Shown here: in pieces, positions 1 to 64,000 of the stretch
Layout: each line of letters begins with the position of its first letter
How positions within the stretch are numbered: position 1 is the first letter of the stretch
NCBI RefSeq assembly: GCF_964194025.1
Contig: NC_134473.1
Location: forward strand, 5,332,001 to 5,396,000
Length of the DNA: 64,000 bases
Direction: 5' to 3'
Source of the DNA: Convolutriloba macropyga
Taxonomy: Eukaryota
Position numbers and translations under genes: made by a program
Notes under the pieces: generated by a model
What the model was told of the DNA's origin: nothing
What the model saw: only the letters and a program-made list of their open reading frames with translations
The model's database searches: none

Positions 1-1363
1 AACATTGAACGATTTCCGGTTAACATGTATCCGGCCAATCTATTGTTTTCGTTAGACAATGCATTGATCATTTGGATTTGAGTGCGTCTGAGCTCGCACA
101 TATTTTGTAAAATAAGGAAGTCAGACTGTTCCAAATCACGATAGACCTTATACATCATGAAATTAATTTTCATACGCATATGAGCATCATAATCGATAGT
201 GTCTTTTCCAACGTTTTCAAGAATTTTTTTATGATTTCCAAAATGTTGACTACCAACTAGCTCGTTTTTAGGTGTCTCGTAAAAACCGTTCACCCTTATT
301 TTGTTGTCGGTGCCGACCTGCATTTTGTAATAATGAACACTATTTTTCGAAATTACGGTTTTTCCCGAATTCATATCAAATCCGCCTGTGAAGGAAACAA
401 ATAAATCATCAAAGTTTGTAATAAACAAAGGAGTAGGCTTTCCACAAATATAAGTTCTTTCATTATTTATCCTCAGTTTTATGTCTCGCGTGTGGTCTAT
501 TTTCATGTTGTTTTGCAAACGATAAACATCATTTTGCATGTCGTGCGTACTTATGATGTAGTATTGTGGTGGATCTGGTTCGTTCGTGAACTTTATCAGT
601 TTTGCGACTTGAGTGAAAAGTTTTGTAACAATGCAATTTTCTGGCACATCCCATGAGTAAGCGAAGGGGTCTAGTGATGTTGTTTCACAACCTCCTTCCT
701 TGAGTTCGCATGGAAGTTTTAATCCTAATGGGGTAAAAACTGATTTTGTTTCCTGATCAACTTCGAGTTCAACTCTTTGCATTTGTGTTTCAAAGGAATA
801 AAGTTTTACTTCTCCTGACGCAGAGCAATCTGTGTTATCTTCTAAGTGGTCGTCCTCATTCAGACCACCGTGTGTGTATTGGTGTTTTAAAACTTCATTT
901 GAAATGTCTAGCTTATAAGTTCTATCGTACTCTGTTATTGCAATTTTTCCTGTTTTGTTTGCACGTCTGCATTCTTCTGGCGTTACTATGACGTCAGTTG
1001 TAAGAGAAATTTGGTCATATGCTAATGAAGAGTGCGATAAAAATCCACAGTGACATCTTAAAGCTTGCGATTTTACTCGACACATCACTGCTTCTACGTT
1101 TGTTCTGTATGATCTTTGATACAGTGTCACCGTTGCAGGTGCAACTTTAATATTTTCCGGTTTAATGTTGCATTGAGCTACTTGATTTAAAGCATACATT
1201 TTGCTTTCTTTCATTTTTGAACAGTTATAATGAACAACTTTTAAACTTGTAACGTAGGGGAGATGTCATCCAACTCATTTCTAACTGAGGGTCTACAAAA
1301 AGATACAACAGTAAAGACAAACAAAACAGTTAAATATTTATAAAGGAAGTTATTGTTTATCAT
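1..1363 (-). pseudogene. env: env-like glycoprotein (chuvirus-like class III fusion protein), 3'-partial; one frameshift near 1262-1270 separates the signal peptide from the ectodomain
   Basis: Manual translation: ATG 1363 gives MINNNFLYKYLTVLFVFTVVSFCRPS (hydrophobic signal). A second frame is open from ~1266 to base 1 (~420 aa): HYNCS..ALNQVAQC..MCRVK..RCHCGFLSH..TPEECR..LPCELKEGGC..YSWDVPENC..ICGK..QNMCELRR..LAGYMLTGNR. Absent from the ORF track because no stop lies inside the window. Confidence 0.85.
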
Positions 1364-1512
1364 AATAACTTTATTTTATTAGTGATTGACTAAGTTTTTG
1401 GTTTTTTTAGTGTCAGAAAGCTAAGAGTAAGTCTGGAAGAAGTAAGAGAAAAGGTCTCGGAAGTTAATTTTCCGATGGTTTGAACCTTTAAAGTAAAGAT
1501 ATAAGGTAAGAT

Positions 1513-4500
1513 TTAAGTAAATCCCGCTTGATAGCGAGTAGTAAGTTTTTTCAATCGTCCCGAAATTCGACGATCGATTCGAGATGAACGTTGATCATCC
1601 GAGGGAGTTGGGTTTGCTTCGGGTGATTGTACACGGGTTTGGTTTCTAACAGGGCTGACTCTAATGTCAGGTGGATCTGCAAAACGAATACGTGTTTCAG
1701 GATATGGGGTAGAACTTCTAGTCCTACTACGACTACGGTTATCAGGTGTTTGTGTGTTATCTACAAACGTAGTTGAAAAACCTTCTTGAAATCCTGAATC
1801 AGGTTTTGTTATTGTGGTATTGTTATCTTCAAATGTTTTTTCATGATTATTTTCATTTTGTATGTTATCCTTATTACTTGTAAAATTGTCTACTGGGAAA
1901 AATTCAGTTTCAGTATAGGGTTGTTGAAAGGAAAATTTATCCACTGGCTTATTAAGTTTTTCAACTTGTTTATTCATTAAATTTTTGTAGAATGGTTGGA
2001 AGTTTTCATTCCTTAAACCATAGTCAACAACTAATTCTGAAATTGCGTTTTCGATTGGGAAGTACTCAATTAGATGGTTTCTATGGGCAACTTTTTTGAC
2101 AGTTTTGTTTGAAACAAGTTCTATTTCGTAATTTACATTTGTCAATTTTTTTGTTACTTCATACGGTCCTGATCTTATTTCTTATTTCATGTAACTTTTT
2201 GGATTTTCCGTCCTCGAATGAGTGGTTTTCCATTAACACTAGTTGTCCTACGTCTAAAGGCTTACCTAGTTTATGTTTGTTTCTGTTTTGATGTGCCTTA
2301 GAGTTAACTTCTAGGCTTCTGTTGTATGCAGTTTTGTAAATTTGATGGAATTGATTTTCACGAGCAAGCAATGAACTACTTAGTTTTGGTTTTAGTAGTT
2401 TATCTATTTGATCGTTGTAGCTACTTTGTTCTGAATGCTTGTGGAGTGGTAAATCTTTGCAAAATTCTGAATTACAAGTTAAATCGGAAGACCTTAATAA
2501 TCCTGATTTCAGAGAAAAGGGAATTTGGGGCTTTTGGCCAAAAACGATTTCGTAGGGTGTTAATCCTGTACTAGTGTTTGCTGTTGTGTTATGAGCAAAC
2601 GCGAACTTTGGTGCTAAGTCACTCCAATTACGATTAGCTTGTTCAAAAAAGATTCGGAAATGTGTGCCAAGATGTTTGTTTTGGATCTCAACTTTTCCGT
2701 TGGTCCAGGGAGAGTATGCTGTTCTAGGAGCATGCGTAATTCCAAGTTCATGAGTCCAACTTGTGAACTCCTCGTTCATAAAGGCTGATCCTTTATCATA
2801 CACAAGTTTTTGTGGTATACCAAAAGTAAGAAAAAATTTCTCAAGTGCTGATATTGTTTCACTTGCTGATGTTGATGAAACTGGGTAAACGTGGATGTAA
2901 CGAGAAAAGGAATCAATTAATACTAAGCAATGTTTATTTCCGTTCGATGGTGGATTTATTGGACCTTTGTGATCTATATGTACCGTGTGGAAGGGGAAAG
3001 GTACAGTTTCTGTCCATTTTTCAAGTGGTGCTTCGTTTAAGTCTTTGCGTTTTTGTTTATTTTTTTGACAGTCTAAACAATTCGCTATTAAGTGAGAAAC
3101 CCATTTATATAAACCTGGCCAATAGAAAAAGCGTTTTATGCTTGACAATGTTTTATCTTTTCCAGAGTGTCCAGAAAGCGAATCTTGATGAGCTAATTCA
3201 AAAATTTTTAAGAAGAGGGATAATGGTGCGCATATTTTGATGTTTTGAATATTTGGATCTTCAGTTGGTTGTTTAATACATAAAATGTTTCCAATTAGGC
3301 AAAGATTTTCGAAATTATTCAAGTACGTTTTCATGGCTTTTGATTGTCGGAATTTTACATTTTTCTCATCTTTGTTTCCTGATTCAAAAAGTTGTCTTAC
3401 AGTCTGAATGACTGGGTCTTTGAATTGTTCCTGGCTTATTGCTGTTATGTTCAAGTCAATATCTTTAGCAAAACTAGATAATTTCTCAATGAGTTCTTTT
3501 CCATCTGAAAATTCGTTATTTTCACAAATTGGTTTTGCTAGTCGAATACTTGCTATTCTATCAAAGTTTGCTTTGCTTGCTTCAATCTCTTGCTCAAGAC
3601 TCATGTCATCTATTTCTAAATCTGACAATTCAACAGAATTTAGCAAAGGGTCGTCTTCTGTTGTAGAAATTTTTTCAAAATGCTCTTTTTCTTTTTCTAA
3701 ATTATCATCAAACTCTAAAGACAAGTCAGAGTAGTAGTTTTCACTGTCGTCTTGTTCGCTTAGGATTGGCTCTTTTAGTGGGAACTTTCCACGATAGTGA
3801 TTTATTGCATTTCCTTTCAAGAAGGATTCTGATATGTCCGAAGTTGAACAAATTCGATCACTGGGTTTATAGTTTGTCTGAAAAAATTGTTCATTTTCAA
3901 AATTCAATTTTTGAACACCTTGAAAAGTTTGCTTTAGAATGGGGTAGCAATCGTTTTTCTGTCCTTTTTCATTGTCATGCAACACGAAGTATTTTTCTTC
4001 GTTGCCTGACTCGTCATAAAATTTAATGTCTTTCGGGATTTTTTTGTGCTTCAGTTGATACTTGTCTAAGTCCTTTATCGAGACGTTTCTACTAAGAATG
4101 TCTGGAAAGGCTAGGTTTTTGCCTTCTGTCCAGATTATTTTCAAGTTTTGAAATTGTGAAATGACAAGTTGATAGCGGAAAAATCGATGAGATAATTTTC
4201 CTTTGCGTCCCCAAAGATACAGTAGGGGCTTGTGGTCTGTGTAGAGATACACTGGATGTGGGGAACCTATTATGTAATGCTCATATGTTTGTAGAGCAGA
4301 AATTACACCACACAGTTCTCTGGCTGTTGTACTCATTTTTTGCTCATCTTTTGTGTAAATTCGAGAATTAAACGAAACTATCCGTTTTCCGGTAGGAAAT
4401 TCTTGGACTAAAATTGAACCAACACCAATTGATGATGCATCTACAGGAACATGGAAGGGGTATCTGGTGTCAGGAATTGCTAAGACTGTATCTTCACCTA

Positions 4501-6609
4501 TACGATCCTTAATTTCTCTGAACACCTTTTCGTTTTCATCTGTCCATTGAAATGTGGTTTCAGTTTTTATGAGATCGTAAAATGGCTTACTGTCTACATG
4601 CAGATTTTTTATGTACATGCTGTAAAATCCTAAACAACCTAGGACTCGCATTACATCTCGCTTATTCTCAGGTGTCTTTAAGGCTTTCAGATCTTCAACC
4701 TTTTTTTACTGGTTGAATTCCGTCTTTTCCTACTACGTGTCCTAAGAATTGTACTTTGCGCAAAAAGAATTTCGTTTTCTCAGGCTGAGCTTTCAGTCCT
4801 GCTTTGCGTAGCAAGAGGTGGTACTTTTTTATTATTGAGTACATCTCTTCAGCTGTCTGAGCTTGCATGATTGTGTCATCAATATACGTTACGGCTTGTC
4901 TAGATTTTATTAAAGGTGCAAAGTGGATTGTCATTATCCTACTGAAAAAGTTTGGTAGTCCGCAAAGTCCGTAAAAACCACGTTGAAACGTTTATTGTTT
5001 TGAACCTATTACGAAACTCGTCAATTGTTGTGTTTCCTCCGTCAGAGGGACTTGATTATATGCAGAACATAAATCACTTGTAGTGAAGTAGTTTCCGTTT
5101 AGTCTAGTCAATAAAGAACCTATGGGCTCTAGAGGCCATGAATACTTACTTAGGTCTGTTATTGAATTTAGATATCTAGCGTCTATTACTAGTTTCACTA
5201 TGTTTCCCTTTGGAAGGATGATAACAGGATTAATAAATGACGATCCCGTTTCAGTGTCGTCTCCCATTTCTCGAATTATTCCTGTTTTACAAAGCTGATC
5301 TAGCAAAATTTCAAGTTTTTCCTGATGGTGCAATGGCACTCGTGATGGTCTTTGCTTAGTCAATGTTGAATTTGGTAGAAGTTTTACGTGAAATTTTTGC
5401 TTTATTTTGCCAACGTCATACTTGTGCTGAGAGTAGACGTCCTTGTCTCTGGCAAGAAGTTTCATGAGATCTAGTAATTGTGCATCATTAATGTCAGATT
5501 GACTGAAGTCAAATTTTTTGAGAAACTCACGGTCTGATTTACTAAACATTTCCAATTTTTCTGGTGGTATTTGTTGTGGTCGAATTTCACCTTCTATTGT
5601 TGCTTTTGGTTTTAAGTCTTTTAGATCTTGACTAAAATCTGTTTCTAATTCATTGTGGTCTGCAAATTCTTTTTCTTGAACCTTTTTCTGAGCTTTTTTC
5701 AACTTTTGTCTAATATCTGTTTTGTCTAATTTCGGATTTTCTAAAGTCTGAATTGGGTTTTCAACTTTTTCAGTCACATGAAAGATGTGATTGAAATCTG
5801 TTTCAGTTTCTGTTAAGACATCTAAGAACGCGACGTTATCAATCAGTGTGTACTTTTGTGTTTTTTTTACAAATTTCTTCCAAGGTGTATCCTATTGAAC
5901 CTTTATCTATTGTTACTTTACGATCACCAGGGTTATTAAGCATTATTGGCAACTCTTTTTCTTTTCTAACACAATAGACGTTGTATGTGTAAATACCTTT
6001 GTCCTGGAGTCGATTGTCAATTATAAATGATGTTCCTTGTTTGAAAAATTGGTTTGATGGTGTAATTGTTAGTACTCTGCTAGATTTCGGTGCTAGTTCG
6101 AAAGGTCTGTTAAGTACAACTTTTTCAAATTTACTTACAAAAGGATAACTTTTTGTTTGATATTTTGAGAGCGTGATTGAGACGTTTGGATAAATTTTTA
6201 AGTTCATTTTTGGAGTTGTGAACTCAATTGATTTTGTTGCAAAAATCAAAAAGTCCATTCCTAGGATGTTTAATTCGCAACCGTTTTTCTCTGAAACCCA
6301 TGTTTTGAGATCTGAGTAATATTTGCCTTCAATGTCAAATGAAATGGGGACATGAATGTAGCCTAACAATTTTAATCGTTCACCGTTGACTGCAATTGTT
6401 TTTTGTTTTGACTCAATTAGTTTAACATCAATCAGTGACTTAAGTTCTTGTAGAAAATCAAAGTTTATTAAGGAACACGTTGCTCCTGTGTCAACTAGAA
6501 ACTGCAATTCGAAACCGTTATGTTTATTACTGTCTCCAACGGCGTGAATGTACAAGTTAATAAAAATGTTTGTCTTTTTATTTTTGTACGGAGACTCGTC
6601 TAGTTTAAA
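1513..6609 (-). pseudogene. pol: pol polyprotein (aspartic protease, RT, RNase H, integrase with GPY module and long C-terminal tail), disrupted
   Basis: FLVDTGAT protease; YIDD RT; VDASS/RELC/YTDHKPL/PDILSR RNase H; H..H..CLDC and HID/YDKG/NGKVE integrase. Lesions: frameshift in A-run ~5861-5868, in-frame TAA 4992-4994, frameshift in A-run ~4701-4707, 7-bp duplication 2174-2187. Confidence 0.95.
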
Positions 6610-7885
6610 TTAATTTCATCTTGTTGATTGTCCACAAAGAATCCATTAACTTTATTTTCTCTGAATTGAACTCCGTTTGAGTTACGGTCTCTACTGTTAT
6701 CTCTAGAATTCTGATTAGAACTGTTACTTCTTCTATAATCCTGTCTTGGACTGCTTGACTCACGATACCTTGTTCGGGAATCGTTTCGATCATATTGTCG
6801 TTCCCTGGAATAGTTCCTATAGTCCTGGGGTCTACGATCGTTGGATCTGCTATTATAGCGTCGATCTCGATTCTCAAAGCTTTGTGAGCGATTTCTGAAG
6901 TTCTCAGATCTAGGATGGGGAGAGTATTGTCTGCGGTTGTCTTGGTTGTAGTAACTGTTACGTGGTCTAGTGTCTTGTCTGTATCTGTTCTGATTTATAT
7001 CATAACTATCTTTTCTTGGACGACGTCCTCTATAGCTTTGATAGTTATCTCTGAACTTATCTCTTTGCTGTGGTTCCTGTCTGTTTTGTTCTTTAAAGTC
7101 TCTGTTTGCATAGCAATATGCTATTGTGTGACCTGACTTTCTGCAAAATTTACAAAATCGTGTGTGATCTTGTTTATTTCTAGGCTCGTTTGGGTTGTAG
7201 GCTGCGCTAATTCTGTGGTTTTTCATTAAACTTGCTAATTCTTAGAGCTGGTCTTTTATACCATCTATCTCCATTTTGTTGTCTATGCTGCTAGATGCTG
7301 TGCCTGTGAAATCACTACTTACTGCAAAACTTAAGTCTTTAGTGCTAACTTGATTTCTAAGTTGTTCCCATGTTGCGTTAGGTGTTTCTATCAAATATTG
7401 ATGCGCTTTTTGTTTAAGTGCTGGAGGAGTTAGTCCTCTTACAAAAAATTCCATACACTTAGTTTGCCTTTGAGCATCTGTGAATGGGTCTGGCCATCCC
7501 TTTTCCACTGCTTTTGTTAGTCTGTGTACGTAACTTTTGATTAATTCATCTGGTTGTCTACGAATGTTTTCTACCTCAATTCGTTTTCTATACTTGTCTT
7601 TCTCGTCTGTGAATCTATTTAGGAAACCTGTCCTAACATCATCCCATGGTTCCGCTGCGGGCAAAGAATCGAACCATTGGGCTGCTGGTCCTCTTAAGAC
7701 TGAGCCAAATAATGCTTTTCTACGTGCGTCATATGCATTTTGTGCATCTCCTTGTCCTGGTCTAATTCCTAATGAAAACTCTATTTTTCTCTCTATTAGA
7801 CTTAGAAAATCTGCTACGTCCTCACTTGGGTTAAGCCTGTAAACTTTTCCAGAGAAATGTCTGGGTATGCTACGATGTTAGCCAT
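6600..7885 (-). pseudogene. gag: gag (capsid domain, CCHC knuckle, RS-rich tail), disrupted
   Basis: ATG 7885 MANIVAYPDISLEKFTG; frameshift ~7830; LRGPAAQWF..W..FLNRF capsid motif; in-frame TAA at 7242-7244; CKFCRKSGHTIAYC knuckle. Confidence 0.9.
6603..6609 (-). promoter_or_regulatory. -1 programmed ribosomal frameshift slippery site U UUA AAC at the gag/pol junction
   Basis: gag ends AAT TTA AAC TAG; the heptamer is in X XXY YYZ phase and the -1 frame runs open (LDESPYKNKK..LYIHAVG) into the protease ORF. Confidence 0.8.
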
Positions 7886-8043
7886 TTTTGTTTTAGGGTT
7901 TTTGTTGAATTATTACTAAGTTTTTATCTGAAAAAGATACTATAAACGAAAGAAGCAATATAAAAGTCTAATCAAAAGAATTTGAAGCTATGAAAAGGTC
8001 AAACAATTTTTTATAGAATTTAGAAAATATTCAGACAATTTGC

Positions 8044-8289
8044 TTAAACAAATGGTCCTATCTCAAAAACACTATTTGGGGTACGAAGTGCGTCTAAAAT
8101 ATGGTTAAACTTTGGGTTGTTTTCCGCATGTGTTATGTAACAAGCTAGTCCTGGAATGTTATCAAAATTAATGAAAATGTACATATATTGCTTTTTCTTA
8201 TCTAATTTATAACTAGTAACCTTGCCTGTATTATGACCAAGTTTGATAATAATATTCAAGAAGTTAGCGTCAATATTCATTGAATTCAA
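8044..8289 (-). CDS. possible small accessory ORF in the 5' leader of the gypsy element
   Basis: 81-aa sense-strand ORF between LTR and gag; no recognisable domain. Confidence 0.3.
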   Translation of the reverse strand: MNSMNIDANFLNIIIKLGHNTGKVTSYKLDKKKQYMYIFINFDNIPGLACYITHAENNPKFNHILDALRTPNSVFEIGPFV

Positions 8290-8736
8290 CTTTTGCTCTA
8301 AAAAAGGTGTAATTTTAGACAGTATTAGTTACAAAATTAGGTAAAATTTTAGTGAAGTAGAGTTCAATATAACTATTGGGCGTGAATTTCACCACTTGAA
8401 CATATTGAATTTGTACTTTATAAGTTTTATCTTTGAAAGTTTATTGTCACTTGTTTCAATCCAATATTGAACCTCTTAATAACTAGTACACTTTGTACGC
8501 ACCTTTGCATTTTTTGTGTTGTTGTGCAATATGTAAACTGCAAGTTTGCTTAAAATTTTATACCTAATAACCCTCATCAGTATCTCAAAGTTGTAACCTT
8601 TTAACGCGTTTTTTATTTAATATGTTGCTTTTTAATTTGCAACTTTTTGTAAAAACTATTATTGTTTCTTTAATAATCTTAATGAAAACTTTGTACGATA
8701 GAGCACAATTTTTCTCTTCTTTAAACCGGGGTGAGC

Positions 8737-10097
8737 TGTAGTATTGCTAATATGGTAAAATGTCCAGTTCTGGTAAGTCTTTAATGATCAGTCAGACCAC
8801 CTTGCGCTTTTACTAGAGAATTTCAGCACTGGTTTAATTCAATTTTGATCATTTGCTAAGGACCAGTGCTCAAAATAAGCCGATTGCAATGGTGTATACT
8901 AAAAACACCCGTGAAATACCATTTGATAAAAGTGAACATCACGAGCATGTCAAGTTCTTAAGTTCGGCTTAATTTTAAATGTTTCAAATAATCAAAACTT
9001 TTCGTTGTTGCAGAAAAAAGTTTATTTCATAAACAATTGTCACAGTTAAAAAAGAGTTTGAATCGTAAATTTCTATCGATGCTTTTTCTTGAACGCTTTT
9101 AACTGAAAGCTGTCAAATATCGAAAACCATATTTTCAGCCGAGAGATAGCGCCCATAGATTTATTTTTAACTCTGATGTGGTAGGTATTTTATTCGCTTG
9201 ATCTTAATTACCACACTAGAGCTAAACCTATTCTATTGTAGCGACCTTAATTACGTGCTAGAATAAGTCTCACTATATGCTCACAATGTTCTTTGCTAAT
9301 TTCCAAATCTATGTGTTATTTGCTAGAAAATAAAATTGATTAGATACAAAGATTAATTAGTGAATAGACAGAAAGGATAGAGCACAATTAGGGGGTAAAT
9401 CTTACTTGAAAATATGGTGGGATATCTAATCTTAATCAATAAATTGAATCCATCTTACTGCTGGATGTGAACATTACTCTAACTCTAATTTTGCTATAAA
9501 ATTGGCAGACTTACAATCGCTGCTGATATTTCCCTCTTAGCTGAGGAGTAGATATTTCGCTCTAACAGCAGTGAGAGGAAGAGAGAGAGAGAAATTTTTT
9601 GGTTGAAACTCAAGCGTCTTACGTTCGCGCTGGTTGAGTTTGGTCTGATTTCCTTCAGCAGCAAGCTCTAAGCTCGTGCGTGTTTATAACTGAGTCAACA
9701 CGACTAAAAAATCACAAGACTTATGACTAGCTCCGAATCAATTCCTAGGTCATTCGTGGAGCCGACTATTACTCGTCTTTAGTCATATATTCGTTTCAGG
9801 CTTGCTGCTGAAGAACGGCCTGGATAGCTTCAGTATCCTTCACTTAGTACGCGTATTAATAACGGCAGTGAATCAGCCGGTATGGCCTGCTCCATAGTGT
9901 ATTAAATAATACACAGCAGTATTTGGCTATGAATAATGTATTCATTCACTCAACGCAATTTACGCAGCATAGCTCTCTCTAGAATATTCCGTCAGTTTAG
10001 ACTAAGTCTAAAGTGTTCACGAAGTCGACGGTTAAATAATTATACTCTCTGTAGTATCAATAATTGCGGCGGCAATTATCCAATTAGCAATACTACA
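8737..10097 (-). repeat. 5' LTR of the gypsy element (contains a 339-bp foreign segment at 8826-9164)
   Basis: TG...CA ends with a perfect 15-bp terminal inverted repeat TGTAGTATTGCTAAT (8737-8751) / ATTAGCAATACTACA (10083-10097). Right boundary agrees with the empty-site copy at 12301-12312. TATA-like TTATAAA on minus near 9683-9689. Confidence 0.7.
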
Positions 10098-13000
10098 TTA
10101 TAAGCTAGATATCAAAACCACTGATTATTCATTTTAAGTCAAGTTTTCTGGCGGTAAAAAACTAATCCAGCTGCAAAGTTTACATTCTTGCAACCCCAGA
10201 AAAAATTTCATTTAGCTTTAAAAAAATGTCAGAATAAAAATTTAAATTGAAGAAGTCACAATCGATTTTGATCAAAATTTGCATAAAATTTATCAGGTAC
10301 CTTCTCGGGCCTAAGAACTTCAAGAAAAAAACAGATTTTTCAAAAAATCAGCCAACAAACAACCCAATAATCCGCTGAGAATTGCTGAAATATATAAAAT
10401 CAGTTGAATTTCAAAAACTTTCAGCGCGTTTGAGTCCGATCAGTATTTACTGTATATTGTTCGCACCTAGTGACAGCCTCAAATCTCTCTATCCAGTCTT
10501 TTAGCCATCGCTTCTTCCACTACGCCATTAATTCCTCAGATTCCTAACAACTAAATTGATTTGATGTTAATAAACTATTTTGGAAGAAATGAGCTAAAGT
10601 TTCCTAAATGCAATAAAAATTTAGATCATTTTTTACTCAGTCTCAGTGCGTTTTATCGCATTACCATCTACGATTGTTGAAGTTGATATTATGAAATTAA
10701 AGCAATTTTGTTCATATTTTCCGCTAACATTATGCGCTGAAATCGCGCTGATACCTCAAACCAGTTTGCATCTAGTCTGAGACAAGAAAACAAAGTTTAG
10801 CACTGATTGCTGCTCAAAACTCAAAAAATTAACGTTGAAGTTTCAAATTGTAGCCCAAAATAGTTTGCACCATGCATCAGTGTTTCCTATGTGACTCATT
10901 AATGAGGCAAGGACCCTTTTCATTGACTCATTTAAGTAAGCTAATTTTTGCTAAAATCTTTATTTGTCAAGTAGCGCCCGATATCATGGCTGCAATTCCA
11001 CATATGTTTAACCAAAAATATATTTTTGATTGAAATTTCATGTTAGGCTTCGAATCGGCTTTGTTCGGTATATTAACGCTCAAAATGTTAATGTTTTGAC
11101 AAAATCTTCTAGGTTTTGGCTTGCACAAGCAAAAATGATTGACTTCAAATAAGATCGCAAAGTAACATCTTATGACATTTTAATTACGAATAGCTTCAGT
11201 TTAAATAGCTGCCAGTAAGCAAAATATTTAAGCAATCCTCTGCGTTGACCTTTAAAATCAGAACAATAGAATTCAAAAATGAATGAAATTGCTAATGTAG
11301 TCATATCCCATTAAAAATTAGTGCTGTTGCTCTGTCTGTATTACTGCTTCCAATACAGCTCCAAAGAACAATTTGTAAAAAAGATCAAACAAAAAGCAAA
11401 ATAAACCTACTTCTCATGTCATAAAACTTGAACCATTATTCTGCTATCACATTGAAAGTAACTCACCAAGAGGCAATAATTATATTTGTTCATCTTTGAA
11501 GTATTATCTAAGAAAGAGCTAACTACAAAGCAATTCGAAGGTCTAATGAGACGTGAAAAAGCAAAGCTCGACATCCACTAAGGCTTTTCTTTGTCCAAAA
11601 TTGTTGATGATTTTTGATTTGCTGACCAAAGGAGCGTACATATTGATTGATTAGCATTCTGATTTTCAATTATTGTCTTAAAATTGAAAACAAACTCCGC
11701 AGATAGCCGGATAATAGCCGCCGTTGATTCCCGTTACGATCGGGATTGAATGAAGAGAAAAAATGAGAAAAAAATGTCTTTTTTTGTACAAAAACATCAT
11801 TAAAGTGCTAACTATTTTGATGTCATTTCGCAGTTGAACATGATTTTGTTTCGTAGAGAGATGATACACGGGCTAGTATCAACACAAATAAGCATCAGAG
11901 ATGGTAACTAAGACCGTTTCTATTTCTGATTTCGTTTTTTGATACTGACTCTGTTCATTTTGAATTGCACTGGTTTAATTCAATTTTGATCATTTGCTAA
12001 GGACCAGTGCTCAAAATTAGCCGATTGCAATGGTGTATACTAAAAACACCCGTGAAATACCATTTGATAAAAGTGAACATCACGAGCATGTCAAGTTCCT
12101 AAGTTCGGCTTAATTTTAAATGTTTTAAATAATCAAAACTTTTCGTTGTTGCAGAAAAATGTTTATTTCATAAACAATTGTCACAGTTAAAAAAGAGTTT
12201 GAATCGTAAATTTCTATCGATGCTTTTTCTTGAACGCTTTTAACTGAAAGCTGTCAAATATCGAAAACCATATTTTCAGCCGAGAGATAGCGCCCATAGA
12301 TTTATAAGCTAGATATCAAAACCACTGATTATTCATTTTAAGTCAAGTTTTCTGGCGGTAAAAAACTAATCCAGCTGCAAAGTTTACATTCTTGCAACCC
12401 CAGAAAAAATTAAGTTCTCGTTCTTGACCTAATTCTTGTTAATCAGCCGGCAAGCTTAAATTTCTGATGAAGTATTGCTTTTTCTGTTGAGACCGACAGA
12501 AATTTGGTTTGAACTCATAACTTTTGAAACTGTTTGTCCGTATTTTATCCTGATTCAATTATATTTAACTTTCTATATATAAGGTTAACACTGTGTTGTA
12601 TCGACCAGATTAGCTTTAAAAAAATGTCAGAATAAAAATTTAAATTGAAGAAGTCACTATCGGTTGCGATCAAAATTTGCATAAAAACTATTTGGTACCC
12701 TCTCGGGCCTAGGAAGTTAAAGAAAAATGCAGATTTTTCAAAAATTCAACACACAAACAAACTAATAATCCGCTGAGAATTGCTCAAATATAAAAAATCC
12801 GTTGAATTTCAAAAACTTTCAGCGCGTTTGAGCCGTTCAGTGTCTACTGTATACTGTTCTCACCTAGTAGCAGTCTCAAATCTCTCTATCCAGTCTTTTA
12901 GCCATCGCTTCTTCCACTACGCCATTAATTCCTGACTCCTAACAACTAATTTGATTTGATGTTAATAAACTATTTTGGAAGAAATGAGCTGAAGTTTCCT

Positions 13001-14366
13001 AAATGCAATAAAAATTTAGATCATTTCTTACTCAGTCTCAGTGCGTTTTATCGCATTACCATCTACGATTGTTGAAGTTGATTTTATGAAATTAAAGCAA
13101 TTTTGTTCATATTTTCCGCTAACAATATGCGCTGAAATCGCGCTGATACCTCAAACCAGTTTGCATCTAGTCTGAGACAAGAAAACAAAGTTTAGCACTG
13201 ATTGCTGCTCAAAACTCAAAAAATTAACGTTGAAGTTTCAAATTGTAGCCCAAAATAGTTTGCACCATGCATCAGTGTTTCCTATGTGACTCATTAATGA
13301 GGCAAGGACCCTTTTCATTGACTCATTTAAGTAAGCTAATTTTTGCTAAAATCTTTATTTGTCAAGTAGCGCCCGATATCATGGCTGCAATTCCACATAT
13401 GTTTAACCAAAAATATATTTTTGATTGAAATTTCATGTTAGGCTTCGAATCGGCTTTGTTCGGTATATTAACGCTCAAAATGTTAATGTTTTGACAAAAT
13501 CTTCTAGGTTTTGGCTTGCACAAGCAAAAATGATTGACTTCAAATAAGATCGCAAAGTAACATCTTCTGACATTTTAATTACGAATAGCTTCAGTTTAAA
13601 TAGCTGCCAGTAAGCAAAATATTTAAGCAATCCTCTGCGTTGAACTTTAAAATCAGAAAAATAGAATTCAAAAATGAATGAAATTGCTAATGTAGTCATA
13701 TCCCATTAAAAATTAGTGCTATTGCTCTGTCTGTATTACTGCTTCCAATACAGCTCCAAAGAACAATTTGTAAAAAAGATCAAACAAAAAGCAAAATAAA
13801 CCTACTTCTCATGTCATAAAACTTGAACCATTATTCTGCTATCACATTGAAAGTAACTCACCAAGAGGCAATAATTATATTTGTTCATCTTTGAAGTATT
13901 ATCTAAGAAAGAGCTAACTACAAAGCAATTCGAAGGTCTAATGAGACGTCAAAGCTCGACATCCACTAAGGCTTTTCTTTGTCCAAAATTGTTGATGATT
14001 TTTGATTTGCTGACCAAAGGAGCGTACATATTGATTGATTAGCATTCTGATTTTCAATTAATGTCTTAAAATTGAAAACAAACTCGGATAATAGGATAAA
14101 CTCAGATTGCCGGATAATAGCCGCCGTTGATTCCCGTTACGATCGGGATTGAAAGAAGAGAAAAAAATGAGAAAAAAATGTCTGTACAAAAACATCATTA
14201 AAGTGCGAACTATTTTGATGTCATTTCGCAGTTGCACATACTTTTGTTTCGTAGAGAGATGATACACGGGCTAGTATCAACACAAATAAGCATCAGAGAT
14301 GGTAACTAAGACCGTTTCTATTTCTGATTCCGTTTTTTGATACTGACTCTGTTCATTTTGAATTGC
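8826..14366. repeat. ~2.2-2.4 kb tandem duplication (copy 1: 8826-9164 + 10098-11966; copy 2: 11967-14366)
   Basis: Near-identical text in both copies; copy 1 lacks ~200 bp present at ~12411-12609 and is interrupted by LTR sequence. Confidence 0.9.
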
Positions 14367-14504
14367 TTTGCTGCGCAACTGCTCGAAACATTTTGCGCAG
14401 AATGAGCGAAGACTAAAACTAGTCTGAAGAACTCAACAAGAGTTCATACAGAATGTCGAACAAGCTGTGAACTAGGGTAAAGCAAAAAAATTTCAGTACG
14501 AAGT

Positions 14505-14880
14505 AAAAAAAAACATAGCAGGACAAGTGTTGCAGGACAATTCAAAGCATTTTCATGGACTAAACAAAAAGCTAGACCTAGAACATACTATTAATGAATT
14601 GGGAAAACCATTCAGAAAAAAAATCAGATCACAAATACCGAAAACCTGTAAAAATCAATGTCAAAATGCCGCATGTGAACAAAAAACCACTCGCGAGAAA
14701 GCGAACTTTTGTTCAAACACATTTTCTCACTCTAATTTAAAACTCGAATGCAAACAATTCACATCGCAAAACCACTCGCTTTTTCGCTCCACTACCGGTT
14801 TCGGCGTGACCAAAATCACTACTCCAATTTGACTTCAAAAATATTGAAAATGTGTGAACAGATCTTGAAAAAACATAACC
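14505..14880 (+). repeat. dispersed non-coding repeat, probably the body of a non-autonomous Helentron/HINE-like element
   Basis: Clearly homologous to the reverse complement of ~19970-20490; short piece again at ~39203-39240. Confidence 0.7.
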
Positions 14881-15801
14881 AAGCAGATTATGTAAAGTTT
14901 TCTTGGAAACTTATCATAAATTGCGACTCAAAAAGTACTGTTTATAAAACATAGTCATGTGTAATTTAATTGTAATCCGCAAATGAAAATCAACATGATC
15001 GCAAAAAATAACCAGCGATACATATCGAAAAAAGAGAAAAATCAAGCAAACGGAAAAGAATTAAAGGGCGAACCCTTTAAAAACCTGTTAAATTTTTTAT
15101 TGTTCTCTAAAAATTGCTAATAACTTTTGCCAACACACTTTCAAGAACCGTCCATGCTTATTCAATAGGAAACCAAGAATCACCCCAGCGCAAATGAAAA
15201 AAAATGAAAATTAAGCAAAAAATTGTTTAAATATAGCATATTTACTTAAACTCAAACAAACTTAAAACAAAACTAACGCAACGAAAGTCCACGAAACCCA
15301 ACATAGATACTTATTTCGACCAAAAAAGGAGAATAGGGAGAAAGGATTCTAAGGAGAAAAGGAGTTCAAAAACCCGCTAAAATTGTCTAAAACGGCGAAA
15401 TCACGAAAATAGCGCAAGATTGCATATAAAACTATAAAACTCTAATATATGATTGAGATGGTCAAAAATGTTCGTAAAAGTACAGTTACTTGTCAATGTG
15501 GCTGCGGAAAACCACTTTACCAGAAAAAAATACAATTGAAAACTAAAGAAATTGCTTCGAAAAAGCCGCACTTTATCAAAAAATTTCGCTCGCTTAGCGA
15601 AACTCTTTTTCACACCTACTTTTCTCGCTCTCTCTCTCAAAAACGCGGCGTGCTCACAAAATCACTCTCTCTTCTTTTCAATTCGTTCAGCCGTTTGATC
15701 TAAACACTTAGTTTTCACGTGCGGCATTGACTTTAACATCTTGTTTTAAATGCACTCAAAATATAAACTTTAAAAATCGTCGATCAAAAAAAGACGCTCC
15801 A

Positions 15802-15917
15802 CCAATATTCCTCTTCGAGTCGTAAAAAGACAGTGCCCCAATACAATTCAAATCTTTGAGTTGTAAAACAAAATAGGAGCGCTATAATAGCTGGCTGAGA
15901 AGCTGAGACGGCTATTA
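15802..15917 (+). mobile_element. Helentron/DINE-like terminus: conserved motif followed by two stacked hairpins
   Basis: CCAATA(T/C)TCCTCTTCGAGTCGTAAAAA shared with 46036-46062; AAGACAG(T/C)GCCCCAA plus 11-bp hairpin 15842-15865 shared with 19926-19965 (minus); second hairpin 15886-15916. Confidence 0.5.
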
Positions 15918-16186
15918 AACAATACCGATCAACGTCAGTGCAAATGATCTCAAACGACTGAACAGGACTTGGCTTTGGTAGTCGCTAGCTGAGATCCTGC
16001 TCAGTGACTTATGCCTTCAGGCTTTACCAGTTTGCCCGGTTTCTCAAGGCAAAAACGATCTGCTGGTGCTCTGACAGAAAAAAAAACGATCCGATGAAAC
16101 ATCGGTAGCACGAAAAATCAAAAAGCATCAATGGACTAATATAATCGGTAAACTCTGTTAAGAAAAAAATACAGTTATGAAATAAA

Positions 16187-17091
16187 TTAGACCTTCTTAA
16201 TAATCTGAATCACATCTTCATCATGCAATAAATGATCTTTCCCACAGTTCTGTGGCGTGTGCTTAGCTGATGTACCCCAAACTAAGGCGTATTTGAATTC
16301 CTTAATTATAGTTTTGTGGATTTTGTTGCAGAAATCTTCAATGGAACATGCCTCGCTTCTGAGAACCACAGGAGCACTGTAGTCGGGCAACTGGCCCTTG
16401 GGTTTCGTGTATATCCTAATCAAGTCCAGGTAATCCCAGATCTTTTCCAGAAGGTCGTCAAAGTTCCACTTATTATGTGCAGATATAGGCACGCAGTGGG
16501 GGATCTTGTAAATAATGTCCAATTCCTGAATTGATATTTGATCGATTTTGTTCAGCACATAAATACACGGGATGTAGATTCGGTTGGCCTCGATGACGTC
16601 AATGAAATCATCTTCGGTTGCGTCGCATTTAAATGTGACATCGGCATTGTGAATCTTGTACTCTGACAGTATAGCTTTGACCGTTTCTTGATCAAGATGA
16701 GTTAACGTTACTGTGGCGTTGAAATTAATTCCTCCTTTTTCTTTCTTCTTGAAATATATACTCGGCGGTTTCTTATTTAACCGAATTCCAAAACCTTCCA
16801 ACTCATGTTCTATTATCTGCTTATGTCCAAGAGGTTTTAGAACGTCCAGAACTATCAATATTAAGTTGCAGGTTCTTGCAACTGCGATTACCTGTTTTCC
16901 TCGACCTTTTCCGTCTTTGGCTCCTTCGATGATTCCAGGGAGGTCCAGAAGTTGTATTTTGGCACCTTTGAATCTGATCACGCCTGGGACTGTGGTGAGG
17001 GTTGTGAATTCATAAGCTGCCACTTCGGAGTACACGCCAGCTAGGTTCGTCAGAAGGGTTGATTTACCAACTGAAGGAAATCCGACGAATC
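16187..17091 (-). CDS. DRG1: developmentally regulated GTP-binding protein 1, exon 2 of 2
   Basis: Acceptor TTGCTTCAG|GA; GFPSVGKS (G1), YEFTT (G2), DLPG (G3), NKID (G4), TGS domain; spliced CDS 1101 nt = 366 aa. Confidence 0.97.
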
Positions 17092-17339
17092 CTGAAGCAA
17101 AATTCCTAAATCTTTACTGAATGGCATAAATTGACCAGTTGAAATATATGATTTGATATATTTTGGAGAACTTTTTGGCTTTCAATTTGACTTTTAGTCT
17201 CAAATTTCAGTTTAGTTTTGAAATCTTTATGCAATTATTCTTCATGGAAAATGTTTGACCGTAGTAAATTTGGTAATCGAGGGCAAAATACGTTTAAACT
17301 AGAACCAGTGTCGACTACCATGGACCAAGTAAAAATATT

Positions 17340-19732
17340 TGAATCTATTCTAGCCCCAGCTTAGTGGGCATATTAATGCCCCCCCCCCCCCCCCGCAGAC
17401 GCACGTGCTACTTTTTACATAGTAACGTGCTACATAACACCACAAACTGTGATTGGGGGCAAAAACACTGCGGGCAAATTATGTCCAGATATTTTAGCAT
17501 AATACGAGCTTGAAATAAGAATCCAGGCTAAACTTCACATAAGATATGGTTCACATATTTATAAATAGAAACCTTAATTATTCAATGAACAGTTTGTCGA
17601 TGATTTATAATAGAAGCATTGAGAAAAGAATAAGAAAAAACTATCCGAGAAACTTACAACTGAGAGCTAACCCGAAGAACAGTTGAATCAATGACAAGCA
17701 ATCAAATTAAATTTTAAAGAGTCAAAAAATGATGTTGTAGAGTAAATAACTTATTTTAATACCAGAACTATTCATTAATTTAGTATCGGATGAAACACTT
17801 GACAGGCAAACGGCCTATGAATGATCCTAATTTGTTAAATACGGAGAAATTGTTAAATACAGTGTCTGTATTTGATCATTCAGAAAAAAAAATTATATTA
17901 TTTTGATATCAACTATGATATGTTCATTAGGCGGAACATTGAATTCGACGAAATTGTCAATTTCAAATGTATAAACGCAAAACATTCACAACGAAGTCTC
18001 TTTTTTAAATTATGGTGGTGGTCAAGCAAGCCGATAGGGGAGCAAGCCAAATTTTGAAACAGGTCAAGTAAGCCGAATTTTGAAACTGAGGAAAAAAAGC
18101 GGAAAAATATTGTGATACTCGTATTTTAAGTTGCCCCTGACGGGCAGATGGGCGCGCTTCGCCGCGATAACCGGCCCGCGGTTTCCGGATTACATCTCAC
18201 AGCTGACGCCCGTACCACCTAGATGTCTATAAATTGGCGTATTTTTGTTTCTTTGGTGCATTGGAATACATATACTAAGCGCAGTGTATATTGTAACGGT
18301 TAACAATGTATTATTTCTGATAGATTACATAACTATTACATAACGTTCGGCTTACTTTGCGTTCACCTTAAATTATATCATCGCGTTAACTAATAATCGA
18401 TACAATTTAAAAAGCTCAATTTGTACACATCAGATATATGGGAGAACTATTAAAGAAAAAGCTACTCGAAAAACAAAGAACGACGTCCGGTTTAAATACT
18501 ATCACCAGACTACACTTGACTATTACGCAAGAGCGTAGAAATTACGAAGAGTGTAGAAGAACGCTTATTACATAATACGTAACAAATTATATAATTTATT
18601 ACTCAACTTTTTAAGAAAAATTGTAACAAAAAATGCAGCTTACATCAAACAAAAATTGACAAAACAACGGCCGGCACAAATGCAAACTGCAAAACGACAT
18701 TCTATTTATAAAAAGAGGTGTTCCACTTTTCAAAATGGCTGTTTCCGATTTACTGATAATTGACAGAAGATTTGAACAATCAAGTTCATTGGAAGAAGAG
18801 TGCTTAGTATGTATCTCACGAAAACTGAGAAAACCTCAGCTGAAAGACAACTTATGCCTGAATTGTGGCAAAGAACGAAGAACAGTAACCAAACAGACTC
18901 CTCTCAAAGAAATGTTTGAACCCGACCCCGAATTTTCTCACATTTCGCTAAACGAGATGTCCATAACTGTTTACTGGAACGATACAGGTCAGACTACAGT
19001 TCTCAAATAAATTCTTAAAAACAGTTGGCCTTTCTTAGAACCCATATCTAAGACTAGATAGCTCTACCCGAAAATAAGTTAAAATTCTCATATTTACGCT
19101 ATATTTAATCAAATTTCATAAATTATCTTAATATTTGAGCGTAAGTGACTTTAGTGACCATCAATATACTTGAACAACAAACCCATATACTAAAACTGTG
19201 CATTAACTCATGGATCCATTAATACTGCTCATTGCTATTTACATTTCAAAAAATCCTCAGAAAGAGTTACCTGAGCTTGTGAACGAAGCACGTTAATTTG
19301 CAGCTTTTAACTATAGTCAATAGTGTTTTCACTCTTTAGCCTACAGACCTCTTTTCAACCTATTTTTACTTTTTATGTCAAAAGGATTAACCTAATTAAC
19401 TGAGATATGATTTCTAAAACAGGCCCATGGTGGTATCCTAAAAGAAACTTTGAACAACAATTGTTTGCTCTATCAGCAGCCGCACGTGGAGCATGCAATT
19501 ACAAATTCATTGAACAATGGACTCTATTCTGTTTCAGCCCCCCAATCCTAGAGATTTTAAAACCCCTTTACAAATTATAGACCTGTACAATTATAAAAAG
19601 TTGTTCAAACTAAAAATGACAAAAAGCTTGTTGTTATGGCACTTAATTATGTCAAAAAATAGCACGTGCGGCGGGTGGGTATACACATTATATGCCTACT
19701 GATTTGGGGGGGGGGGTGTGAGAATAGATCCG
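17340..19732. mobile_element. 2.4-kb TIR element (CGGATC-terminus family) inside the DRG1 intron, with decayed short ORFs
   Basis: Left end TGAATCTATTCT..GTGGGCATA..GCACGTGCTA is an imperfect inverted repeat of right end TAGCACGTGC..TATGCCTAC..AGAATAGATCCG; flanks AATATT / AATAAT (6-bp TSD, 1 mismatch). Confidence 0.7.
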
Positions 19733-19921
19733 AATAATGCAGTACCTTCATTTCCATACCTGCAGAAAACTAGTGCTATCGCGGGCAATTACAATTTGAA
19801 CTCTTAATTTATATTTCGCTTTAAAATAGTAGTTACTTTAAAAAGCAGCTCCCAAGTGCATTACCTTACTAATTATGCTTGCTGTAGCAAATATTATTTT
19901 TTTTCTTCCCCCTGGCCAAAT

Positions 19922-20490
19922 TTATTACAATTCAAAGAATTTGAATTGTATTGGGGCGCTGTCTTTTTTTTTTAAGATTTGTTCACACATTTTCATGATT
20001 TTTGAAGTCAAATTGGAGTAGTGATTTTGGTCACGCCGAAAAAGGAAATGGAGCGAAAAAGCGAGTGGTTTTGCGGCGTGAATTTTTTTCGCTCTAATTT
20101 TAAAGTAGAGTGCGAAAATGGTGTTTGAACAAAAATTCGGTTTCTCGGTAGTGGTTTTTTGTTCACATGCGGCAATTTCACTCTGATTTTTACTGTTTTT
20201 TCGATTTTTTGGATCGGATTTTTTTCTAAATGGTTTTCCCAATCCGTTCACAGCTCATTCTAGGCCTAGTTTTTTGTTTGAATTAAATTTTCATTTCTCG
20301 CTAGTGGTTTTTTTGTTCACATGCGGCATTTTGACATTGATTTTTTGTTTTTTTTTCTTATTTTTTGATCTGATTTTTTTAAAATGGTTTTCTCAATTCA
20401 CTAATAGTCCATTCTAGGTCTAGTTTTGCTGTTTAGTCAATGAAAATTCTTTGAATTGTACGTAAGGACTTGTCCTGCTATGTTTATAAA
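19922..20490 (-). mobile_element. non-autonomous Helentron/HINE-like repeat with terminal hairpin, in the DRG1 intron
   Basis: Inverted homologue of 14505-14880 with an internal duplication; ends in perfect hairpin TACAATTCAAA-gaa-TTTGAATTGTA (19926-19950). Confidence 0.55.
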
Positions 20491-20833
20491 AATTGTACGC
20501 AAAATGATGTAAATTTTTTCATAGGCAAGAGTTGTGTAACCAAATATTAAACGGAATGATCAATTGTTGTTGAAACATACTATAATGCCGCCATTATAAT
20601 GCACTATTAGAAGATCAATTATAGACAGTCTTAATTCACCGGGGGAAGGATATGTTCCCAAATATGGTAGATATATATACTTTTTTAAAATAGTAATCTT
20701 TTTTGTAAAAAGATACTAATATTTGATGTCAAAGTAGTTTAATTGAAAACTTTTGAAATAAAAACATTTTCAAGCTACCTTAAGACAGACCTCTTGTCGA
20801 GGACAAAGTTTGAGTAACCAATGTTCAACTAAC

Positions 20834-21029
20834 CAATTCTGGCATCTCCTGTCTTCGCCACATCGAACCCAGCCTCCGTTGGTCCTCCGGACGACTTTGG
20901 GGTGATCAATTCCCTTTTTAACTTTGCCAATCTGGCTTTAAGCATTCCCAAGTGGTAAGCTGTGTTCTTGTTCTTCTGAGTCCTGGCCATCTCGGCCTCA
21001 ATCTCAGCTATCTTTTGCACTATAGACAT
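20834..21029 (-). CDS. DRG1: developmentally regulated GTP-binding protein 1, exon 1 of 2
   Basis: [50 protein letters not shown]; phase-1 donor G|GTTAGT. Confidence 0.97.
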
Positions 21030-24000
21030 GGTAGCGAATCAGCAGCAACAATAATATTTGTAACCAAAATAAATCTCTGAAAAAATCCATTGCGATAAAT
21101 TGATTGAGGTCTATTTAGTCGGCATTTGCAAACATTTTTTTGAAGTGCTTATTCTTCATTCAATTTTAAATTTTCTTTAACTTTCTTAAACGGCAACATT
21201 ACCAATATATAATCACGGAGTTCTCAAATTGGTACTTTTTAAAACAAGGAGGCTAGGGGTAATGTCCGTTCGCACAAAATGTTCCGACACCACTCATCCA
21301 CTTTTTAAACATAATTGTCCACCAAAAGGAGGAAAAGATAGAACATTTTCAAAAAAAAGCACATTGTTCAAAAATAATTGGTGTATCAGTAAAAAAAATG
21401 TTTTAACTGAAACCACTAAGCAAATTGAACAATGCCGCATTAGAGGGCCAACGAGACCTGCTATTAATAAGACTACAAGACGAGACAAACAACAAATATG
21501 AAATAACAGACATAATTTACGACAAAAAATCAATGTCTATTTTTTAAAAAAAAGAAGCACATAACAGCAAACACAAAACAGCGTCAGATAAAACCAATAA
21601 AAGAAATTAATTTATACTCCTTTATAAAGATATGGAACCAGTCCTGAATCAGATTAGATTAAAATTGTACAAAAAACAGAAAGGTGCAAAGTTTAAAAAA
21701 CGCTTACTTTTTTGGATAAAAGTTAAATTCGAAATGATGAAAAACATTAGTTTTCAGAAGAAATCGTAAAAAAGGTTAATTTAGGCCTACATAGGAAGCC
21801 ACTGAGACCCTTCACTATTCAGAATATGTTTATGACTACAGAGAAAAAAAACGAGAAATAGTCAAAAATGAAAAACAAAAAAAAAATTGCGATAAAACGG
21901 TGTCGCAGCCGTTAAAACAAAAATCTACATACACAGCATAAATGTTCAAAGTTGCCTTTTCAACGCCATTATTGTCATATGTGAATTATTATTAACGTAA
22001 TAATGTGACAAGATCACAAAAAAAGAATCTCGCAAACTGGCAAGTCTACAAAGACCAAAAAAAATATGACAATTTATGAGCCACAAAACCAATACTAAAA
22101 ACTGAAAACACAATTCCGATTAAATTTTAAATTACTCAGAAATTAAGAAAGAAGATGCCAACTCTCCCAGCGCGGGGACAGACTAAGCTACAAAATGTCG
22201 AAAATAAGAAAAAATTGCCACCAATTGCAAATTTAGAAGTTATAACATCATAAGCTTTCAGTTATAAAAGTAAGAGATAGATTAAAAAACAAATGCATAA
22301 GAAGTCAGTTGAACCTGAAATTGGTGACACTAAGTCATAAGACATCAAAATGAAATCAAATACAGGCAGAATTTAAAATTTTAAACAATTTTAAGCGAAG
22401 TGTGAAAGCTGTGAAAACTAAGAGGTTTTCACTGAAAATACAATATATTTTTCTTGGTCCTCATTTAAACGTAAACAGAACATCCCAAAGTTCGGGCCGG
22501 TTTTGAAAACATCCTGGTCAGCGAGTACCAAAAAAAGGCCCAATTTGAAAAGACGGCACCCTAGAAAAATCTAAAAAGTTTGGTAGAAAAATCCACGGTC
22601 AGACCATAATTATCCTTGCTATTGCTGCTCGTCCATTGAACACATATTTTTCCAAATTTCAGTTGAACAGATAATTTGACAAAACAGGTCAACGTCAAAA
22701 ATGGTGAATTTTGGATATTTATCGAGTGAAAAGAGCAAAAACCAGCAAACTCTTAGCTCCAGAGCACTCTCATAGGAAACAGAAGTAAACTAAACTCTCT
22801 TAGAAATTTGAGAGTATTGTTTCAGCAGTTTTTATGCAAGTACTTCAGGCAAATTTCATCAGAGTGCGCTAAAAAAGCATATGAATAAAAAGTTGAATTT
22901 TAGCCAAAGGTTGGATCTAACAGTTCCACAACACTCCTTTGTCTTCGAAGGTAAAACAAATAACCAAATAACATTATCACTATCAAGTATAAAATTTTAG
23001 CAAAATTAACAAATATTAGCAAAAAATATTCAAAATATAAACCAAACAACGAAAATAGTTTCTATCCCACTAACGTGAGTTGGAAAAATAATCCGTGTAA
23101 TAAATAAACTACAATAGCTTTTTCATAAGGAGCACGTAAATCTATCTTAGGCTCTCAACTACTTTTGCATATACACGGTAACGAACCTTTTCTTCTTTGA
23201 TCAACTTAAAATGTTAATCTTAAATTTGATCAACTTAAAATGTTATTATACCGTAAATGTCATAATTTCCTGATTGTACATTTACAATCATATATCAACC
23301 AAAACGACACAGCAAATTGATTTAAGTAAACTTGTGAAAAAGTTCAATTCAAAGTTCGAGAAGTTAAATATCTCCAGAATTAGTACAACTCAAATTCAAT
23401 TAAAAATCATCAGATCAAAAAACAAAAAATAAAATTCAGGACCTATGAACTAAAGAAAACGCTCACACAGAATTAACATACTTCACAGATCACAATGTGC
23501 TCTAAACCAAAAAAAGAACGTACTGATAAAACACAAATTTTATGTCCATACATTTTCTAACCCAATACGATTAGTAATGTTTTACAGAAAGGTAAAAACA
23601 AAGAAAACAATAGAGGTCTGAAATCATTTCATTATACTTACAACCTACATCTGACAGGCAATCATGATTCCGAATGTTTTCATGGGAAAAGTTTGATACC
23701 GAATGATCAAAATCATTTCACTGAAAAAATGTTCAGAAAAACACAATAGATCGGATTAAAATGGTTAACTTTTTAATTCGGTTCTTTGATCAAAAATTGA
23801 TTAATAGGACAGGTCTCCAAGTAAGAAATAGATAAGACTACCTAAATATAAACTAAATCAAATATTATTAATGTATTTTGTTACGAGGCAGGTCCCTCGC
23901 TCAATTTTTGAGCCACAAATTGTGCTCCATAGAAAAACCGTCAATCTGTTATCTATAACACTTTCGCTTTTATTTTCCCTGTTAGATCGTTTTAACAGGG

Positions 24001-24572
24001 AGGACATTCAAAAAGCCTACAACTATTTTTGTACAAAATGTTCCAAAATACCACCAAACGTCAAATTATGGCCCAGTTGTGCCTCTATTTTGTCTCAAAA
24101 TAAAAAAAAATGCGGGTTTTCACTTCAAAAAATTCCAAAGCTAATTGAGTAGTTGCCATGTCGCCAGAGCTCACAAGAAAGTAAAAATGTTCACAATATG
24201 CTCAAAACTGATTGTACTTCAGTTTTTAGCAAAGGCTGCCACTTACAAATTATCAATGATTATGTCATCTAGCTTCAACGAAATTCTACGAAGGCAAGTA
24301 GGAATAAATGCGAGTAAAAAGTCAAGACAGAAGGTAATATTTTTCAAATAAAGCAAAGCAGGTGACGAGCTGATAGAAAATTAAACAAAGCTCAACGTTT
24401 TTGTTCACAAAGTATGCATTAAAACGAGTTTATTTTAACACGTGCATCTAAATGATACTGAACGCAAAAAAGCACCAAAATAAAAACCACCAATCTTATT
24501 TTTACGTTTCATTCGAACTGTTTGCTTGCTACAGCAGTGATCACCAATTCCAGCAAAAACCGTGTAAATAAA

Positions 24573-25775
24573 ATGGCCGTGCCTTATTCAAACACAAAGC
24601 TAAGACCTCCGCGAGGTTTTCAGAACCTTCTAGAAGGATTGGCACGCGAAGTTCTCAGAAATCAACCAGCAGATATCCCTTCATTTGCCGCACAGTACTT
24701 CGCCGACCTCCTACAACGCCGAGAGGAAGGCGGGTACGATCCGGAGGGCTTCCTAGATCCTGCTAACTTGGGTGCCAAGCATGAAGATCGGTACTATAAC
24801 TACGACAAAAAAGAGGCCTTAAGACAACCCGACCTATCAAAATCCCCAACGCCGCCTTCTGAGGGCAGGCCAAAGTCCAGACCTATGAGCTCGAAGCTGT
24901 CACGAGCACCTCCCGCAGAACCGGCGGAGCAAGAAACAGAAGTTTCACAGGAAGCAGAGCCTTCTGCCGAAGAACAAGCACCCGAAGTCACTGTGGAGCC
25001 GGAAGCAGAACCCGAAACAGCTCCTGAAGTTGAGGCACCTCAAGTAGAAGAGCAAGTCCATGCAGAAAGTGCTCCTCAAGAAACGGAACAAGAAGCTCCA
25101 CCTGTCGTAGACGATGCAGAACCAACTAGCACCGAAGCTGAACAAGAACCCGAACAGACAACAGCTGAAGAGGATTCACCGGCAGACGCTCCTGACGATG
25201 TGGAACAAAACCAGGAGCCAGCACCTCAGCAAGAAGAACAAGAGCCGGAACAAACCGAAGTTGCCGAGGACCCAAGCGAGGCTGCAGAACCAGACGAGGG
25301 TGTCGAGACTGGTCGAACTGAAGAGGAACCCCCTGTTGAAGACGAAACGCAGGATGAACAACCCGTAGAGGAAACACCAGCCGATGAAGAGCAAACTACG
25401 GAGGGCGAGGCTGAACAAACAGCAGAGCCAGAAACTGCTGAAGAACAAGTTAACGAAGCTGAGAACGTCGATCAAGAGCCCGCAGCTGATGGCGACCCAG
25501 AGGCTGAAACCGAAGCCGAGCCAGTAGCAGAACCAGAGCAGACAGCATTACCCGATGAGCCAACCGAAGGCGAAGCACCGGAAGAACCAGCCACTGAAAC
25601 TCAGGAAGAACAACCCGGCCCTGCAGAAGAACCGGCGGCTGAGGAACAACCAGCTGACAAAACCGCAGCCAATGAGGAAACAGAACCAGCACCTTCAGGT
25701 GAAGTTGAACAACCCGAAGATAACGAAGCACCTGCAGCTGAAGGCGATGTTGAACAGACAGAAAATGAGGCTTAA
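24573..25775 (+). CDS. SPA17: sperm surface protein Sp17-like: N-terminal RIIa dimerisation/docking domain plus long Glu/Pro/Ala-rich disordered tail
   Basis: MAVPYSNTKLRPPRGFQNLLEGLAREVLRNQPADIPSFAAQYF and EDRYYN match the Sp17 N-terminus; ATG in AAAATGG context; single open frame. Confidence 0.8.
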   Translation: MAVPYSNTKLRPPRGFQNLLEGLAREVLRNQPADIPSFAAQYFADLLQRREEGGYDPEGFLDPANLGAKHEDRYYNYDKKEALRQPDLSKSPTPPSEGRPKSRPMSSKLSRAPPAEPAEQETEVSQEAEPSAEEQAPEVTVEPEAEPETAPEVEAPQVEEQVHAESAPQETEQEAPPVVDDAEPTSTEAEQEPEQTTAEEDSPADAPDDVEQNQEPAPQQEEQEPEQTEVAEDPSEAAEPDEGVETGRTEEEPPVEDETQDEQPVEETPADEEQTTEGEAEQTAEPETAEEQVNEAENVDQEPAADGDPEAETEAEPVAEPEQTALPDEPTEGEAPEEPATETQEEQPGPAEEPAAEEQPADKTAANEETEPAPSGEVEQPEDNEAPAAEGDVEQTENEA

Positions 25776-26819
25776 TTTAGAAATAATTTTTCATATTAAA
25801 ACGGTGGGAATTTTAATGGAAGACTAAAGCAATCATTATGCACAATCACCTTCTACTCGTAATCAAAATTTATCCTTTCCCAATCTACTTTTATGATGAA
25901 CACTTTTTATAGTAGAGAAGTCTGCGTATATTCAACTAATAACATTGTCACGATTCCATAAATGGGCAAAAACAAAATTAACTGAGCTTACGTGACGTCA
26001 TTTCAGAGAAAAAGGATGCCCAATCAACTAATTAAGTTATGGTCCGCCTACTTTGTTTAAATACTCTATATTAAAATTCAATCAACTTTAACAACGCCAA
26101 ATAACATAGGAACTTTAAAAACAATTACTGCCCCTCAACTGAGAAGTATTATTTTTATTCAGCGAAATTCTTCTGTCGAAAGTAAGACTATTCAATTTTA
26201 TTCTATCCCTCAAAACTGTGAGCATAAAGCTGACTAAAAGTACAACATCAATATCCCAAAATTGAACTTTCAAAACTAGTGGATCAAAACCGGTCAAAAA
26301 CAGGTAAGAAGCAACCTACTCAATATCAAAAACGTTTTTCTCGTGTTGCAAGGAATTGTACCACAATAGGTAAGCTTGTCTCACTCGGATAAAAAAACGC
26401 TGAAAATCAAAAACCAAGCTTCAAATGCTGTAAAAAATGAGAAATTTCATTTTCGACAGACGTCATCAATAGAAATAGAAGCTGTGGCCTATCTGGTCCA
26501 TAATTAGTTTCTAGACAACAGAAAATTTTGCTAGAACAACGCTAGGATTCAAGTGTTGCCTCCACAAAACCAATTTAGCACTTTTAAAATCATCTTAGCA
26601 CCAAATGACAAATTCTATCCCTTTCCTGTATTAAAATGGAGTGTCCATCACATAAATTCAATTTTCAAATTTTCGTTTTCACTTCTTCTTATGTTAGGTC
26701 GAAAATGTTCGATTTTTCGGGGTGGGATAATATTGCACCGTTCCAAAATAATGAAAGTCATCGAGGGACGTTGACTGAATGAGTGCATTATCACATCCTC
26801 GAAATCCTGAAAAATCCTT

Positions 26820-27031
26820 GTTTGTGATAAGTCTTTTGAAAGACTACTGATTCAAGCAAACGATAACACAAAGTTCAAACTTTGGAAATTGAAAGTTAAC
26901 GCACGCTGAAGAGGGTGAGGTCTTCCGAGCTATAAGAGACACAATTTCGAACTGACACAATTTGAGAAAACGTTCGAACTTTGAGTTCACTTTTGCTTGA
27001 ATCAAGTCTTTTAGAAGACTTTTATCACAAA
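26820..27031. mobile_element. MITE-like element, ~210 bp, ~40-bp imperfect TIRs
   Basis: GTTTGTGATAAGTCTTTTGAAAGACTACTGATTCAAGCAAA matches the reverse complement of TTTGCTTGAATCAAGTCTTTTAGAAGACTTTTATCACAAAC. Confidence 0.6.
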
Positions 27032-27775
27032 CTAACCTTAATTTTAGGATCTTGATGTGTGATAATAACAGCAACAGCCAAAAACATTCAAGGGACAAAA
27101 TTGTCCGGCTTCTCAACGCAAAAACTAGAACATTTCGATAATGAACAGTATTTTAAAGCAAAAATCATGTCTTAGAACCGAAAATGTCGGAAAGTCACGA
27201 ATTTTAAAGTATTTCATATTCTTTGTGAGAGAAACAAACTGCATGAAAAAAATAAACAAGGGAAATCAAAATTCGAAAAACAACCAAAAATTTCTGTCGA
27301 TTTGAGAAACAATTAAAAAACTCCAAAAAGTTTAAACTTCAAATTGAAGACTGCAGCACTTTTAAGGATCAAAGTCTCGCTTCAAAATTTTTCAAACCAA
27401 TATTGCAAGCAGATCACGGGCAAAAACCACGAATTATATTGTTCATTCCTGCAGTTAGAACAAACCAGGGAATCTTAGCAAGAGGAAGAAACGAAATGAG
27501 GACAAATGAAAACGGAAGCTCTAGGAAAGAAAAAATGATACTTAATTAAAAAAGACTTCAATTAACATTAAATTTGCAATGTTAATTGAAGTCATTTACA
27601 TCAATGAATAGAAAACTCAAGGCTAGGAGGGTAAACGAAAACAATTTAACGCAAAAATATTCAAATGACCCAAAAACGAGCTCAATTATTCGAATTTTCT
27701 CTGCTCAATTGAGTTATGAGGCTCGAATAATCGGCTAATTAAATGCTAATATCTCATCTAATATTTCATTTTCCT

Positions 27776-30700
27776 TAACCCTAAAAAACTAGTAGCAAAA
27801 AACTGCTACATAACAAGTACTGGAAACTACTTTCTCTTTCACTTTAGCAACATCCTACTGCATTTATTATTCTTTGTGAGAAAAATTGTTTCCTGGTGTA
27901 ACAATTTGTCCCCGCGCTCATGGAAAAATAAAACACGAACTGTGGATAATTTGACTTATCAAAGAAATCATAGCATTGAAAACGGTTAAAACCGAAAATT
28001 CAACTCACTTTTTAGAAAATGACAAATTTGGTTCGTTTTTTAGATAACCTCGAACTGACTTCTAAACTTAGACGTACGTTATTGCTTTCTGGTTTCGATC
28101 TTTGCGGTGAAAACTGTCATTGTTGAAGATGAAAATTAGCAGACAAAAGCAGGCTTTTGCCTAATGATAATTAAAAGACGGTTGGATCAAAAATATTTAA
28201 CTTCAATTACTGATGACACCTCAAATAAATTTTCACAACAACCTTTAAGTCTCTAATTTTGTGGGCATATCAAATATTTGACGGTCATGAAAAATAAAAG
28301 AGCTTTCGACCCAACGAACTTATTTCTCCACAATCGAGTCATCGAATTTCGAAATTTTGCTTCCATTCCACTAACTTAAAGCCACTATCTCGCCTGGAAA
28401 ATCTGATCTGCGTTAATACTATATGCAGCACTTCATAAATCTGGTGCTTAAGTACTGGAAACTATTGTTTCCAGTATTTGGAAACTAACTCGTTCATTTT
28501 ATCAATCACCTTTAAAAAAACAATTCGCAAAAAAACGTGTTTCCCTGTATACCACTTTTTGCACGAGCTCATGGAGAAATCTGTTGATTACTAACGTGGA
28601 GCGTTGAAATTTTAGTTTGACAGCCGCATAGGTGGGTAAAATGTTTAAGTGGGTGAAATGTTGCTTTATGACAAATTAAAGACGATTGGAGAAAAAATCA
28701 CTCACAATGGTATATCAAATAATTGTTCACTCAAGAGCATTGCACTTTGTTACCGTATCATCTAATGACATAAAACGTAGCTGACAGACTGACAGAAAAT
28801 AACTGCAATAGCTTTGTAGACAATTTTTTATTCGCACTAACAATTTATTCTCAAAATGACTTTAAAAAATTCAGACCGGAGAGAAATTTGTTTTCTGAAG
28901 TTATTTCTGAAATGACACATAATAAAGCCCTTCTTAAAGTGCTCTTATGGAAAAAATGCTTTTGTTCATATGAAAAAAAACGCCTTGAAGACTTCAAATT
29001 GAATTTATGAATATCAGCAATAATTCGTTTAAAAGACACTCCAATCTATGGCCTTTTATGTTAAGTTTCACAATATTTTCTGCAGCATTTTTCACAAAAT
29101 TAAAGTCAAACCCAAGATACAGAATTCACATATCTGGTCAGTCAGAAGTATGGAAACTTAGCGTTAAATGCTTGTTTATAATCCTGGCTGAATGATTACT
29201 CAATATTTCACATACACACATTTCCTATGTTGATACAATGCGAAATATTCTCAAAAATCGCGTTGAGTACAGAAGATAAACATCTTTTTGGGTTAACTAG
29301 TTCTATAGGAGTTTCCGATAGAGCCTCGGGCCACTGAGGCACTGTTATCGCCCGCACTTTTATCGTAAGAAAAGTGGTCAATCATTACATCTAAAACTAG
29401 GCCATATCGAAGGTAAGCCATTCGACCAGAATGAAAAATCTACATTTTGGTACGTATTATTTTCGTATGATCTATAATAGCCCGTGATTAGAAAAAATTT
29501 TTGTATACAAACGCATCGACTGTGTTAGGTTATACTCTCCATAACCCTAAAAAACTAGTAGCAAAAAACTGCTACATAACAAGTACTGGAAACTACTTTC
29601 TCTTTCACTTTAGCAACATCCTACTGTATTTATTATTCTTTGTGAGAAAAATTGTTTCCTGGTGTAACAATTTGTCCCCGCGCTCAAGGAAAAATAAAAC
29701 ACGAACTGTGGATAATTTGACTTATCAAAGAAATCATAGCATTGAAAACGGTTAAAACCGAAAATTCAACTCACTTTTTAAAAAATGACAAATTTGGTTC
29801 GTTTTTTAGATAACCTCGAACTGACTTCTAAACTTAGACGTACGTTATTGCTTTCTGGTTTCGATCTTTGCGGTGAAAACTGTCATTGTTGAAGATGAAA
29901 ATTAGCAGACAAAGGCAGGCTTTTGCCTAATGATAATTAAAAGACGGTTGGATCAAAAATATTTAACTTCAATTACTGATGACACCTCAAATAAATTTTC
30001 AAAACAACCTTTAAGTCTCTAATTTTGTGGGCATATCAAATATTTGACGGTCATGAAAAATAAAAGAGCTTTCGACCCAACGAACTTATTTCTCCACAAT
30101 CGAGTCATCGAATTTCGAAATTTTGCTTCCATTCCACTAACTTAAAGCCACTATCTCGCCTGGAAAATCTGATCTGCGTTAATACTATATGCAGCACTTC
30201 ATAAATCTGGTGCTTAAGTACTGGAAACTATTGTTTCCAGTATTTGGAAACTAACTCGTTCATTTTATCAATCACCTTTAAAAAAACAATTCCCAAAAAA
30301 ACGTGTTTCCCTGTATACCACTTTTTGCACGAGCTCATGGAGAAATCTGTTGATTACTAACGTGGAGCGTTGAAATTTTAGTTTGACAGCCGCATAGGTG
30401 GGTAAAATGTTTAAGTGGGTGAAATGTTGCTTTATGACAAATTAAAGACGATTGGAGAAAAAATCACTCACAATGGTATATCAAATAATTGTTCACTCAA
30501 GAGCATTGCACTTTGTTACCGTATCATCTAATGACATAAAACGTAGCTGACAGACTGACAGAAAATAACTGCAATAGCTTTGTAGACAATTTTTTATTCG
30601 CACTAACAATTTATTCTCAAAATGACTTTAAAAAATTCAGACCGGAGAGAAATTTGTTTTCTGAAGTTATTTCTGAAATGACACATAATAAAGCCCTTCT

Positions 30701-31247
30701 TAAAGTGCTCTTATGGAGAAAATGCTTTTGTTCATATGAAAAAAACGCCTTGAAGACTTCAAATTGAATTTATGAATATCAGCAATAATTCGTTTAAAAG
30801 ACACTCCAATCTATGGCCTTTTATGTTAAGTTTCACAATATTTTCTGCAGCATTTTTCACAAAATTAAAGTCAAACCCAAGATACAGAATTCACATATCT
30901 GGTCAGTCAGAAGTATGGAAACTTAGCGTTAAATGCTTGTTTATAATCCTGGCTGAATGATTACTCAATATTTCACATACACACATTTCCTATGTTGATA
31001 CAATGCGAAATATTCTCAAAAATCGCGTTGAGTACAGAAGATAAACATCTTTTTGGGTTAACTAGTTCTATAGGAGTTTCCGATAGAGCCTCGGGCCATT
31101 GAGGCACTGTTATCGCCCGCACTGTTATCGTAAAAAAGTGGTCAATCATTACATCTAAAACTAGGCCATATCGAAGTTAAGCCATTCGACCAGAATGAAA
31201 AATCTACATTTTGTATACAAACGCATCGACTGTGTTAGGTTATACTC
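27776..31247. repeat. tandem duplication, period ~1766 bp, two near-identical non-coding copies
   Basis: Both copies start TAACCCTAAAAAACTAGTAGC (27776, 29542) and end GTTAGGTTATACTC; copy 2 lacks ~50 bp (~29449-29500) bounded by TTTTG microhomology. Confidence 0.95.
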
Positions 31248-32195
31248 AAATCAGAGAACAGGAAACAGTTCTAAAATTACCCAAGTCTGTTTAGGGCTCT
31301 TTTCCACTAGACACTAGGCATCGCCCAAGTCCATTAAGAAGGGAGCCTTTCGTCCTTCATAATAATGAATTGAGTTCTCTGATCTTAAGACAAAAGTAGT
31401 CATGGGTGATATACCATGCGAGTAATTAGCTGAATTAGATATATCAAGCCAAGCCAACCCCCCCCCCCCCCACCGTCCGCTCCCATAACACGCGAAACAA
31501 TATTGTTTTCATGAACCTGTGTGGACAAGGAACTAATAATTGTCTTCATAATTTGACTTTTTACAGCTAGCTCACGGTATTGCTATTCACATTCACAATT
31601 CAATACAAAATACCAACAAATAACTTGTCATTCTGCGAGATTCTGTGGGGTGGGGTGCTGGGGTGGCGGGTGCTTGTTCAATTTGTTCCACAAGACTACT
31701 CAAAAGCCAGACTATTGGGCTATTTGAAATCTAGTACTTTGATGTTGTTTATATCACAGGCTTGTCTACCATTTCAACCCGAGTTAATCGCAATCCAATT
31801 CAGTCTTTCTGAAGAACTTAAAAGAATTTAGGCCAAAAACAATAAGGCCCACTTTCTTCAGAAGTTAATTACCCATTGTCTCAGCCATATACTCCCTTGT
31901 GTGTCAACTCAATCAAAAACAGTGCAGCGAGCAAACTTTCACAGGTAAAACTTTTGAAGAACTGTACCCCCCCCCCAAAAAAAAAAAACGCTTTCATTAC
32001 ATTGTTATACACAAACCAAAGATTATCTTTGCAAAGACAATGGCTCGTATAGCCTTATAAGAACCTATATACAACGAATGTTCAAGATAAGAATTATTTA
32101 GGATAATTATAGTTGTGGGAGGGGGAGGCAGTTAGTACCAAAGATCGAGCATTCCAGACAAAATCGTAATAACGATCAAAACGAACTAGTTCTTT

Positions 32196-32375
32196 CGGAT
32201 CTTTTCCGTTTGTGCCCCCCCCCCCCCCCCCGCTCAGTGGGTGCATATTATTTGCAACCCCCCGACGCACGTGCAATATTTTTACATAATGATTTACTAT
32301 GTAATGACACGTGCTCTGTCACTGGGGGGAGCATAACGTACTGGGGGGGGGGGGGGCACAAACGGAAAAGAGCCG
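32196..32375. mobile_element. 180-bp MITE, CGGATC-terminus family, poly-C/poly-G TIRs, 6-bp TSD
   Basis: CGGATCTTTTCCGTTTGTG(C)n ... (G)nCACAAACGGAAAAGAGCCG; perfect TTCTTT duplication at 32190-32195 and 32376-32381. Confidence 0.85.
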
Positions 32376-35300
32376 TTCTTTCGAACGCCTAGCTTTTCTT
32401 TCCAGCCATCCACTTAAAAACTATTTAGAGCCCTGAATTTGACTTCACTTTAGGGGTAATCAGATAGCCCTGATTCGCGCATCAATTAGCCGTCTAAATT
32501 AGTTAGATTGCAAAAGCCCAAAATGAAAGCAACAAATTGACTGATTCCCGCACACGCATTATTTTTTCGGACAAGCTTGCGGTAGTTTTTTTAGTTCCAT
32601 CGTAATGTGCAGCTACATATGACACTGGTGGATGGTGAAGTCGCTCAAAATTGCTTTGAAAACATTAGCTAAAAAATAACAATTATTTGTGTGCTATAAC
32701 ATCCATTATCAACTGTGCTCATAATACAGTCAATTTAAAATCGCACATAACCTAAATTATTACTCAGCTATGGAAATATTCTCATTCAACATCAATTTCC
32801 TTCCACGAATTTGTAGGACTGCACACGGAATGCTTCATAACGAATGCAACGGGCAAGTAAGTCTATGTTGATTTTAGAAACACTCTGATTGCATTAGTCG
32901 TTTCAAAAATTCAAATCTGAAACTCGACATTTATTTTCAAATTTGAATTTTTCCTGTTGCCAATAATGACCCGGATATAAGGTTCACACATAAACAATGG
33001 AGTATCGCTCCTGCTTTCAAATCAAGCTTAAAATAATTTGGCTTTCAAATATTTTAAATAGAGGTGCACATAATTGCATAGTCGAACTGACTTAGATTAT
33101 CCAAGAAGCATTTATCCCATTTAACTAAATGTCCTAGTTATTATCCCACAATTTAGATCCTTTGGCCTTTCAAAAATGTGAATTTCTTATCGCACAAGGC
33201 TAATTCCAGCTTTTTTCAGTCCCAAGCAGTACCTTATCCGAACTCTCGTTTGACAGTCTCATGAAACAATCCACGCAAAAAGAAAAAAGACGATATTTAA
33301 TTTATGCTCTTTTTTCATCATGCTAACTAGTAGCAGTCAGTTAAACGGTAAGTCTCGTAAACTCATAGTTCGGCTCTCGGATTCCACTAGTTAAATTTTT
33401 AAGGTTTTGTGAAGCTTTTTGAAAGGAAAAAGATTGACTTTCGTCGCATTTCGTGAACATTCTGTCGCATTTGAAAACATTTTAGCAATTTTTAACTTCT
33501 GAAAATTTTCAGAAATACAACAAACAATCAACAAATAAATGTTAGCCTTTTCAAAGCGTGGCCCCATTTATAAACTGTTTTTTGAGGAAAAGAGAACTTA
33601 ACAAAAACAAATTAAGGAAGACAGAATAAATCAAGGCTTAATTTTCAAAAATTATGCAAAAATATTTCCAGAAATTTTATATTCCAAAGCAGGCACTTCT
33701 GAAGCACTAACGAATTTTTATTCGGTTTTTTATCCAAGCACCTAACCCCTAAATCCTAATATTTTTGAAAAACTCGATACGAAAGATTTTTGCGGACATT
33801 TGGATTGAACTACTGATTTCTCTTCTAATAAATTGGCCGTCAATAGGTAAATTTAAAAACGAAAATGGGCTCTCATTCAGATTTTATTATTTGTCTCCGT
33901 AGATCGAGACACACTCCTTTGGTTACTTCTACTTGAATATCATTTGGCTAGCAATACAGAAACGTAAGATTCAAGAAATTTATGGAAGTTTTTGAACAAG
34001 TTTTCGTCTGGATTCAAAATAAGGTAGACAAAATTTTAATTTTTTGCTGATGCATACGTAGCCTTTCAAAGATCTTGAGTAAATTAACAACAGTAAAACT
34101 GGCTAAACAAAGTTTTCCTATTTCAAATTTTTTGGCAGGGAATTTTTAGCTGGGCAAGCATCAGCTCCACCTACGAGTTTAATTGTTTCAAATTGTTGCC
34201 ATATACCTTGTTTAGCGAAACCAATATTGTTTTATAATGCGGTGGGTAGCATAACAAAGACCTCAATTTTTGGCCAGTTTTTGATAACATGATCACAAAA
34301 AATCTGAAGAAAATCTAAACCATTATATAGAAGAGACCCAATTCTTGTTTTTTTTATTGTTGTGAAGACAAACTCCGTGAGAGGCATAATGAAAATTCAG
34401 AAGCAAAACAACTATAGCATGACAAATTAGTACTTTCTTTTCAGGTACTTCATACAATTTTTCAATTACATAGGTTTGGTGACAGCAGCGAATGACTGTT
34501 AGATGATTAAACTTCCTTGGCCGAAACTATTGTTTTCGTTACTTCTATATTTAAACCAACACTAGGTGCAGCATAAGTCATTAACACCCATAATTAGATT
34601 TTCCATATTTGTAAAGTTTTTTTACAATTTCTAAAAACAATTTCCCACATATTTTTCTTATTTAGCACCCATAGTTTTCGCTAATTATGGACAAAGAAAG
34701 CAGTTAGCCATTAGTTTCACGAAAAATGACAAACATTTTTCTTAGGGTTTTTATCAGAAGTGAAAGAACGATATTTTTAAAGGAAAAAAGGATTTAATAA
34801 ACTAGGATACGTAACAACCATTTGTAACATTAACTCAAACCACTTAGTTATTTTGTTGCCGGCTGCTAGTTCGTTTCTTCATATCAAAAACAATTAAATC
34901 AAAAACGAGCAAAATTCACAGTTGAGAAATAATTAACCGTCATTAACTCTTCCAACTTTAGTAACTTTCCGCAATTTTCCTAAAACTAAAAAGAAGTCTT
35001 ATGACAGCAGGCACTAATTAAAAATAAAACTCAAATCAATAGAGAATACTTCATGACGCTTGAGAAGCTAACTACTCGCGTGAACAAATGGAAAAAAAAC
35101 GTAAGCAATGGCTGAACTTCCGTCTGTTTGAAGAATGCGACCGTAATTAAAGGCTCACAAAAATGGAAATTCAGAATAATTAATACAAACGTAACTCGAT
35201 AACTTGAGCACGTGAACAAAAACCGTCCCGTTTCGTTATTGTCAGAAACAATTGATTTTTAAATTCCACCGGAGCCCATTCAAAACAAAATGAATTTCGA

Positions 35301-35604
35301 CACCCAGCAGAAAATGATTGAAGCACGGGGTCTTAGAAAAACGAGTCATTTTGAATTATTGAAAATATTCGGCGCATATTTAAAGTGCCGAAATGATTTA
35401 ATTTGCACAACAGCTACATTAATTAGCCGAACTTACAAAATTTATTTCCATATTAACATACTGTTTTAGTAATCTGAGGGAAGCATTAATAGAACAAAAC
35501 GCCTCCATTCTCCGTTAAACCACAATATTATTACCCCCTCAGATACAAAAACTAACATTAAAAAAAGAAACGTCTTTCATTCAAAATTACCAAAATTTTT
35601 GTAT

Positions 35605-36900
35605 ATGACTATTTTAGAAATGTTTAATAGTACAACCACGCTTGACACCGACAGCTTGATCGAAAATATTGGCCCAGCTGCAATGGATCTTCTAACAGGT
35701 GCTCTTGGGCTTTTTGGTTTGGGGTTGACCCTCTGGAGCTACAAAAGGGTCTGTCGTTTACGAGAACAACTAATGTCAAAAAGGATCCTAAAATTTATAC
35801 TTCTTCACGACAGTGTTGGTTTGACTTTCAATGGAGTTACATACAGCGCTCTAAAACTCGGAGGAATTCATCTCGCAAATTACCAGTCGACTTATGTCAA
35901 GGTATTTCAGATCCTTGCTTCGGGAAGCGTTCTCGTATCGTTGCTTAATCTTGCATTGACCGCTTTCGATCGCACACTCAAAGCAATTCGACCCGCAGTC
36001 CATCGAACTGCGTCAAACAAGCGCTGGGTGCAAACTGCGTTATTTGCAGCTCCGTTTATAGGATACCTTCTGATAATCCCAGGAGTAAAGTTTTGCAATT
36101 TTTACCAAAACGATTGCAGATTGAATTTACTGAGCTCAGAATTTCAATTTTTGTTGCCTTTCTCAATTAACGTTGTTTATTTTGGATTTGCTTTATTCGT
36201 CATGACTGTTTGCAATTCGGTTGTATTGTTCAAAAGCACTTTTCTGAGAAGCAAACGGCAGCAGAGAAATAAAAGAGTAATCGAAATGTCGTCGAGAAGT
36301 CACTCCAAGTCACAACAAAATTCATGTGCCCGAAGCGTCAATATCCCGTGTGACACAAGAATTTATAAACTAAACAAACAAAGCCCATGTCGCAGAAATT
36401 CCGATTCCGATCGTTTCAAAAGTACAAATACTGTAAAGTATTTAAACAATTATGACTTCAAACCTAGAACTGACGGACCATATGAGATCAGCACTCGCAA
36501 GACATCAAGACAAAGCGCTGCAGAATTGGATTGGGACAACATGAAAGACCATTTTGAGAACATCGGACAACTGAATTTTTCGATAAAACGGCAGCGGAAG
36601 CAAAACTTGCCAAGTCATGATGTGAAAATGGTCGGCAACGGTACCCCGAACAAACCAAACATTCTCAGACTCTTAATTATTTTCAACACATCGTACACGA
36701 TTCTTGTGTTTACTATCAGTTATATTAGCAATCAAGGTTTCAAAAAAGAAGGCGATGAGAACGGGTACGAGTTTGCATTGTCATTCATGCAATTTGCAAC
36801 AGTTGTGAATCAAATGTTGACTACTCTGTTCCTATATATGTCCAATCAAGAATTTCGACAAAATTTGACACCGAAAAACCGTTCGTCAGTTGAAGCTTGA
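35605..36900 (+). CDS. orphan rhodopsin-like (class A) GPCR, intronless, long third intracellular loop
   Basis: Seven hydrophobic segments, TM2 L..HD, TM3 LALTAFDRT (DRY-like) followed by AIRP, ECL2 cysteines, TM7/H8 FLYMSNQEFRQ, N-terminal NST sequon. Confidence 0.8.
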   Translation: MTILEMFNSTTTLDTDSLIENIGPAAMDLLTGALGLFGLGLTLWSYKRVCRLREQLMSKRILKFILLHDSVGLTFNGVTYSALKLGGIHLANYQSTYVKVFQILASGSVLVSLLNLALTAFDRTLKAIRPAVHRTASNKRWVQTALFAAPFIGYLLIIPGVKFCNFYQNDCRLNLLSSEFQFLLPFSINVVYFGFALFVMTVCNSVVLFKSTFLRSKRQQRNKRVIEMSSRSHSKSQQNSCARSVNIPCDTRIYKLNKQSPCRRNSDSDRFKSTNTVKYLNNYDFKPRTDGPYEISTRKTSRQSAAELDWDNMKDHFENIGQLNFSIKRQRKQNLPSHDVKMVGNGTPNKPNILRLLIIFNTSYTILVFTISYISNQGFKKEGDENGYEFALSFMQFATVVNQMLTTLFLYMSNQEFRQNLTPKNRSSVEA

Positions 36901-37478
36901 CCACTAACTAAATTTTCTGTTTTCTAAAGCAGATTATTGCTAAACTAGGATTGGATAACTGAAAAACCAGTAGATCAAGTCAATTAATCACAATTCATCA
37001 TATTGACAACCCTTGTTTCGACAGGCGTTTGTTTTTCAGTTTTTAAGCGGCGCTGTGATGCTGCCTTGGTAGTTGTAACATCATTTTTACAATTTATGTC
37101 ATGTGAACCATAATTTTAGATGGTTGTATACAATTCGGGGGAAAGGGAAAGTTGCTATATATTTTATGATATACGATCTACTCTAAATGTTAGTTGAATA
37201 TGACTAGATATAAATGTAGTAAATCTGTTCTAGACATTTTTTGCTCTTAAAAGAGCAACTACTTAATTTTATATCAGTCCATTCGAGTACTGAGTTTAAA
37301 TATTTCCCTCATTTGTTCAGCACTCTACAGTAATTTGTCACAGGAAATGCTGTAAATAATCTTCAGTGTCTCTTTCCCTCAATATCACGCCTTCGCTTTT
37401 ATATTCTTAGAACAGTTAATTTTCAATGTTCAATTTCTTTTATCCAAAAACAAAATCTAAAATTGATATAGAGAATTT

Positions 37479-38009
37479 CTACGCCGGAAACGGTCCTTTA
37501 GCTTGGTCTTGTTTAAAATTGTACTTTTTGAACAAGTACCAAACACGTTTATTCATCAATCTAACTTCTTTTGTACTCAGCTGCCCTTTTAAAGCCTTCC
37601 GTTTTGCCAAAACCCGCTTTAGTTCATTAGTGCCAGAATTTTTGACCCAGTACGGCGCGTTTATATTACGCCTCAAATCGTACTCCTGATCTGATAAAAC
37701 GTCGTAAAAATCTTTAGTTCCTTTATTTTTGCTTTCAGACGAAAACGGATCAACATCTTTTCGTTCTTCGTTCAGCTTCAAATCAATCGGAGGCTTCGTA
37801 TGATCTCTGATAGGTTCCGGGAGCTTCGTATAACGTCCGTCGGATCCGAAGCCGTGTTTAACTCTATACTCTTCGAGATCTCCGTGACGAAAGCCAAGCT
37901 GGCTTTTCCTCGAGAGAATTTGAGATGTAGATAAGCATCTCGTGGCCACGAACGAATTTAGAGCATTTAATGATTTCAAGCTGAGCATGATTTGATTAAA
38001 GATTCGCAT
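37479..38009 (-). CDS. MRPL51: mitochondrial large-subunit ribosomal protein mL51
   Basis: Basic/hydroxylated presequence (RCLSTS) then APYWVKNSGTNELKRVLAKRK..MNKRVWYLFKKYN, matching the mL51 pattern P.W....NEL.R...RK..NKR..YL.K..N; start could also be ATG 37988. Confidence 0.8.
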   Translation of the reverse strand: MRIFNQIMLSLKSLNALNSFVATRCLSTSQILSRKSQLGFRHGDLEEYRVKHGFGSDGRYTKLPEPIRDHTKPPIDLKLNEERKDVDPFSSESKNKGTKDFYDVLSDQEYDLRRNINAPYWVKNSGTNELKRVLAKRKALKGQLSTKEVRLMNKRVWYLFKKYNFKQDQAKGPFPA

Positions 38010-41000
38010 CAATCATTTCTGAAATCAAAAGTGATCCATGATTTTGAAGTTTCTCTGACCCTGTTTGTCAATTTGAAATCATATCTAGACTTTGTTCATA
38101 TGATTTGTTTGAAGATATCAAAGTGCCTTAAAAGACGGTCTGTTATAATAACAAATGAACAACTTACTGATTCGCTTTCGATGTTTTAACAGATCTTTGA
38201 ATAACATGATACCTAGAAGATCATCAATCCAGTTCTTCAATCATTCAAGCAAACATCACATCAAACATCACTTCGAAGATGTAAGATGAAATAACTAACT
38301 ATTGAAAACTTAATTGCTTTTAGTGTTGCAGCTTCCGTAAAATCTGTTCACGCCTAAAAGTTTGTGGCCCACAATAAAATCACACAAATTCGAGTTATTA
38401 TTTTGAGGAAAACAATTAATAAACATAACCCACCAACGCCGAGCGAATTGCTCTCAAACGACCAGCGAGCTGTTGGCTTTGGTAGTACCCAGCTTGGGAG
38501 AGATGCTAGCACGCGGAGTGAGCGGTGGTGGGGGGAGGGAGGCGGAGTTACGGGCGTGGGGGTCAAGCGATGAGGGGGTAGGGTTGCGCAGGCTGGACGA
38601 GAGGGGGGTTCTAAACCACCCGGTAGAGGAGTGTGGGGTGGACTGGGGGCGTGCTGGGGGTGAAGGGGTAAGTGGGAGGGGGTGACCTATGGGGGTCAAA
38701 ATTTTAAGAATAAGAAAAGCCCTTAACACCATGAAAAAAGACTGGTATAAGGCTCTAGGAGTCCTTAAGGCCTTCCGGGCGTTAACTGTTTATCCCGTTT
38801 TTGAGGACGAAAAGTCAAATGGATCAGACAAAAAACAGAGCAAGCGAAAACGACCACAGGACCAATATTGCTACAAACTTTGAGATCAATTAATAAAGTC
38901 AAATAATTAATCTAACGCCATTTCTGAAAATAATTATCCATTGCGCCGCATTTGGCTTCTTAAAACATTGCTGTATCTAACTAACCATTCATTAGATGTT
39001 AAGATCCAAAATAATCATCCTTTCTCGAAAATAAACAATTTTCAGTCAAACTCCAGAACACTTTAATGCTCCAATTAGAAGTTGCGTTGAAATCAAGCTG
39101 CATGTTGCTTTCAAATTCATTATATTTTGGTGATCAATTGATTCAAGAGTAGTTAACAAAAAAAATCCTTCGCTTTTGTTTTAAGCTACACGTTGAAATC
39201 CAGTGTGACCAAAATCACTCCGCAAATTTGACTTTTAAATGACGGCAAAATCATTTAATAGTCTGAGGAGTTCTTTAAAAACAAGACAGCCAACAACAAC
39301 CCAAAGTATATGAAATGAATAATATAAGAACTCAAAAAAACTACCTGAAATCATTAGACTGCACCTAACTACCAATGTTGCTTGTTGTTTTCAATGATTG
39401 ACACAAATATGAACAAAAATGAATTTCCATAGCGGCATAAAATGTAATTAATATCAAAAAATTCTCAAAAAATGGGATCTTTCAAACCTCAGTCTAACCT
39501 AAAGAAGCAAGCAATGCGAAATCAGTAGCTGTCGGTCGCTTTTCGGTCATTTCTGCTTGCAGGCCGTGCTGTCTCTAAATTATCACTTCTTAGTTTTACA
39601 GGTTCGATATGAAATATCTTGTGATTTTTCCCAAATTTTCTTGTGATATAAAATTTTCATGTGATTTTTCCCAAATTTTCATCATTAATTAACTAACTAT
39701 AGATAATCTCAAATGCTTTCCTTGTTACTCAAAACTTTATTAAAATTGTAAAACGAACTGAACAACGGGTTAAAGGACAGGCTAACACGGATAATAAAAG
39801 GGTTTAAAATTAATTAGAAGAGGCTAAAAATTGTAGAAAAACTCGAAAAACTCAAACATATAGTTGGTCAAAAATGGTTCCAAAACTTCCTCAAAAAAGA
39901 GAAATTCCAAACGCTTTGTTTGCAGAGAAATTCCAGAGGCAGGAGGTGTAGATTGCTACCACACAAGCTAGTCTGCAATTCCCTCAAAAAAATCAAAGTG
40001 GGGCTAGCATTGTTTCACATTTTGAAAAAACGTGGGAACAATGATTGTTTGAAAAAACTCTGACAAAATGACAAGTAGAGTTTGTTTTTGAATCTCAGAT
40101 GGTACTGCAGAATAAATGATTGCTTATTTTCTCTCACGGGATATGCACCAATGCAAAACCATTTTGGAGACAAAATCCCATTGTTTTAACTTGCGAAAGC
40201 CTTTGAAACTATTGTTATATTTAAAGCTCCCTTTGAAATAGTTTTCAATTACAGTTAAATCAATTTCATCAACCTCTTGCTTCGAAGAAAATATTAAAAT
40301 ATTAAATTTATAATGTTTGAAATGAGCAAAGGAGTCAGACATATCTTCAATCAGAAAGACTAAAAACTATCACAAATAGAGTCAAAGTTCTAAACGAGAC
40401 TATAGATTTGCATAATTTTGAAACAAAAAACGTCCTATTGAGCTGCAAACGTAACCTGTCTTGCTATGTCTCAAAAACAGCTTAAATTGGCTATTGTGTG
40501 GAATAAGACACAATTTTTCTAACAATTTGAGCAAAATTAACCAATAATCATTATAACAGGCACACGATAATCACTCATTATACAATTTATTCAGAAGAAA
40601 ACGCCTAACGAAACTTCGTTTTGTCAAATTATAAAAACTAGTGTAAGAAGAGTTAACTTAAGTACGAAGAAATTGTTCACACCCTTCATAATTTTACGTA
40701 ATTATAGCCGCAATAAATCCTTATTCAAAAAATTCAGCTTCTTTAGAAGCAGCAAAAACAACCGCAAACGCGAAAATGTGCAACAGTATCACAAAATGAA
40801 CAAAGTTTTAAAACCCTCTAACTGAATATATCTGTTCAAACGGCTTTCCAAAGATATCACTCATATAAATAATGCTACACAGGATCTACCAAAAGGCAAA
40901 AATGCATTGACCCTAAAGGGAGTCAGAACAAAAAACTATTTCAAACTCAAATTACAATTAACTACACAGAAGCTACTTTAGTTATTTATTCAGAAACACT

Positions 41001-42970
41001 ACATTTGAGGCATTCTCTTATTGATGCGTTGATGTGCACTCGAAAATAACAAGAAACTAATAAAAAACAGCATCCCTCGAAAAAAAAAATGGCCAGAGAA
41101 ATCATCTAGATCTGTTTTTCAAGGTAAAAACAAGTAGGTAGATCCATACCGGTTATTTCGATGTTTCACTCGAGCACTAACAAACCATTAATAGCCATTT
41201 TCTTAAAAACATTCCAAGAAAACTGAACCAAAACAATAAATTTTTTACTTTGATTGCAACCAATCTACAAGGACAATAATGTGGATATAATTTAGAGCAC
41301 ATAATTGATGTCAATATTCTGAACAAATTACCTCGAAGTTGTTAGAATCTGTTTTTATGATTAATCACCGGTCCATACAAAAAAACAGACAATAGTTTTA
41401 TCAAATGTTGCAAATATTTAAGACATTTTGCAAATTCTACGTCGGAAATAATGATCACCAAATACAGCAGAGCGATTTCAACAAAAATGGGTGAGTAAAA
41501 AAACACAGAATTTGTCAGCGAAAACGCAACAGGAAATGAAAAAAAAACTTAAATTATAGTTTTTTCTTTTCGCGTGACGAGTATCAGCAATTAAATATTT
41601 TGCATGTTTGAACAATTTTAATCTTAGCGAACACTTGAGAATCAAATATTCGGGTAAATTCAAAGTTATCTAAGCGACCCATCACTCAAAACTAAAATTT
41701 CAAATTTTCAAGTTCATAAATATTTATAATTCAAATATTAATTTTTCTACGGATGCGGAAACGGTGATATGCATTTTTTAGCAGTGAGTAAAATAAATTC
41801 TATAGTTAATTAGAAACCAAAAAATGCTTACTAATTGGTGTGAGAAAAGAAAAGAGAAAACTTGATCACACATCACAGAGAATTCGGTTTGGTTTTTCTT
41901 TAACCAAAGACACAGTTCAAACTCAGACAATATAATTACTCAAATACAAGTGAAATATTGCACTTTAAATTTATTTCCTGTAGAGTAAGCATACTTTTTC
42001 TACTTAACTTTTAGATTTTGGAGATGATAACTGATGACTGAGGAGAATCTACTTGCAAGATATTTGGAGTGAATATGCAAAAACCTGGGGAAAAGTTGGG
42101 GGACTCTAAGTTATTTTCTTGTTTCCTCTACCTGGGCCCTATGGCATGAAAACAAAAAATGGGTTCCCTTAATGGTAAATAAACGCACTCATGTCGGCCA
42201 TACGATAGTCACTCCATTTCGATTCCCTGACCTCAAAAATATGAGTAACGTTGGACGAATTCGTGTCAAACGACTGGCTAGGGGTTGGTTTTCGTACTCG
42301 CTAGTTTAGGCCTAGCTAGCCCCTGGGTGAGGGGCATGAAAAGTACTGAAAGCCCAGGGATTTCCAATTTATCCCGTTTCTCAGGGTGAAATTTATGGGT
42401 CCGACAAAAAATCGGCATCAACATATCTCAAAAAACAAGAAAATTTTCCCTAATTTCAGGGTCGAACTAATATTACTTGATCAAATTTTGGTAAATGAAC
42501 AAATAATGTACAAAGATGGTCGAGCATGCTGGCTTTGACCTCAGTTGTTTTAAAGCAACTTACGAAATATATACTTGACTTTTTGTAGAAAAAAAAAAAG
42601 AGACGAATTCGAAAAAACCGACTTGATAGCTAATCAAATAACTAAATTAGCTGCTTGCGAATTTTTTCATAACTAGATTTAAGAAGCAAAGTATTTGCTT
42701 GATGCAAAAACAATTTCAAACATGCTAGCAATTTTATCAGTCAATTCCTTCTAACTACGTTTGAAATCAACTAAGAAGTCGCGGATAGAGGCCTGGAGCA
42801 ATATTTGCCACTTTCAGAGCAGATATTTATTAGAAACGTATCAAACGGTAGAATTGCAAACATATAATCTATCGGAAAATGGTTGTCAGTCAATCTCATC
42901 AAATCTACAATTTAATTCTGTCATAATACAAAAGAATAAATTTTTCGTCTCAATTTCTGCCCAAAGTAGA

Positions 42971-43275
42971 TCAGAATGAAGAATCATCTTCCTTCCTCGC
43001 AAATTTGTAAATGGACGATGCCAAAAATATGCACAAGTTTTGGGCCATTATTCCAATTCCGGCCCATAGTGGGGGCGCGTCATTTTCGTTCTGTTTCACA
43101 ACATACCCTCCAATGAATATCCAAATACTGGCAATCACAGCTCCGAAGGCCAGCATGAATCCGAGGAAGAGCCAGATTCTGGCCAGCATCGGACTGAGGC
43201 AGGTGTCAACATCACCACGTATCACCCCATTTGACAGGGCATTCACCATGAAGAATGATATCGTTCCACATACAC
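42971..43275 (-). CDS. TMEM50: transmembrane protein 50 (Vps68/UPF0220 family), exon 2 of 2
   Basis: Acceptor GAACGCAG|GT; GVCGTISFFMVNALSN..ARIWLFLGFMLAFG..QNLCIF..YKFAR; spliced CDS 498 nt = 165 aa. Confidence 0.93.
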
Positions 43276-46035
43276 CTGCGTTCGAAAACATCATTGAATT
43301 CAATATTATAGATAATTCTATAATCAGAGAAACGCGTCCGTTAGAACTGCTACCCTAATAAACAAGCTTTGGGTCTTACCCATTGCACCCCCAGCTTAGT
43401 GGTCATGTAACGTTTACCCCCATCATGGTAAACACCATAACCTGGGGCTTTAATTTCGTGGGTGGGGGATTAATGGAAAACAGCATAATTTTTGTTTTCA
43501 TACGGCTGTCTGAATAAACTGATGTCTCGTTTTTGCATTCATTGCAGTTTCTGCCGCCCAAGAGTTGGGAATAACCGGAGGGACCAAACATGTGCTAATA
43601 TAAAGGTGTATAATTTCAATAACAGATGATAGTATTCGACCAAGTGGAAAAAAAATTATGATGTAAAAATAAAATTTATCGTCCAATGAACAGAGCGGAG
43701 ACATCCGCACGGAAGAATTCATATATGCTTACACTTACACTCAGCAAACATAGCCGGCAGATTGCCGGAATAGCTGCGAAAGACTAGACCTGCGTGCCAT
43801 AAAATAGAGATAGAAACAGATACAGATCTAAATTGAAAAAAAAATCGATGCCGCTCAAAAAACTAGGTAAAAAACATTCAGCGATAAATTAATAACGCTT
43901 GTTAAAATTCATTCCACAGAAGCCTCTTATTAGGGACCTTTACTGCACATATGAGTTCCTTTGACCTTAAACAAATTCAAATGAAACTTAAGTTTTAAAG
44001 TGCAAAAGTCATTTTATTGAGTGAGGTAAGTCACGTATGATCAAAATCTAATCACGCAAATAACCTAAAACCTTTTGCTAAAGCGAGTGAGAAATGACGT
44101 CACGCGCGCAAATGCCGTTAGTGAGAGGAAGAAGTCATTCAAAAAATTTGACTTTTTCAGCTTTGCTGTGTGAACAAATGTAAAACGAAAAAAGAGCGTC
44201 AGACGACGAAACAAAAAAAACATAGCCGGAAGAATTCCGGAAGCGACTCGAAGCGTAAAAACTTGACAAAAACCCTAATTGCAGCTAAAGCCATTACCTT
44301 TTTTTAATAAACCATGAACTTATTGCCCCCCCCCCCCCCCCCCCTCCGGTCTGATCTAAAAATTGGTGAAATTTAAACCACTGTCACCAAGAGAAACAAA
44401 ATGCCGCAAATTATTTATTATTGAAAACGTTTGGTAAGGATAAGTGCAAAATAATTAGGATAGTCAAAACACTGATAGTCTCAAACAGCTGACAGGGCTA
44501 TCAACTGCCCTCAAATAATTCATGATGCTAATCTCAAAAAGATCGCTAAAGCAAACGGCAGATAAAAATAACTTAGAAACTAAATTAAATTTTCCAAAAA
44601 ATAATGCTCAAAGTTAAGAATCAGAAAACTACTACAGTTAGATTTCTCATCACTGCAATAAAGACAAACACAACATATATTTTTTCTTCTTGTATATATG
44701 CTAGACAACATGATTTCAAACTAACTCAAAAATTAAAATAATCATAGAAAAGCAACCGAGTAATATTTAAAGGCAAAAAAATGTTTAAGAACAATACCAA
44801 GGTCGGAAAAAAATACAAAAAAAAGTAACAAGTAGCAATTCTGGAAAAGAAAAGGCTTTCCAGTAAACTCTTAGTACTGCCTTATGTTGAACGAAATCAA
44901 TTGCAACCCAAAGAAATGACAAAAATCTAAGAAAAAGCCGAAATCATTCAATTTGTTAATAACTGAAAAAATCAATAAAACCGGTATAAATGTAGGTGCC
45001 AGGACAGAGCTAGAAAGATACGAGCTAGAATGTGAACACTATGGACACAATGTAAGGAACACCGTAACAAACACTAATTCCTGATTTTTGAAGTTCAAAT
45101 CAAAGTTTAAAAGTTTTGAAAGTTCAAAAATCAAATTTAAAAAAACAAGAAAAACTAACACCATTTCATTTTTCAGCATTAAAGACATAGAAAATACAAC
45201 GATACATCCGAGACAAAAATACATCCTCCTGAACAGATCAAAAAAAAAGAAATCAAACATACGAAACATTGAAACATTTTGCAAAAAAAGGTCAAAAAAT
45301 TATTAGGACTGCATTTATAAAAAAAATTTAACTGTTTTTCAAAAATTTAACGCTAAAAAATTATTGACATTTTTATCGAAACGAAATTAAAGCCCCTCAT
45401 GTTGCACAAAAAGAATATTGCTAGTAATTAAAACCAAAATATAGACAAAAAACAGAGAAAAATAGGAAAAAAAATACCAAAATCGGATTAGCATATGTAC
45501 AATTTTATAAAACAAAATTACATCGAGGAAAAAAGAGGCATCGAGTATATGAATTGTCAACGGGAAGTTGTCATATTGACTGATTTTTGACAAAAAGACG
45601 TCTAAAAGATCCAAAAATGAAGAAAACAATAGGAAAAAAGCCAAAAATTAATTAAAAAATCAAGAAATTTATGCCAATTTTGAATTTGAAACGCGTTTTC
45701 AGGCTCTGCAAAACACTGTGCTATTAATTTTCAAGGTTTACATTTCAATATAGCATCGAATAAAAATCATTTCTACAAAAAACCAAATTACAAGCAAAAA
45801 AAATAGGCCACTTAGACGAAAAAACGGCTAAAAACGGTTATCTATATGTGCCATTCAGTCAAAAACTACTTTTCAAAGTCAAAAAGTCATTCACTAAACG
45901 CAGCGCATGATCAAAAAACTTCTCTCGCTCAGAAAAAATTAATTCACACTGCAATTTTACTCGCTTTCGCTTTTAGGTCAAAACATCGTCTGACCGAATA
46001 GTACTTCCGGTAAAAAAAAAAAAACCTTAAGAAAA

Positions 46036-46112
46036 CCAATACTCCTCTTCGAGTCGTAAAAACCAAGAGCACCGCAATATAGCTTCGCTCAGCTTACAGC
46101 TTCGCAGCTATA
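46036..46112 (+). mobile_element. Helentron/DINE-like terminus with hairpin
   Basis: Same CCAATA.TCCTCTTCGAGTCGTAAAAA motif as 15802, then CAAGAGCACCGCAA and TATAGCT...AGCTATA hairpin (46078-46112). Confidence 0.5.
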
Positions 46113-46429
46113 AAAACTTTACCTTTTTGCAGCCCTTTAATTACTTTTTAATATAGCTATCTTAAACCCAGTTAACACGCTCCTGTAAATTAAGCACAGG
46201 AGACTACCTACTGCTTTCGACAATGGTTTTTTTCACCCTGTGGCCCACGTGACTCGTTTTTCACCCCACCCCCCCCCCCCATATTTGTGATACTACAACA
46301 ATAATCTATTGCATAAAGCCATAACTGGAGAGCTCATTCTGTACTTGGGGGGGGGGGGGTGGGGGTGGGTGAGACACTTCATTCGACTTTATTTTACAAA
46401 GAATAATGTTCTTAAAGACCGCTACTCAC

Positions 46430-46622
46430 CCGCGATATGATAAGCTTTGTGCAAGTCGTCACTGTCAGTGTACCTGCATGCAGTGCCAATTAAGATCCAC
46501 CACCCTGAGAAGAAAAAGATTCCAGACACAGCAGCTGCAATCATGTTGCGTTTGTCCTCGAACTTCTCCTTAAGACCCTCGCAGCAGTCTTCGCACGATA
46601 TGCGGTCACAGAATCCGGACAT
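46430..46622 (-). CDS. TMEM50: transmembrane protein 50, exon 1 of 2
   Basis: MSGFCD..KRNMIAAAVSGIFFFSGWWILI..AYHIAG; phase-1 donor G|GTGAGT. Confidence 0.93.
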
Positions 46623-48199
46623 TGTTTTAACCAATCAAAGCACACCTTTCAAGATTATCAGTTAGCAAGAAAGACAGATAAAATATTTCACGTAGTTTTC
46701 TATGCTTCCGAATGCAGACTTGCCCTTCTCAAATTGCTGACCAGCCTAGCAAAATGCTCTGAAATACAGCACGATCAGTTAGACAAATTCTCGAAAAACT
46801 TGATAATTTTACGTTTCTCAGCAAGATAACATTTTAATATTAAAAAATGACTGTAAATTTAAACACGGAGGATTCGAATCGATTTGAAACGTCTAAGAGG
46901 AGAGGGCACAAGGACAATGAGTATTAAGTAAATCATAACGTAGAACTGTTAAAAGTTTACACTAAGTTACCAACCACTATTGAAAAACTTTTCCTTTCGG
47001 TAACAACAAGGTCATTAACATATCGACCAGTAAATTTGAATTTGCTAAGGGGAAATTTATAGGAGTGAAGAATTCAATTTTTTGTTAAATTTTTGGGTTC
47101 CAATAATGTTATCTTTCTGTTTTTGTGAGATCTTTATATAACAGCTGCACATATCAACAATTCACCAGGAATTTCAGCCGGACCTTGACGCTCATTCGCT
47201 CTTTTAACTGGTTGCCTAGTTTTCTTTTATTATTGGCGTATCTACAAATAACTTGTGGTGCGGTGGCCTTTCTGCATCTATACTGGTCAGTTATCGTGGG
47301 CGCCAATGATTCTTAAGGCAACTGAAAAAAAAAACAATTTTACTCCAAACTTGGTAGTCTGTCACTCTTATTGACTTTGAATTTGCTTAATTCTGAAGTA
47401 ACTTCCATTCTGAAATTCAACGGATCCATTGCATCAAAAGAATAATTACTCACACATGCTCACACGAAGAGGGAAATCGTACGAAAGGACAAATCGTAGG
47501 AAAAGTAAAAATTTGGTTTTGACGTTTCGTAGGAAACGTAAAAATAGGAACCGGCAGGGGCATTTAATGCAAGGAATGTGGCCTAGTAAATTTTTGTTTT
47601 GTGTGCAAGAACCGACTAGGGTGAGATTCAAACGCACGACCTCCAGAGTCCTTGACGGAATCGTCACCACTCAGCTATCAGTCCCTTGTCCTTTCTTATG
47701 CTACAATCCTTTTTACTTTAGCAGCAAACTTCACTTCGGAGTGCGAGTTATTGGGATCAAGAAGAGAGCAGCGAAGTGTAAAAAAGTCACTTGAAAAGTC
47801 ACAGAACGTTCTAGAACAAAAATGCAAAATTGTCAAGCAAAAATTTTGCATAATAAAGACACATTTTGCATAATCATATTTCGTTCGAGAGCAACTAAAA
47901 AATGAAGTCTCAAAGGATGGATTAAGTTTTTCGGTCGCATTTTAATGGTGCAACTTTTATCTCTGCAAAAGATATCGATGCTCCAAAACTGAGTCGGCAA
48001 AAATCCAGGCTGGCCTTTAAATAAATTGGAGGATTGTAATCAAGAATAGAAAATTTTTCTGTTATAAAAATAAAATCACTATCCGCTTAATGATATTTGA
48101 TATATAAACGCATAAAATTATGTAAAATCATTGAATAATGTAGAGCACCATTAGAGCATGAAATGATAGATAAGATTACATTAGCGTCCATTTCCAGAT

Positions 48200-49039
48200 T
48201 TATACTAAAAACTTGTCAACATAGCCTGTATCAGAAAGCTCATCCTTCGTTTTCTTGTCGAACTCGTCGATTATCTCCTTGCTCAGTTTCTTCTCATATG
48301 ACTTCGATTGTCCTTGGCCAATGAAAGAGTCAAATATCTGAATTCGATTTGCCATGCTCTCAATAGACGTTGCCTTCTTTATATCAGCCAGTTTCTCATC
48401 AGAAGGCTCGAATCCCAGAAACTTGCCCAGGTTCCTCACGTTTGTTTCAAAGTCGACTAACAGCTCTTCATAAAACATAAAGAAACAAAGTTCTGGGTTG
48501 CTGTTGATATGCTTAAACCACTCTTTGCACCATTGCCAGTAATCACCATAGTTGACAGTTCCTGATAAAAAATCCTGTACGAATGAATCAAAGCTTTCCG
48601 GTGGATCGATTCGCTTGTTAGAATGGTAAAATTTGTGAAAGCTTATCACGGCGTCTTTAGGGTTCCGAAATACAAAGACGCATTTCCTTTTCTTCTCAAT
48701 AATTTCTTTAGGGGCCGCCTGGACTGGCAAATGCGTCTTGAAGAATCTTGGAGACGATTGACGGGCAACTCTCACATCCACTGGCTCAGAAAAGAAATGA
48801 GAAACAAGTTCCAAGAACGTAAAATGATGGGCCAGTTGTTCGCCGTCAGTTACTGTTTTCAGGAACTCGGTGTCATGTTTGAGAGCTAGCATGATATTCT
48901 GCGTCCAGGTGGTACCAGTCCGAGGATACGAAAGGAGAAAAACATCATCATCTCGTGTTTCCAGATTATATGTACGCCCTATAGTGTCCTCAGTATGACT
49001 TCTCGTAGTTTGAAAGTATGTACCCCGGATCAAAACCAT
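48200..49039 (-). CDS. cytosolic sulfotransferase (SULT family), intronless
   Basis: SYPRTGTTW (5'-PSB loop), FKTHLP (catalytic His), RNPKDAVISF (3'-PB), YGDYW, YEEL. Confidence 0.93.
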   Translation of the reverse strand: MVLIRGTYFQTTRSHTEDTIGRTYNLETRDDDVFLLSYPRTGTTWTQNIMLALKHDTEFLKTVTDGEQLAHHFTFLELVSHFFSEPVDVRVARQSSPRFFKTHLPVQAAPKEIIEKKRKCVFVFRNPKDAVISFHKFYHSNKRIDPPESFDSFVQDFLSGTVNYGDYWQWCKEWFKHINSNPELCFFMFYEELLVDFETNVRNLGKFLGFEPSDEKLADIKKATSIESMANRIQIFDSFIGQGQSKSYEKKLSKEIIDEFDKKTKDELSDTGYVDKFLV

Positions 49040-49094
49040 TTTGTCTAAAAATTTATTGTTGATTGTAGTTAAACTTTAAATAAGACGGCCCCAT

Positions 49095-49440
49095 AAAATT
49101 GTAGAGGGTACTAACCATAGGCTCTTTCGATCTACCAGCAACTGGCAAAACTTAGACGAAGCTCTAAAATTCAACAAAAACATATGGCGAAAAATTCAAT
49201 ATCCGGAAAATTGGTCGACAGGCATTGTAAAATCAGACAATCGGAAAAATTTTAGGTGACTAAAAAAACCTCAAAAAGAAAAGAGGAATGCGAGTCAAAC
49301 AATAAGCTGAAGCAGAATGACACACCCACACTTTTCTTACAATATAGAGGCCAATTAAGCATTAGACTTACAGAAAAGCTACAAAAGATAAACCATCTTA
49401 CAGTGATCTACAAAACACGGAAACTATAAACCTAGTTGAG
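49095..49440 (+). mobile_element. short Penelope-like fragment (RT thumb/linker region)
   Basis: Translates IVEGTNHRLFRSTSNWQNLDEALK..QYPENWSTGIV and PTLFLQYRG..YKTRKL, homologous to VQGTVHSIFNAT..QYP of the PLE at 51051-51248. Confidence 0.7.
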
Positions 49441-50199
49441 ACCAAAAAATTGTTCACCCCCTTTTGGGAAGGGAAAACCTGAGCAACACGAGGTTATAGC
49501 AAACGGTTAGGGTAACCTATAAGCTATCCATGGACCCATGAACGTTATGGCATCATACCCACAGTTGTGGCTATTAGCACTTTTATGATGCAAAATTGGC
49601 ATTTTTTGATAGTTTGTCAACTATTAATTTTTTTGATATATTGTCATTTATGAAATTTGTGAAATTGTTTATTTTATGATAATTTAGTTCATTAGAGCTC
49701 TAAATGACTCAAACCCTACATTTGAGTCATTCAGAGCTACGTAATAACCATCGCTGCTAATGTCAACAAAAGCAAACATTGCAGTAATTTGACATTTACT
49801 ACGTAAACAGATAATTAAAGACCTTTACCTAATTAAACAAAAAGAAACAAATGATAACGATGTCATAATTGAAATGTACCTGATTTTTCACCCGAATCGT
49901 TTGAATAGTAAAATCATTTTGTTTTTAGAGCCATTGGAAACTGTTACCCATAGCTGTTGGCTCTCAGATTAGAATATAACTTGGTTCTTTAATAATTGTA
50001 GTGTTTTATGATAAATTTTGCTAGATATTAAAGTTATTTAATTTCTAATTTACTTAAGTTTTCATGACAAGACTTAAGAAACATTACTAACACTGGCTTA
50101 AGCTTTATACACTTCAGCGCGTAATTGAACATGGATTATCACAATAGGATTTTCTTTTCTTCATTCAAAATGAAATTACATTAGAGCAGAAGTAATTGT

Positions 50200-52780
50200 C
50201 AATTAAAACATGAATTGATTTAAAACACGAACGTTTTCGAACATTGCGTTCATCGTCAGGTTTAAAAACGAAGTATATAATTTTGCTTTGACTCTAATTC
50301 TAAGAAATAAATTGAACTAAAATCGAATTTCTGAAATCATCTACAGTTAAAATTGCATTTCAATCATTTTATTTACACTTATTACACTAAAATCATTTGC
50401 ATTTTTATTCTGGAGTTTTTGAAAATCCCGGGTACAATGCTTTATATTCCGGAGAAAGGATTTTCACTTTCATTCCTATCTGCTTTTAATTTTTATTTGT
50501 TGGGGGTGACAAAGTTTCGAATTAACATGTATCAGAATAGTTTTTGAATTCTAAAAGTCAAATTGTTGCATTTGAACTAATACTTCAATGTCAATTCCCG
50601 CCTCGCCAATTGATTGCGGTTTCAGCTCTTTGATGCAGATCGCTTCTGTCGTCATTAGTTTTTCAACCCCGCGACATGTATCAAGAATCTCCCATTCAGT
50701 ATTATGCGCTGTACCACAACATTCAACGAGGTGTTGTCCCTCAGGGGAATCCTTCTTTTGATGCTCTGTAGTTCTAGTGGCAACATGTCGGCAGGTTTGG
50801 CCAACATAGATGGAACTGCAGCCATTACATGTAACTTTATATACCACATTGGATTTCATATTCTTATCAAAAGATGATTTCAGGGTGGGCAAGCAAGTTC
50901 TTAGCTTTCTTGATGTGAAAATGATTTAAATATCACACAATTTTTTTCAGTATACTTGCAAAATTTTGAGTAATATTTTCTCTCTATTGAACAAAAAACC
51001 TCAGTTTAGGTTCCCTATTGTTAAGATTTTTTACTTTTCTGAGATGTTGTTCAATTTGGGGGGAGGGGATTTGTTGTGACCTTTTCCCTCGTGACTATTA
51101 TATCCAACGTCCCGTTAACAATACTAGAGCACCGCTCAGTTGGATATTGATTTTCTGTCCCAATCTCCTGACTTTTCTTGAGAGCTACATTAAAGGATTG
51201 CCAGTAACCGGTCGCATTGAAAATACTATGCACAGTCCCTTGAACCACATTTTTCTTATGTCGTAATGGTGCACAGCTACGGAAATTTAGGACTATTCCA
51301 GTATCAGTGGATTATGATACCAATGACAGCTAATTTTTCGATCTTAGTTCAAGTTTATGTTTAGATCTAGAAATGCCAAGTCTCCACTACCGTTTGGTGT
51401 CTCAAGAATGAATTGTAACTTCTTGTGAGGAAAATTTGCATACTCAAGGTGATCTAGAGGGTTCCCCTTGACCGTGCATACTATATCATCTACATCCTTT
51501 CTGAATAAACTCAATTCCTGTGTGTCCTCTTTTGTGTTTTATTCCGCACATTAGGAACAGGTCCAAACAATGTTCTGCATGGTCACATACTCTGTGTTAG
51601 TGATGTCTTGGCTTTTTGCATGAAACCAGTTTTTGCATGGTTCGCACTCGACCCCTTTCCCTCAGAAAGTAACGCGTCGGTTACAGTCATTTCATATCAC
51701 CTTTTTGTGAGGAGTATTGTTCTCCCTTCCCTCATTTGGTTTCTGTAGGCATTCTTCAAAATATTTCATCCATAAATTTGCCAAAATTACCGCCAGCGAA
51801 GCACCCATTGCTAAACCGTCCAATTGAGTGTACCACATTTTATTACCCTTAGAGTGAACATTAGCTACGGCTAGTCTCAAAAGGCTCTTTATTGCTGACC
51901 TCGGAATCTCAGGTACCTCGTCAGTGGAGTACAGTTATTTAAGCTCAATTTCAATTGCCTCCTCAATCGGTACATTTGTGTAAAATCTTTTAACATCGAA
52001 AGATACAACTAGCTCATCTCCATCCAATTTGATGGCCTCTAGATCGGCTCTGGCATATTTCGATTTAGTTTCAATATTTGCATCCGGTAACCTCTCAAAA
52101 AAGGGAGAGAGAAATTTATTGAGGTTCTCGTAACTGCTACCAGGTATTGACAGAAGAAGCCGAAGCAGCGTACTGCTTTTATGAACTTTAGCAAGTCCAT
52201 AAGGCCTGGTCGGTTATAATCCAGTTGCCCTCAGCCGTTGATAAATTTTTTCACTTATCTTTCCCTGTTTAATTAATTAGTGCAAACTGCAATTTATCAG
52301 TTTCTCCGTTTTATTTTTGGATCAGCACTTTCTCCATTACGAAATTCAAACTGACTAGAACTGAGGATTTCATTTAGTTTTTCCGAGTATGTTGTCTGTT
52401 TCATAAACAAAAACAGCAACCACTATCAAATGGTATAGCTAGTAGTTTTTGATCTTTCAAAAAGTCATTAGCTTCTTTAACCCTTGTATCCATTGGTGTC
52501 TCACGTAATTTCCTGACGTACCATTTGTCAGACAATTTTATTTCACATAACTTATCACCATCAGTGTTGTTCTCCCTTAACTCACAAACTAGTCTTTCTA
52601 CATCCGCAAGGGAGTGCACTTCATTAAATTTGTCCCTGACCGGATGCTTTGGACCTCATGATAAGACGTCCAGGACAACTTTGGCAGTTCAGTTCCGTCC
52701 AGTGTAACAACATCATTATGAGATCCATTCCGCAAAGGCCTGTCCTGTCTCACAGACAGTCCTTCAATGAGTCCGAACGA
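50200..52780 (-). mobile_element. Penelope-like retroelement (RT with internal PHD finger + C-terminal GIY-YIG), 5'-truncated, decayed
   Basis: GPKHP, IPFDSG (DKG motif), YGLAKVHK, SFDVKRFYTNVP, QLDGLAMGASLA, DVDD, AFLD, VVYKVTCNGC..YVGQT..R..EH; ORF ends RELTLKY* at ~50577. Confidence 0.93.
50215..50268 (-). ncRNA. minimal type I hammerhead ribozyme motif in the PLE 3' region
   Basis: TTTAAAC-CTGACGA-T-GAAC gcaat GTTC-GAA-AACGTT-C-GTGTTTTAAA: CUGANGA and GAAA core, 4-bp stem II, palindromic stem III, UC cleavage site; stem I imperfect. Confidence 0.7.
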
Positions 52781-55700
52781 TTGGTTTCTTCTACAAGAAT
52801 ATTAGACAATCGGATTCACTGAAGAACCAGGCCGGCAAAGATCTCGAAAAACGGGCTGTGATATTCGTTACAGCCGAGATTTTTGAGCAGCAACATTTGA
52901 TTTGCTGACCCAGACAACAACACGAGCAGTAACGAATCTTCAATTCAATTTCGTGTACTAAAACAAAATGCTTGCTATGGCTGGAGAGAGCCCCGAAAGA
53001 TATTTGAAAACGACTGAATGCAACATTTCAGTCCCATTCCGGAGATTAGAAAATGAGCAAATTGGATTGTTCAAAAAATTGGTTTTGTCCGGACATACGA
53101 TGATTTGGAAAAAAAATTGACGCCAAAAGCGGCAAATTTGGAACCAAAATTATTTGAAGAATTTCGATGCTGACACAGAACGCGATATGGGCGAAAAGAA
53201 GAAGACACTCAAATGGCTAGTTGAACAAATACTAAAACTTGGAAAAACTGAAAATTATCGCAGCTGCTTTTTCAACAATCGAAAAGACACTTTGCTATTC
53301 TAAACAATAGCCGAAAAATACACATGGCTTTACAGTGAAGCAACTCGAGGAAGATCTGGAACTGAAAATTAAGACGACTCCTGCAAGCAAGCATTGCGTA
53401 GCAAACTGGAACAGCTGTTAATGAAATTAGATTCAACTAACGAATAAATCATACAAATTGTGCATTCAGACACTACTACGGTCTGGTTGACGACTTTAAG
53501 TGAGAATAATTATTATTGTCGACTTATGCTAAAACAGTACCTGCAAACCTGCAAACCTGCAAAAGGAAATCAAATATTGCTGTTGTCATCAATATCGGCT
53601 GTTGTTAAAAACCTATATGAGACTTTAATTGAGTCAAGAAATGGAGCAAAAAGAATTGTCGAAGACAATGTTGAGGTCTCTTCTAGGCATTCTGCTACAC
53701 AGGGAAGCAAAAAAGAACCCAGTCAACTCGCGATCGTCCAGAAGGCAACAGATTGACAAAATGGCGCTTGAAAACCTAAGAGCTGAAAAACAGCTAAAAC
53801 CGAGAGCTAAAATCGGGAGCGTTAGTTGGAGTTTGAACATAAGCGTGAAGAAGTAGAACTACGTTGTCGGCGAAAATAATTACATTTACGGCAAAAACAT
53901 CATCAACAACAACAACAACAGAAATTACGTCTAATGTTGAAACAAGAAGAAGACAAACTACGTCTGCGACACCAAAAGTGAGCCTCTGAAAATGACTAAA
54001 GAAAACTCAAGCCGATGAAGAGCGAGGGCTTCTGGAAATTGAACAAAAAAAAATTCAGGAGCATCTGTGTTGCAGGCAGACGACTTAGAAGGAGTTGGAT
54101 TAAAATAACGGCAGGCAGTCAGATTCAGTGGCCCATCAGGTTGGCCCTAGACGGCCAATATCTTCTATTGCTGCGACTCATCCTCCTAAGAATTCCACAC
54201 ATGACAGAGATGAAAAACCTTTCAGCGTCTTCCAGAAAACTACCCCCATTGTTCCAACCCGTTGTAGGACATTTCTCAACGCAAATTCCTAAATCAATTA
54301 GGACGACTCAACCGCAAACGCATTTGCCCTTGACGACGTTCCAGCAATAAGGCACGTCAGCATTTCAAAACAAATACAGAAGCCAGAGTCCCAAGCACAA
54401 CTCTCGTCCTTTAGCATCTAATGTTGAAGATTCTACAAAATTAAAAGATTCAGAATGTCCATTCAAAAATTGACTGCACGCCATCTGGTGTTGCAAAAAA
54501 ACTAAAACAATTAACTGAATGAACAACGAGAACATGTGCAGAAGTTCAGATTTTGTTTCAAGTGTCTGGGACCTGGTCATCGATCAAGGACTTGCAAAAG
54601 TAGAACTTGCAGTAAACCCATTTATGGACGGCGACAATTTTTTGCACTGTGACTTCTCTAAGAAAGAGGCTACGACAAGTGCTTCAGTTTCTACGACAGC
54701 TGTAGCGGCAATCATCACACGAGGAGGACTCCCTGTGGCGCTCATCGAATTACTTTATGGTAGCCGCACCTCCCCGTACTAGCAATGTGTGATACATGAT
54801 CCTCATTTGTCTTGTAGGTAAGTCAATCGTATCTACACTGCAACTGCAAGGCCGAAAAGCGTCTTTGTCAGTAGCAGGAATCCATGAATCGAAAGATGTC
54901 AAGAGTAAAATAGTACCGATAGTTCGACCATTGACAACATTCCAATTTTTTTTGTTCATGAAAACCTGAAATTGGGATCTGCAAGGGTTGAAAGATTGCT
55001 ACTCACTTTGAGGATTTTGTCAAATCAGAGCTACAATCTGAACAAATTTCAATTTATTCTTTGACAAGACTGTTATAACATCCCTTACCCATTAGATTTC
55101 AAATTCAGACAATAAACTTTCACCGTTTGCAGTGAAATTGAAACTAGGATGGGCGTCCTCTACCAGTGAAGCAAGCAGCAACGCCTGCTACAACAGCAAC
55201 GTTAACCGCAGAAGACAAGTGACAAAGCTAGTTGATTAGATGTTGGAACATTAAATCCTATGCCTCAAACTGTGATGTCACAGGTCAATGGAAAGATGAA
55301 GAGAGAGTAATCAAACAGTAGAGCAAACAATTCAATTCATCGATTAATCCGATACAAGTGACAATGAGACAATGATGTTATAAATTTTTTACCTGATTAT
55401 TTACTTTAATCGAATTGTTTGAATAGTGCAACCATTTTATATCTAGAACCATAAGAAACTGTTACCAAGAGCAGTTGGCTCTAACTTGATTACGCTAGAA
55501 CTTGATTCCTTAGTAATATTATTGTTTTATGCTAAGTTAAGATCTTGCGATTTCTAAGTTAGTTTGTCAATCATGACAAGAATTTATTAACTTGACTAAC
55601 ACTGGTTGAAGCCTTACAAACGTCAGCACGAGATTGAACTCAGATTATCACAACGAATTTCCTTAATTTCAAAATTGAAGTTACAGGCCTCTAATACGTA

Positions 55701-56679
55701 CGAGAGAATAATTGTTTCTATGAGATTATTAGACAATTGGAATCAGTGAAGAACCAGGCCGGCATAGAGCCTGAGAGCCAGGTTCTGATGTACTGGATGC
55801 CATTCTGTCTATGTCGGATACACTTTCAGACACATAACCACGCGAATGGCAGAACATCAATTAAAGTATTCAACGGTAGGCTAGTATGTAAGCCAATGTT
55901 GTGGCACATCACGCGCGTTTGATTGCCGTATAATGAGCCAGTGCAACGCGAAAAAAGTTTTGACTCTCGAAACAAAATATATAGCACAAACGAGGCCACT
56001 GCTGAACACATGTAATTGGTACCGAAGCCAAGAGTTGACATAGAAATACTAGTTAGCAGTTGTCACTTTATTCAATTCGAAAAAAATACTTTAGCGAATC
56101 AAAACCTTGAAATGTTCCAAAATGTTACCGAAACGGTAGAATTCAAATGCTATGCGAAAATCAAAAATTGAAAGATTCAAAGATGTTGATAAGAAAATCG
56201 AAAACGCATTGGAAAAAGAAATTACAGAAACTTTGTTTTTATGATAAACAATATTCCAAGAACCTCTTACTTTACAAATTTGCTTTTTAATTGAATTTGA
56301 TTCATTTCAATTGGAAATAGATTAAATTTTGTTGCGTTTGACTTGATGACGCTAGTTATAGCGGATATGTTTGTAAATTAAATTTAAAATTGACTTAAAT
56401 TTTTAAAAAAAATTAGACTATCAAAATACAATTTAACTGCCTAACAAGTAGATCATTAGTGCAAATCAGGAAATCATAATTAGTATATTAGTATATTAGT
56501 GCAAGTGCAAATTATCAACAGCATGGGCGAACAAAAAAGTCTTTTGCTAAGATCACAGGTAACCGAAATACCTCAATACTTCTTTTTTCAACACAACAGC
56601 TAGAAAAAGGAACAATCGATTTTGATCTCTGCGAATACTAAACATCGAAACAACAAACATGAAGGATTTTTTAAAAGAT

Positions 56680-56870
56680 ATTTATTTACTGTAATTTTTC
56701 AAATATTTACTTTGATTTTTTATATATGAATAGGGATTTAACTTAATATGAATAGGAATTTAACTATTCATAGGAATTTAACTATGATTAGGAATTTAAC
56801 TATTTACTGTGATATTTCAAATATTTACTGTGATTTTTTAATTATGAATAGGACTTTAACTATTTATTTT
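56680..56870. repeat. compound minisatellite (18-bp units with TAGGAATTTAACT core, plus ATTTACTGTGAT units)
   Basis: About five TAGGAATTTAACT-like units interleaved with four ATTTACT(G/T)T(A/G)AT units. Confidence 0.8.
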
Positions 56871-57289
56871 CGACAATTTTTTAATTGCAAAAAAATTATA
56901 AAGCCAAGCAATGTTTTTTTCGTTTTAAAACGTCTCATATGTGAATTTTTTGCGTTTACGCCGTTTGATTAAAACAGAAAATGCTTGTATATATTATACA
57001 TTTATTGAAAATAAAGCATCTTTTCGTTTTCATATTCATTACGCTTTCAATTATAATCTTCAATATTTCGCCCGTATTGAGTAATCCATATTTAAGAATT
57101 TTTTGTTCAGTTTTTATAAAAATTACAAGGCCTTAGTTTAATGCCAGAAGTTCATTTGAGTTGGGACTACCATTGCCTATCGAGCTCTGGTAAAATTTGG
57201 AAGAAGTGAATATGTATATTTGGTTTCCATATCAGTGTTCAGAAAAAAAAACTACGGTTTTATTTGAAGGAGGAAGTGATTTAAAATTA

Positions 57290-58930
57290 ATTCTTATTTT
57301 AGAAACAAACTTTTTCGAGCTTTAAAATCATCGCCAGGTTAAAACTGTTACCCTAATTGTAGAGGGTAGGGATAAAATGAAAATGTATTTTCTGATACCA
57401 TAATTTAAACAATTCTAAGGAAAATCTAAAAATCTTCAAATCGAAAAGTTTCATATACATAATATTTACATTTTCATTTTTAAATCATTTATCTTTTTTA
57501 AGAAATTTTCTTTCCTGGTTTTTTATTTTAGTTATGTTATTGTATTTCTAGGGTAACTCAGAAATTTGTCCTAACCCTAAGCTTTCCTCTTGTACAGATT
57601 TTGCAGGTTTCGTTCAACAATGCGGAAAAAAATTTTTGCTTTATTGTTTTAGATCAACATCCAATACATATCACGTATCACGTGAGACTAGAGATATTTG
57701 TCTCAAGGTAATTTTAGGTCGGTGAGGCACATTAATAATTTTTGCGTTGTGAATTTATTTCGCAATCCATATAAATTTTTCAGTGTGCTAGCAAAACTTT
57801 GCGTTTAGTTGCCTCTCTATTGTAGCAAAATTGTTGGTTTTCATGAGATCTAGTCTGGTTTTTCTGAAGGTCTTTGTTTCTTGTACTCAATATATTTTTA
57901 CTTCCAATTATTATCTTCTATAAATTCTTGTTCACTGTTTACAAAGACTATTCATAAGACTATTGCTTTTTGGTTACCCAGTTCATGTTTTCTTTCATGC
58001 ACCAGATCGAAGGCTAATCAAATAATTGTCGCGTTCGAAAACCGTGTGAACTTTCTCTTAAAACCACTTTTTGCTTCTTTTGAAGAGGTGAGCAGCGGCG
58101 AAAATTCAGTTTTATTCCTGTTTCAGTTGCTTTTGTGTACCAAAAACAGTAAGGTGTATTATCGTTGCTCACCTTTACCAATGACATCAAGCCATATGTC
58201 TTTAACACTTTCTGAAACTTATTGCTTGTTTTTGTGTTACGAAATTGCAAATGTTAAGTATTTGCTCGATTCAGCACTAACTGTGCAAATAATGCAGTCC
58301 ACATTCCTTTTGAACAATCCTTTACTTTAACTTAGTTGTTCATTGCCTTATTAGGTACCAAAAAACAATCATTCTCCATTATAAGGGTATTTTTTTACTT
58401 TTTTTTTTAGCTTTTTGCTAGAAATAGGTTTTTGCTTCACTCGAATTCGATAATTTTTTCTCAGAGACTGACCTATCGGTTGCATTCTTCAATTCTCATT
58501 ACGATCAGCTCTGGAGATTTTTCCACTGAGCTCTAATTTTGACTGGGATGCATCAAAAACTTCATCTATGCGTTTGATAGTTTTGAAGCTAGCGATTCAG
58601 CCAGAGCTGGATTATTCAATTGTACATATCAGATGCCGTTAAGCTTGAGTGGAACATTTGTAAATGCTAACTTTAATACTTTTTCAATTGGGTCTCTTGT
58701 GCCGTGTTGCTTGCGTAGAGTTTATTTGGAGCGATTTGATAAGCCTCTCTATCCGGCACATTGGTATACAAACTCTTGTAGTCAACAGATACTCTTTGCT
58801 TGACATCATCAAGACATAATTGAAAAAGAAGCACTTCTAGCATCTTTTGGGTTGGTTTAAATAGTTGCGTACGTTAGTTTCCGCATAAACGGTGCTAAAA
58901 CTTTTGTATTATTTCTTTAGGTTTGTTGAT
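57290..58930 (-). mobile_element. second, heavily decayed Penelope-like element with the same architecture
   Basis: SVDYKSLYTNVP, QLNNPALAESLASKLSNA*MK, PHD relic ECNR*VSL*EKIIEFE*SKNLFLAKS, GLFKRNVDCIICTV, WYTKATETGIKLNFRRCSPL, CIGC relic of the GIY-YIG region, hammerhead relic at ~57296-57346. Confidence 0.8.
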
Positions 58931-59629
58931 GGCAGGACCTAAATCATTTCTGTGATAAAAAGGAACATTAATTTGAAACTAAATGGGCAACATCAAACAC
59001 TTTTTTTCCTTTCTCACACAAAATATGAGGTTTACTAAATAAACTTTTACTAACGTTTGCAATAAGGTCAAAATTTTTAAGGAAGAAAATTAGCAGCCTC
59101 GCATCTGAAAAAATGACTGTGTTTATTTACAAGTGGAGCAAATTGTGCAGTGTTATTAGTAGCACGAGTGATACACGAGATAATAGTTGTCTCGATTGAC
59201 ACTTCTAGTTTCCAACTGGTTGGCACATTCTTGGCAAATTAATTTTAAGAAAGTAAACATTTGGATGTTTATTATCAATGTTAGCGAGAACATATAGAGA
59301 TCAATGATCCTTGGTTTGTATAAATATTGGATAACTTACCACCTTTAATTGGTTTTTCACTGGGAATTGAATAAAACGCTTTATTTCAAACACCCCTGTT
59401 CAAAACATTCGCAATTTGAAAGCCATTGAGCAGACGTGATCTCATACTGACTTTGTTTGGTGTTTCGAGAATTTTTATGGTCTTCCAAACTGTCATCATA
59501 TTTAATTTTCAAAGGATTTTATAGCAATCTGAATTTCTGGCGTAATTTTTTTTCTAATGTTTTTATAGTCTGTTTTGCTTTGAACTTTCGGAAAAAGGAA
59601 GGCTTCGAATAATTTGTTTCTCCTCTCAT

Positions 59630-60235
59630 TAGTTTCATCAGCAACTCTACATTGCGGTTTGTTTTTATATATATCAAAGTGAACAGACATCTAACATTTT
59701 CAAGATTTTTGATTCATCAGCAGGTGTCATTTTGTGGTGTTATGAATGCTATTTTATGTTGTAACTGCTACAGTTAGAATGTTTAGCCAATAACAAATAA
59801 CAACTAAAAACATTAGTCTATTAATTATATGTAATAATGTCCTATTAAATCTTTCTACAAATACTGTTTTTGAATCACAATATGTTGAGCATAATTATGA
59901 CTTATGTTCTTTAAGTAAAGATTTAAACGTTTTATAATAGAACTCACTATCTCTATCAACTCATAACTTTTCTGGTGTTCTGCATTCTAGTAAAATTGTT
60001 TTGAAACCATTAGTTATAGGTATAACAGATTTTTTCATTAAGAGTATAGCCCAAGCATAACTAATAAATATATCTCTAACTGTTAATATAAAATTAAAAT
60101 TTTTGGAATTTTCACATAAACATGACCTACTAATTAAATCGCCATGTTTCAATTTTGGGTAACGTTATTATTTTTTCTCTTTGCAAAGTGCAAAGTTGTC
60201 AATAGTGGTGAGAGTATTTCTTCAGCTAATTCTTT
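59630..60235 (-). pseudogene. Polinton/Maverick-type retroviral-like (rve) integrase relic
   Basis: ELAEEILSP..ETW..DL..FILTVRDIFISYAWAI..RTPEKL*VDRDSEFY..VERFNRTL..W..IH..MTP: DDE triad and flanking motifs typical of Maverick integrases. Confidence 0.8.
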
Positions 60236-60349
60236 TTTTTTTCTTATTGTTTCTTTTACTATAGTTAAAACAATTTATCTACTTTGTTTATATATATAGT
60301 AATAACTGTTTTTTTAATTCTTTTATATACGACAATTAAAAATAAAATC

Positions 60350-61150
60350 CGGTTATTCTAAAGTAATAAATTTTCTTAATAAAATTTAATCAGATATTTT
60401 TAACATCTCATTATATAATCCATCATATCTTGATTTCGTTTCTAAAATAAATAATTCTAATCTCTTGTTCTTCGGATCTGCAATTGTGATAACTAAATCA
60501 CCAGAATTAGTAAGTGCACTACCTTAACTACCACTTTGCTGATCTCTGATGGAGCGTGGCTCATCAACAAAGTTGCCACTATGTAGACTTCTAATTGCAA
60601 ACTTTCTAATAACTCTCGCTCCACTACTTTTAGTATCTGTTGTTCTGTAATTAGGTCTATTATTAAGTGAACATTTTGAAAATATTTTAGATAATCTCTT
60701 TTAGTTTTATGCCATCAGGTGTTATAGATACATCTACATCATTCATTTTATATTGGTTTGATGATGTACCAACTTGTTCTAACTCTATTGGTTTAATTTT
60801 TGTTGTCCCATTTCTACCAGAATGCTAATCATCTCACTGTCAGCTGTAATTGTAATACTTTTGTAATCAGGTATCGTTAAGGGTAATGGGAAGTCTATAT
60901 TTTCTAATGCTTGTAGTGTTTGTTATTTATTAGACGAAGCGTCAATCGTCAAAACTGATTGTTCGTCAAGCCGATCAGCGAAGTTAAGTTGCAGATCATT
61001 TTGTGAATTTAATTTTTCTTTATAGATCAATTGACTCTATTTTTTTATAATGTTCTTGTTGTTTTAATTAAACTTCAAATCTATTTCTTCGTTATATTTT
61101 CTGTTTTATAGATTTTTCAATTTTGTTAATGCTTCTAAATTATTTTTAGT
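60350..61150 (-). pseudogene. decayed ORF upstream of the Polinton integrase, probably a Maverick accessory gene
   Basis: C-terminal DPKNKRLELFILETKSRYDGLYNEMLKIS resembles the DP..RL.LL..E..AG....NE motif I recall from uncharacterised Maverick proteins; same strand as and adjacent to the integrase. Confidence 0.4.
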
Positions 61151-62399
61151 CATGATTCTCTAAATTTCTTTATTTTAAATTTGGGGAAAACCATAATATT
61201 AATCCACTTTATTACTAAAAACATAAATAAGTCTTTGATATTTATAATTTATGAATACCTTTTGTTCCATTAGAAAGCAAAAAACCTAGGTGAAATTTTG
61301 ATACCGCATCGTTGATAATTAAAATATAATATTTAAGAAAAAAGTCAAGCAAAACCATATTTTTGAGTCAATTTTCATCAATTATAACGTTAATAAATTT
61401 TTCTGAAAGGAAATTTATTCAATGTTTTTCATTTAATTTGAAAGAGAAAAACTTAGAATAAATTTTGATACATGACCTATAGTCAACAGTTATTTTTTTC
61501 CATTGACGACAAACTGCAAAAGAATTTTTAGTTATTTAAACATAGATTAATTATTGATAAACAATAATATTTAAATCAATAGAAAGAAAAAATCTAGGCT
61601 AAACTTTGATACTATATGACTAGAAGTGAAAATATAATATTTATGAAATTATTCAAGACAAACCCTAAAATTGAGAAGAAGAAATTATCATTCTTATCAC
61701 TTCAAATGTCAATAATTCTTATCATATTAATTTGTTTCAAATGTATTTTATATTATGAGAAAGAATAAGACCTACGCTAAATTCTAATACCATATATTAG
61801 TTTCTGATTTATGAAAAAAATCATTTTTTATATTTTTATCAATTACCACTCTATTCCTAATCCTAATACGTTACTCCTATACAGATGTGTAAAACCATCG
61901 CTTACTTGCTTCATCACTAAAAACATGCTTTTTCAAATCGAATTAAAAAAACTTTATAACGTGTTATGCGTTTAAAGGTTTAGTCGTAATAAGAATTTTC
62001 AAGAATAATTTCATTTGAGTGTACCTCCAAACAAAAATGAGTTATTCAGCTTAGATGCAACATGTGTTGGTTGCAAAGAATTTCATGCGTTTTTTAAGTG
62101 GACATAAATGGTACGTGGATCAATTTGTTTTTTGTTTTTAACGCTATGGAGAAATGTCGTTGAAACTGAGATTTTGTGCCTGTAACTAGTGTATAAAAAG
62201 TTCTATCTGGTTACCAAATAAAAAAAAGTTTCAGAAGTTGCGTTTTCAGGCCAATTTTAAGCAAAAAATAGAGACAAAAATTTTTCATTTTTACTTTACT
62301 TTTAAAAATAAGCTTTAAATCAGCTCTTTTGAGAGTTTTATTTATTAGGTTGATGGATAGTTCTTTTGATACTCTTTTGTTTCCATGAGGCGCTCGAAA

Positions 62400-62910
62400 A
62401 ACATGTAAGGAGACTTATTTCACTTTTTTTCTGAATATTGTATATCGTACCACCTATCACTGCTACCTTATTGATAAAACCTTTAGTCAGGGTACTAATG
62501 TCTGTCAACCTGAGTGTGCAAACCAAGAGGGTCCCATACACCATGCACTACCTAGGTTGGTCTGATCAGAGCTGGTTTGGGTTGCGCACACCAACCTGGG
62601 CAGTAGCGTTACAGAATAATAAAATAAAATAAATGTTTTTCTGCGTAATCGCATTGGAGCAGCATTAGGCTTTCAGTCTGCAGTGTATTAACAGTAGCCT
62701 GTTCTCAGCTGTCCTTTTTCTATTATTCCCCACATCTCAGACTGTTCATTTGGTGACACTATCATCGGTGTTATTGAAAAGTTTTTCGTAGACCATCTGT
62801 AATAACACACATATCCTTGCCTTGTGAAATAATCAGATTAGACAGGTGCTTTCTACAATTAGGTATTAATCCGATGTGCCAGCAAAGTAGTCTAGTATTA
62901 TTAACCCAGA
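62400..62910 (-). pseudogene. possible relic of a non-LTR retrotransposon APE endonuclease
   Basis: Fragments RLLCWHIGL..SNLIISQGKDMCVIT and KVAVIGG resemble the APE WN.GL / D...itE / GDFN motifs; heavily degraded. Confidence 0.25.
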
Positions 62911-62956
62911 TTATTGTCATCGCATGCATTGTCCACGTGACTTAGCCTAGAGAATT

Positions 62957-63097
62957 GTGATCTTTTCCGTTTGTGCCCCCCCCCCCCCCCCAGTACGTTA
63001 TGAGCTTATGATCTCCCATTAAATCGTTATAAAAAATTTGGTTGTTGCAAATAATATGCGCACAATAAGCAGGCGGGCACAAAAGGAGAACATTCCA
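62957..63097. mobile_element. degraded second copy of the CGGATC-family MITE, opposite orientation to 32196-32375
   Basis: GATCTTTTCCGTTTGTG(C)nAGTACGTTATG..TTGCAAATAATATGC..GGGCACAAAAGG matches the reverse complement of the 32-kb copy. Confidence 0.75.
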
Positions 63098-64000
63098 AAA
63101 AATGTGGACTAATTTGAGTTGCCTACTGATTTTAGTACCCGACTCTTTCTTACCCGTGGGTCTCTAATCCTATTCCCTCCAAATCAGCCAAAATTAGCCG
63201 GGTTTTATTTTCATCAACAATTCACGCTACCCGGCGGCCCTGCTTCAACTTCCATGTATGGTGCTTCCTTTCAAATATTTTACGTAACTTGCATGTACTG
63301 ATGAAGTCAAGAATAAATTCAACAGCTTTATGTGTGGAATTAAGAAGAAACGGGAAAACAGCTCATCGTCAGACGAAAGCTCAGTTGAGTCTGTTTCATC
63401 CTCTGTAGCCCAAAATCCCTCTCAGCTCAGAAAGAAGAAAACACAAAAGGAACAACCGCAAGAAAATGCTAAAGAACGATTTTACCCAAAAAGGAGTGGA
63501 GATTTGTTTCCTGTTATATCGTAAATAAGTTCCTTTTAATACATTTTTGCCGCAAAAAGGAGAAACTAATTAAAATACGCAGCGATTGATGCTTATATTT
63601 GCAATTACTGGATGCAAACTATGCCAGCCAAAAAAAAACTTTTTTTCAATTCTTAATCTATTCACAGCATTTTCGCAGTATTTTTAAAGTGTCCGGCTTC
63701 TCCACCCCTATTGGTTTAATCCGATATTGTTGAACCCGATTATTTCAAAATGAACACCCCTACACCAAGGGGGTGGCTTCAAATACCAAACAACTACTAC
63801 GCCTAAATTAGTTTTAATATAACTTCGGCTAATTTCAAGCTCTTGTTGAAAAAAGGCTTTGTTTTGGGTTGTTTTTTGTTGATTTTGTCGGTAAATTTTG
63901 TATGAAGTGTTGATTATTGTCGTTTCTATCTTTTTTGTCCCAGAGTAAGGTCCGCGTCTCAAGACAAGCATTGGCCAGACCGACTTGGGTTGCGGCCATG

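Follow-up and report, generated by a model that had tools for sequence, protein, structure and literature searches.

A damaged copy of a Ty3/gypsy family with a class III env gene and an array of small accessory ORFs

The window, a stretch of 64,000 nucleotides in a 1.18-Gb genome (G000:C6:5332001-5396000), contains at its left edge a copy of a Ty3/gypsy element, which reads on the minus strand in the order gag, pol and a third gene, env. The latter begins 150 bases beyond the pol stop and runs off the window edge (Table 1). Its ectodomain is encoded by a frame of 421 codons from 1265 to the edge, which stays open beyond it, across membrane anchor and tail, to G000:C6:5331019 (748 codons overall), carries the cysteine motifs HYNC, CRV, CGFLSH, CSASG, YSW..C, ICGKPT and CE, and matches Pfam family PF24664 with an E-value of 8.8e-15, far beyond chance. 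A first-pass annotation of the window had described a third ORF with a cysteine-patterned ectodomain after pol, and this is what we found; the motifs are those that it listed, two of them with slightly different spacing. It had further read signal peptide and ectodomain as a single ORF, which holds for the sister copies, where env is one uninterrupted ORF of 778 aa, but not for the window copy, whose env ATG (1363-1361) and hydrophobic leader stand in another frame than the ectodomain because of a frameshift near 1250. The polypurine-tract position and the 3' LTR lie downstream of env, beyond the window edge. As read from the frames, none of gag, pol and env is intact in the window copy, which is dead by itself; five small ORFs and ORF4 are open in it, as is a RING frame that lacks an ATG.

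Table 1. Features of the window copy and its surroundings (positions in the window unless a contig is given)
Feature	Position	Strand	Basis or remark
env, 5' part (class III fusion glycoprotein)	1..1363	-	frame reading, Pfam
3' part outside the window: five small ORFs, ATG-less RING frame, ORF4, 3' LTR	G000:C6:5326330-5330925		
3' LTR	G000:C6:5326330-5327262		beyond the window edge
pol	1513..6609	-	frameshifts near 5870, 4700 and 2180
pol domains, in order: protease, RT, RNase H, integrase with SH3-like C-terminal domain	protease ~6250-6520; RNase H ~4260-4550; integrase ~2700-3230	-	
gag-pol junction, TTTAAAC heptamer followed by the gag stop	6600..6609	-	identical in families A, B and C
gag	6600..7885	-	frameshift near 7830, stop near 7243
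3' remnant of the 5' leader	7886..8384	-	
duplicate of the DNA flanking the 3' LTR	8385..9164	.	includes an inverted bit of the element's 3' end, 8383-8758
LTR, 933 bp, TGTAG...GAGTTAAAA	9165..10097	-	99.7% identity to the 3' LTR
empty paralogue of the insertion site	11967..12411	.	self-comparison; right flank joined to left, single 4-bp target

At the 5' end the sisters have about 3 kb more leader than the window copy, and in this missing portion lie their primer-binding site and four small ORFs. The LTR found here is bordered on each side by an identical 4-bp target duplication, in the manner of a solo LTR, and next to it the duplicate of the 3' flank takes the place of primer site and leader. 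The stretch from S1 to the RING frame is 96 to 100% identical to two sisters and env 96 to 99%, whereas the ORF4 allele has only 58% identity to the same two. From the ORF4 allele and the duplicated flank we infer that the window copy is a mosaic of recombination origin and that the arrangement of 5' LTR and flank is a recombination-derived rearrangement; alternatively, haplotypes mixed in the assembly may account for the latter. For the empty site, a joint of 9160 to 10098 was seen in one sequencing run. The site itself is surrounded by a tandem segmental duplication (10212-11968 and 12610-14366, 95% identical). Farther into the window are five long unbroken host ORFs, which we take to resemble a DRG GTPase (16187-17113), an Sp17-like protein (24462-25775), a GPCR (35473-36900), a small basic protein (37479-38012) and a sulfotransferase (48200-49075). 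The host looks intron-poor locally and, by our reading of these neighbouring genes, is an animal-like eukaryote.

The copy belongs to a family, here called A, with many close members. Of 2399 candidates found with the window frame as query, 100 were scored, and at least 32 of these, the window copy included, match it along its full length at 91% identity or more. Env is present in the sister copies: among the 31 close sisters in that sample, 19 have a stop-free env frame of at least 766 codons, two of them on small contigs that may be haplotype duplicates. Both LTRs were found in seven of nine fetched sisters (eight of ten family A copies with the window copy). Six of the sisters are 18,117 to 18,140 bp long and one, whose leader is short, 15,526 bp; a 4-bp target duplication was read in six sisters and the window copy and was unclear in one. 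Gag, RT-to-integrase and env frames are open in six of the nine sisters, and pol has 1696 codons. The two LTRs of a sister are 98.9 to 100% identical, hence the insertions of family A are young. The LTRs of families A, B and C start with TGTA and end with TTAAAA or TGATA instead of CA. Two bases past the LTR all three families have a TGGTGCG site, absent from the window copy, which agrees with 7 bases of the tRNA-Gly end tabulated in PMC13524379; one pattern search found no better tRNA for it.

The assignment to Ty3/gypsy (Metaviridae), already made by the first-pass annotation, is by Pfam domains, the RT tree holding this genome's families only. Pol has the order protease-RT-RNase H-integrase, the element has two LTRs and a target-site duplication, and gag has a Ty3-type capsid region (Retrotrans_gag, E-value 4.5e-9, above the cut-off; Ty3_capsid, 0.0015, below it). 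BEL/Pao elements are defined by Pao-type protease and gag domains and a single gag-pol frame; none of the 11 Pfam matches to pol is to a Pao-type family, and gag and pol stand in separate frames here. By each feature tested in its sequence, the family is a member of the Ty3/gypsy group that carries a gB-type env, and we are virtually certain that a class III env sits on a gypsy element.

Profile and predicted fold agree on what Env is, namely a chuvirus-like protein in the broad sense and a class III fusogen. A sister Env (P0002) matches Monjiviricetes_fusion (PF24664) with an E-value of 2.3e-43, and this Pfam family is above the cut-off in all six env-bearing families of the genome, in B and C by way of their 49 to 50% identity to A. 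In the AlphaFold model (56-row alignment, mean pLDDT 64, pTM 0.33) a central helix of 48 residues is accompanied by long beta-hairpins and by helices at the C-terminus. All of the roughly 39 PDB entries listed by Foldseek for this model are herpesvirus gB (best E-value 8e-14, HSV-1 gB), while the sequence of Env found no match in the PDB. Among viral structures the G proteins of chu-, xinmo-, qin- and rhabdo-like viruses come first (best E-value 1.5e-29), with entomopoxvirus proteins and herpes gB (4.5e-17) lower. The TM-scores of the model, 0.12 to 0.27 overall and 0.14 to 0.19 against gB, are low owing to a poor or unreliable domain arrangement, so the assignment to class III rests on local fold and profile.

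The earlier proposal of a chuvirus-like class III env is therefore borne out by PF24664 and by the fold matches to gB and viral G: the best structural matches are class III and not class I. That the match is to chuviral G in particular holds only insofar as this protein is among the best, since chu-, xinmo-, qin- and rhabdo-like G score alike, at 14 to 16% identity to the best viral G. Env has a hydrophobic anchor at 642-672 by hydropathy, 5 sequons, 16 cysteines and a predicted N-terminal helix (5-22) at the leader, and anchor and helix together predict a type I membrane topology; the hydropathy cut-off for a signal peptide (19 residues) was passed in families B, D, E and F and failed in A and C. 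An F-type class I env as in insect errantiviruses was considered and rejected: there is no F match in Pfam, family A env has no furin site (R-x-K/R-R), and the predicted fold is class III. Toward the end of the cytoplasmic tail, seven of eight aligned env sequences share a Tyr-Pro-x-hydrophobic motif (A8 columns 1030-1076), and env of families A to C ends in APP; by analogy, these tail motifs are possibly a sorting or budding signal.

The five further env-bearing families, B to F, range in identity to family A from 86 down to 45% in RT and from 50 down to 20% in env. The env dN/dS is 0.18 between the two subtypes of A and 0.05 to 0.14 between families where measurable. Why does the family keep such a gene? 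From its sequence we consider spread by enveloped particles probable. Alternatively, the family may move inside cells only and use Env for a superinfection block, as a membrane scaffold or for local cell contact, with no infectious particle. A derivative of family C that lacks pol (L079/L080, G000:C13:3133592-3143319) shows that env can be copied passively: its LTRs are 99% identical and enclose leader, a gag fragment with a poly-A run at its end, env and all accessories, and it is likely a non-autonomous env carrier. The route outside Drosophila is, moreover, stated as open in the parts of PMC13524379 that we draw on. However, purifying selection has kept the full ectodomain, the cysteines, the anchor and the tail in six families. 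A passenger gene would have no such pattern, and we regard purely intracellular movement as unlikely.

The first-pass annotation saw in the element an independent capture of a chuvirus glycoprotein by a gypsy lineage, and as a relatively recent event this now seems quite improbable. In its favor are the Pfam family of Env, Monjiviricetes_fusion, and the viral fold matches, which are best for G of negative-strand RNA viruses (E-values of about 1e-29 versus 4.5e-17 for gB); a capture of this kind by BEL/Pao elements is argued in the available portion of PMC7642597. However, at 14 to 16% identity no one virus family stands out, and env diverges together with RT, down to 43 to 48% in RT and 20 to 25% in env within the genome. 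The RT and env trees of the six families agree, both being ((E,F),(D,(A,(B,C)))), although with only three inner branches, support of 93/94 for B and C in RT and a long branch for family E in env; a 30-row env tree was computed in quick mode. This concordance indicates an old association and not a fresh capture. Among the 120 database homologues of env listed, only 5 are at least 70% identical to the families of this genome; the other 115 are more distant, and several of these are in clusters of hundreds of members. An ancient origin is also argued in PMC13524379, as far as the part used here goes. No related locus was found in viral contigs (alignment A1) or in metagenome contigs (P0009).

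In families D, E and F, too, env has further ORFs around it, which weakly resemble the small families described below (best E-value 4e-5). A family D pol (L112:571-3012, G000:C5) has a Macro domain between protease and RT, with PF01661 just above the cut-off (E-value 1.3e-4). The gap between pol and env, 3 to 4 kb in D, contains antisense frames kept between two copies (L125:4534-5443 and L115:4673-5556), and E and F have similar gaps. Directly after env follow ORFs of 596 aa in E and 547 aa in F that match no family (L118:4936-6723 and L122:4428-6068). In one family C copy (L089:408-6262, G000:C6) the 3' three quarters of env are tandemly repeated twice more.

The unusual part of families A, B and C lies around env. 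In family A, env is followed by 2.4 kb tiled with small sense ORFs, then by ORF4 (315 to 323 aa) and the LTR, and the 3.3-kb leader contains four more small ORFs. Family B is 19.9 kb long with LTRs of 1.1 kb, family C 15.6 kb with LTRs of 0.8 kb; all three share the gene order and differ in the numbers of paralogues. The accessory ORFs of at least 60 codons, leaving aside one of 65 codons in A, number 11 in A, 15 in B and 11 in C by our count. Sense ORFs with an ATG cover 75% (A), 66% (B) and 83% (C) of the region from env to ORF4 and antisense ORFs 8 to 11%; in 200 shuffles each, coverage reached at most 34% and never the observed level. For the leader the coverage is 30 to 32% versus at most 19% in shuffles. 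Between the two A subtypes the five small ORFs pooled have a dN/dS of 0.12 over 408 codons (60.5 synonymous and 33.5 non-synonymous differences) and the four leader ORFs one of 0.19, within an overall range of 0.08 to 0.19 for the small ORFs. Families B and C are saturated at synonymous sites but still share 42% of the residues, and between families the third codon position is the least conserved (0.36 versus 0.52 and 0.69).

With these sequence data we are highly confident that the accessory ORFs are real genes. That they are chance frames or neutral captured cargo within long non-coding DNA is hardly credible, and chance is refuted by dN/dS, codon-position pattern and shuffles, by their collinearity in three families despite saturation, by their paralogy and by the confident barrel fold described next, even though Pfam is silent for 10 of the 11 tested and the only relatives of the barrels are near-identical ones.

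The accessory ORFs fall into four groups. The first consists of barrel paralogues of 75 to 94 aa, three to five per element, for which four strands and a helix are predicted with a pLDDT of 88.7. The model is weakly similar to the SH3-like domain I of EF-P/eIF5A (best Z 5.5 to 5.6, rmsd 2.6, 54 aligned residues), a Z within the tool's range for common arrangements that it does not rate as significant and that does not indicate function. An eIF5A mimic was rejected, as Z is below 6 and the hairpin lacks the conserved lysine. The barrel model had no viral structural match at an E-value below 0.001, and all 102 sequence matches were at least 59% identical to their queries. The leader family forms the second group. 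In profile-profile comparisons the 3' barrels match neither the leader family (prob 0.1) nor S0/T (prob 0.2), and the match of leader to S0/T is weak (prob 12.5, E-value 0.0023), so these comparisons do not make the small ORFs a single superfamily.

The third group comprises tandem-RING proteins, one to three per element, of which four of six start with Met-Gly. Five of the six match zf-C3HC4_3 (best E-value 7.4e-7), and their profiles match RNF4, TRIM32 and MDM2; the zinc ligands, eight invariant Cys/His per RING, occur twice, with variant spacing. For one family B paralogue, the 150 candidates scored out of 1001 include at least 60 full-length copies at 90% identity or more. When 1.84 billion representatives were searched by profile, 54 RING matches came up at an E-value of 0.001 or below, several of them full tandem-RING proteins only 30 to 45% identical to the queries. 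One of these, P0364, reaches at most 49% identity in this genome (150 places scored). The longest contig is 14,468 bases for a member of the P0364 cluster and likewise for a member of the P0009 cluster (env, 59% identical to family C), which hints at a linkage of env and RING in another organism. ORF4, the fourth group, begins with a Gln-rich part and contains a conserved core and, likely, a coiled coil. It is 31 to 37% identical between families and matches no known family, with 25 database matches, all unnamed, at 38 to 100% identity; atlas searches gave only low scores (at most 0.85) for ORF4 and a barrel protein.

The small ORFs are tightly packed. In A, B and C, 16 of 31 junctions have gaps of at most 25 bases, with three TAATG overlaps, and out-of-frame ATGs are rarer within the small ORFs than expected (62 versus 78 to 81; 1 and 3 of 500), a depletion not seen in env, pol, gag or ORF4. 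Packing and depletion fit scanning-dependent reinitiation, while a depletion of about 20% is too small for pure leaky scanning. The calicivirus-type reinitiation motif, TGGGA, occurs at 1 of the 31 junctions, and acceptor-like splice sites at 8. For the region from env to ORF4 no RNA record came up, and four runs, all contigs from a single study, speak neither for nor against splicing.

Taking the sequence evidence as a whole, we think it quite likely that the element in the window is a defective member of a Ty3/gypsy family that has multiplied recently and has a class III env, 11 selected accessory genes and likely enveloped spread between cells. TTTAAAC-type heptamers are -1 frameshift sites in gypsy and retrovirus biology, by which Gag-Pol would be made through -1 ribosomal frameshifting at this heptamer, and the TGGTGCG site would, as in gypsy, be where priming of reverse transcription takes place. 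Translation of a subgenomic RNA would give Env, whose trimers on budding particles would fuse with a recipient germline or stem cell. The accessory ORFs might be read off a few subgenomic RNAs, perhaps aided by stop-start reinitiation. From their motifs, the Met-Gly tandem-RING proteins might be membrane-anchored ubiquitin ligases and could, as a guess, mark host factors with ubiquitin at membranes; that the RINGs are active ligases and are myristoylated is likewise a guess. The fold of the small SH3-like barrels invites the guess that they act as binding adaptors or decoys against host restriction. A role of the accessory genes in countering host defence is conceivable, although we hold it with some reserve. 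Only tentatively would we go on to see here an infectious, complex, enveloped member of the Metaviridae of 16 to 20 kb in an invertebrate, with a class III fusogen, polycistronic and with myristoylated tandem-RING ligases and an expanding set of barrel decoys that counter defence and are swapped by recombination, present in other hosts too; equally tentatively, such an agent would have more accessory genes than the complex retroviruses examined.

How does this family relate to elements already described? Chary and Hayashi (eLife 2026, PMC13524379), in the portions of their paper used here, report gypsy elements with a chuvirus-like or gB-type env across animals, found the chuvirus-like glycoprotein of mosquito BEL/Pao also beside gypsy pol (114 elements in one search), and describe this env, as Chuviridae-like and gB-like, as widespread in many phyla and ancient. 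The pairing that the first-pass annotation took to be new is thus already in print. Our families resemble those gB-type errantiviruses in the order gag-pol-env, the Ty3/gypsy pol, the class III env with leader and anchor, the many near-identical copies and an env that follows pol in trees. An HSV/gB-type errantivirus is defined by a Ty3/gypsy pol with a gB env, intact and multicopy, and this describes the family, not the window copy. Going by their descriptions, the published elements differ from A, B and C, which are 15.6 to 19.9 kb long and have 11 to 15 accessory ORFs. The survey took in 3 kb beyond gag and env (in some phyla, 5 kb past pol) and discarded LTR pairs more than 14 kb apart, so that the LTRs of families A, B and C would have been missed. 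Its main text uses "accessory" 0 times and "additional ORF" twice, both times about env, and holds no such array; its supplements do not contain the env motifs of our families, though sequence files may lie outside them.

Other known systems share single traits with the family, as far as the available parts of the cited papers tell. Anakin, a mosquito BEL/Pao element (PMC7642597), has the same kind of class III glycoprotein inside its LTRs, but on a BEL/Pao backbone, unlike the Ty3/gypsy domains and separate gag and pol frames here. The foamy-like endogenous retroviruses of fish, AciFLERV and AliFLERV (PMC5512871), and complex retroviruses, which reach 17 kb (PMC6431247), also combine a large genome with paralogous accessory ORFs near env; however, these belong to the Retroviridae, and AciFLERV has 5 accessory ORFs of 234 to 465 aa, compared with 11 to 15 of mostly 75 to 145 aa, some of them upstream of gag, in our families. 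Burro, a giant gypsy element of planarians (PMC6431247), has env and extra functions, including RING and ubiquitin-related domains, but fused in one polyprotein and with an F-like env. Rotifer LTR elements with ORF3 (PMC5408684) combine env with extra functions in one or few extra ORFs, and the gypsy-like Tor of Oikopleura (PMC4402516) makes env via a spliced RNA or an internal promoter. The texts used describe no tiled array of small paralogous ORFs for Burro, rotifer or Tor elements, and we found no accessory-ORF array of this kind described in the open-licence literature.

The env result alone would add one more host to the published survey (PMC13524379). With the env pairing known, the gene-rich array of accessory ORFs is the unusual part: a gypsy lineage with 11 to 15 small genes under selection, duplications having altered their number from family to family. 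Accessory genes in such complexity are usually associated with retroviruses of vertebrates and with larger viruses, and the family resembles a complex retrovirus in its working, though it is not classified as one. LTR-finding cut-offs of 14 kb hide such elements, so more of them may be unrecognised. As a young multicopy family it also offers a natural case in which to ask if membrane fusion by a gB-type Env can do without helper glycoproteins, a point on gB-type retroelement Env that PMC13524379, in the part available, leaves open. The accessory proteins are candidate antagonists of invertebrate antiviral or transposon defence and, as such, may serve as probes for finding host defence.

Follow-up and report, generated by a model that had tools for sequence, protein, structure and literature searches.

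We found that a decayed Penelope-like element (PLE) in the genome of Convolutriloba macropyga belongs to a group of retroelements in which a PHD finger is located inside the reverse transcriptase (RT), between motif B (RT4; B' in telomerase terms) and the catalytic motif C (RT5). The window analyzed here is a stretch of 64,000 nucleotides (contig NC_134473.1, positions 5,332,001 to 5,396,000), and all coordinates given below refer to it. The insert, which lies within the RT domain, is a genuine PHD finger, and related copies with open reading frames carry it in frame within the intact proteins of families that were recently active.

The window element itself is a dead copy of such a PHD-bearing PLE. 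[quoted passage not shown] In tblastn this 868-aa ORF matches the window in six pieces with 52–69% identity, and the translation of the copy is distributed over three frames with many stops. All of its parts lie on the minus strand. The remnant of the PLE-specific DKG motif region (52,404–52,436), reading ..PFDSG.., aligns with D253-K254-G255, which is nearly invariant in an alignment of 116 PLE proteins that includes the 868-aa ORF (alignment A3). The region of RT motif A (RT3; 51,968–52,009), ..SFDVKRFYTNVP.., matches the invariant block D397/S400/L401/Y402/T403/P406 of alignment A2, and an RVT_1 match was obtained on the open piece 51,938–52,213. Motif B, QLDGLAMGAS.., together with the next helix, was located by translation and alignment at 51,767–51,826; its residues G457/M460/G461 are invariant in the 116 proteins, as are D566/D567 of motif C, whose catalytic ..VDD.. 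lies at 51,479–51,502. Between them the C4HC3 remnant of the PHD finger (51,548–51,694) was recognized by translation, comparison of copies and the Pfam PHD model. The GIY-YIG remnant (50,614–50,847), ..VVYKVTCNGCSSIYVGQT..R..EH.., is in a different frame from the RT.

Motif B, the PHD remnant and motif C (YVDD) share one frame with zero frameshifts between them. This frame, interrupted by stops only, had been quoted in the first-pass annotation and translates exactly as given there. The same annotation had read C4HC3 spacing with two lost cysteines, and this also holds: two ligand positions of the window copy are gone, one replaced by an in-frame stop and one by a Ser codon, and two more stops lie within the finger and one directly after it. 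Further along the window (57,667–58,913, minus strand) tblastn detected another PLE copy, which is older and has decayed more; it shares about 30% identity with the 868-aa protein. A remnant of the same B-to-C insert is present in it at roughly 58,270–58,620, with the decayed translation ..CNR.V....E.E..KN.F.. followed by ..LFKRNVD...

In open copies the ligand spacing is C-x2-C-x12-C-x2-C-x4-H-x2-C-x17-C-x2-C. We compared the window copy with 29 other copies of its family in this genome. The insert is present in all 29, each ligand position is occupied by Cys or His in 24–28 of them, and 17 have kept all eight zinc ligands; ligand retention in these sister copies is far beyond chance. Natural open copies, rather than a family consensus, were used for the profile tests. 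With the Pfam PHD model (PF00628; 47 positions, gathering cut-off 24 bits) we obtained 31.7 and 27.4 bits on open pieces of natural copies, covering model positions 1–47 of 47, and the full-model scores overall (31.7, 27.4, 27.2, 26.4 and 28.9 bits) are all above the cut-off. On its own, the open piece of 36 residues in the window copy (51,554–51,661) reaches 23.4 bits against this cut-off of 24. Across 31 diverse PHD segments (alignment A4), whose mean column identity is 37%, the eight ligands and W57 never vary, and at least 90% of the segments have W36.

A structure prediction had been suggested as a check on the PHD assignment. The PHD-only model (core pLDDT about 90) predicts a two-zinc interleaved PHD fold with a small beta sheet, and its top 50 matches in the PDB are all PHD fingers (rmsd 1.1–1.3 Å), with Pygo1 as the best (TM 0.81, rmsd 1.1 Å). 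A search of the PHD profile against PDB sequences likewise had Pygo2 and Pygo1 at the top (E 3e-11); next came KAT6A, MLL1 PHD3, TAF3 and BPTF. The PHD fingers of all these proteins are readers of histone tails.

The insert had been expected to be kept in intact family members and to score as a PHD within the RT domain, and both were found. The genome also contains a young family, related to that of the window copy, of at least 20 copies with 98–100% protein identity, open frames of 868 or 869 aa and an intact PHD, the 868-aa ORF running uninterrupted across the finger. In P0002 the order is RVT_1 (174–322), PHD (338–386, full model) and GIY-YIG (614–691), the last with PF01541 above its cut-off; P0010 and P0056 show RVT_1 followed by PHD above cut-off, with no GIY-YIG reported at E≤0.01. 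Twelve young copies are 99.2–99.6% identical in DNA sequence and the PHD pattern is intact in every one. 5' truncation is seen among the young copies, which start at different positions; their 3' end is sharp and their flanks are unique. Full-length units are preceded by a copy of about 250 nt from the 3' terminus, which forms a pseudo-LTR. Depth in the public runs rises toward the 3' end of the element. The flanks of the 12 young insertions revealed no obvious common feature beyond A/T-rich starts.

With regard to class, the element fits the Penelope/Poseidon type, as judged against published descriptions. The 868-aa protein has no CX2-5CxxC linker upstream of the GIY-YIG domain and carries two Cys in the GIY-YIG core, both of which are described as traits of Penelope/Poseidon (PMC8557442). 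The full-length model has a pLDDT of 92.3 (77–94 in the PHD blocks) and an overall pTM of 0.86, and in a Foldseek search of the predicted RT fold against the PDB the top matches are structures of TERT (3du5, E 1.8e-7). The elements have in common with canonical PLEs carrying a C-terminal EN (Penelope/Poseidon) the DKG motif, the RT core, the C-terminal GIY-YIG, 5' truncation, the pseudo-LTR and a TERT-like RT fold, but the canonical elements have a B-to-C segment of 26–39 residues and no PHD. Hammerhead ribozymes are usual, though not universal, in the pseudo-LTR of canonical PLEs. No hammerhead was detected here: the window element and one full-length young unit gave no match in Rfam at gathering score or at E≤1. 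Naiad and Chlamys elements are also without hammerhead ribozymes (PMC8557442).

We compared the B-to-C spacer among 78 representative PLE clusters in which both motifs were present. In 73 of them it is 26–39 residues long and free of Cys ligands, in agreement with the earlier statement that only a short segment separates B' from YVDD in typical PLE RTs; in the PHD-bearing clusters it measures 94–108 residues. A PHD-bearing clade of PLEs had also been postulated. In a tree built from the alignment without the insert, all 18 rows that carry a PHD group on a single branch (SH-aLRT 99), which requires one change, next to a PHD-less sister (support 96), and no loss of the PHD was seen among the 18 rows. 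A single old gain is enough to account for the distribution. The divergent PHD-bearing families, whose best identity in this genome is only 43–55%, are present in Tara Oceans metagenomes (marine plankton) and in one other assembly (ERZ25878734). Searches by fold in AlphaFold DB and ESM Atlas yielded generic PLE clusters, none of them listed with a PHD, and a region-restricted protein search recovered the query's own family only. The one host label obtained for the clusters, Symsagittifera roscoffensis, belongs to a fragment that stops just before the insert. The loop between RT4 and RT5 is able to take up a whole folded domain.

During comparison of the copies we noticed that the TGA at the first ligand position is common to the window copy and two others (L004 and L017); of the 29 further family members compared, 27 have Cys there. 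Recoding of UGA at Cys positions is known for Naiad PLEs (PMC8557442). We rejected selenocysteine recoding for the present family: the three TGA copies are not a resolved clade, Cys prevails in the other copies, and no SECIS match to Rfam was found in the window element or in one full-length young unit. The shared TGA is treated here as decay or as a minor shared variant.

The first-pass annotation had placed all known retroelement PHDs outside the polymerase and had considered the architecture undescribed. The former statement does not stand: Craig et al. 2021 (PMC8557442) report Chlamys PLEs of Chlamydomonas in which a PHD is set into the RT, in the interval from RT2a to RT3(A), as well as PHDs set into the EN, where they separate the conserved H from the E. 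A chromatin-related role was suggested by the same authors. The latter statement therefore holds in part. A PHD within a PLE RT is already published in principle for Chlamys; the site between RT4 and RT5 and the group of PLEs concerned are not. Both kinds of element are single-ORF PLEs with a PHD set inside a catalytic domain. Chlamys, however, has an N-terminal GIY-YIG without Zn-finger motifs, a CxC motif and an IFD, and resides in green algae, whereas the elements described here have a C-terminal EN, a PHD between RT4(B) and RT5(C), and animals or marine plankton as hosts. Their PHD was almost certainly acquired independently of Chlamys. In the other papers found to pair "PHD" with "Penelope-like", the word PHD occurs only in funding lines or references. 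The IFD of telomerase and Naiad is comparable as a lineage-specific insertion in an RT core of the TERT/PLE group; it is helical and contains no zinc finger. Its site between RT3(A) and RT4(B) is a different one, as had been noted in the annotation (PMC8557442). The PHDs of retroelement ORF1 proteins also belong to target-primed elements, but are found in a separate protein, outside the polymerase.

By profile, fold and precomputed Pfam matches, in which PHD_Pygo is the stronger model for the PLE finger, the Pygopus PHD is the closest known domain. Some PLE families share with it the start ..YPCG.C.. and the core ..W[FY]HR.CT... The second ligand pair is spaced differently (Cx2C in PLEs, Cx3C in Pygo); in many PLE families the finger ends in CxC; and the context is a polymerase loop in the one case and a Wnt co-activator in the other. 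A host Pygopus gene is a candidate source of the PLE finger.

We propose the following explanation. A PLE clade once acquired a PHD most like that of Pygopus and has kept it since; the finger occupies a surface loop of the RT palm that links the motif-B helix to the motif-C hairpin. There it would stand out from the palm's outer face and bind the N-terminal tail of histone H3, probably depending on the methylation state of K4. It could in this way tether the particle of RT/endonuclease and RNA to nucleosomes of one chromatin state and bias where target-primed reverse transcription starts. The finger would then correspond, among PLEs, to the chromodomain found in chromoviral (Ty3/gypsy) integrases, a likeness of function only, as a chromatin reader fused to integration machinery. 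That chromodomain has another fold, is appended to the integrase C-terminus and serves a mechanism of DNA integration; the PLE finger lies within the RT domain of an element that uses target priming. On the truth of this explanation as a whole, from the dead PLE copy to the putative H3 tether, we are evenly divided. A bolder version, in which an animal PLE lineage captured a host Pygopus-like PHD reading methylated H3K4 into its RT palm, so that the RT recognizes nucleosomes of active chromatin, directs integration there and still does so in this genome, appears doubtful to us in its entirety.

The residues around the putative groove give a mixed picture. The conserved Trp of ..W[FY]H..C (W36 of alignment A4) aligns with MLL1 W1594, the Trp of PHD3 ..RWVH.., and Y507 of the 868-aa protein aligns with the Tyr counted as MLL1 Y1581; both MLL1 residues we take to be part of the methyl-lysine cage of PHD3. 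At the other two cage positions of the MLL1 type the young family has Asn and Gly (2 of 4 aromatic), and the pattern varies between families. A Tyr before the first Cys, as in Pygo and BPTF, is found in only some PLE families. Prediction of a complex of the PHD, two Zn and residues 2–41 of this genome's H3, unmethylated, gave a score of 0.31 (mark 0.34) and is neutral on binding.

Instead of a histone tail, a functional PHD might bind a host or element protein or another N-terminal peptide, or serve nuclear import or particle assembly. The PHD of Pygo1/2, a reader of H3K4me2/3, also binds BCL9 HD1 on a second face, and PHF2 binds VRK1. The nearest relatives of the PLE finger by profile and fold are the Pygopus PHDs with this second, non-histone surface, and the fold matches include complexes of PHF2 with VRK1 and of MLL3 PHD6 with H4. 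PHD fingers whose ligand is H4 or a non-histone peptide are thus known, which was counted against the H3 tether. A non-histone ligand nevertheless seems unlikely to us, given that the best-kept non-ligand residues are the two Trp typical of a histone-tail groove and that nearly all of the nearest solved relatives are H3 readers. It is quite improbable, in our view, that the finger is instead a structural or nucleic-acid-contacting zinc module that stabilizes the palm or touches template RNA or target DNA. The finger does adjoin the catalytic hairpin, its segment is rich in Lys and Arg, and the confidence of the full-length model suggests that it might pack against the RT; however, the PHD-less sister and most PLEs work with the short loop, so the RT does not need the finger, and the fold and profile matches are reader-type PHDs rather than nucleic-acid-binding fingers.

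A functionless, neutral insert tolerated by a permissive surface loop would be compatible with the variable length of the RT4–RT5 loop (26–39 aa in other PLEs) and with the gain and loss of accessory domains across PLEs (Craig et al. 2021, PMC8557442). Conservation already disfavours this reading and makes it very improbable: eight ligands and two Trp are kept at 37% mean identity in several hosts, with no loss in the 18 rows. The pattern of neutrality is itself visible because ligands decay freely in dead copies. The probability that the finger is an artefact, be it a chance Cys/His pattern, a chimeric assembly or a spliced-out intron, we regard as negligible. It scores above the Pfam gathering cut-off, lies in an unbroken 868-aa frame and occurs at dozens of independent loci as well as in other assemblies and metagenomes. 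No GT..AG joint excising the segment was found in four public runs, which consist of short contigs of unknown library type and are mute on transcripts.

How target-primed retroelements choose insertion sites with respect to chromatin is poorly understood, and known tethering devices are mostly those of integrase-based elements. Here a reader-type PHD is located beside the catalytic hairpin of an RT, has been kept over deep divergence and is present in many near-identical open copies, making the young family a concrete system for studying chromatin-guided target-primed reverse transcription. TERT and PLE RTs diversify by insertions at other places; the insertion of a domain between RT4 and RT5 thus bears on the evolution of RTs and also on the engineering of RT fusions. 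The precedent of Chlamys now has a counterpart in animal-type PLEs, at a new site, and this suggests that PLEs have recruited PHD fingers repeatedly and independently. If capture from the host and reading of H3K4 should prove true, the family would be a case, active in this genome today, of a chromatin reader and an RT fused in nature.

Translation of the window gave a single minus-strand frame that runs from RT motif B (51,767–51,826) through a Cys/His-rich stretch (51,548–51,694) into motif C (51,479–51,502), which contains the catalytic VDD, without an intervening frameshift, the same reading as in the first-pass annotation. The ligands of the stretch are spaced CxxC-x12-CxxC-x4-H-x2-C-x17-CxxC. 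Two zinc-ligand positions are gone, as had also been claimed: one is an in-frame stop, the other a Ser codon. A further two stops fall within the finger and another directly after it. The whole copy (50,617–52,789, minus strand) is a decayed, 5’-truncated Penelope-like element (PLE) corresponding, in three frames, to residues 132–851 of an intact relative. It ends in a remnant of the GIY-YIG endonuclease (EN; 50,614–50,847, minus strand), recognized by translation and by homology to an 868-aa protein. The latter, an open ORF of a younger PHD-bearing family in the same genome, served as query only.

The insert was identified as a PHD finger, as proposed. PF00628 matched open pieces of natural copies over the full model length with 31.7 and 27.4 bits (Pfam cut-off 24) and intact proteins with 26–29 bits; precomputed Pfam 38 annotation added PHD_Pygo. 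The proposed nesting within the RT is seen in P0002, an intact protein relative, where RVT_1 (model positions 1–143 of 205) is followed by PHD, the remaining RT and GIY-YIG. When the whole 868-aa protein was compared with PDB sequences, all matches were PHD fingers. A profile built from 31 diverse PLE fingers placed Pygopus 2 and 1 on top (E 3e-11), followed by KAT6A, MLL1 PHD3, TAF3, KMT2D, PHF1 and BPTF. The full-length AlphaFold model (pLDDT 92.3, pTM 0.86; finger 77–94) predicts a folded PHD between the motif-B helix (residues 463–474) and the motif-C hairpin (561–573), flanked by linkers of ~20 and ~12 residues. For a finger-only model (core pLDDT ~90) all 50 top PDB neighbors were PHD fingers, with a TM of 0.81 and an rmsd of 1.1 Å to Pygo1. 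The nearest structural match of the RT part was telomerase RT, as expected of a PLE.

A DNA search across the 1.18 Gb genome of this animal gave 941 first-look candidates. We examined 29 other copies, each 84–87% identical to the window copy. The insert is present in all of them, Cys or His occupies each ligand position in 24–28, and all eight ligands are intact in 17. Eight copies, the window copy among them, make up an older subgroup whose terminal branches measure 6–10%. The young family comprises at least 20 loci with open 869-residue frames and 98–100% identical protein. Twelve loci were compared (DNA 99.2–99.6% identical) and the finger was intact in every one; the insert claimed from a dead copy is thus found in intact family members as well. 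The 3’ end of these loci is sharp and common to all, and the flanks beyond it are unique and unrelated. Varying 5’ ends indicate 5’ truncation. Full-length units are preceded by a copy of the 3’-terminal ~250 nt, a pseudo-LTR. Canonical C-terminal-EN PLEs usually carry a hammerhead ribozyme there, whereas none was detected, even at E≤1, in L036, a full-length young unit with pseudo-LTR, nor in window 49,500–53,500. In public runs aligned to a young copy, which consist of short contigs and are not recorded as RNA, no intron-like joint was found. Directly upstream of a 5’-truncated young copy, positions 814–960 of locus L034 showed very high public-run depth, about that of the element’s 3’ end, and no homology to the young element; this is probably a different high-copy repeat that served as the copy’s insertion site. 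A third PHD-bearing family, 61% identical to the young one, is represented by at least two copies, each with an 885-residue open frame (G000:C12:49892071-49894659 and G000:C2:73956932-73959520).

The window contains a second, older and much more decayed PLE (57,667–58,913, minus strand; ~30% identity to the 868-aa protein) with a decayed PHD-insert remnant at the same site between motifs B and C, which indicates that PHD-bearing PLEs have long been inserting in this genome. The neighborhood is a patchwork of PLE debris, including short plus-strand fragments at 49,098–49,426 and 55,789–56,049 with thumb/linker and GIY-YIG parts (45–55% identity to the 868-aa protein). A GC-rich island (0.45 against ~0.35 nearby) holds a 417-aa ORF (24,522–25,775, plus strand) with an RIIa-type dimerization/docking-like N-terminus and a long acidic tail rich in Glu, Pro and Ala, probably a host-gene exon.

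An exhaustive HMMER search yielded 21,134 relatives at E≤0.001. We measured the B-to-C spacer in the 78 representative clusters in which both motifs could be located. As the first-pass annotation had stated for typical PLEs, it is short, 26–39 residues without ligand pattern, in 73 clusters. Only four have a spacer of 94–108 residues with the finger; the remaining one has 97 residues and a degraded ligand pattern. Word-based searches yielded further PHD-bearing families. The insert was removed before a maximum-likelihood tree of 78 proteins was calculated. A branch with SH-aLRT 99 separates the 18 PHD-bearing rows from all others, so that one change explains the trait; their sister is a PHD-less group (support 96). 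A PHD-less relative of ~38% identity is labelled Clytia hemisphaerica. Divergent PHD-bearing families reach a best identity of only 43–55% in this genome, which places them in other hosts: one occurs in three marine metagenome assemblies, Tara Oceans included, and two in another long-read assembly. A protein labelled Symsagittifera roscoffensis falls into the same 90% cluster as one PHD-bearing family; the labelled fragment ends just before the insert.

Chlamydomonas has five Chlamys PLE families in which PHD insertions have been described, between RT2a and RT3 (motif A) or inside the EN (Craig et al. 2021, PMC8557442). The authors also pointed to CR1 elements and Rehavkus transposons as carriers of PHD fingers, and named no PHD when describing how animal PLEs are built. 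The assumption that PHD fingers of retroelements are found outside the polymerase was therefore wrong in general, and the architecture is new only in part, a PHD within a PLE RT having been published. The elements studied here differ in site, between RT4 (motif B) and RT5 (motif C), and in being animal C-terminal-EN PLEs. Both the site and the occurrence in this group appear undescribed, judged from the published papers searched; apart from Craig et al. 2021, none of these linked PHD fingers to PLEs.

At the first ligand position the window copy has a TGA (51,692–51,694) in common with two sister copies of the older subgroup (L004 and L017); 27 other copies have Cys. In Naiad PLEs UGA at conserved Cys is recoded as selenocysteine (PMC8557442). 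We regard such recoding as less likely here than decay or a minor shared variant, since Rfam found no SECIS element and the three copies form no resolved clade.

Could the finger be a neutral passenger? Its conservation speaks against this and we disfavor it. None of the eight ligands varies among the 31 finger segments (mean column identity 37%), and neither does one Trp; another Trp occurs in at least 90% of the segments. Set against the decay of these positions in dead copies, this is the signature of long-term purifying selection following a single gain. A structural or nucleic-acid-contacting role remains an alternative. Binding of a non-histone partner also remains, and the Pygopus PHD does have a second face, for BCL9.

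The nearest relatives of the finger in sequence and structure read histone N-terminal tails, in most cases H3K4 methyl states. Its conserved Trp (..W[FY]H..C motif) aligns with a Trp of MLL1 PHD3 that we take to be the pocket Trp, and one further aromatic with what is presumably the cage Tyr; the remaining two cage positions are non-aromatic. Twelve young insertions show no sequence motif common to their 3’ flanks, which is compatible with sequence-independent target choice, without proving it. Going by RT structures in general, the loop between the motif-B helix and the motif-C hairpin would lie on the outer face of the palm and point away from the template-primer cleft. The reading we favor, though with confidence evenly balanced, is a putative H3-tail tether: the finger would hold the RT-endonuclease-RNA particle to nucleosomes, and this may bias where nicking and target-primed reverse transcription take place.

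What the first reader, a model, noticed from the sequence alone, without database searches (positions are those of the whole stretch)
58270..58620. A second, independently decayed PLE carries the same insert at the same RT position
Seen: QLNNPALAESLASKLSNA*MK...EECNR*VSL*EKIIEFE*SKNLFLAKS...GLFKRNVDCIICTV aligns closely with copy 1 (DCNRRVTF*GKGVECEPCKNWFHAKS...SLFRKDVDDIVCTV), although the two copies are far apart at the DNA level and most zinc ligands are eroded here. Inference: the PHD is an old, family-level feature rather than a chance insertion into one dead copy.
Basis: partly seen in the sequence, partly recalled or inferred. Interest (0 to 1): 0.75.

Follow-up and report, generated by a model that had tools for sequence, protein, structure and literature searches.

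The report
Second dead Penelope element with PHD finger
This is an old, badly decayed fragment of a jumping gene (a Penelope-like retrotransposon) in an acoel worm genome. It confirms that a whole lineage of these elements carries a PHD zinc finger inside its reverse transcriptase, but the scan had already noted that lineage many times in this genome.

Summary

**What copy 2 is**
- Window 57281-58935 (minus strand) is a 5'-truncated, heavily decayed Penelope-like element (PLE) in Convolutriloba macropyga.
- Between RT motif 4/B (ends 58560) and motif 5/C (58294-58305) it carries an insert of about 85 codons, the same size and place as in copy 1 (50188-52768).
- The insert alone aligns to an intact relative's linker plus PHD with score 75, against 24 +/- 4 for shuffles. 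Only 1 of 8 zinc ligands survives.

**The two copies are not a segmental duplicate**
- In an ML tree built without the insert columns, copy 1 pairs with P0278 (100/99) and copy 2 with the intact 708-aa P0268 (98/87). Both relatives lie elsewhere in this genome.
- Forcing the two copies together is rejected (AU p = 0.00085).
- The flanks do not align. The one shared stop sits on a CGA (CpG) arginine codon.

**The PHD is a clade feature**
- All 19 sampled relatives with the insert form one group (93/92), set against 4 PLEs whose RT4-RT5 gap is 32-38 aa with no PHD.
- dN/dS of the finger is about 0.18.
- Intact copies occur in this genome, in an assembly that shares a >=90% cluster with Symsagittifera roscoffensis, and in Tara Oceans marine metagenome contigs.

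**Limits**
- Function is untested.
- The only PLE PHD inserts I found described (Chlamys, in algae) sit at other positions.
- Earlier agents of this scan noted the same lineage repeatedly on other DNA of this genome (48 notes).

The parts
57281..58935 (-). Copy 2: a 5'-truncated, decayed Penelope-like element of the P0268-type subfamily. It corresponds to aa 187-631 of the 708-aa intact relative, plus the 3' UTR.
   Evidence: Frameshift-aware alignment to P0268: 206/445 identical, 22 stops, 12 frameshifts. blastn to L012: 58900-57652 at 67.4% (E 2e-99) and 57614-57281 at 71.6% (E 2e-41). ML tree places it as sister of P0268, 98/87.
58560..58935 (-). Copy 2 RT motifs 1-4 remnant. The motif 4/B remnant (NNPALAESLASKLSNA*MK) ends at 58560.
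58491..58559 (-). Copy 2 linker between RT4 and the PHD finger. It must be read after a frameshift near 58556.
   Evidence: alignment to the P0268 linker. insert-only score.
58348..58490 (-). Copy 2 PHD-finger remnant. Ligand status: C1 lost, C2 kept (58482-58484), C3 to F, C4 to S, cage Trp to L, His to L, next Cys to S (58410-58412), then G and a stop.
   Evidence: ligand table.
58294..58305 (-). Copy 2 RT motif 5/C remnant. It reads NVDC where intact relatives read YVDD.
57636..58293 (-). Copy 2 RT motifs 6-7, thumb, linker and the first residues of the GIY-YIG motif. About 275 nt of the endonuclease that should follow are deleted (between 57652 and 57614).
   Evidence: L012 positions 4377-4690 have no counterpart in copy 2.
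57281..57614 (-). Copy 2 3' UTR.
   Evidence: 71.6% identity to L012 4690-5039, which lies downstream of the ORF stop at 4627.
50188..52768 (-). Copy 1: a nearly full-length dead PLE of the P0278-type subfamily. Its PHD lies at 51548-51695 and its GIY-YIG domain at 50554-50925.
   Evidence: blastn to L013 at 83.3% over 2612 nt. Pfam PHD E = 6e-5 and GIY-YIG E = 6e-4 on pieces. Tree 100/99 with P0278.

Best explanation
Copy 2 is an ancient, independent, 5'-truncated insertion of a Penelope-like retrotransposon (PLE) with a C-terminal GIY-YIG endonuclease. It belongs to a lineage whose reverse transcriptase has a PHD-type C4HC3 zinc finger. The finger is flanked by two flexible linkers and lies between RT motif 4/B and the catalytic motif 5/C.

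Copy 1 and copy 2 come from two sister subfamilies of that lineage. Both subfamilies still have long or intact ORFs elsewhere in the Convolutriloba macropyga genome. Both subfamilies therefore inherited the finger from a common ancestor, and after insertion each copy decayed on its own.

These steps are shown: homology and position of the insert, separate ancestry of the two copies, one PHD-bearing clade, and purifying selection on the finger.

This step is inferred, at roughly 40%: in active elements the finger acts as a chromatin reader. Its nearest solved relatives are the H3K4-methyl-reading fingers of KMT2C, MLL1, PHF2, BPTF and Pygo2, and the cage tryptophan is nearly invariant. In this reading the finger would hold the RT/endonuclease complex on nucleosomes during target-primed reverse transcription and so bias where the element lands. 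In copy 2 itself nothing is functional.
For: Insert homology: scores of 52 and 75 against about 24-25 +/- 4 for controls.

Same place and size: the RT4-end to RT5 distance is 85 codons in copy 2, 89 in copy 1 and 90 in P0268.

Separate ancestry:
- Copy 2 vs P0268 is 46% aa and 67-70% nt, but only about 62% nt vs P0278.
- Copy 1 vs P0278 is 73% aa and 83-85% nt.
- The tree has starred branches 100/99 and 98/87, and AU p = 0.00085 against a copy1+copy2 clade.

Subfamily split under selection: P0268 vs P0278 codon-position identity is 0.82/0.86/0.50. PHD dN/dS is 0.18, while the linker is 0.6-1.5.

Clade feature:
- 19 rows have a 94-120 aa RT4-RT5 gap with C4HC3, against 4 rows with 32-38 aa and no finger.
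- The label needs one change on the tree, support 93/92.
- Pfam RVT_1, PHD and GIY-YIG all score above cut-off in P0268.

Structure: AF2 model with pLDDT 83.6. The finger (340-389) lies between low-confidence linkers at 326-333 and 390-395. The top fold hits are TERT.

Nearest solved PHDs: KMT2C, MLL1 PHD3, PHF2, BPTF, Pygo2.
Against: - Copy 2 is so decayed (end branch 1.36, 45% of columns filled) that its exact placement is less certain than copy 1's.
- P0278 is itself a 488-aa ORF with two altered ligands, so part of the A-subfamily branch is neutral decay.
- Only four insert-less PLEs were sampled, and no Repbase reference clades were available, so 'single gain' is not proven against 'gain plus losses'.
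- No hammerhead ribozyme was found.
No binding, targeting or integration-site data were examined.
Confidence: 0.85

Rival explanations
1. The two copies are a post-insertion segmental (tandem) duplicate of one dead element, so copy 2 adds no independent evidence.
For: - They have the same orientation and lie about 6.8 kb apart.
- Each has an inverted PLE fragment near its 3' end (49080-49459 and 55789-56049).
- They share one TGA stop (51664/58463) and one Cys-to-Ser AGC codon (51613/58412).
Against: - Each copy is much closer to a different element elsewhere in the genome.
- The AU test rejects them as sisters, p = 0.00085.
- The flanks do not align.
- Only 1 of copy 1's 5 stops is shared, and that codon is CGA in both intact relatives, a CpG hot spot that is also hit in other fragments.
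Confidence: 0.02
2. The insert similarity in copy 2 is chance, caused by low-complexity AT-rich sequence read through many stops.
For: - Copy 2 has about 22 stops and 12 frameshifts in 445 codons.
- Only one ligand survives.
- Pfam finds nothing in its pieces.
Against: - None of 1000 controls reached the score against copy 1.
- z = 13.7 against the P0268 insert, and z = 6.7 against P0278.
- More distant subfamilies score at noise level, as expected for true, graded homology.
- The insert is collinear with significant RT matches on both sides.
Confidence: 0.01
3. Copy 2 is simply an older copy of the same subfamily as copy 1, so the pair shows only one lineage at two ages.
For: With the first set of short fragments, copy 2's insert matched only the copy-1-type fragment P0005. 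The two subfamilies are sisters.
Against: Once the full-length P0268 was available, copy 2 matched it far better than P0278: protein score 634 vs 205, and DNA local score 815 vs 134. The tree gives 98/87.
Confidence: 0.08
4. Functional rival: the finger is not a histone reader. It could instead be a structural zinc module or a nucleic-acid or partner-binding module next to the active site. For example it might hold the template RNA or target DNA, or recruit a host protein as the Pygo PHD binds BCL9.
For: - It sits between motif B and motif C of the palm.
- Precomputed Pfam hits favour the Pygo subtype.
- Several subclades end in C-x-C instead of C-x2-C.
Against: - Flexible linkers on both sides suggest a tethered module rather than a part of the palm.
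- The best sequence matches are H3K4-methyl readers, and the cage Trp is nearly invariant.
Confidence: 0.4

Closest known systems
Canonical C-terminal EN+ Penelope-like elements (Penelope/Poseidon type; Arkhipova 2006, and Craig et al. 2021, PMC8557442)
   Same: - A single ORF.
- A TERT-like RT with the DKG motif and core motifs in the relatives.
- A C-terminal GIY-YIG endonuclease with two Cys inside the GIY-YIG core.
- No CX2-5CxxC motif in the RT-EN linker of P0231/P0268, as in Penelope/Poseidon.
- Frequent 5' truncation, and neighbouring inverted fragments.
   Different: There is an extra module of about 70-90 aa (linker, PHD finger, linker) between RT4(B) and RT5(C). No hammerhead ribozyme was detected with Rfam. 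Placement among the named clades was not tested.
Chlamys PLEs of Chlamydomonas with PHD insertions (Craig et al. 2021, PMC8557442)
   Same: A PLE whose ORF has taken in a PHD finger.
   Different: Those are N-terminal-EN elements of green algae. Their finger lies between RT2a and RT3(A), or inside the EN. Here the host is an animal, the EN is C-terminal, and the finger lies between RT4(B) and RT5(C).
PHD fingers of CR1-type non-LTR retrotransposons (Kapitonov and Jurka 2003, as cited in PMC8557442) and other TE-borne PHDs
   Same: A TE-encoded PHD of similar sequence type. The profile search also pulled in a LINE-like protein with an AP-endonuclease-like stretch (by eye) and two such fingers (P0190), and a protein with three such fingers (P0169).
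   Different: In those proteins the finger is a terminal accessory domain, not an insertion in the RT catalytic core.
H3K4-methyl-reading PHD fingers (KMT2C, MLL1 PHD3, PHF2, BPTF, Pygo2)
   Same: They share the C4HC3 pattern and the W-x-H-x2-C core. E-values are 5e-5 to 8e-3.
   Different: Those are host chromatin proteins. Binding by the PLE finger is untested.

Membership tests
Penelope-like element (C-terminal EN+) | RT with PLE/TERT-like core motifs in order | tested here: met
   Copy 2 aligns collinearly to P0268 aa 187-631. P0268 scores Pfam RVT_1 33 bits against a cut-off of 29.6. The model's best fold matches are TERT 3du5/6usr.
Penelope-like element (C-terminal EN+) | C-terminal GIY-YIG endonuclease with the CCHH motif (two Cys between GIY and YIG) | tested here: met
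   Met in P0268 (GIY-YIG 25.8 bits against a cut-off of 22.6) and in copy 1 (20.5 bits, C-x2-C present). In copy 2 only the first residues of the motif remain (about 57636-57690) and the rest is deleted.
Penelope-like element (C-terminal EN+) | N-terminal conserved motifs including DKG | tested here: inconclusive
   FDKG is present in P0231, P0140 and P0218. It has decayed to FDSG in copy 1. Copy 2 is 5'-truncated, so it cannot be scored.
Penelope-like element (C-terminal EN+) | Hammerhead ribozyme motif in the pseudo-LTR | tested here: not met
   There was no Rfam match at E <= 1 in window 48000-61000, and none at E <= 0.1 in L012, L013 or L008. Divergent HHRs could be missed.
PHD finger (Pfam PF00628) | C4HC3 ligand pattern with canonical spacing | tested here: met
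   Complete in P0268, P0005, P0035, P0042, P0048, P0265 and others. Copy 1 keeps 6 of 8 ligands and copy 2 keeps 1 of 8.
PHD finger (Pfam PF00628) | Score above Pfam's gathering threshold | tested here: met
   Against a cut-off of 24 bits: P0268 27.2, P0231 26.5, P0265 26.4, P0035 31.0, P0042 31.1. The copy 1 piece scores 23.4, just below. Copy 2 gives no hit.
PHD finger (Pfam PF00628) | Zinc binding and histone-tail binding | not testable with these tools
   Only sequence similarity to H3K4me readers and a moderately confident fold (pLDDT 64-85) are available.
Chlamys PLEs with PHD (Craig et al. 2021) | N-terminal EN, with the PHD between RT2a and RT3(A) or inside the EN | tested here: not met
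   Here the EN is C-terminal and the finger lies between RT4 and RT5. The description comes from PMC8557442.

The most novel reading that the evidence does not exclude
A whole clade of animal Penelope-like elements has built a histone-reading PHD finger into the catalytic core of its reverse transcriptase. The clade is found in acoels and in unidentified marine plankton hosts. The enzyme that copies the element would then also read chromatin state and choose integration sites by it. That would be a targeting principle not described for PLEs, and one placed unusually, inside the polymerase palm region.
Probability: 0.35. Interest if true: 0.7.

Novelty: new variant of a known kind. Interest (0 to 1): 0.45.

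Why it matters
How PLEs choose their targets, and why their RTs resemble telomerase, are open questions. A conserved PHD finger under purifying selection, tethered between motifs B and C of the RT, gives a concrete hypothesis to test: chromatin-guided target-primed reverse transcription.

The material for such tests exists. The P0268 cluster has 104 near-identical member sequences in a sequenced, culturable acoel.

For this particular stretch the value is more modest. It shows that two sister subfamilies had the finger before either copy died, and it rules out the trivial explanation of a chance capture in one dead copy. The scan had already reached the main point on other DNA of this genome.

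Tried and rejected
- **Copy 2 assigned to the copy-1 subfamily (rejected).** I first assigned it there because, among the short fragments, only P0005 matched its insert. That changed once the intact P0268 was found.
- **Codon-position test between the two dead copies (weak).** The protein-guided alignment gave 0.57/0.62/0.38. That alignment favours positions 1 and 2. The DNA-guided version is weaker, at 0.68/0.69/0.59. I therefore rest the selection argument on intact relatives.
- **Rfam hammerhead search.** Nothing was found.
- **L001 as a source of a longer ORF.** That copy is interrupted by what reads like a LINE RT C-terminal fragment (not scanned).
- **Window ORFs of 150 aa or more.** None is a PLE.
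- **The profile search.** It returned mostly short ORF fragments. Full-length proteins came only from cluster members and from a second word search with P0231.
- **Literature.** The only description of PHD in PLEs that I found is Craig et al. 2021. I found nothing on acoel PLEs.
- **Not done.** Broken copies were read through with X at each break only.

Full report
**Source of the window.** The window matches NCBI GCA_964194025.3, record OZ077304.1 (75,671,662 bp), at 100% over 20.8 kb. A DRG1-like protein whose longest listed contig has that same length is annotated Convolutriloba macropyga, an acoel. An alternate-haplotype contig (L006) is collinear with window 59037-46273 at 95.5% identity. 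Both PLE copies are therefore present in both haplotypes.

**Observation.**
- Copy 1 (about 50188-52768) is a nearly full-length dead PLE. Its pieces hit Pfam RVT_1, PHD (E = 6e-5, 23.4 bits) and GIY-YIG.
- A frameshift-aware alignment of copy 2 to copy 1 runs from 58935 to 58207, with 85/251 identical residues.
- tblastn extends the collinear match down to about 57676.
- The insert alone scores 52, against 25 +/- 4 in 1000 controls (dinucleotide shuffles, protein shuffles, random window segments). None reached it.
- At the DNA level blastn sees only 81 nt at 68% inside the finger and 55 nt at 76% further 3'. The flanks do not align.

**Relatives.**
- A word search with the 80-aa RT4 piece of copy 1 returned 64 short ORF fragments, found only in ENA assemblies. 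The seven whose contigs I looked up lie in ERZ25071359, ERZ25071366 and ERZ25074608; the first is this species. They fall into at least five divergent groups.
- Wherever a fragment reaches far enough, a C4HC3 finger follows the GLAMGASLAVILANLW motif and precedes RYVDD. Four of the fragments score above Pfam's PHD cut-off.
- A profile of these fragments, searched against 1.84 billion representatives, gave 1635 hits at E <= 1e-3 and 237 at E <= 1e-10.
- Cluster members and a second word search supplied long and full-length proteins. These are P0268 (708 aa, cluster of 104 members, C. macropyga contig), P0231 (808 aa), P0262-P0265 and P0267 (826-891 aa) and P0278 (488 aa).
- P0268 scores above cut-off for RVT_1, PHD and GIY-YIG. 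Its RVT_1 match stops just where the insert begins.
- In 19 sequences the RT4-to-RT5 distance is 94-120 aa, with the Cys/His pattern. In four more distant PLEs (P0273, P0276, P0282, P0284) it is 32-38 aa, with no finger.
- Hosts outside this genome: two >=90% clusters contain Symsagittifera roscoffensis proteins XP_063711989.1 and XP_063722382.1. Two Tara Oceans marine metagenome contigs carry long or full-length ORFs.

**What copy 2 is.**
- Copy 2 aligns much better to P0268 than to copy 1. The figures are 206/445 identical residues, score 634, and window 58935-57636 matching aa 187-631.
- At the DNA level, 58900-57652 matches L012 3093-4377 at 67.4% (E 2e-99). 57614-57281 matches the 3' UTR, L012 4690-5039, at 71.6%.
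- About 275 nt of the endonuclease are deleted between these two blocks.
- Copy 1 instead matches L013 (P0278) at 83.3% over 2612 nt.
- An ML tree of 23 rows, built without the insert columns, places copy 1 with P0278 (100/99) and copy 2 with P0268 (98/87). These two pairs are sisters (100/100). All 19 PHD-bearing rows lie on one side of a branch (93/92), so the label needs only one change.
- Forcing copy 1 and copy 2 together costs 19.1 log-likelihood units (AU p = 0.00085).
- The insert follows the same pattern. The 248 nt strictly between RT4 and RT5 of copy 2 score 75 against the P0268 insert (z = 13.7) and 48 against P0278 (z = 6.7). They score at noise level against more distant subfamilies.
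The correct frame, after a frameshift near 58556, matches the P0268 linker.

**Independent decay.**
- In the aligned 250 codons, copy 1 has 5 stops, and copy 2 has 12 stops and several frameshifts.
- Only one stop is shared (51664/58463, TGA). That codon is CGA (Arg) in both P0268 and P0278. Other fragments carry Gln there or end their ORF there. This is as expected for a CpG hot spot.
- Both copies also carry AGC (Ser) at one ligand Cys. P0278 has TAC there and P0268 has TGC. Given the tree, these are parallel changes.
- Ligand count: copy 1 keeps 6 of 8 and copy 2 keeps 1 of 8. The RT4-end to RT5 spacing is 89 codons in copy 1, 85 in copy 2 and 90 in P0268.

**Selection.**
- P0268 vs P0278 DNA is 72.7% identical, with codon-position identities of 0.82/0.86/0.50.
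- By Nei-Gojobori counts for P0268-P0278, the finger has pN 0.20 and pS 0.62 (dN/dS 0.18). RT4 gives 0.05, and the linker gives 0.60 (0.6-1.7 over the pairs whose dS was not saturated).
- Pairs of more distant subfamilies keep pN at 0.3-0.5, with synonymous sites saturated.
- The sample is small (49 codons). P0278 is not fully intact, so 0.18 is probably an upper estimate.
- Copy 2 vs P0268 (0.73/0.75/0.63) and copy 1 vs P0278 (0.87/0.88/0.80) look mostly neutral, as expected for dead copies.

**Structure and likely function.**
- An AF2 model of P0268 built from 25 aligned sequences has mean pLDDT 83.6 and pTM 0.78.
- The finger (about 340-389, pLDDT 64-85) is bounded by low-confidence stretches at 326-333 and 390-395. 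It lies between the motif B helix (303-321) and the motif C hairpin (401-413).
- The best Foldseek matches are TERT, in line with the known PLE-TERT relationship (PMC8557442).
- By sequence, the finger's nearest solved relatives are KMT2C, MLL1 PHD3, PHF2, BPTF and Pygo2. The Trp of the W-x-H-x2-C core is nearly invariant.
- From established knowledge of those fingers, I infer histone H3 tail reading as the most likely role. It is not shown. A structural, nucleic-acid-binding or partner-binding role is about as likely.

**Comparison with what is known.**
- Craig et al. 2021 (PMC8557442) describe PHD insertions in five Chlamys families of Chlamydomonas. Those lie between RT2a and RT3(A) or inside the N-terminal EN. 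The paper also cites PHD fingers in CR1 elements.
- I found no description of a finger between RT4 and RT5 of an animal C-terminal-EN PLE.
- The PHD-bearing acoel lineage is therefore a new variant of a known kind.
- Earlier agents of this scan had already reported it many times on other DNA of this genome, and on copy 1 of this window.

**Verdict.**
- The segmental-duplicate and chance explanations are rejected.
- The inference of an old, lineage-level feature is supported, mainly by the intact relatives.
- Copy 2 itself is a dead fragment with no function.

Noticed in passing
window 55390-55768 (minus): This contiguous stretch matches the sequence just 5' of the part of copy 1 matched to L013 (52756-52841, 77%) joined directly to the sequence just 3' of that part (49877-50180, 70.5%). 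It looks like a UTR-only deletion derivative or a solo pseudo-LTR of the same PLE family. It also suggests that copy 1 really spans about 49877-52841.
   Followed up: partly
window 49080-49459 (+) and 55789-56049 (+): There are two further PLE fragments on the opposite strand, matching P0268 aa 487-600 and the EN aa 621-708. Each lies about 0.7-1.2 kb from the 3' end of a minus-strand copy. This tail-to-tail arrangement recalls the inverted/tandem insertions described for PLEs. In all, five PLE pieces lie within 10 kb.
   Followed up: partly
window 50220-50266 and 57296-57344; L012 4976-5020: A short 3' UTR segment is conserved between the two subfamilies: 89% between copy 1 and L012, and 73% between the two window copies. 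It could be an RT recognition element. Rfam finds no hammerhead there.
   Followed up: no
window 51611-51613 and 58410-58412: Both dead copies carry the same AGC (Ser) codon at one zinc-ligand Cys. P0278 has TAC at that site and P0268 has TGC. I read this as parallel change, but the coincidence is unexplained.
   Followed up: partly
P0190 and P0169 (hits): The PLE-finger profile also finds a LINE-like protein with what looks by eye like an AP-endonuclease stretch (not scanned) and two similar PHD fingers, and a 565-aa protein with three tandem copies of the finger. The same PHD type seems to circulate among several kinds of marine-invertebrate transposon.
   Followed up: no
window 59900-60300 (minus): The translation reads like a decayed integrase core (…DRDSEF…, …VERFNRTL…) just upstream of the 5' break of copy 2. 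It may be the element that truncated copy 2. This was not checked with Pfam.
   Followed up: no
window 1513-7226 (minus): A run of long ORFs is present. One of 830 aa carries RNase H, the integrase zinc domain and the rve core (a Ty3/gypsy-type pol). It looks like a fairly young LTR retrotransposon.
   Followed up: partly
window 16187-17035, 24522-25775, 35599-36900, 48200-49039: Host-gene ORFs are present: a DRG1-like GTPase exon, a protein with an RIIa domain, a weak 7tm_1 receptor match, and an intact sulfotransferase. The sulfotransferase's start codon lies only about 40 bp from a PLE fragment.
   Followed up: partly
L006 vs window 59037-38000: The alternate haplotype contig of the same species differs by about 4.5% and by several indels (for example around 46273-43741). 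This points to very high heterozygosity.
   Followed up: no
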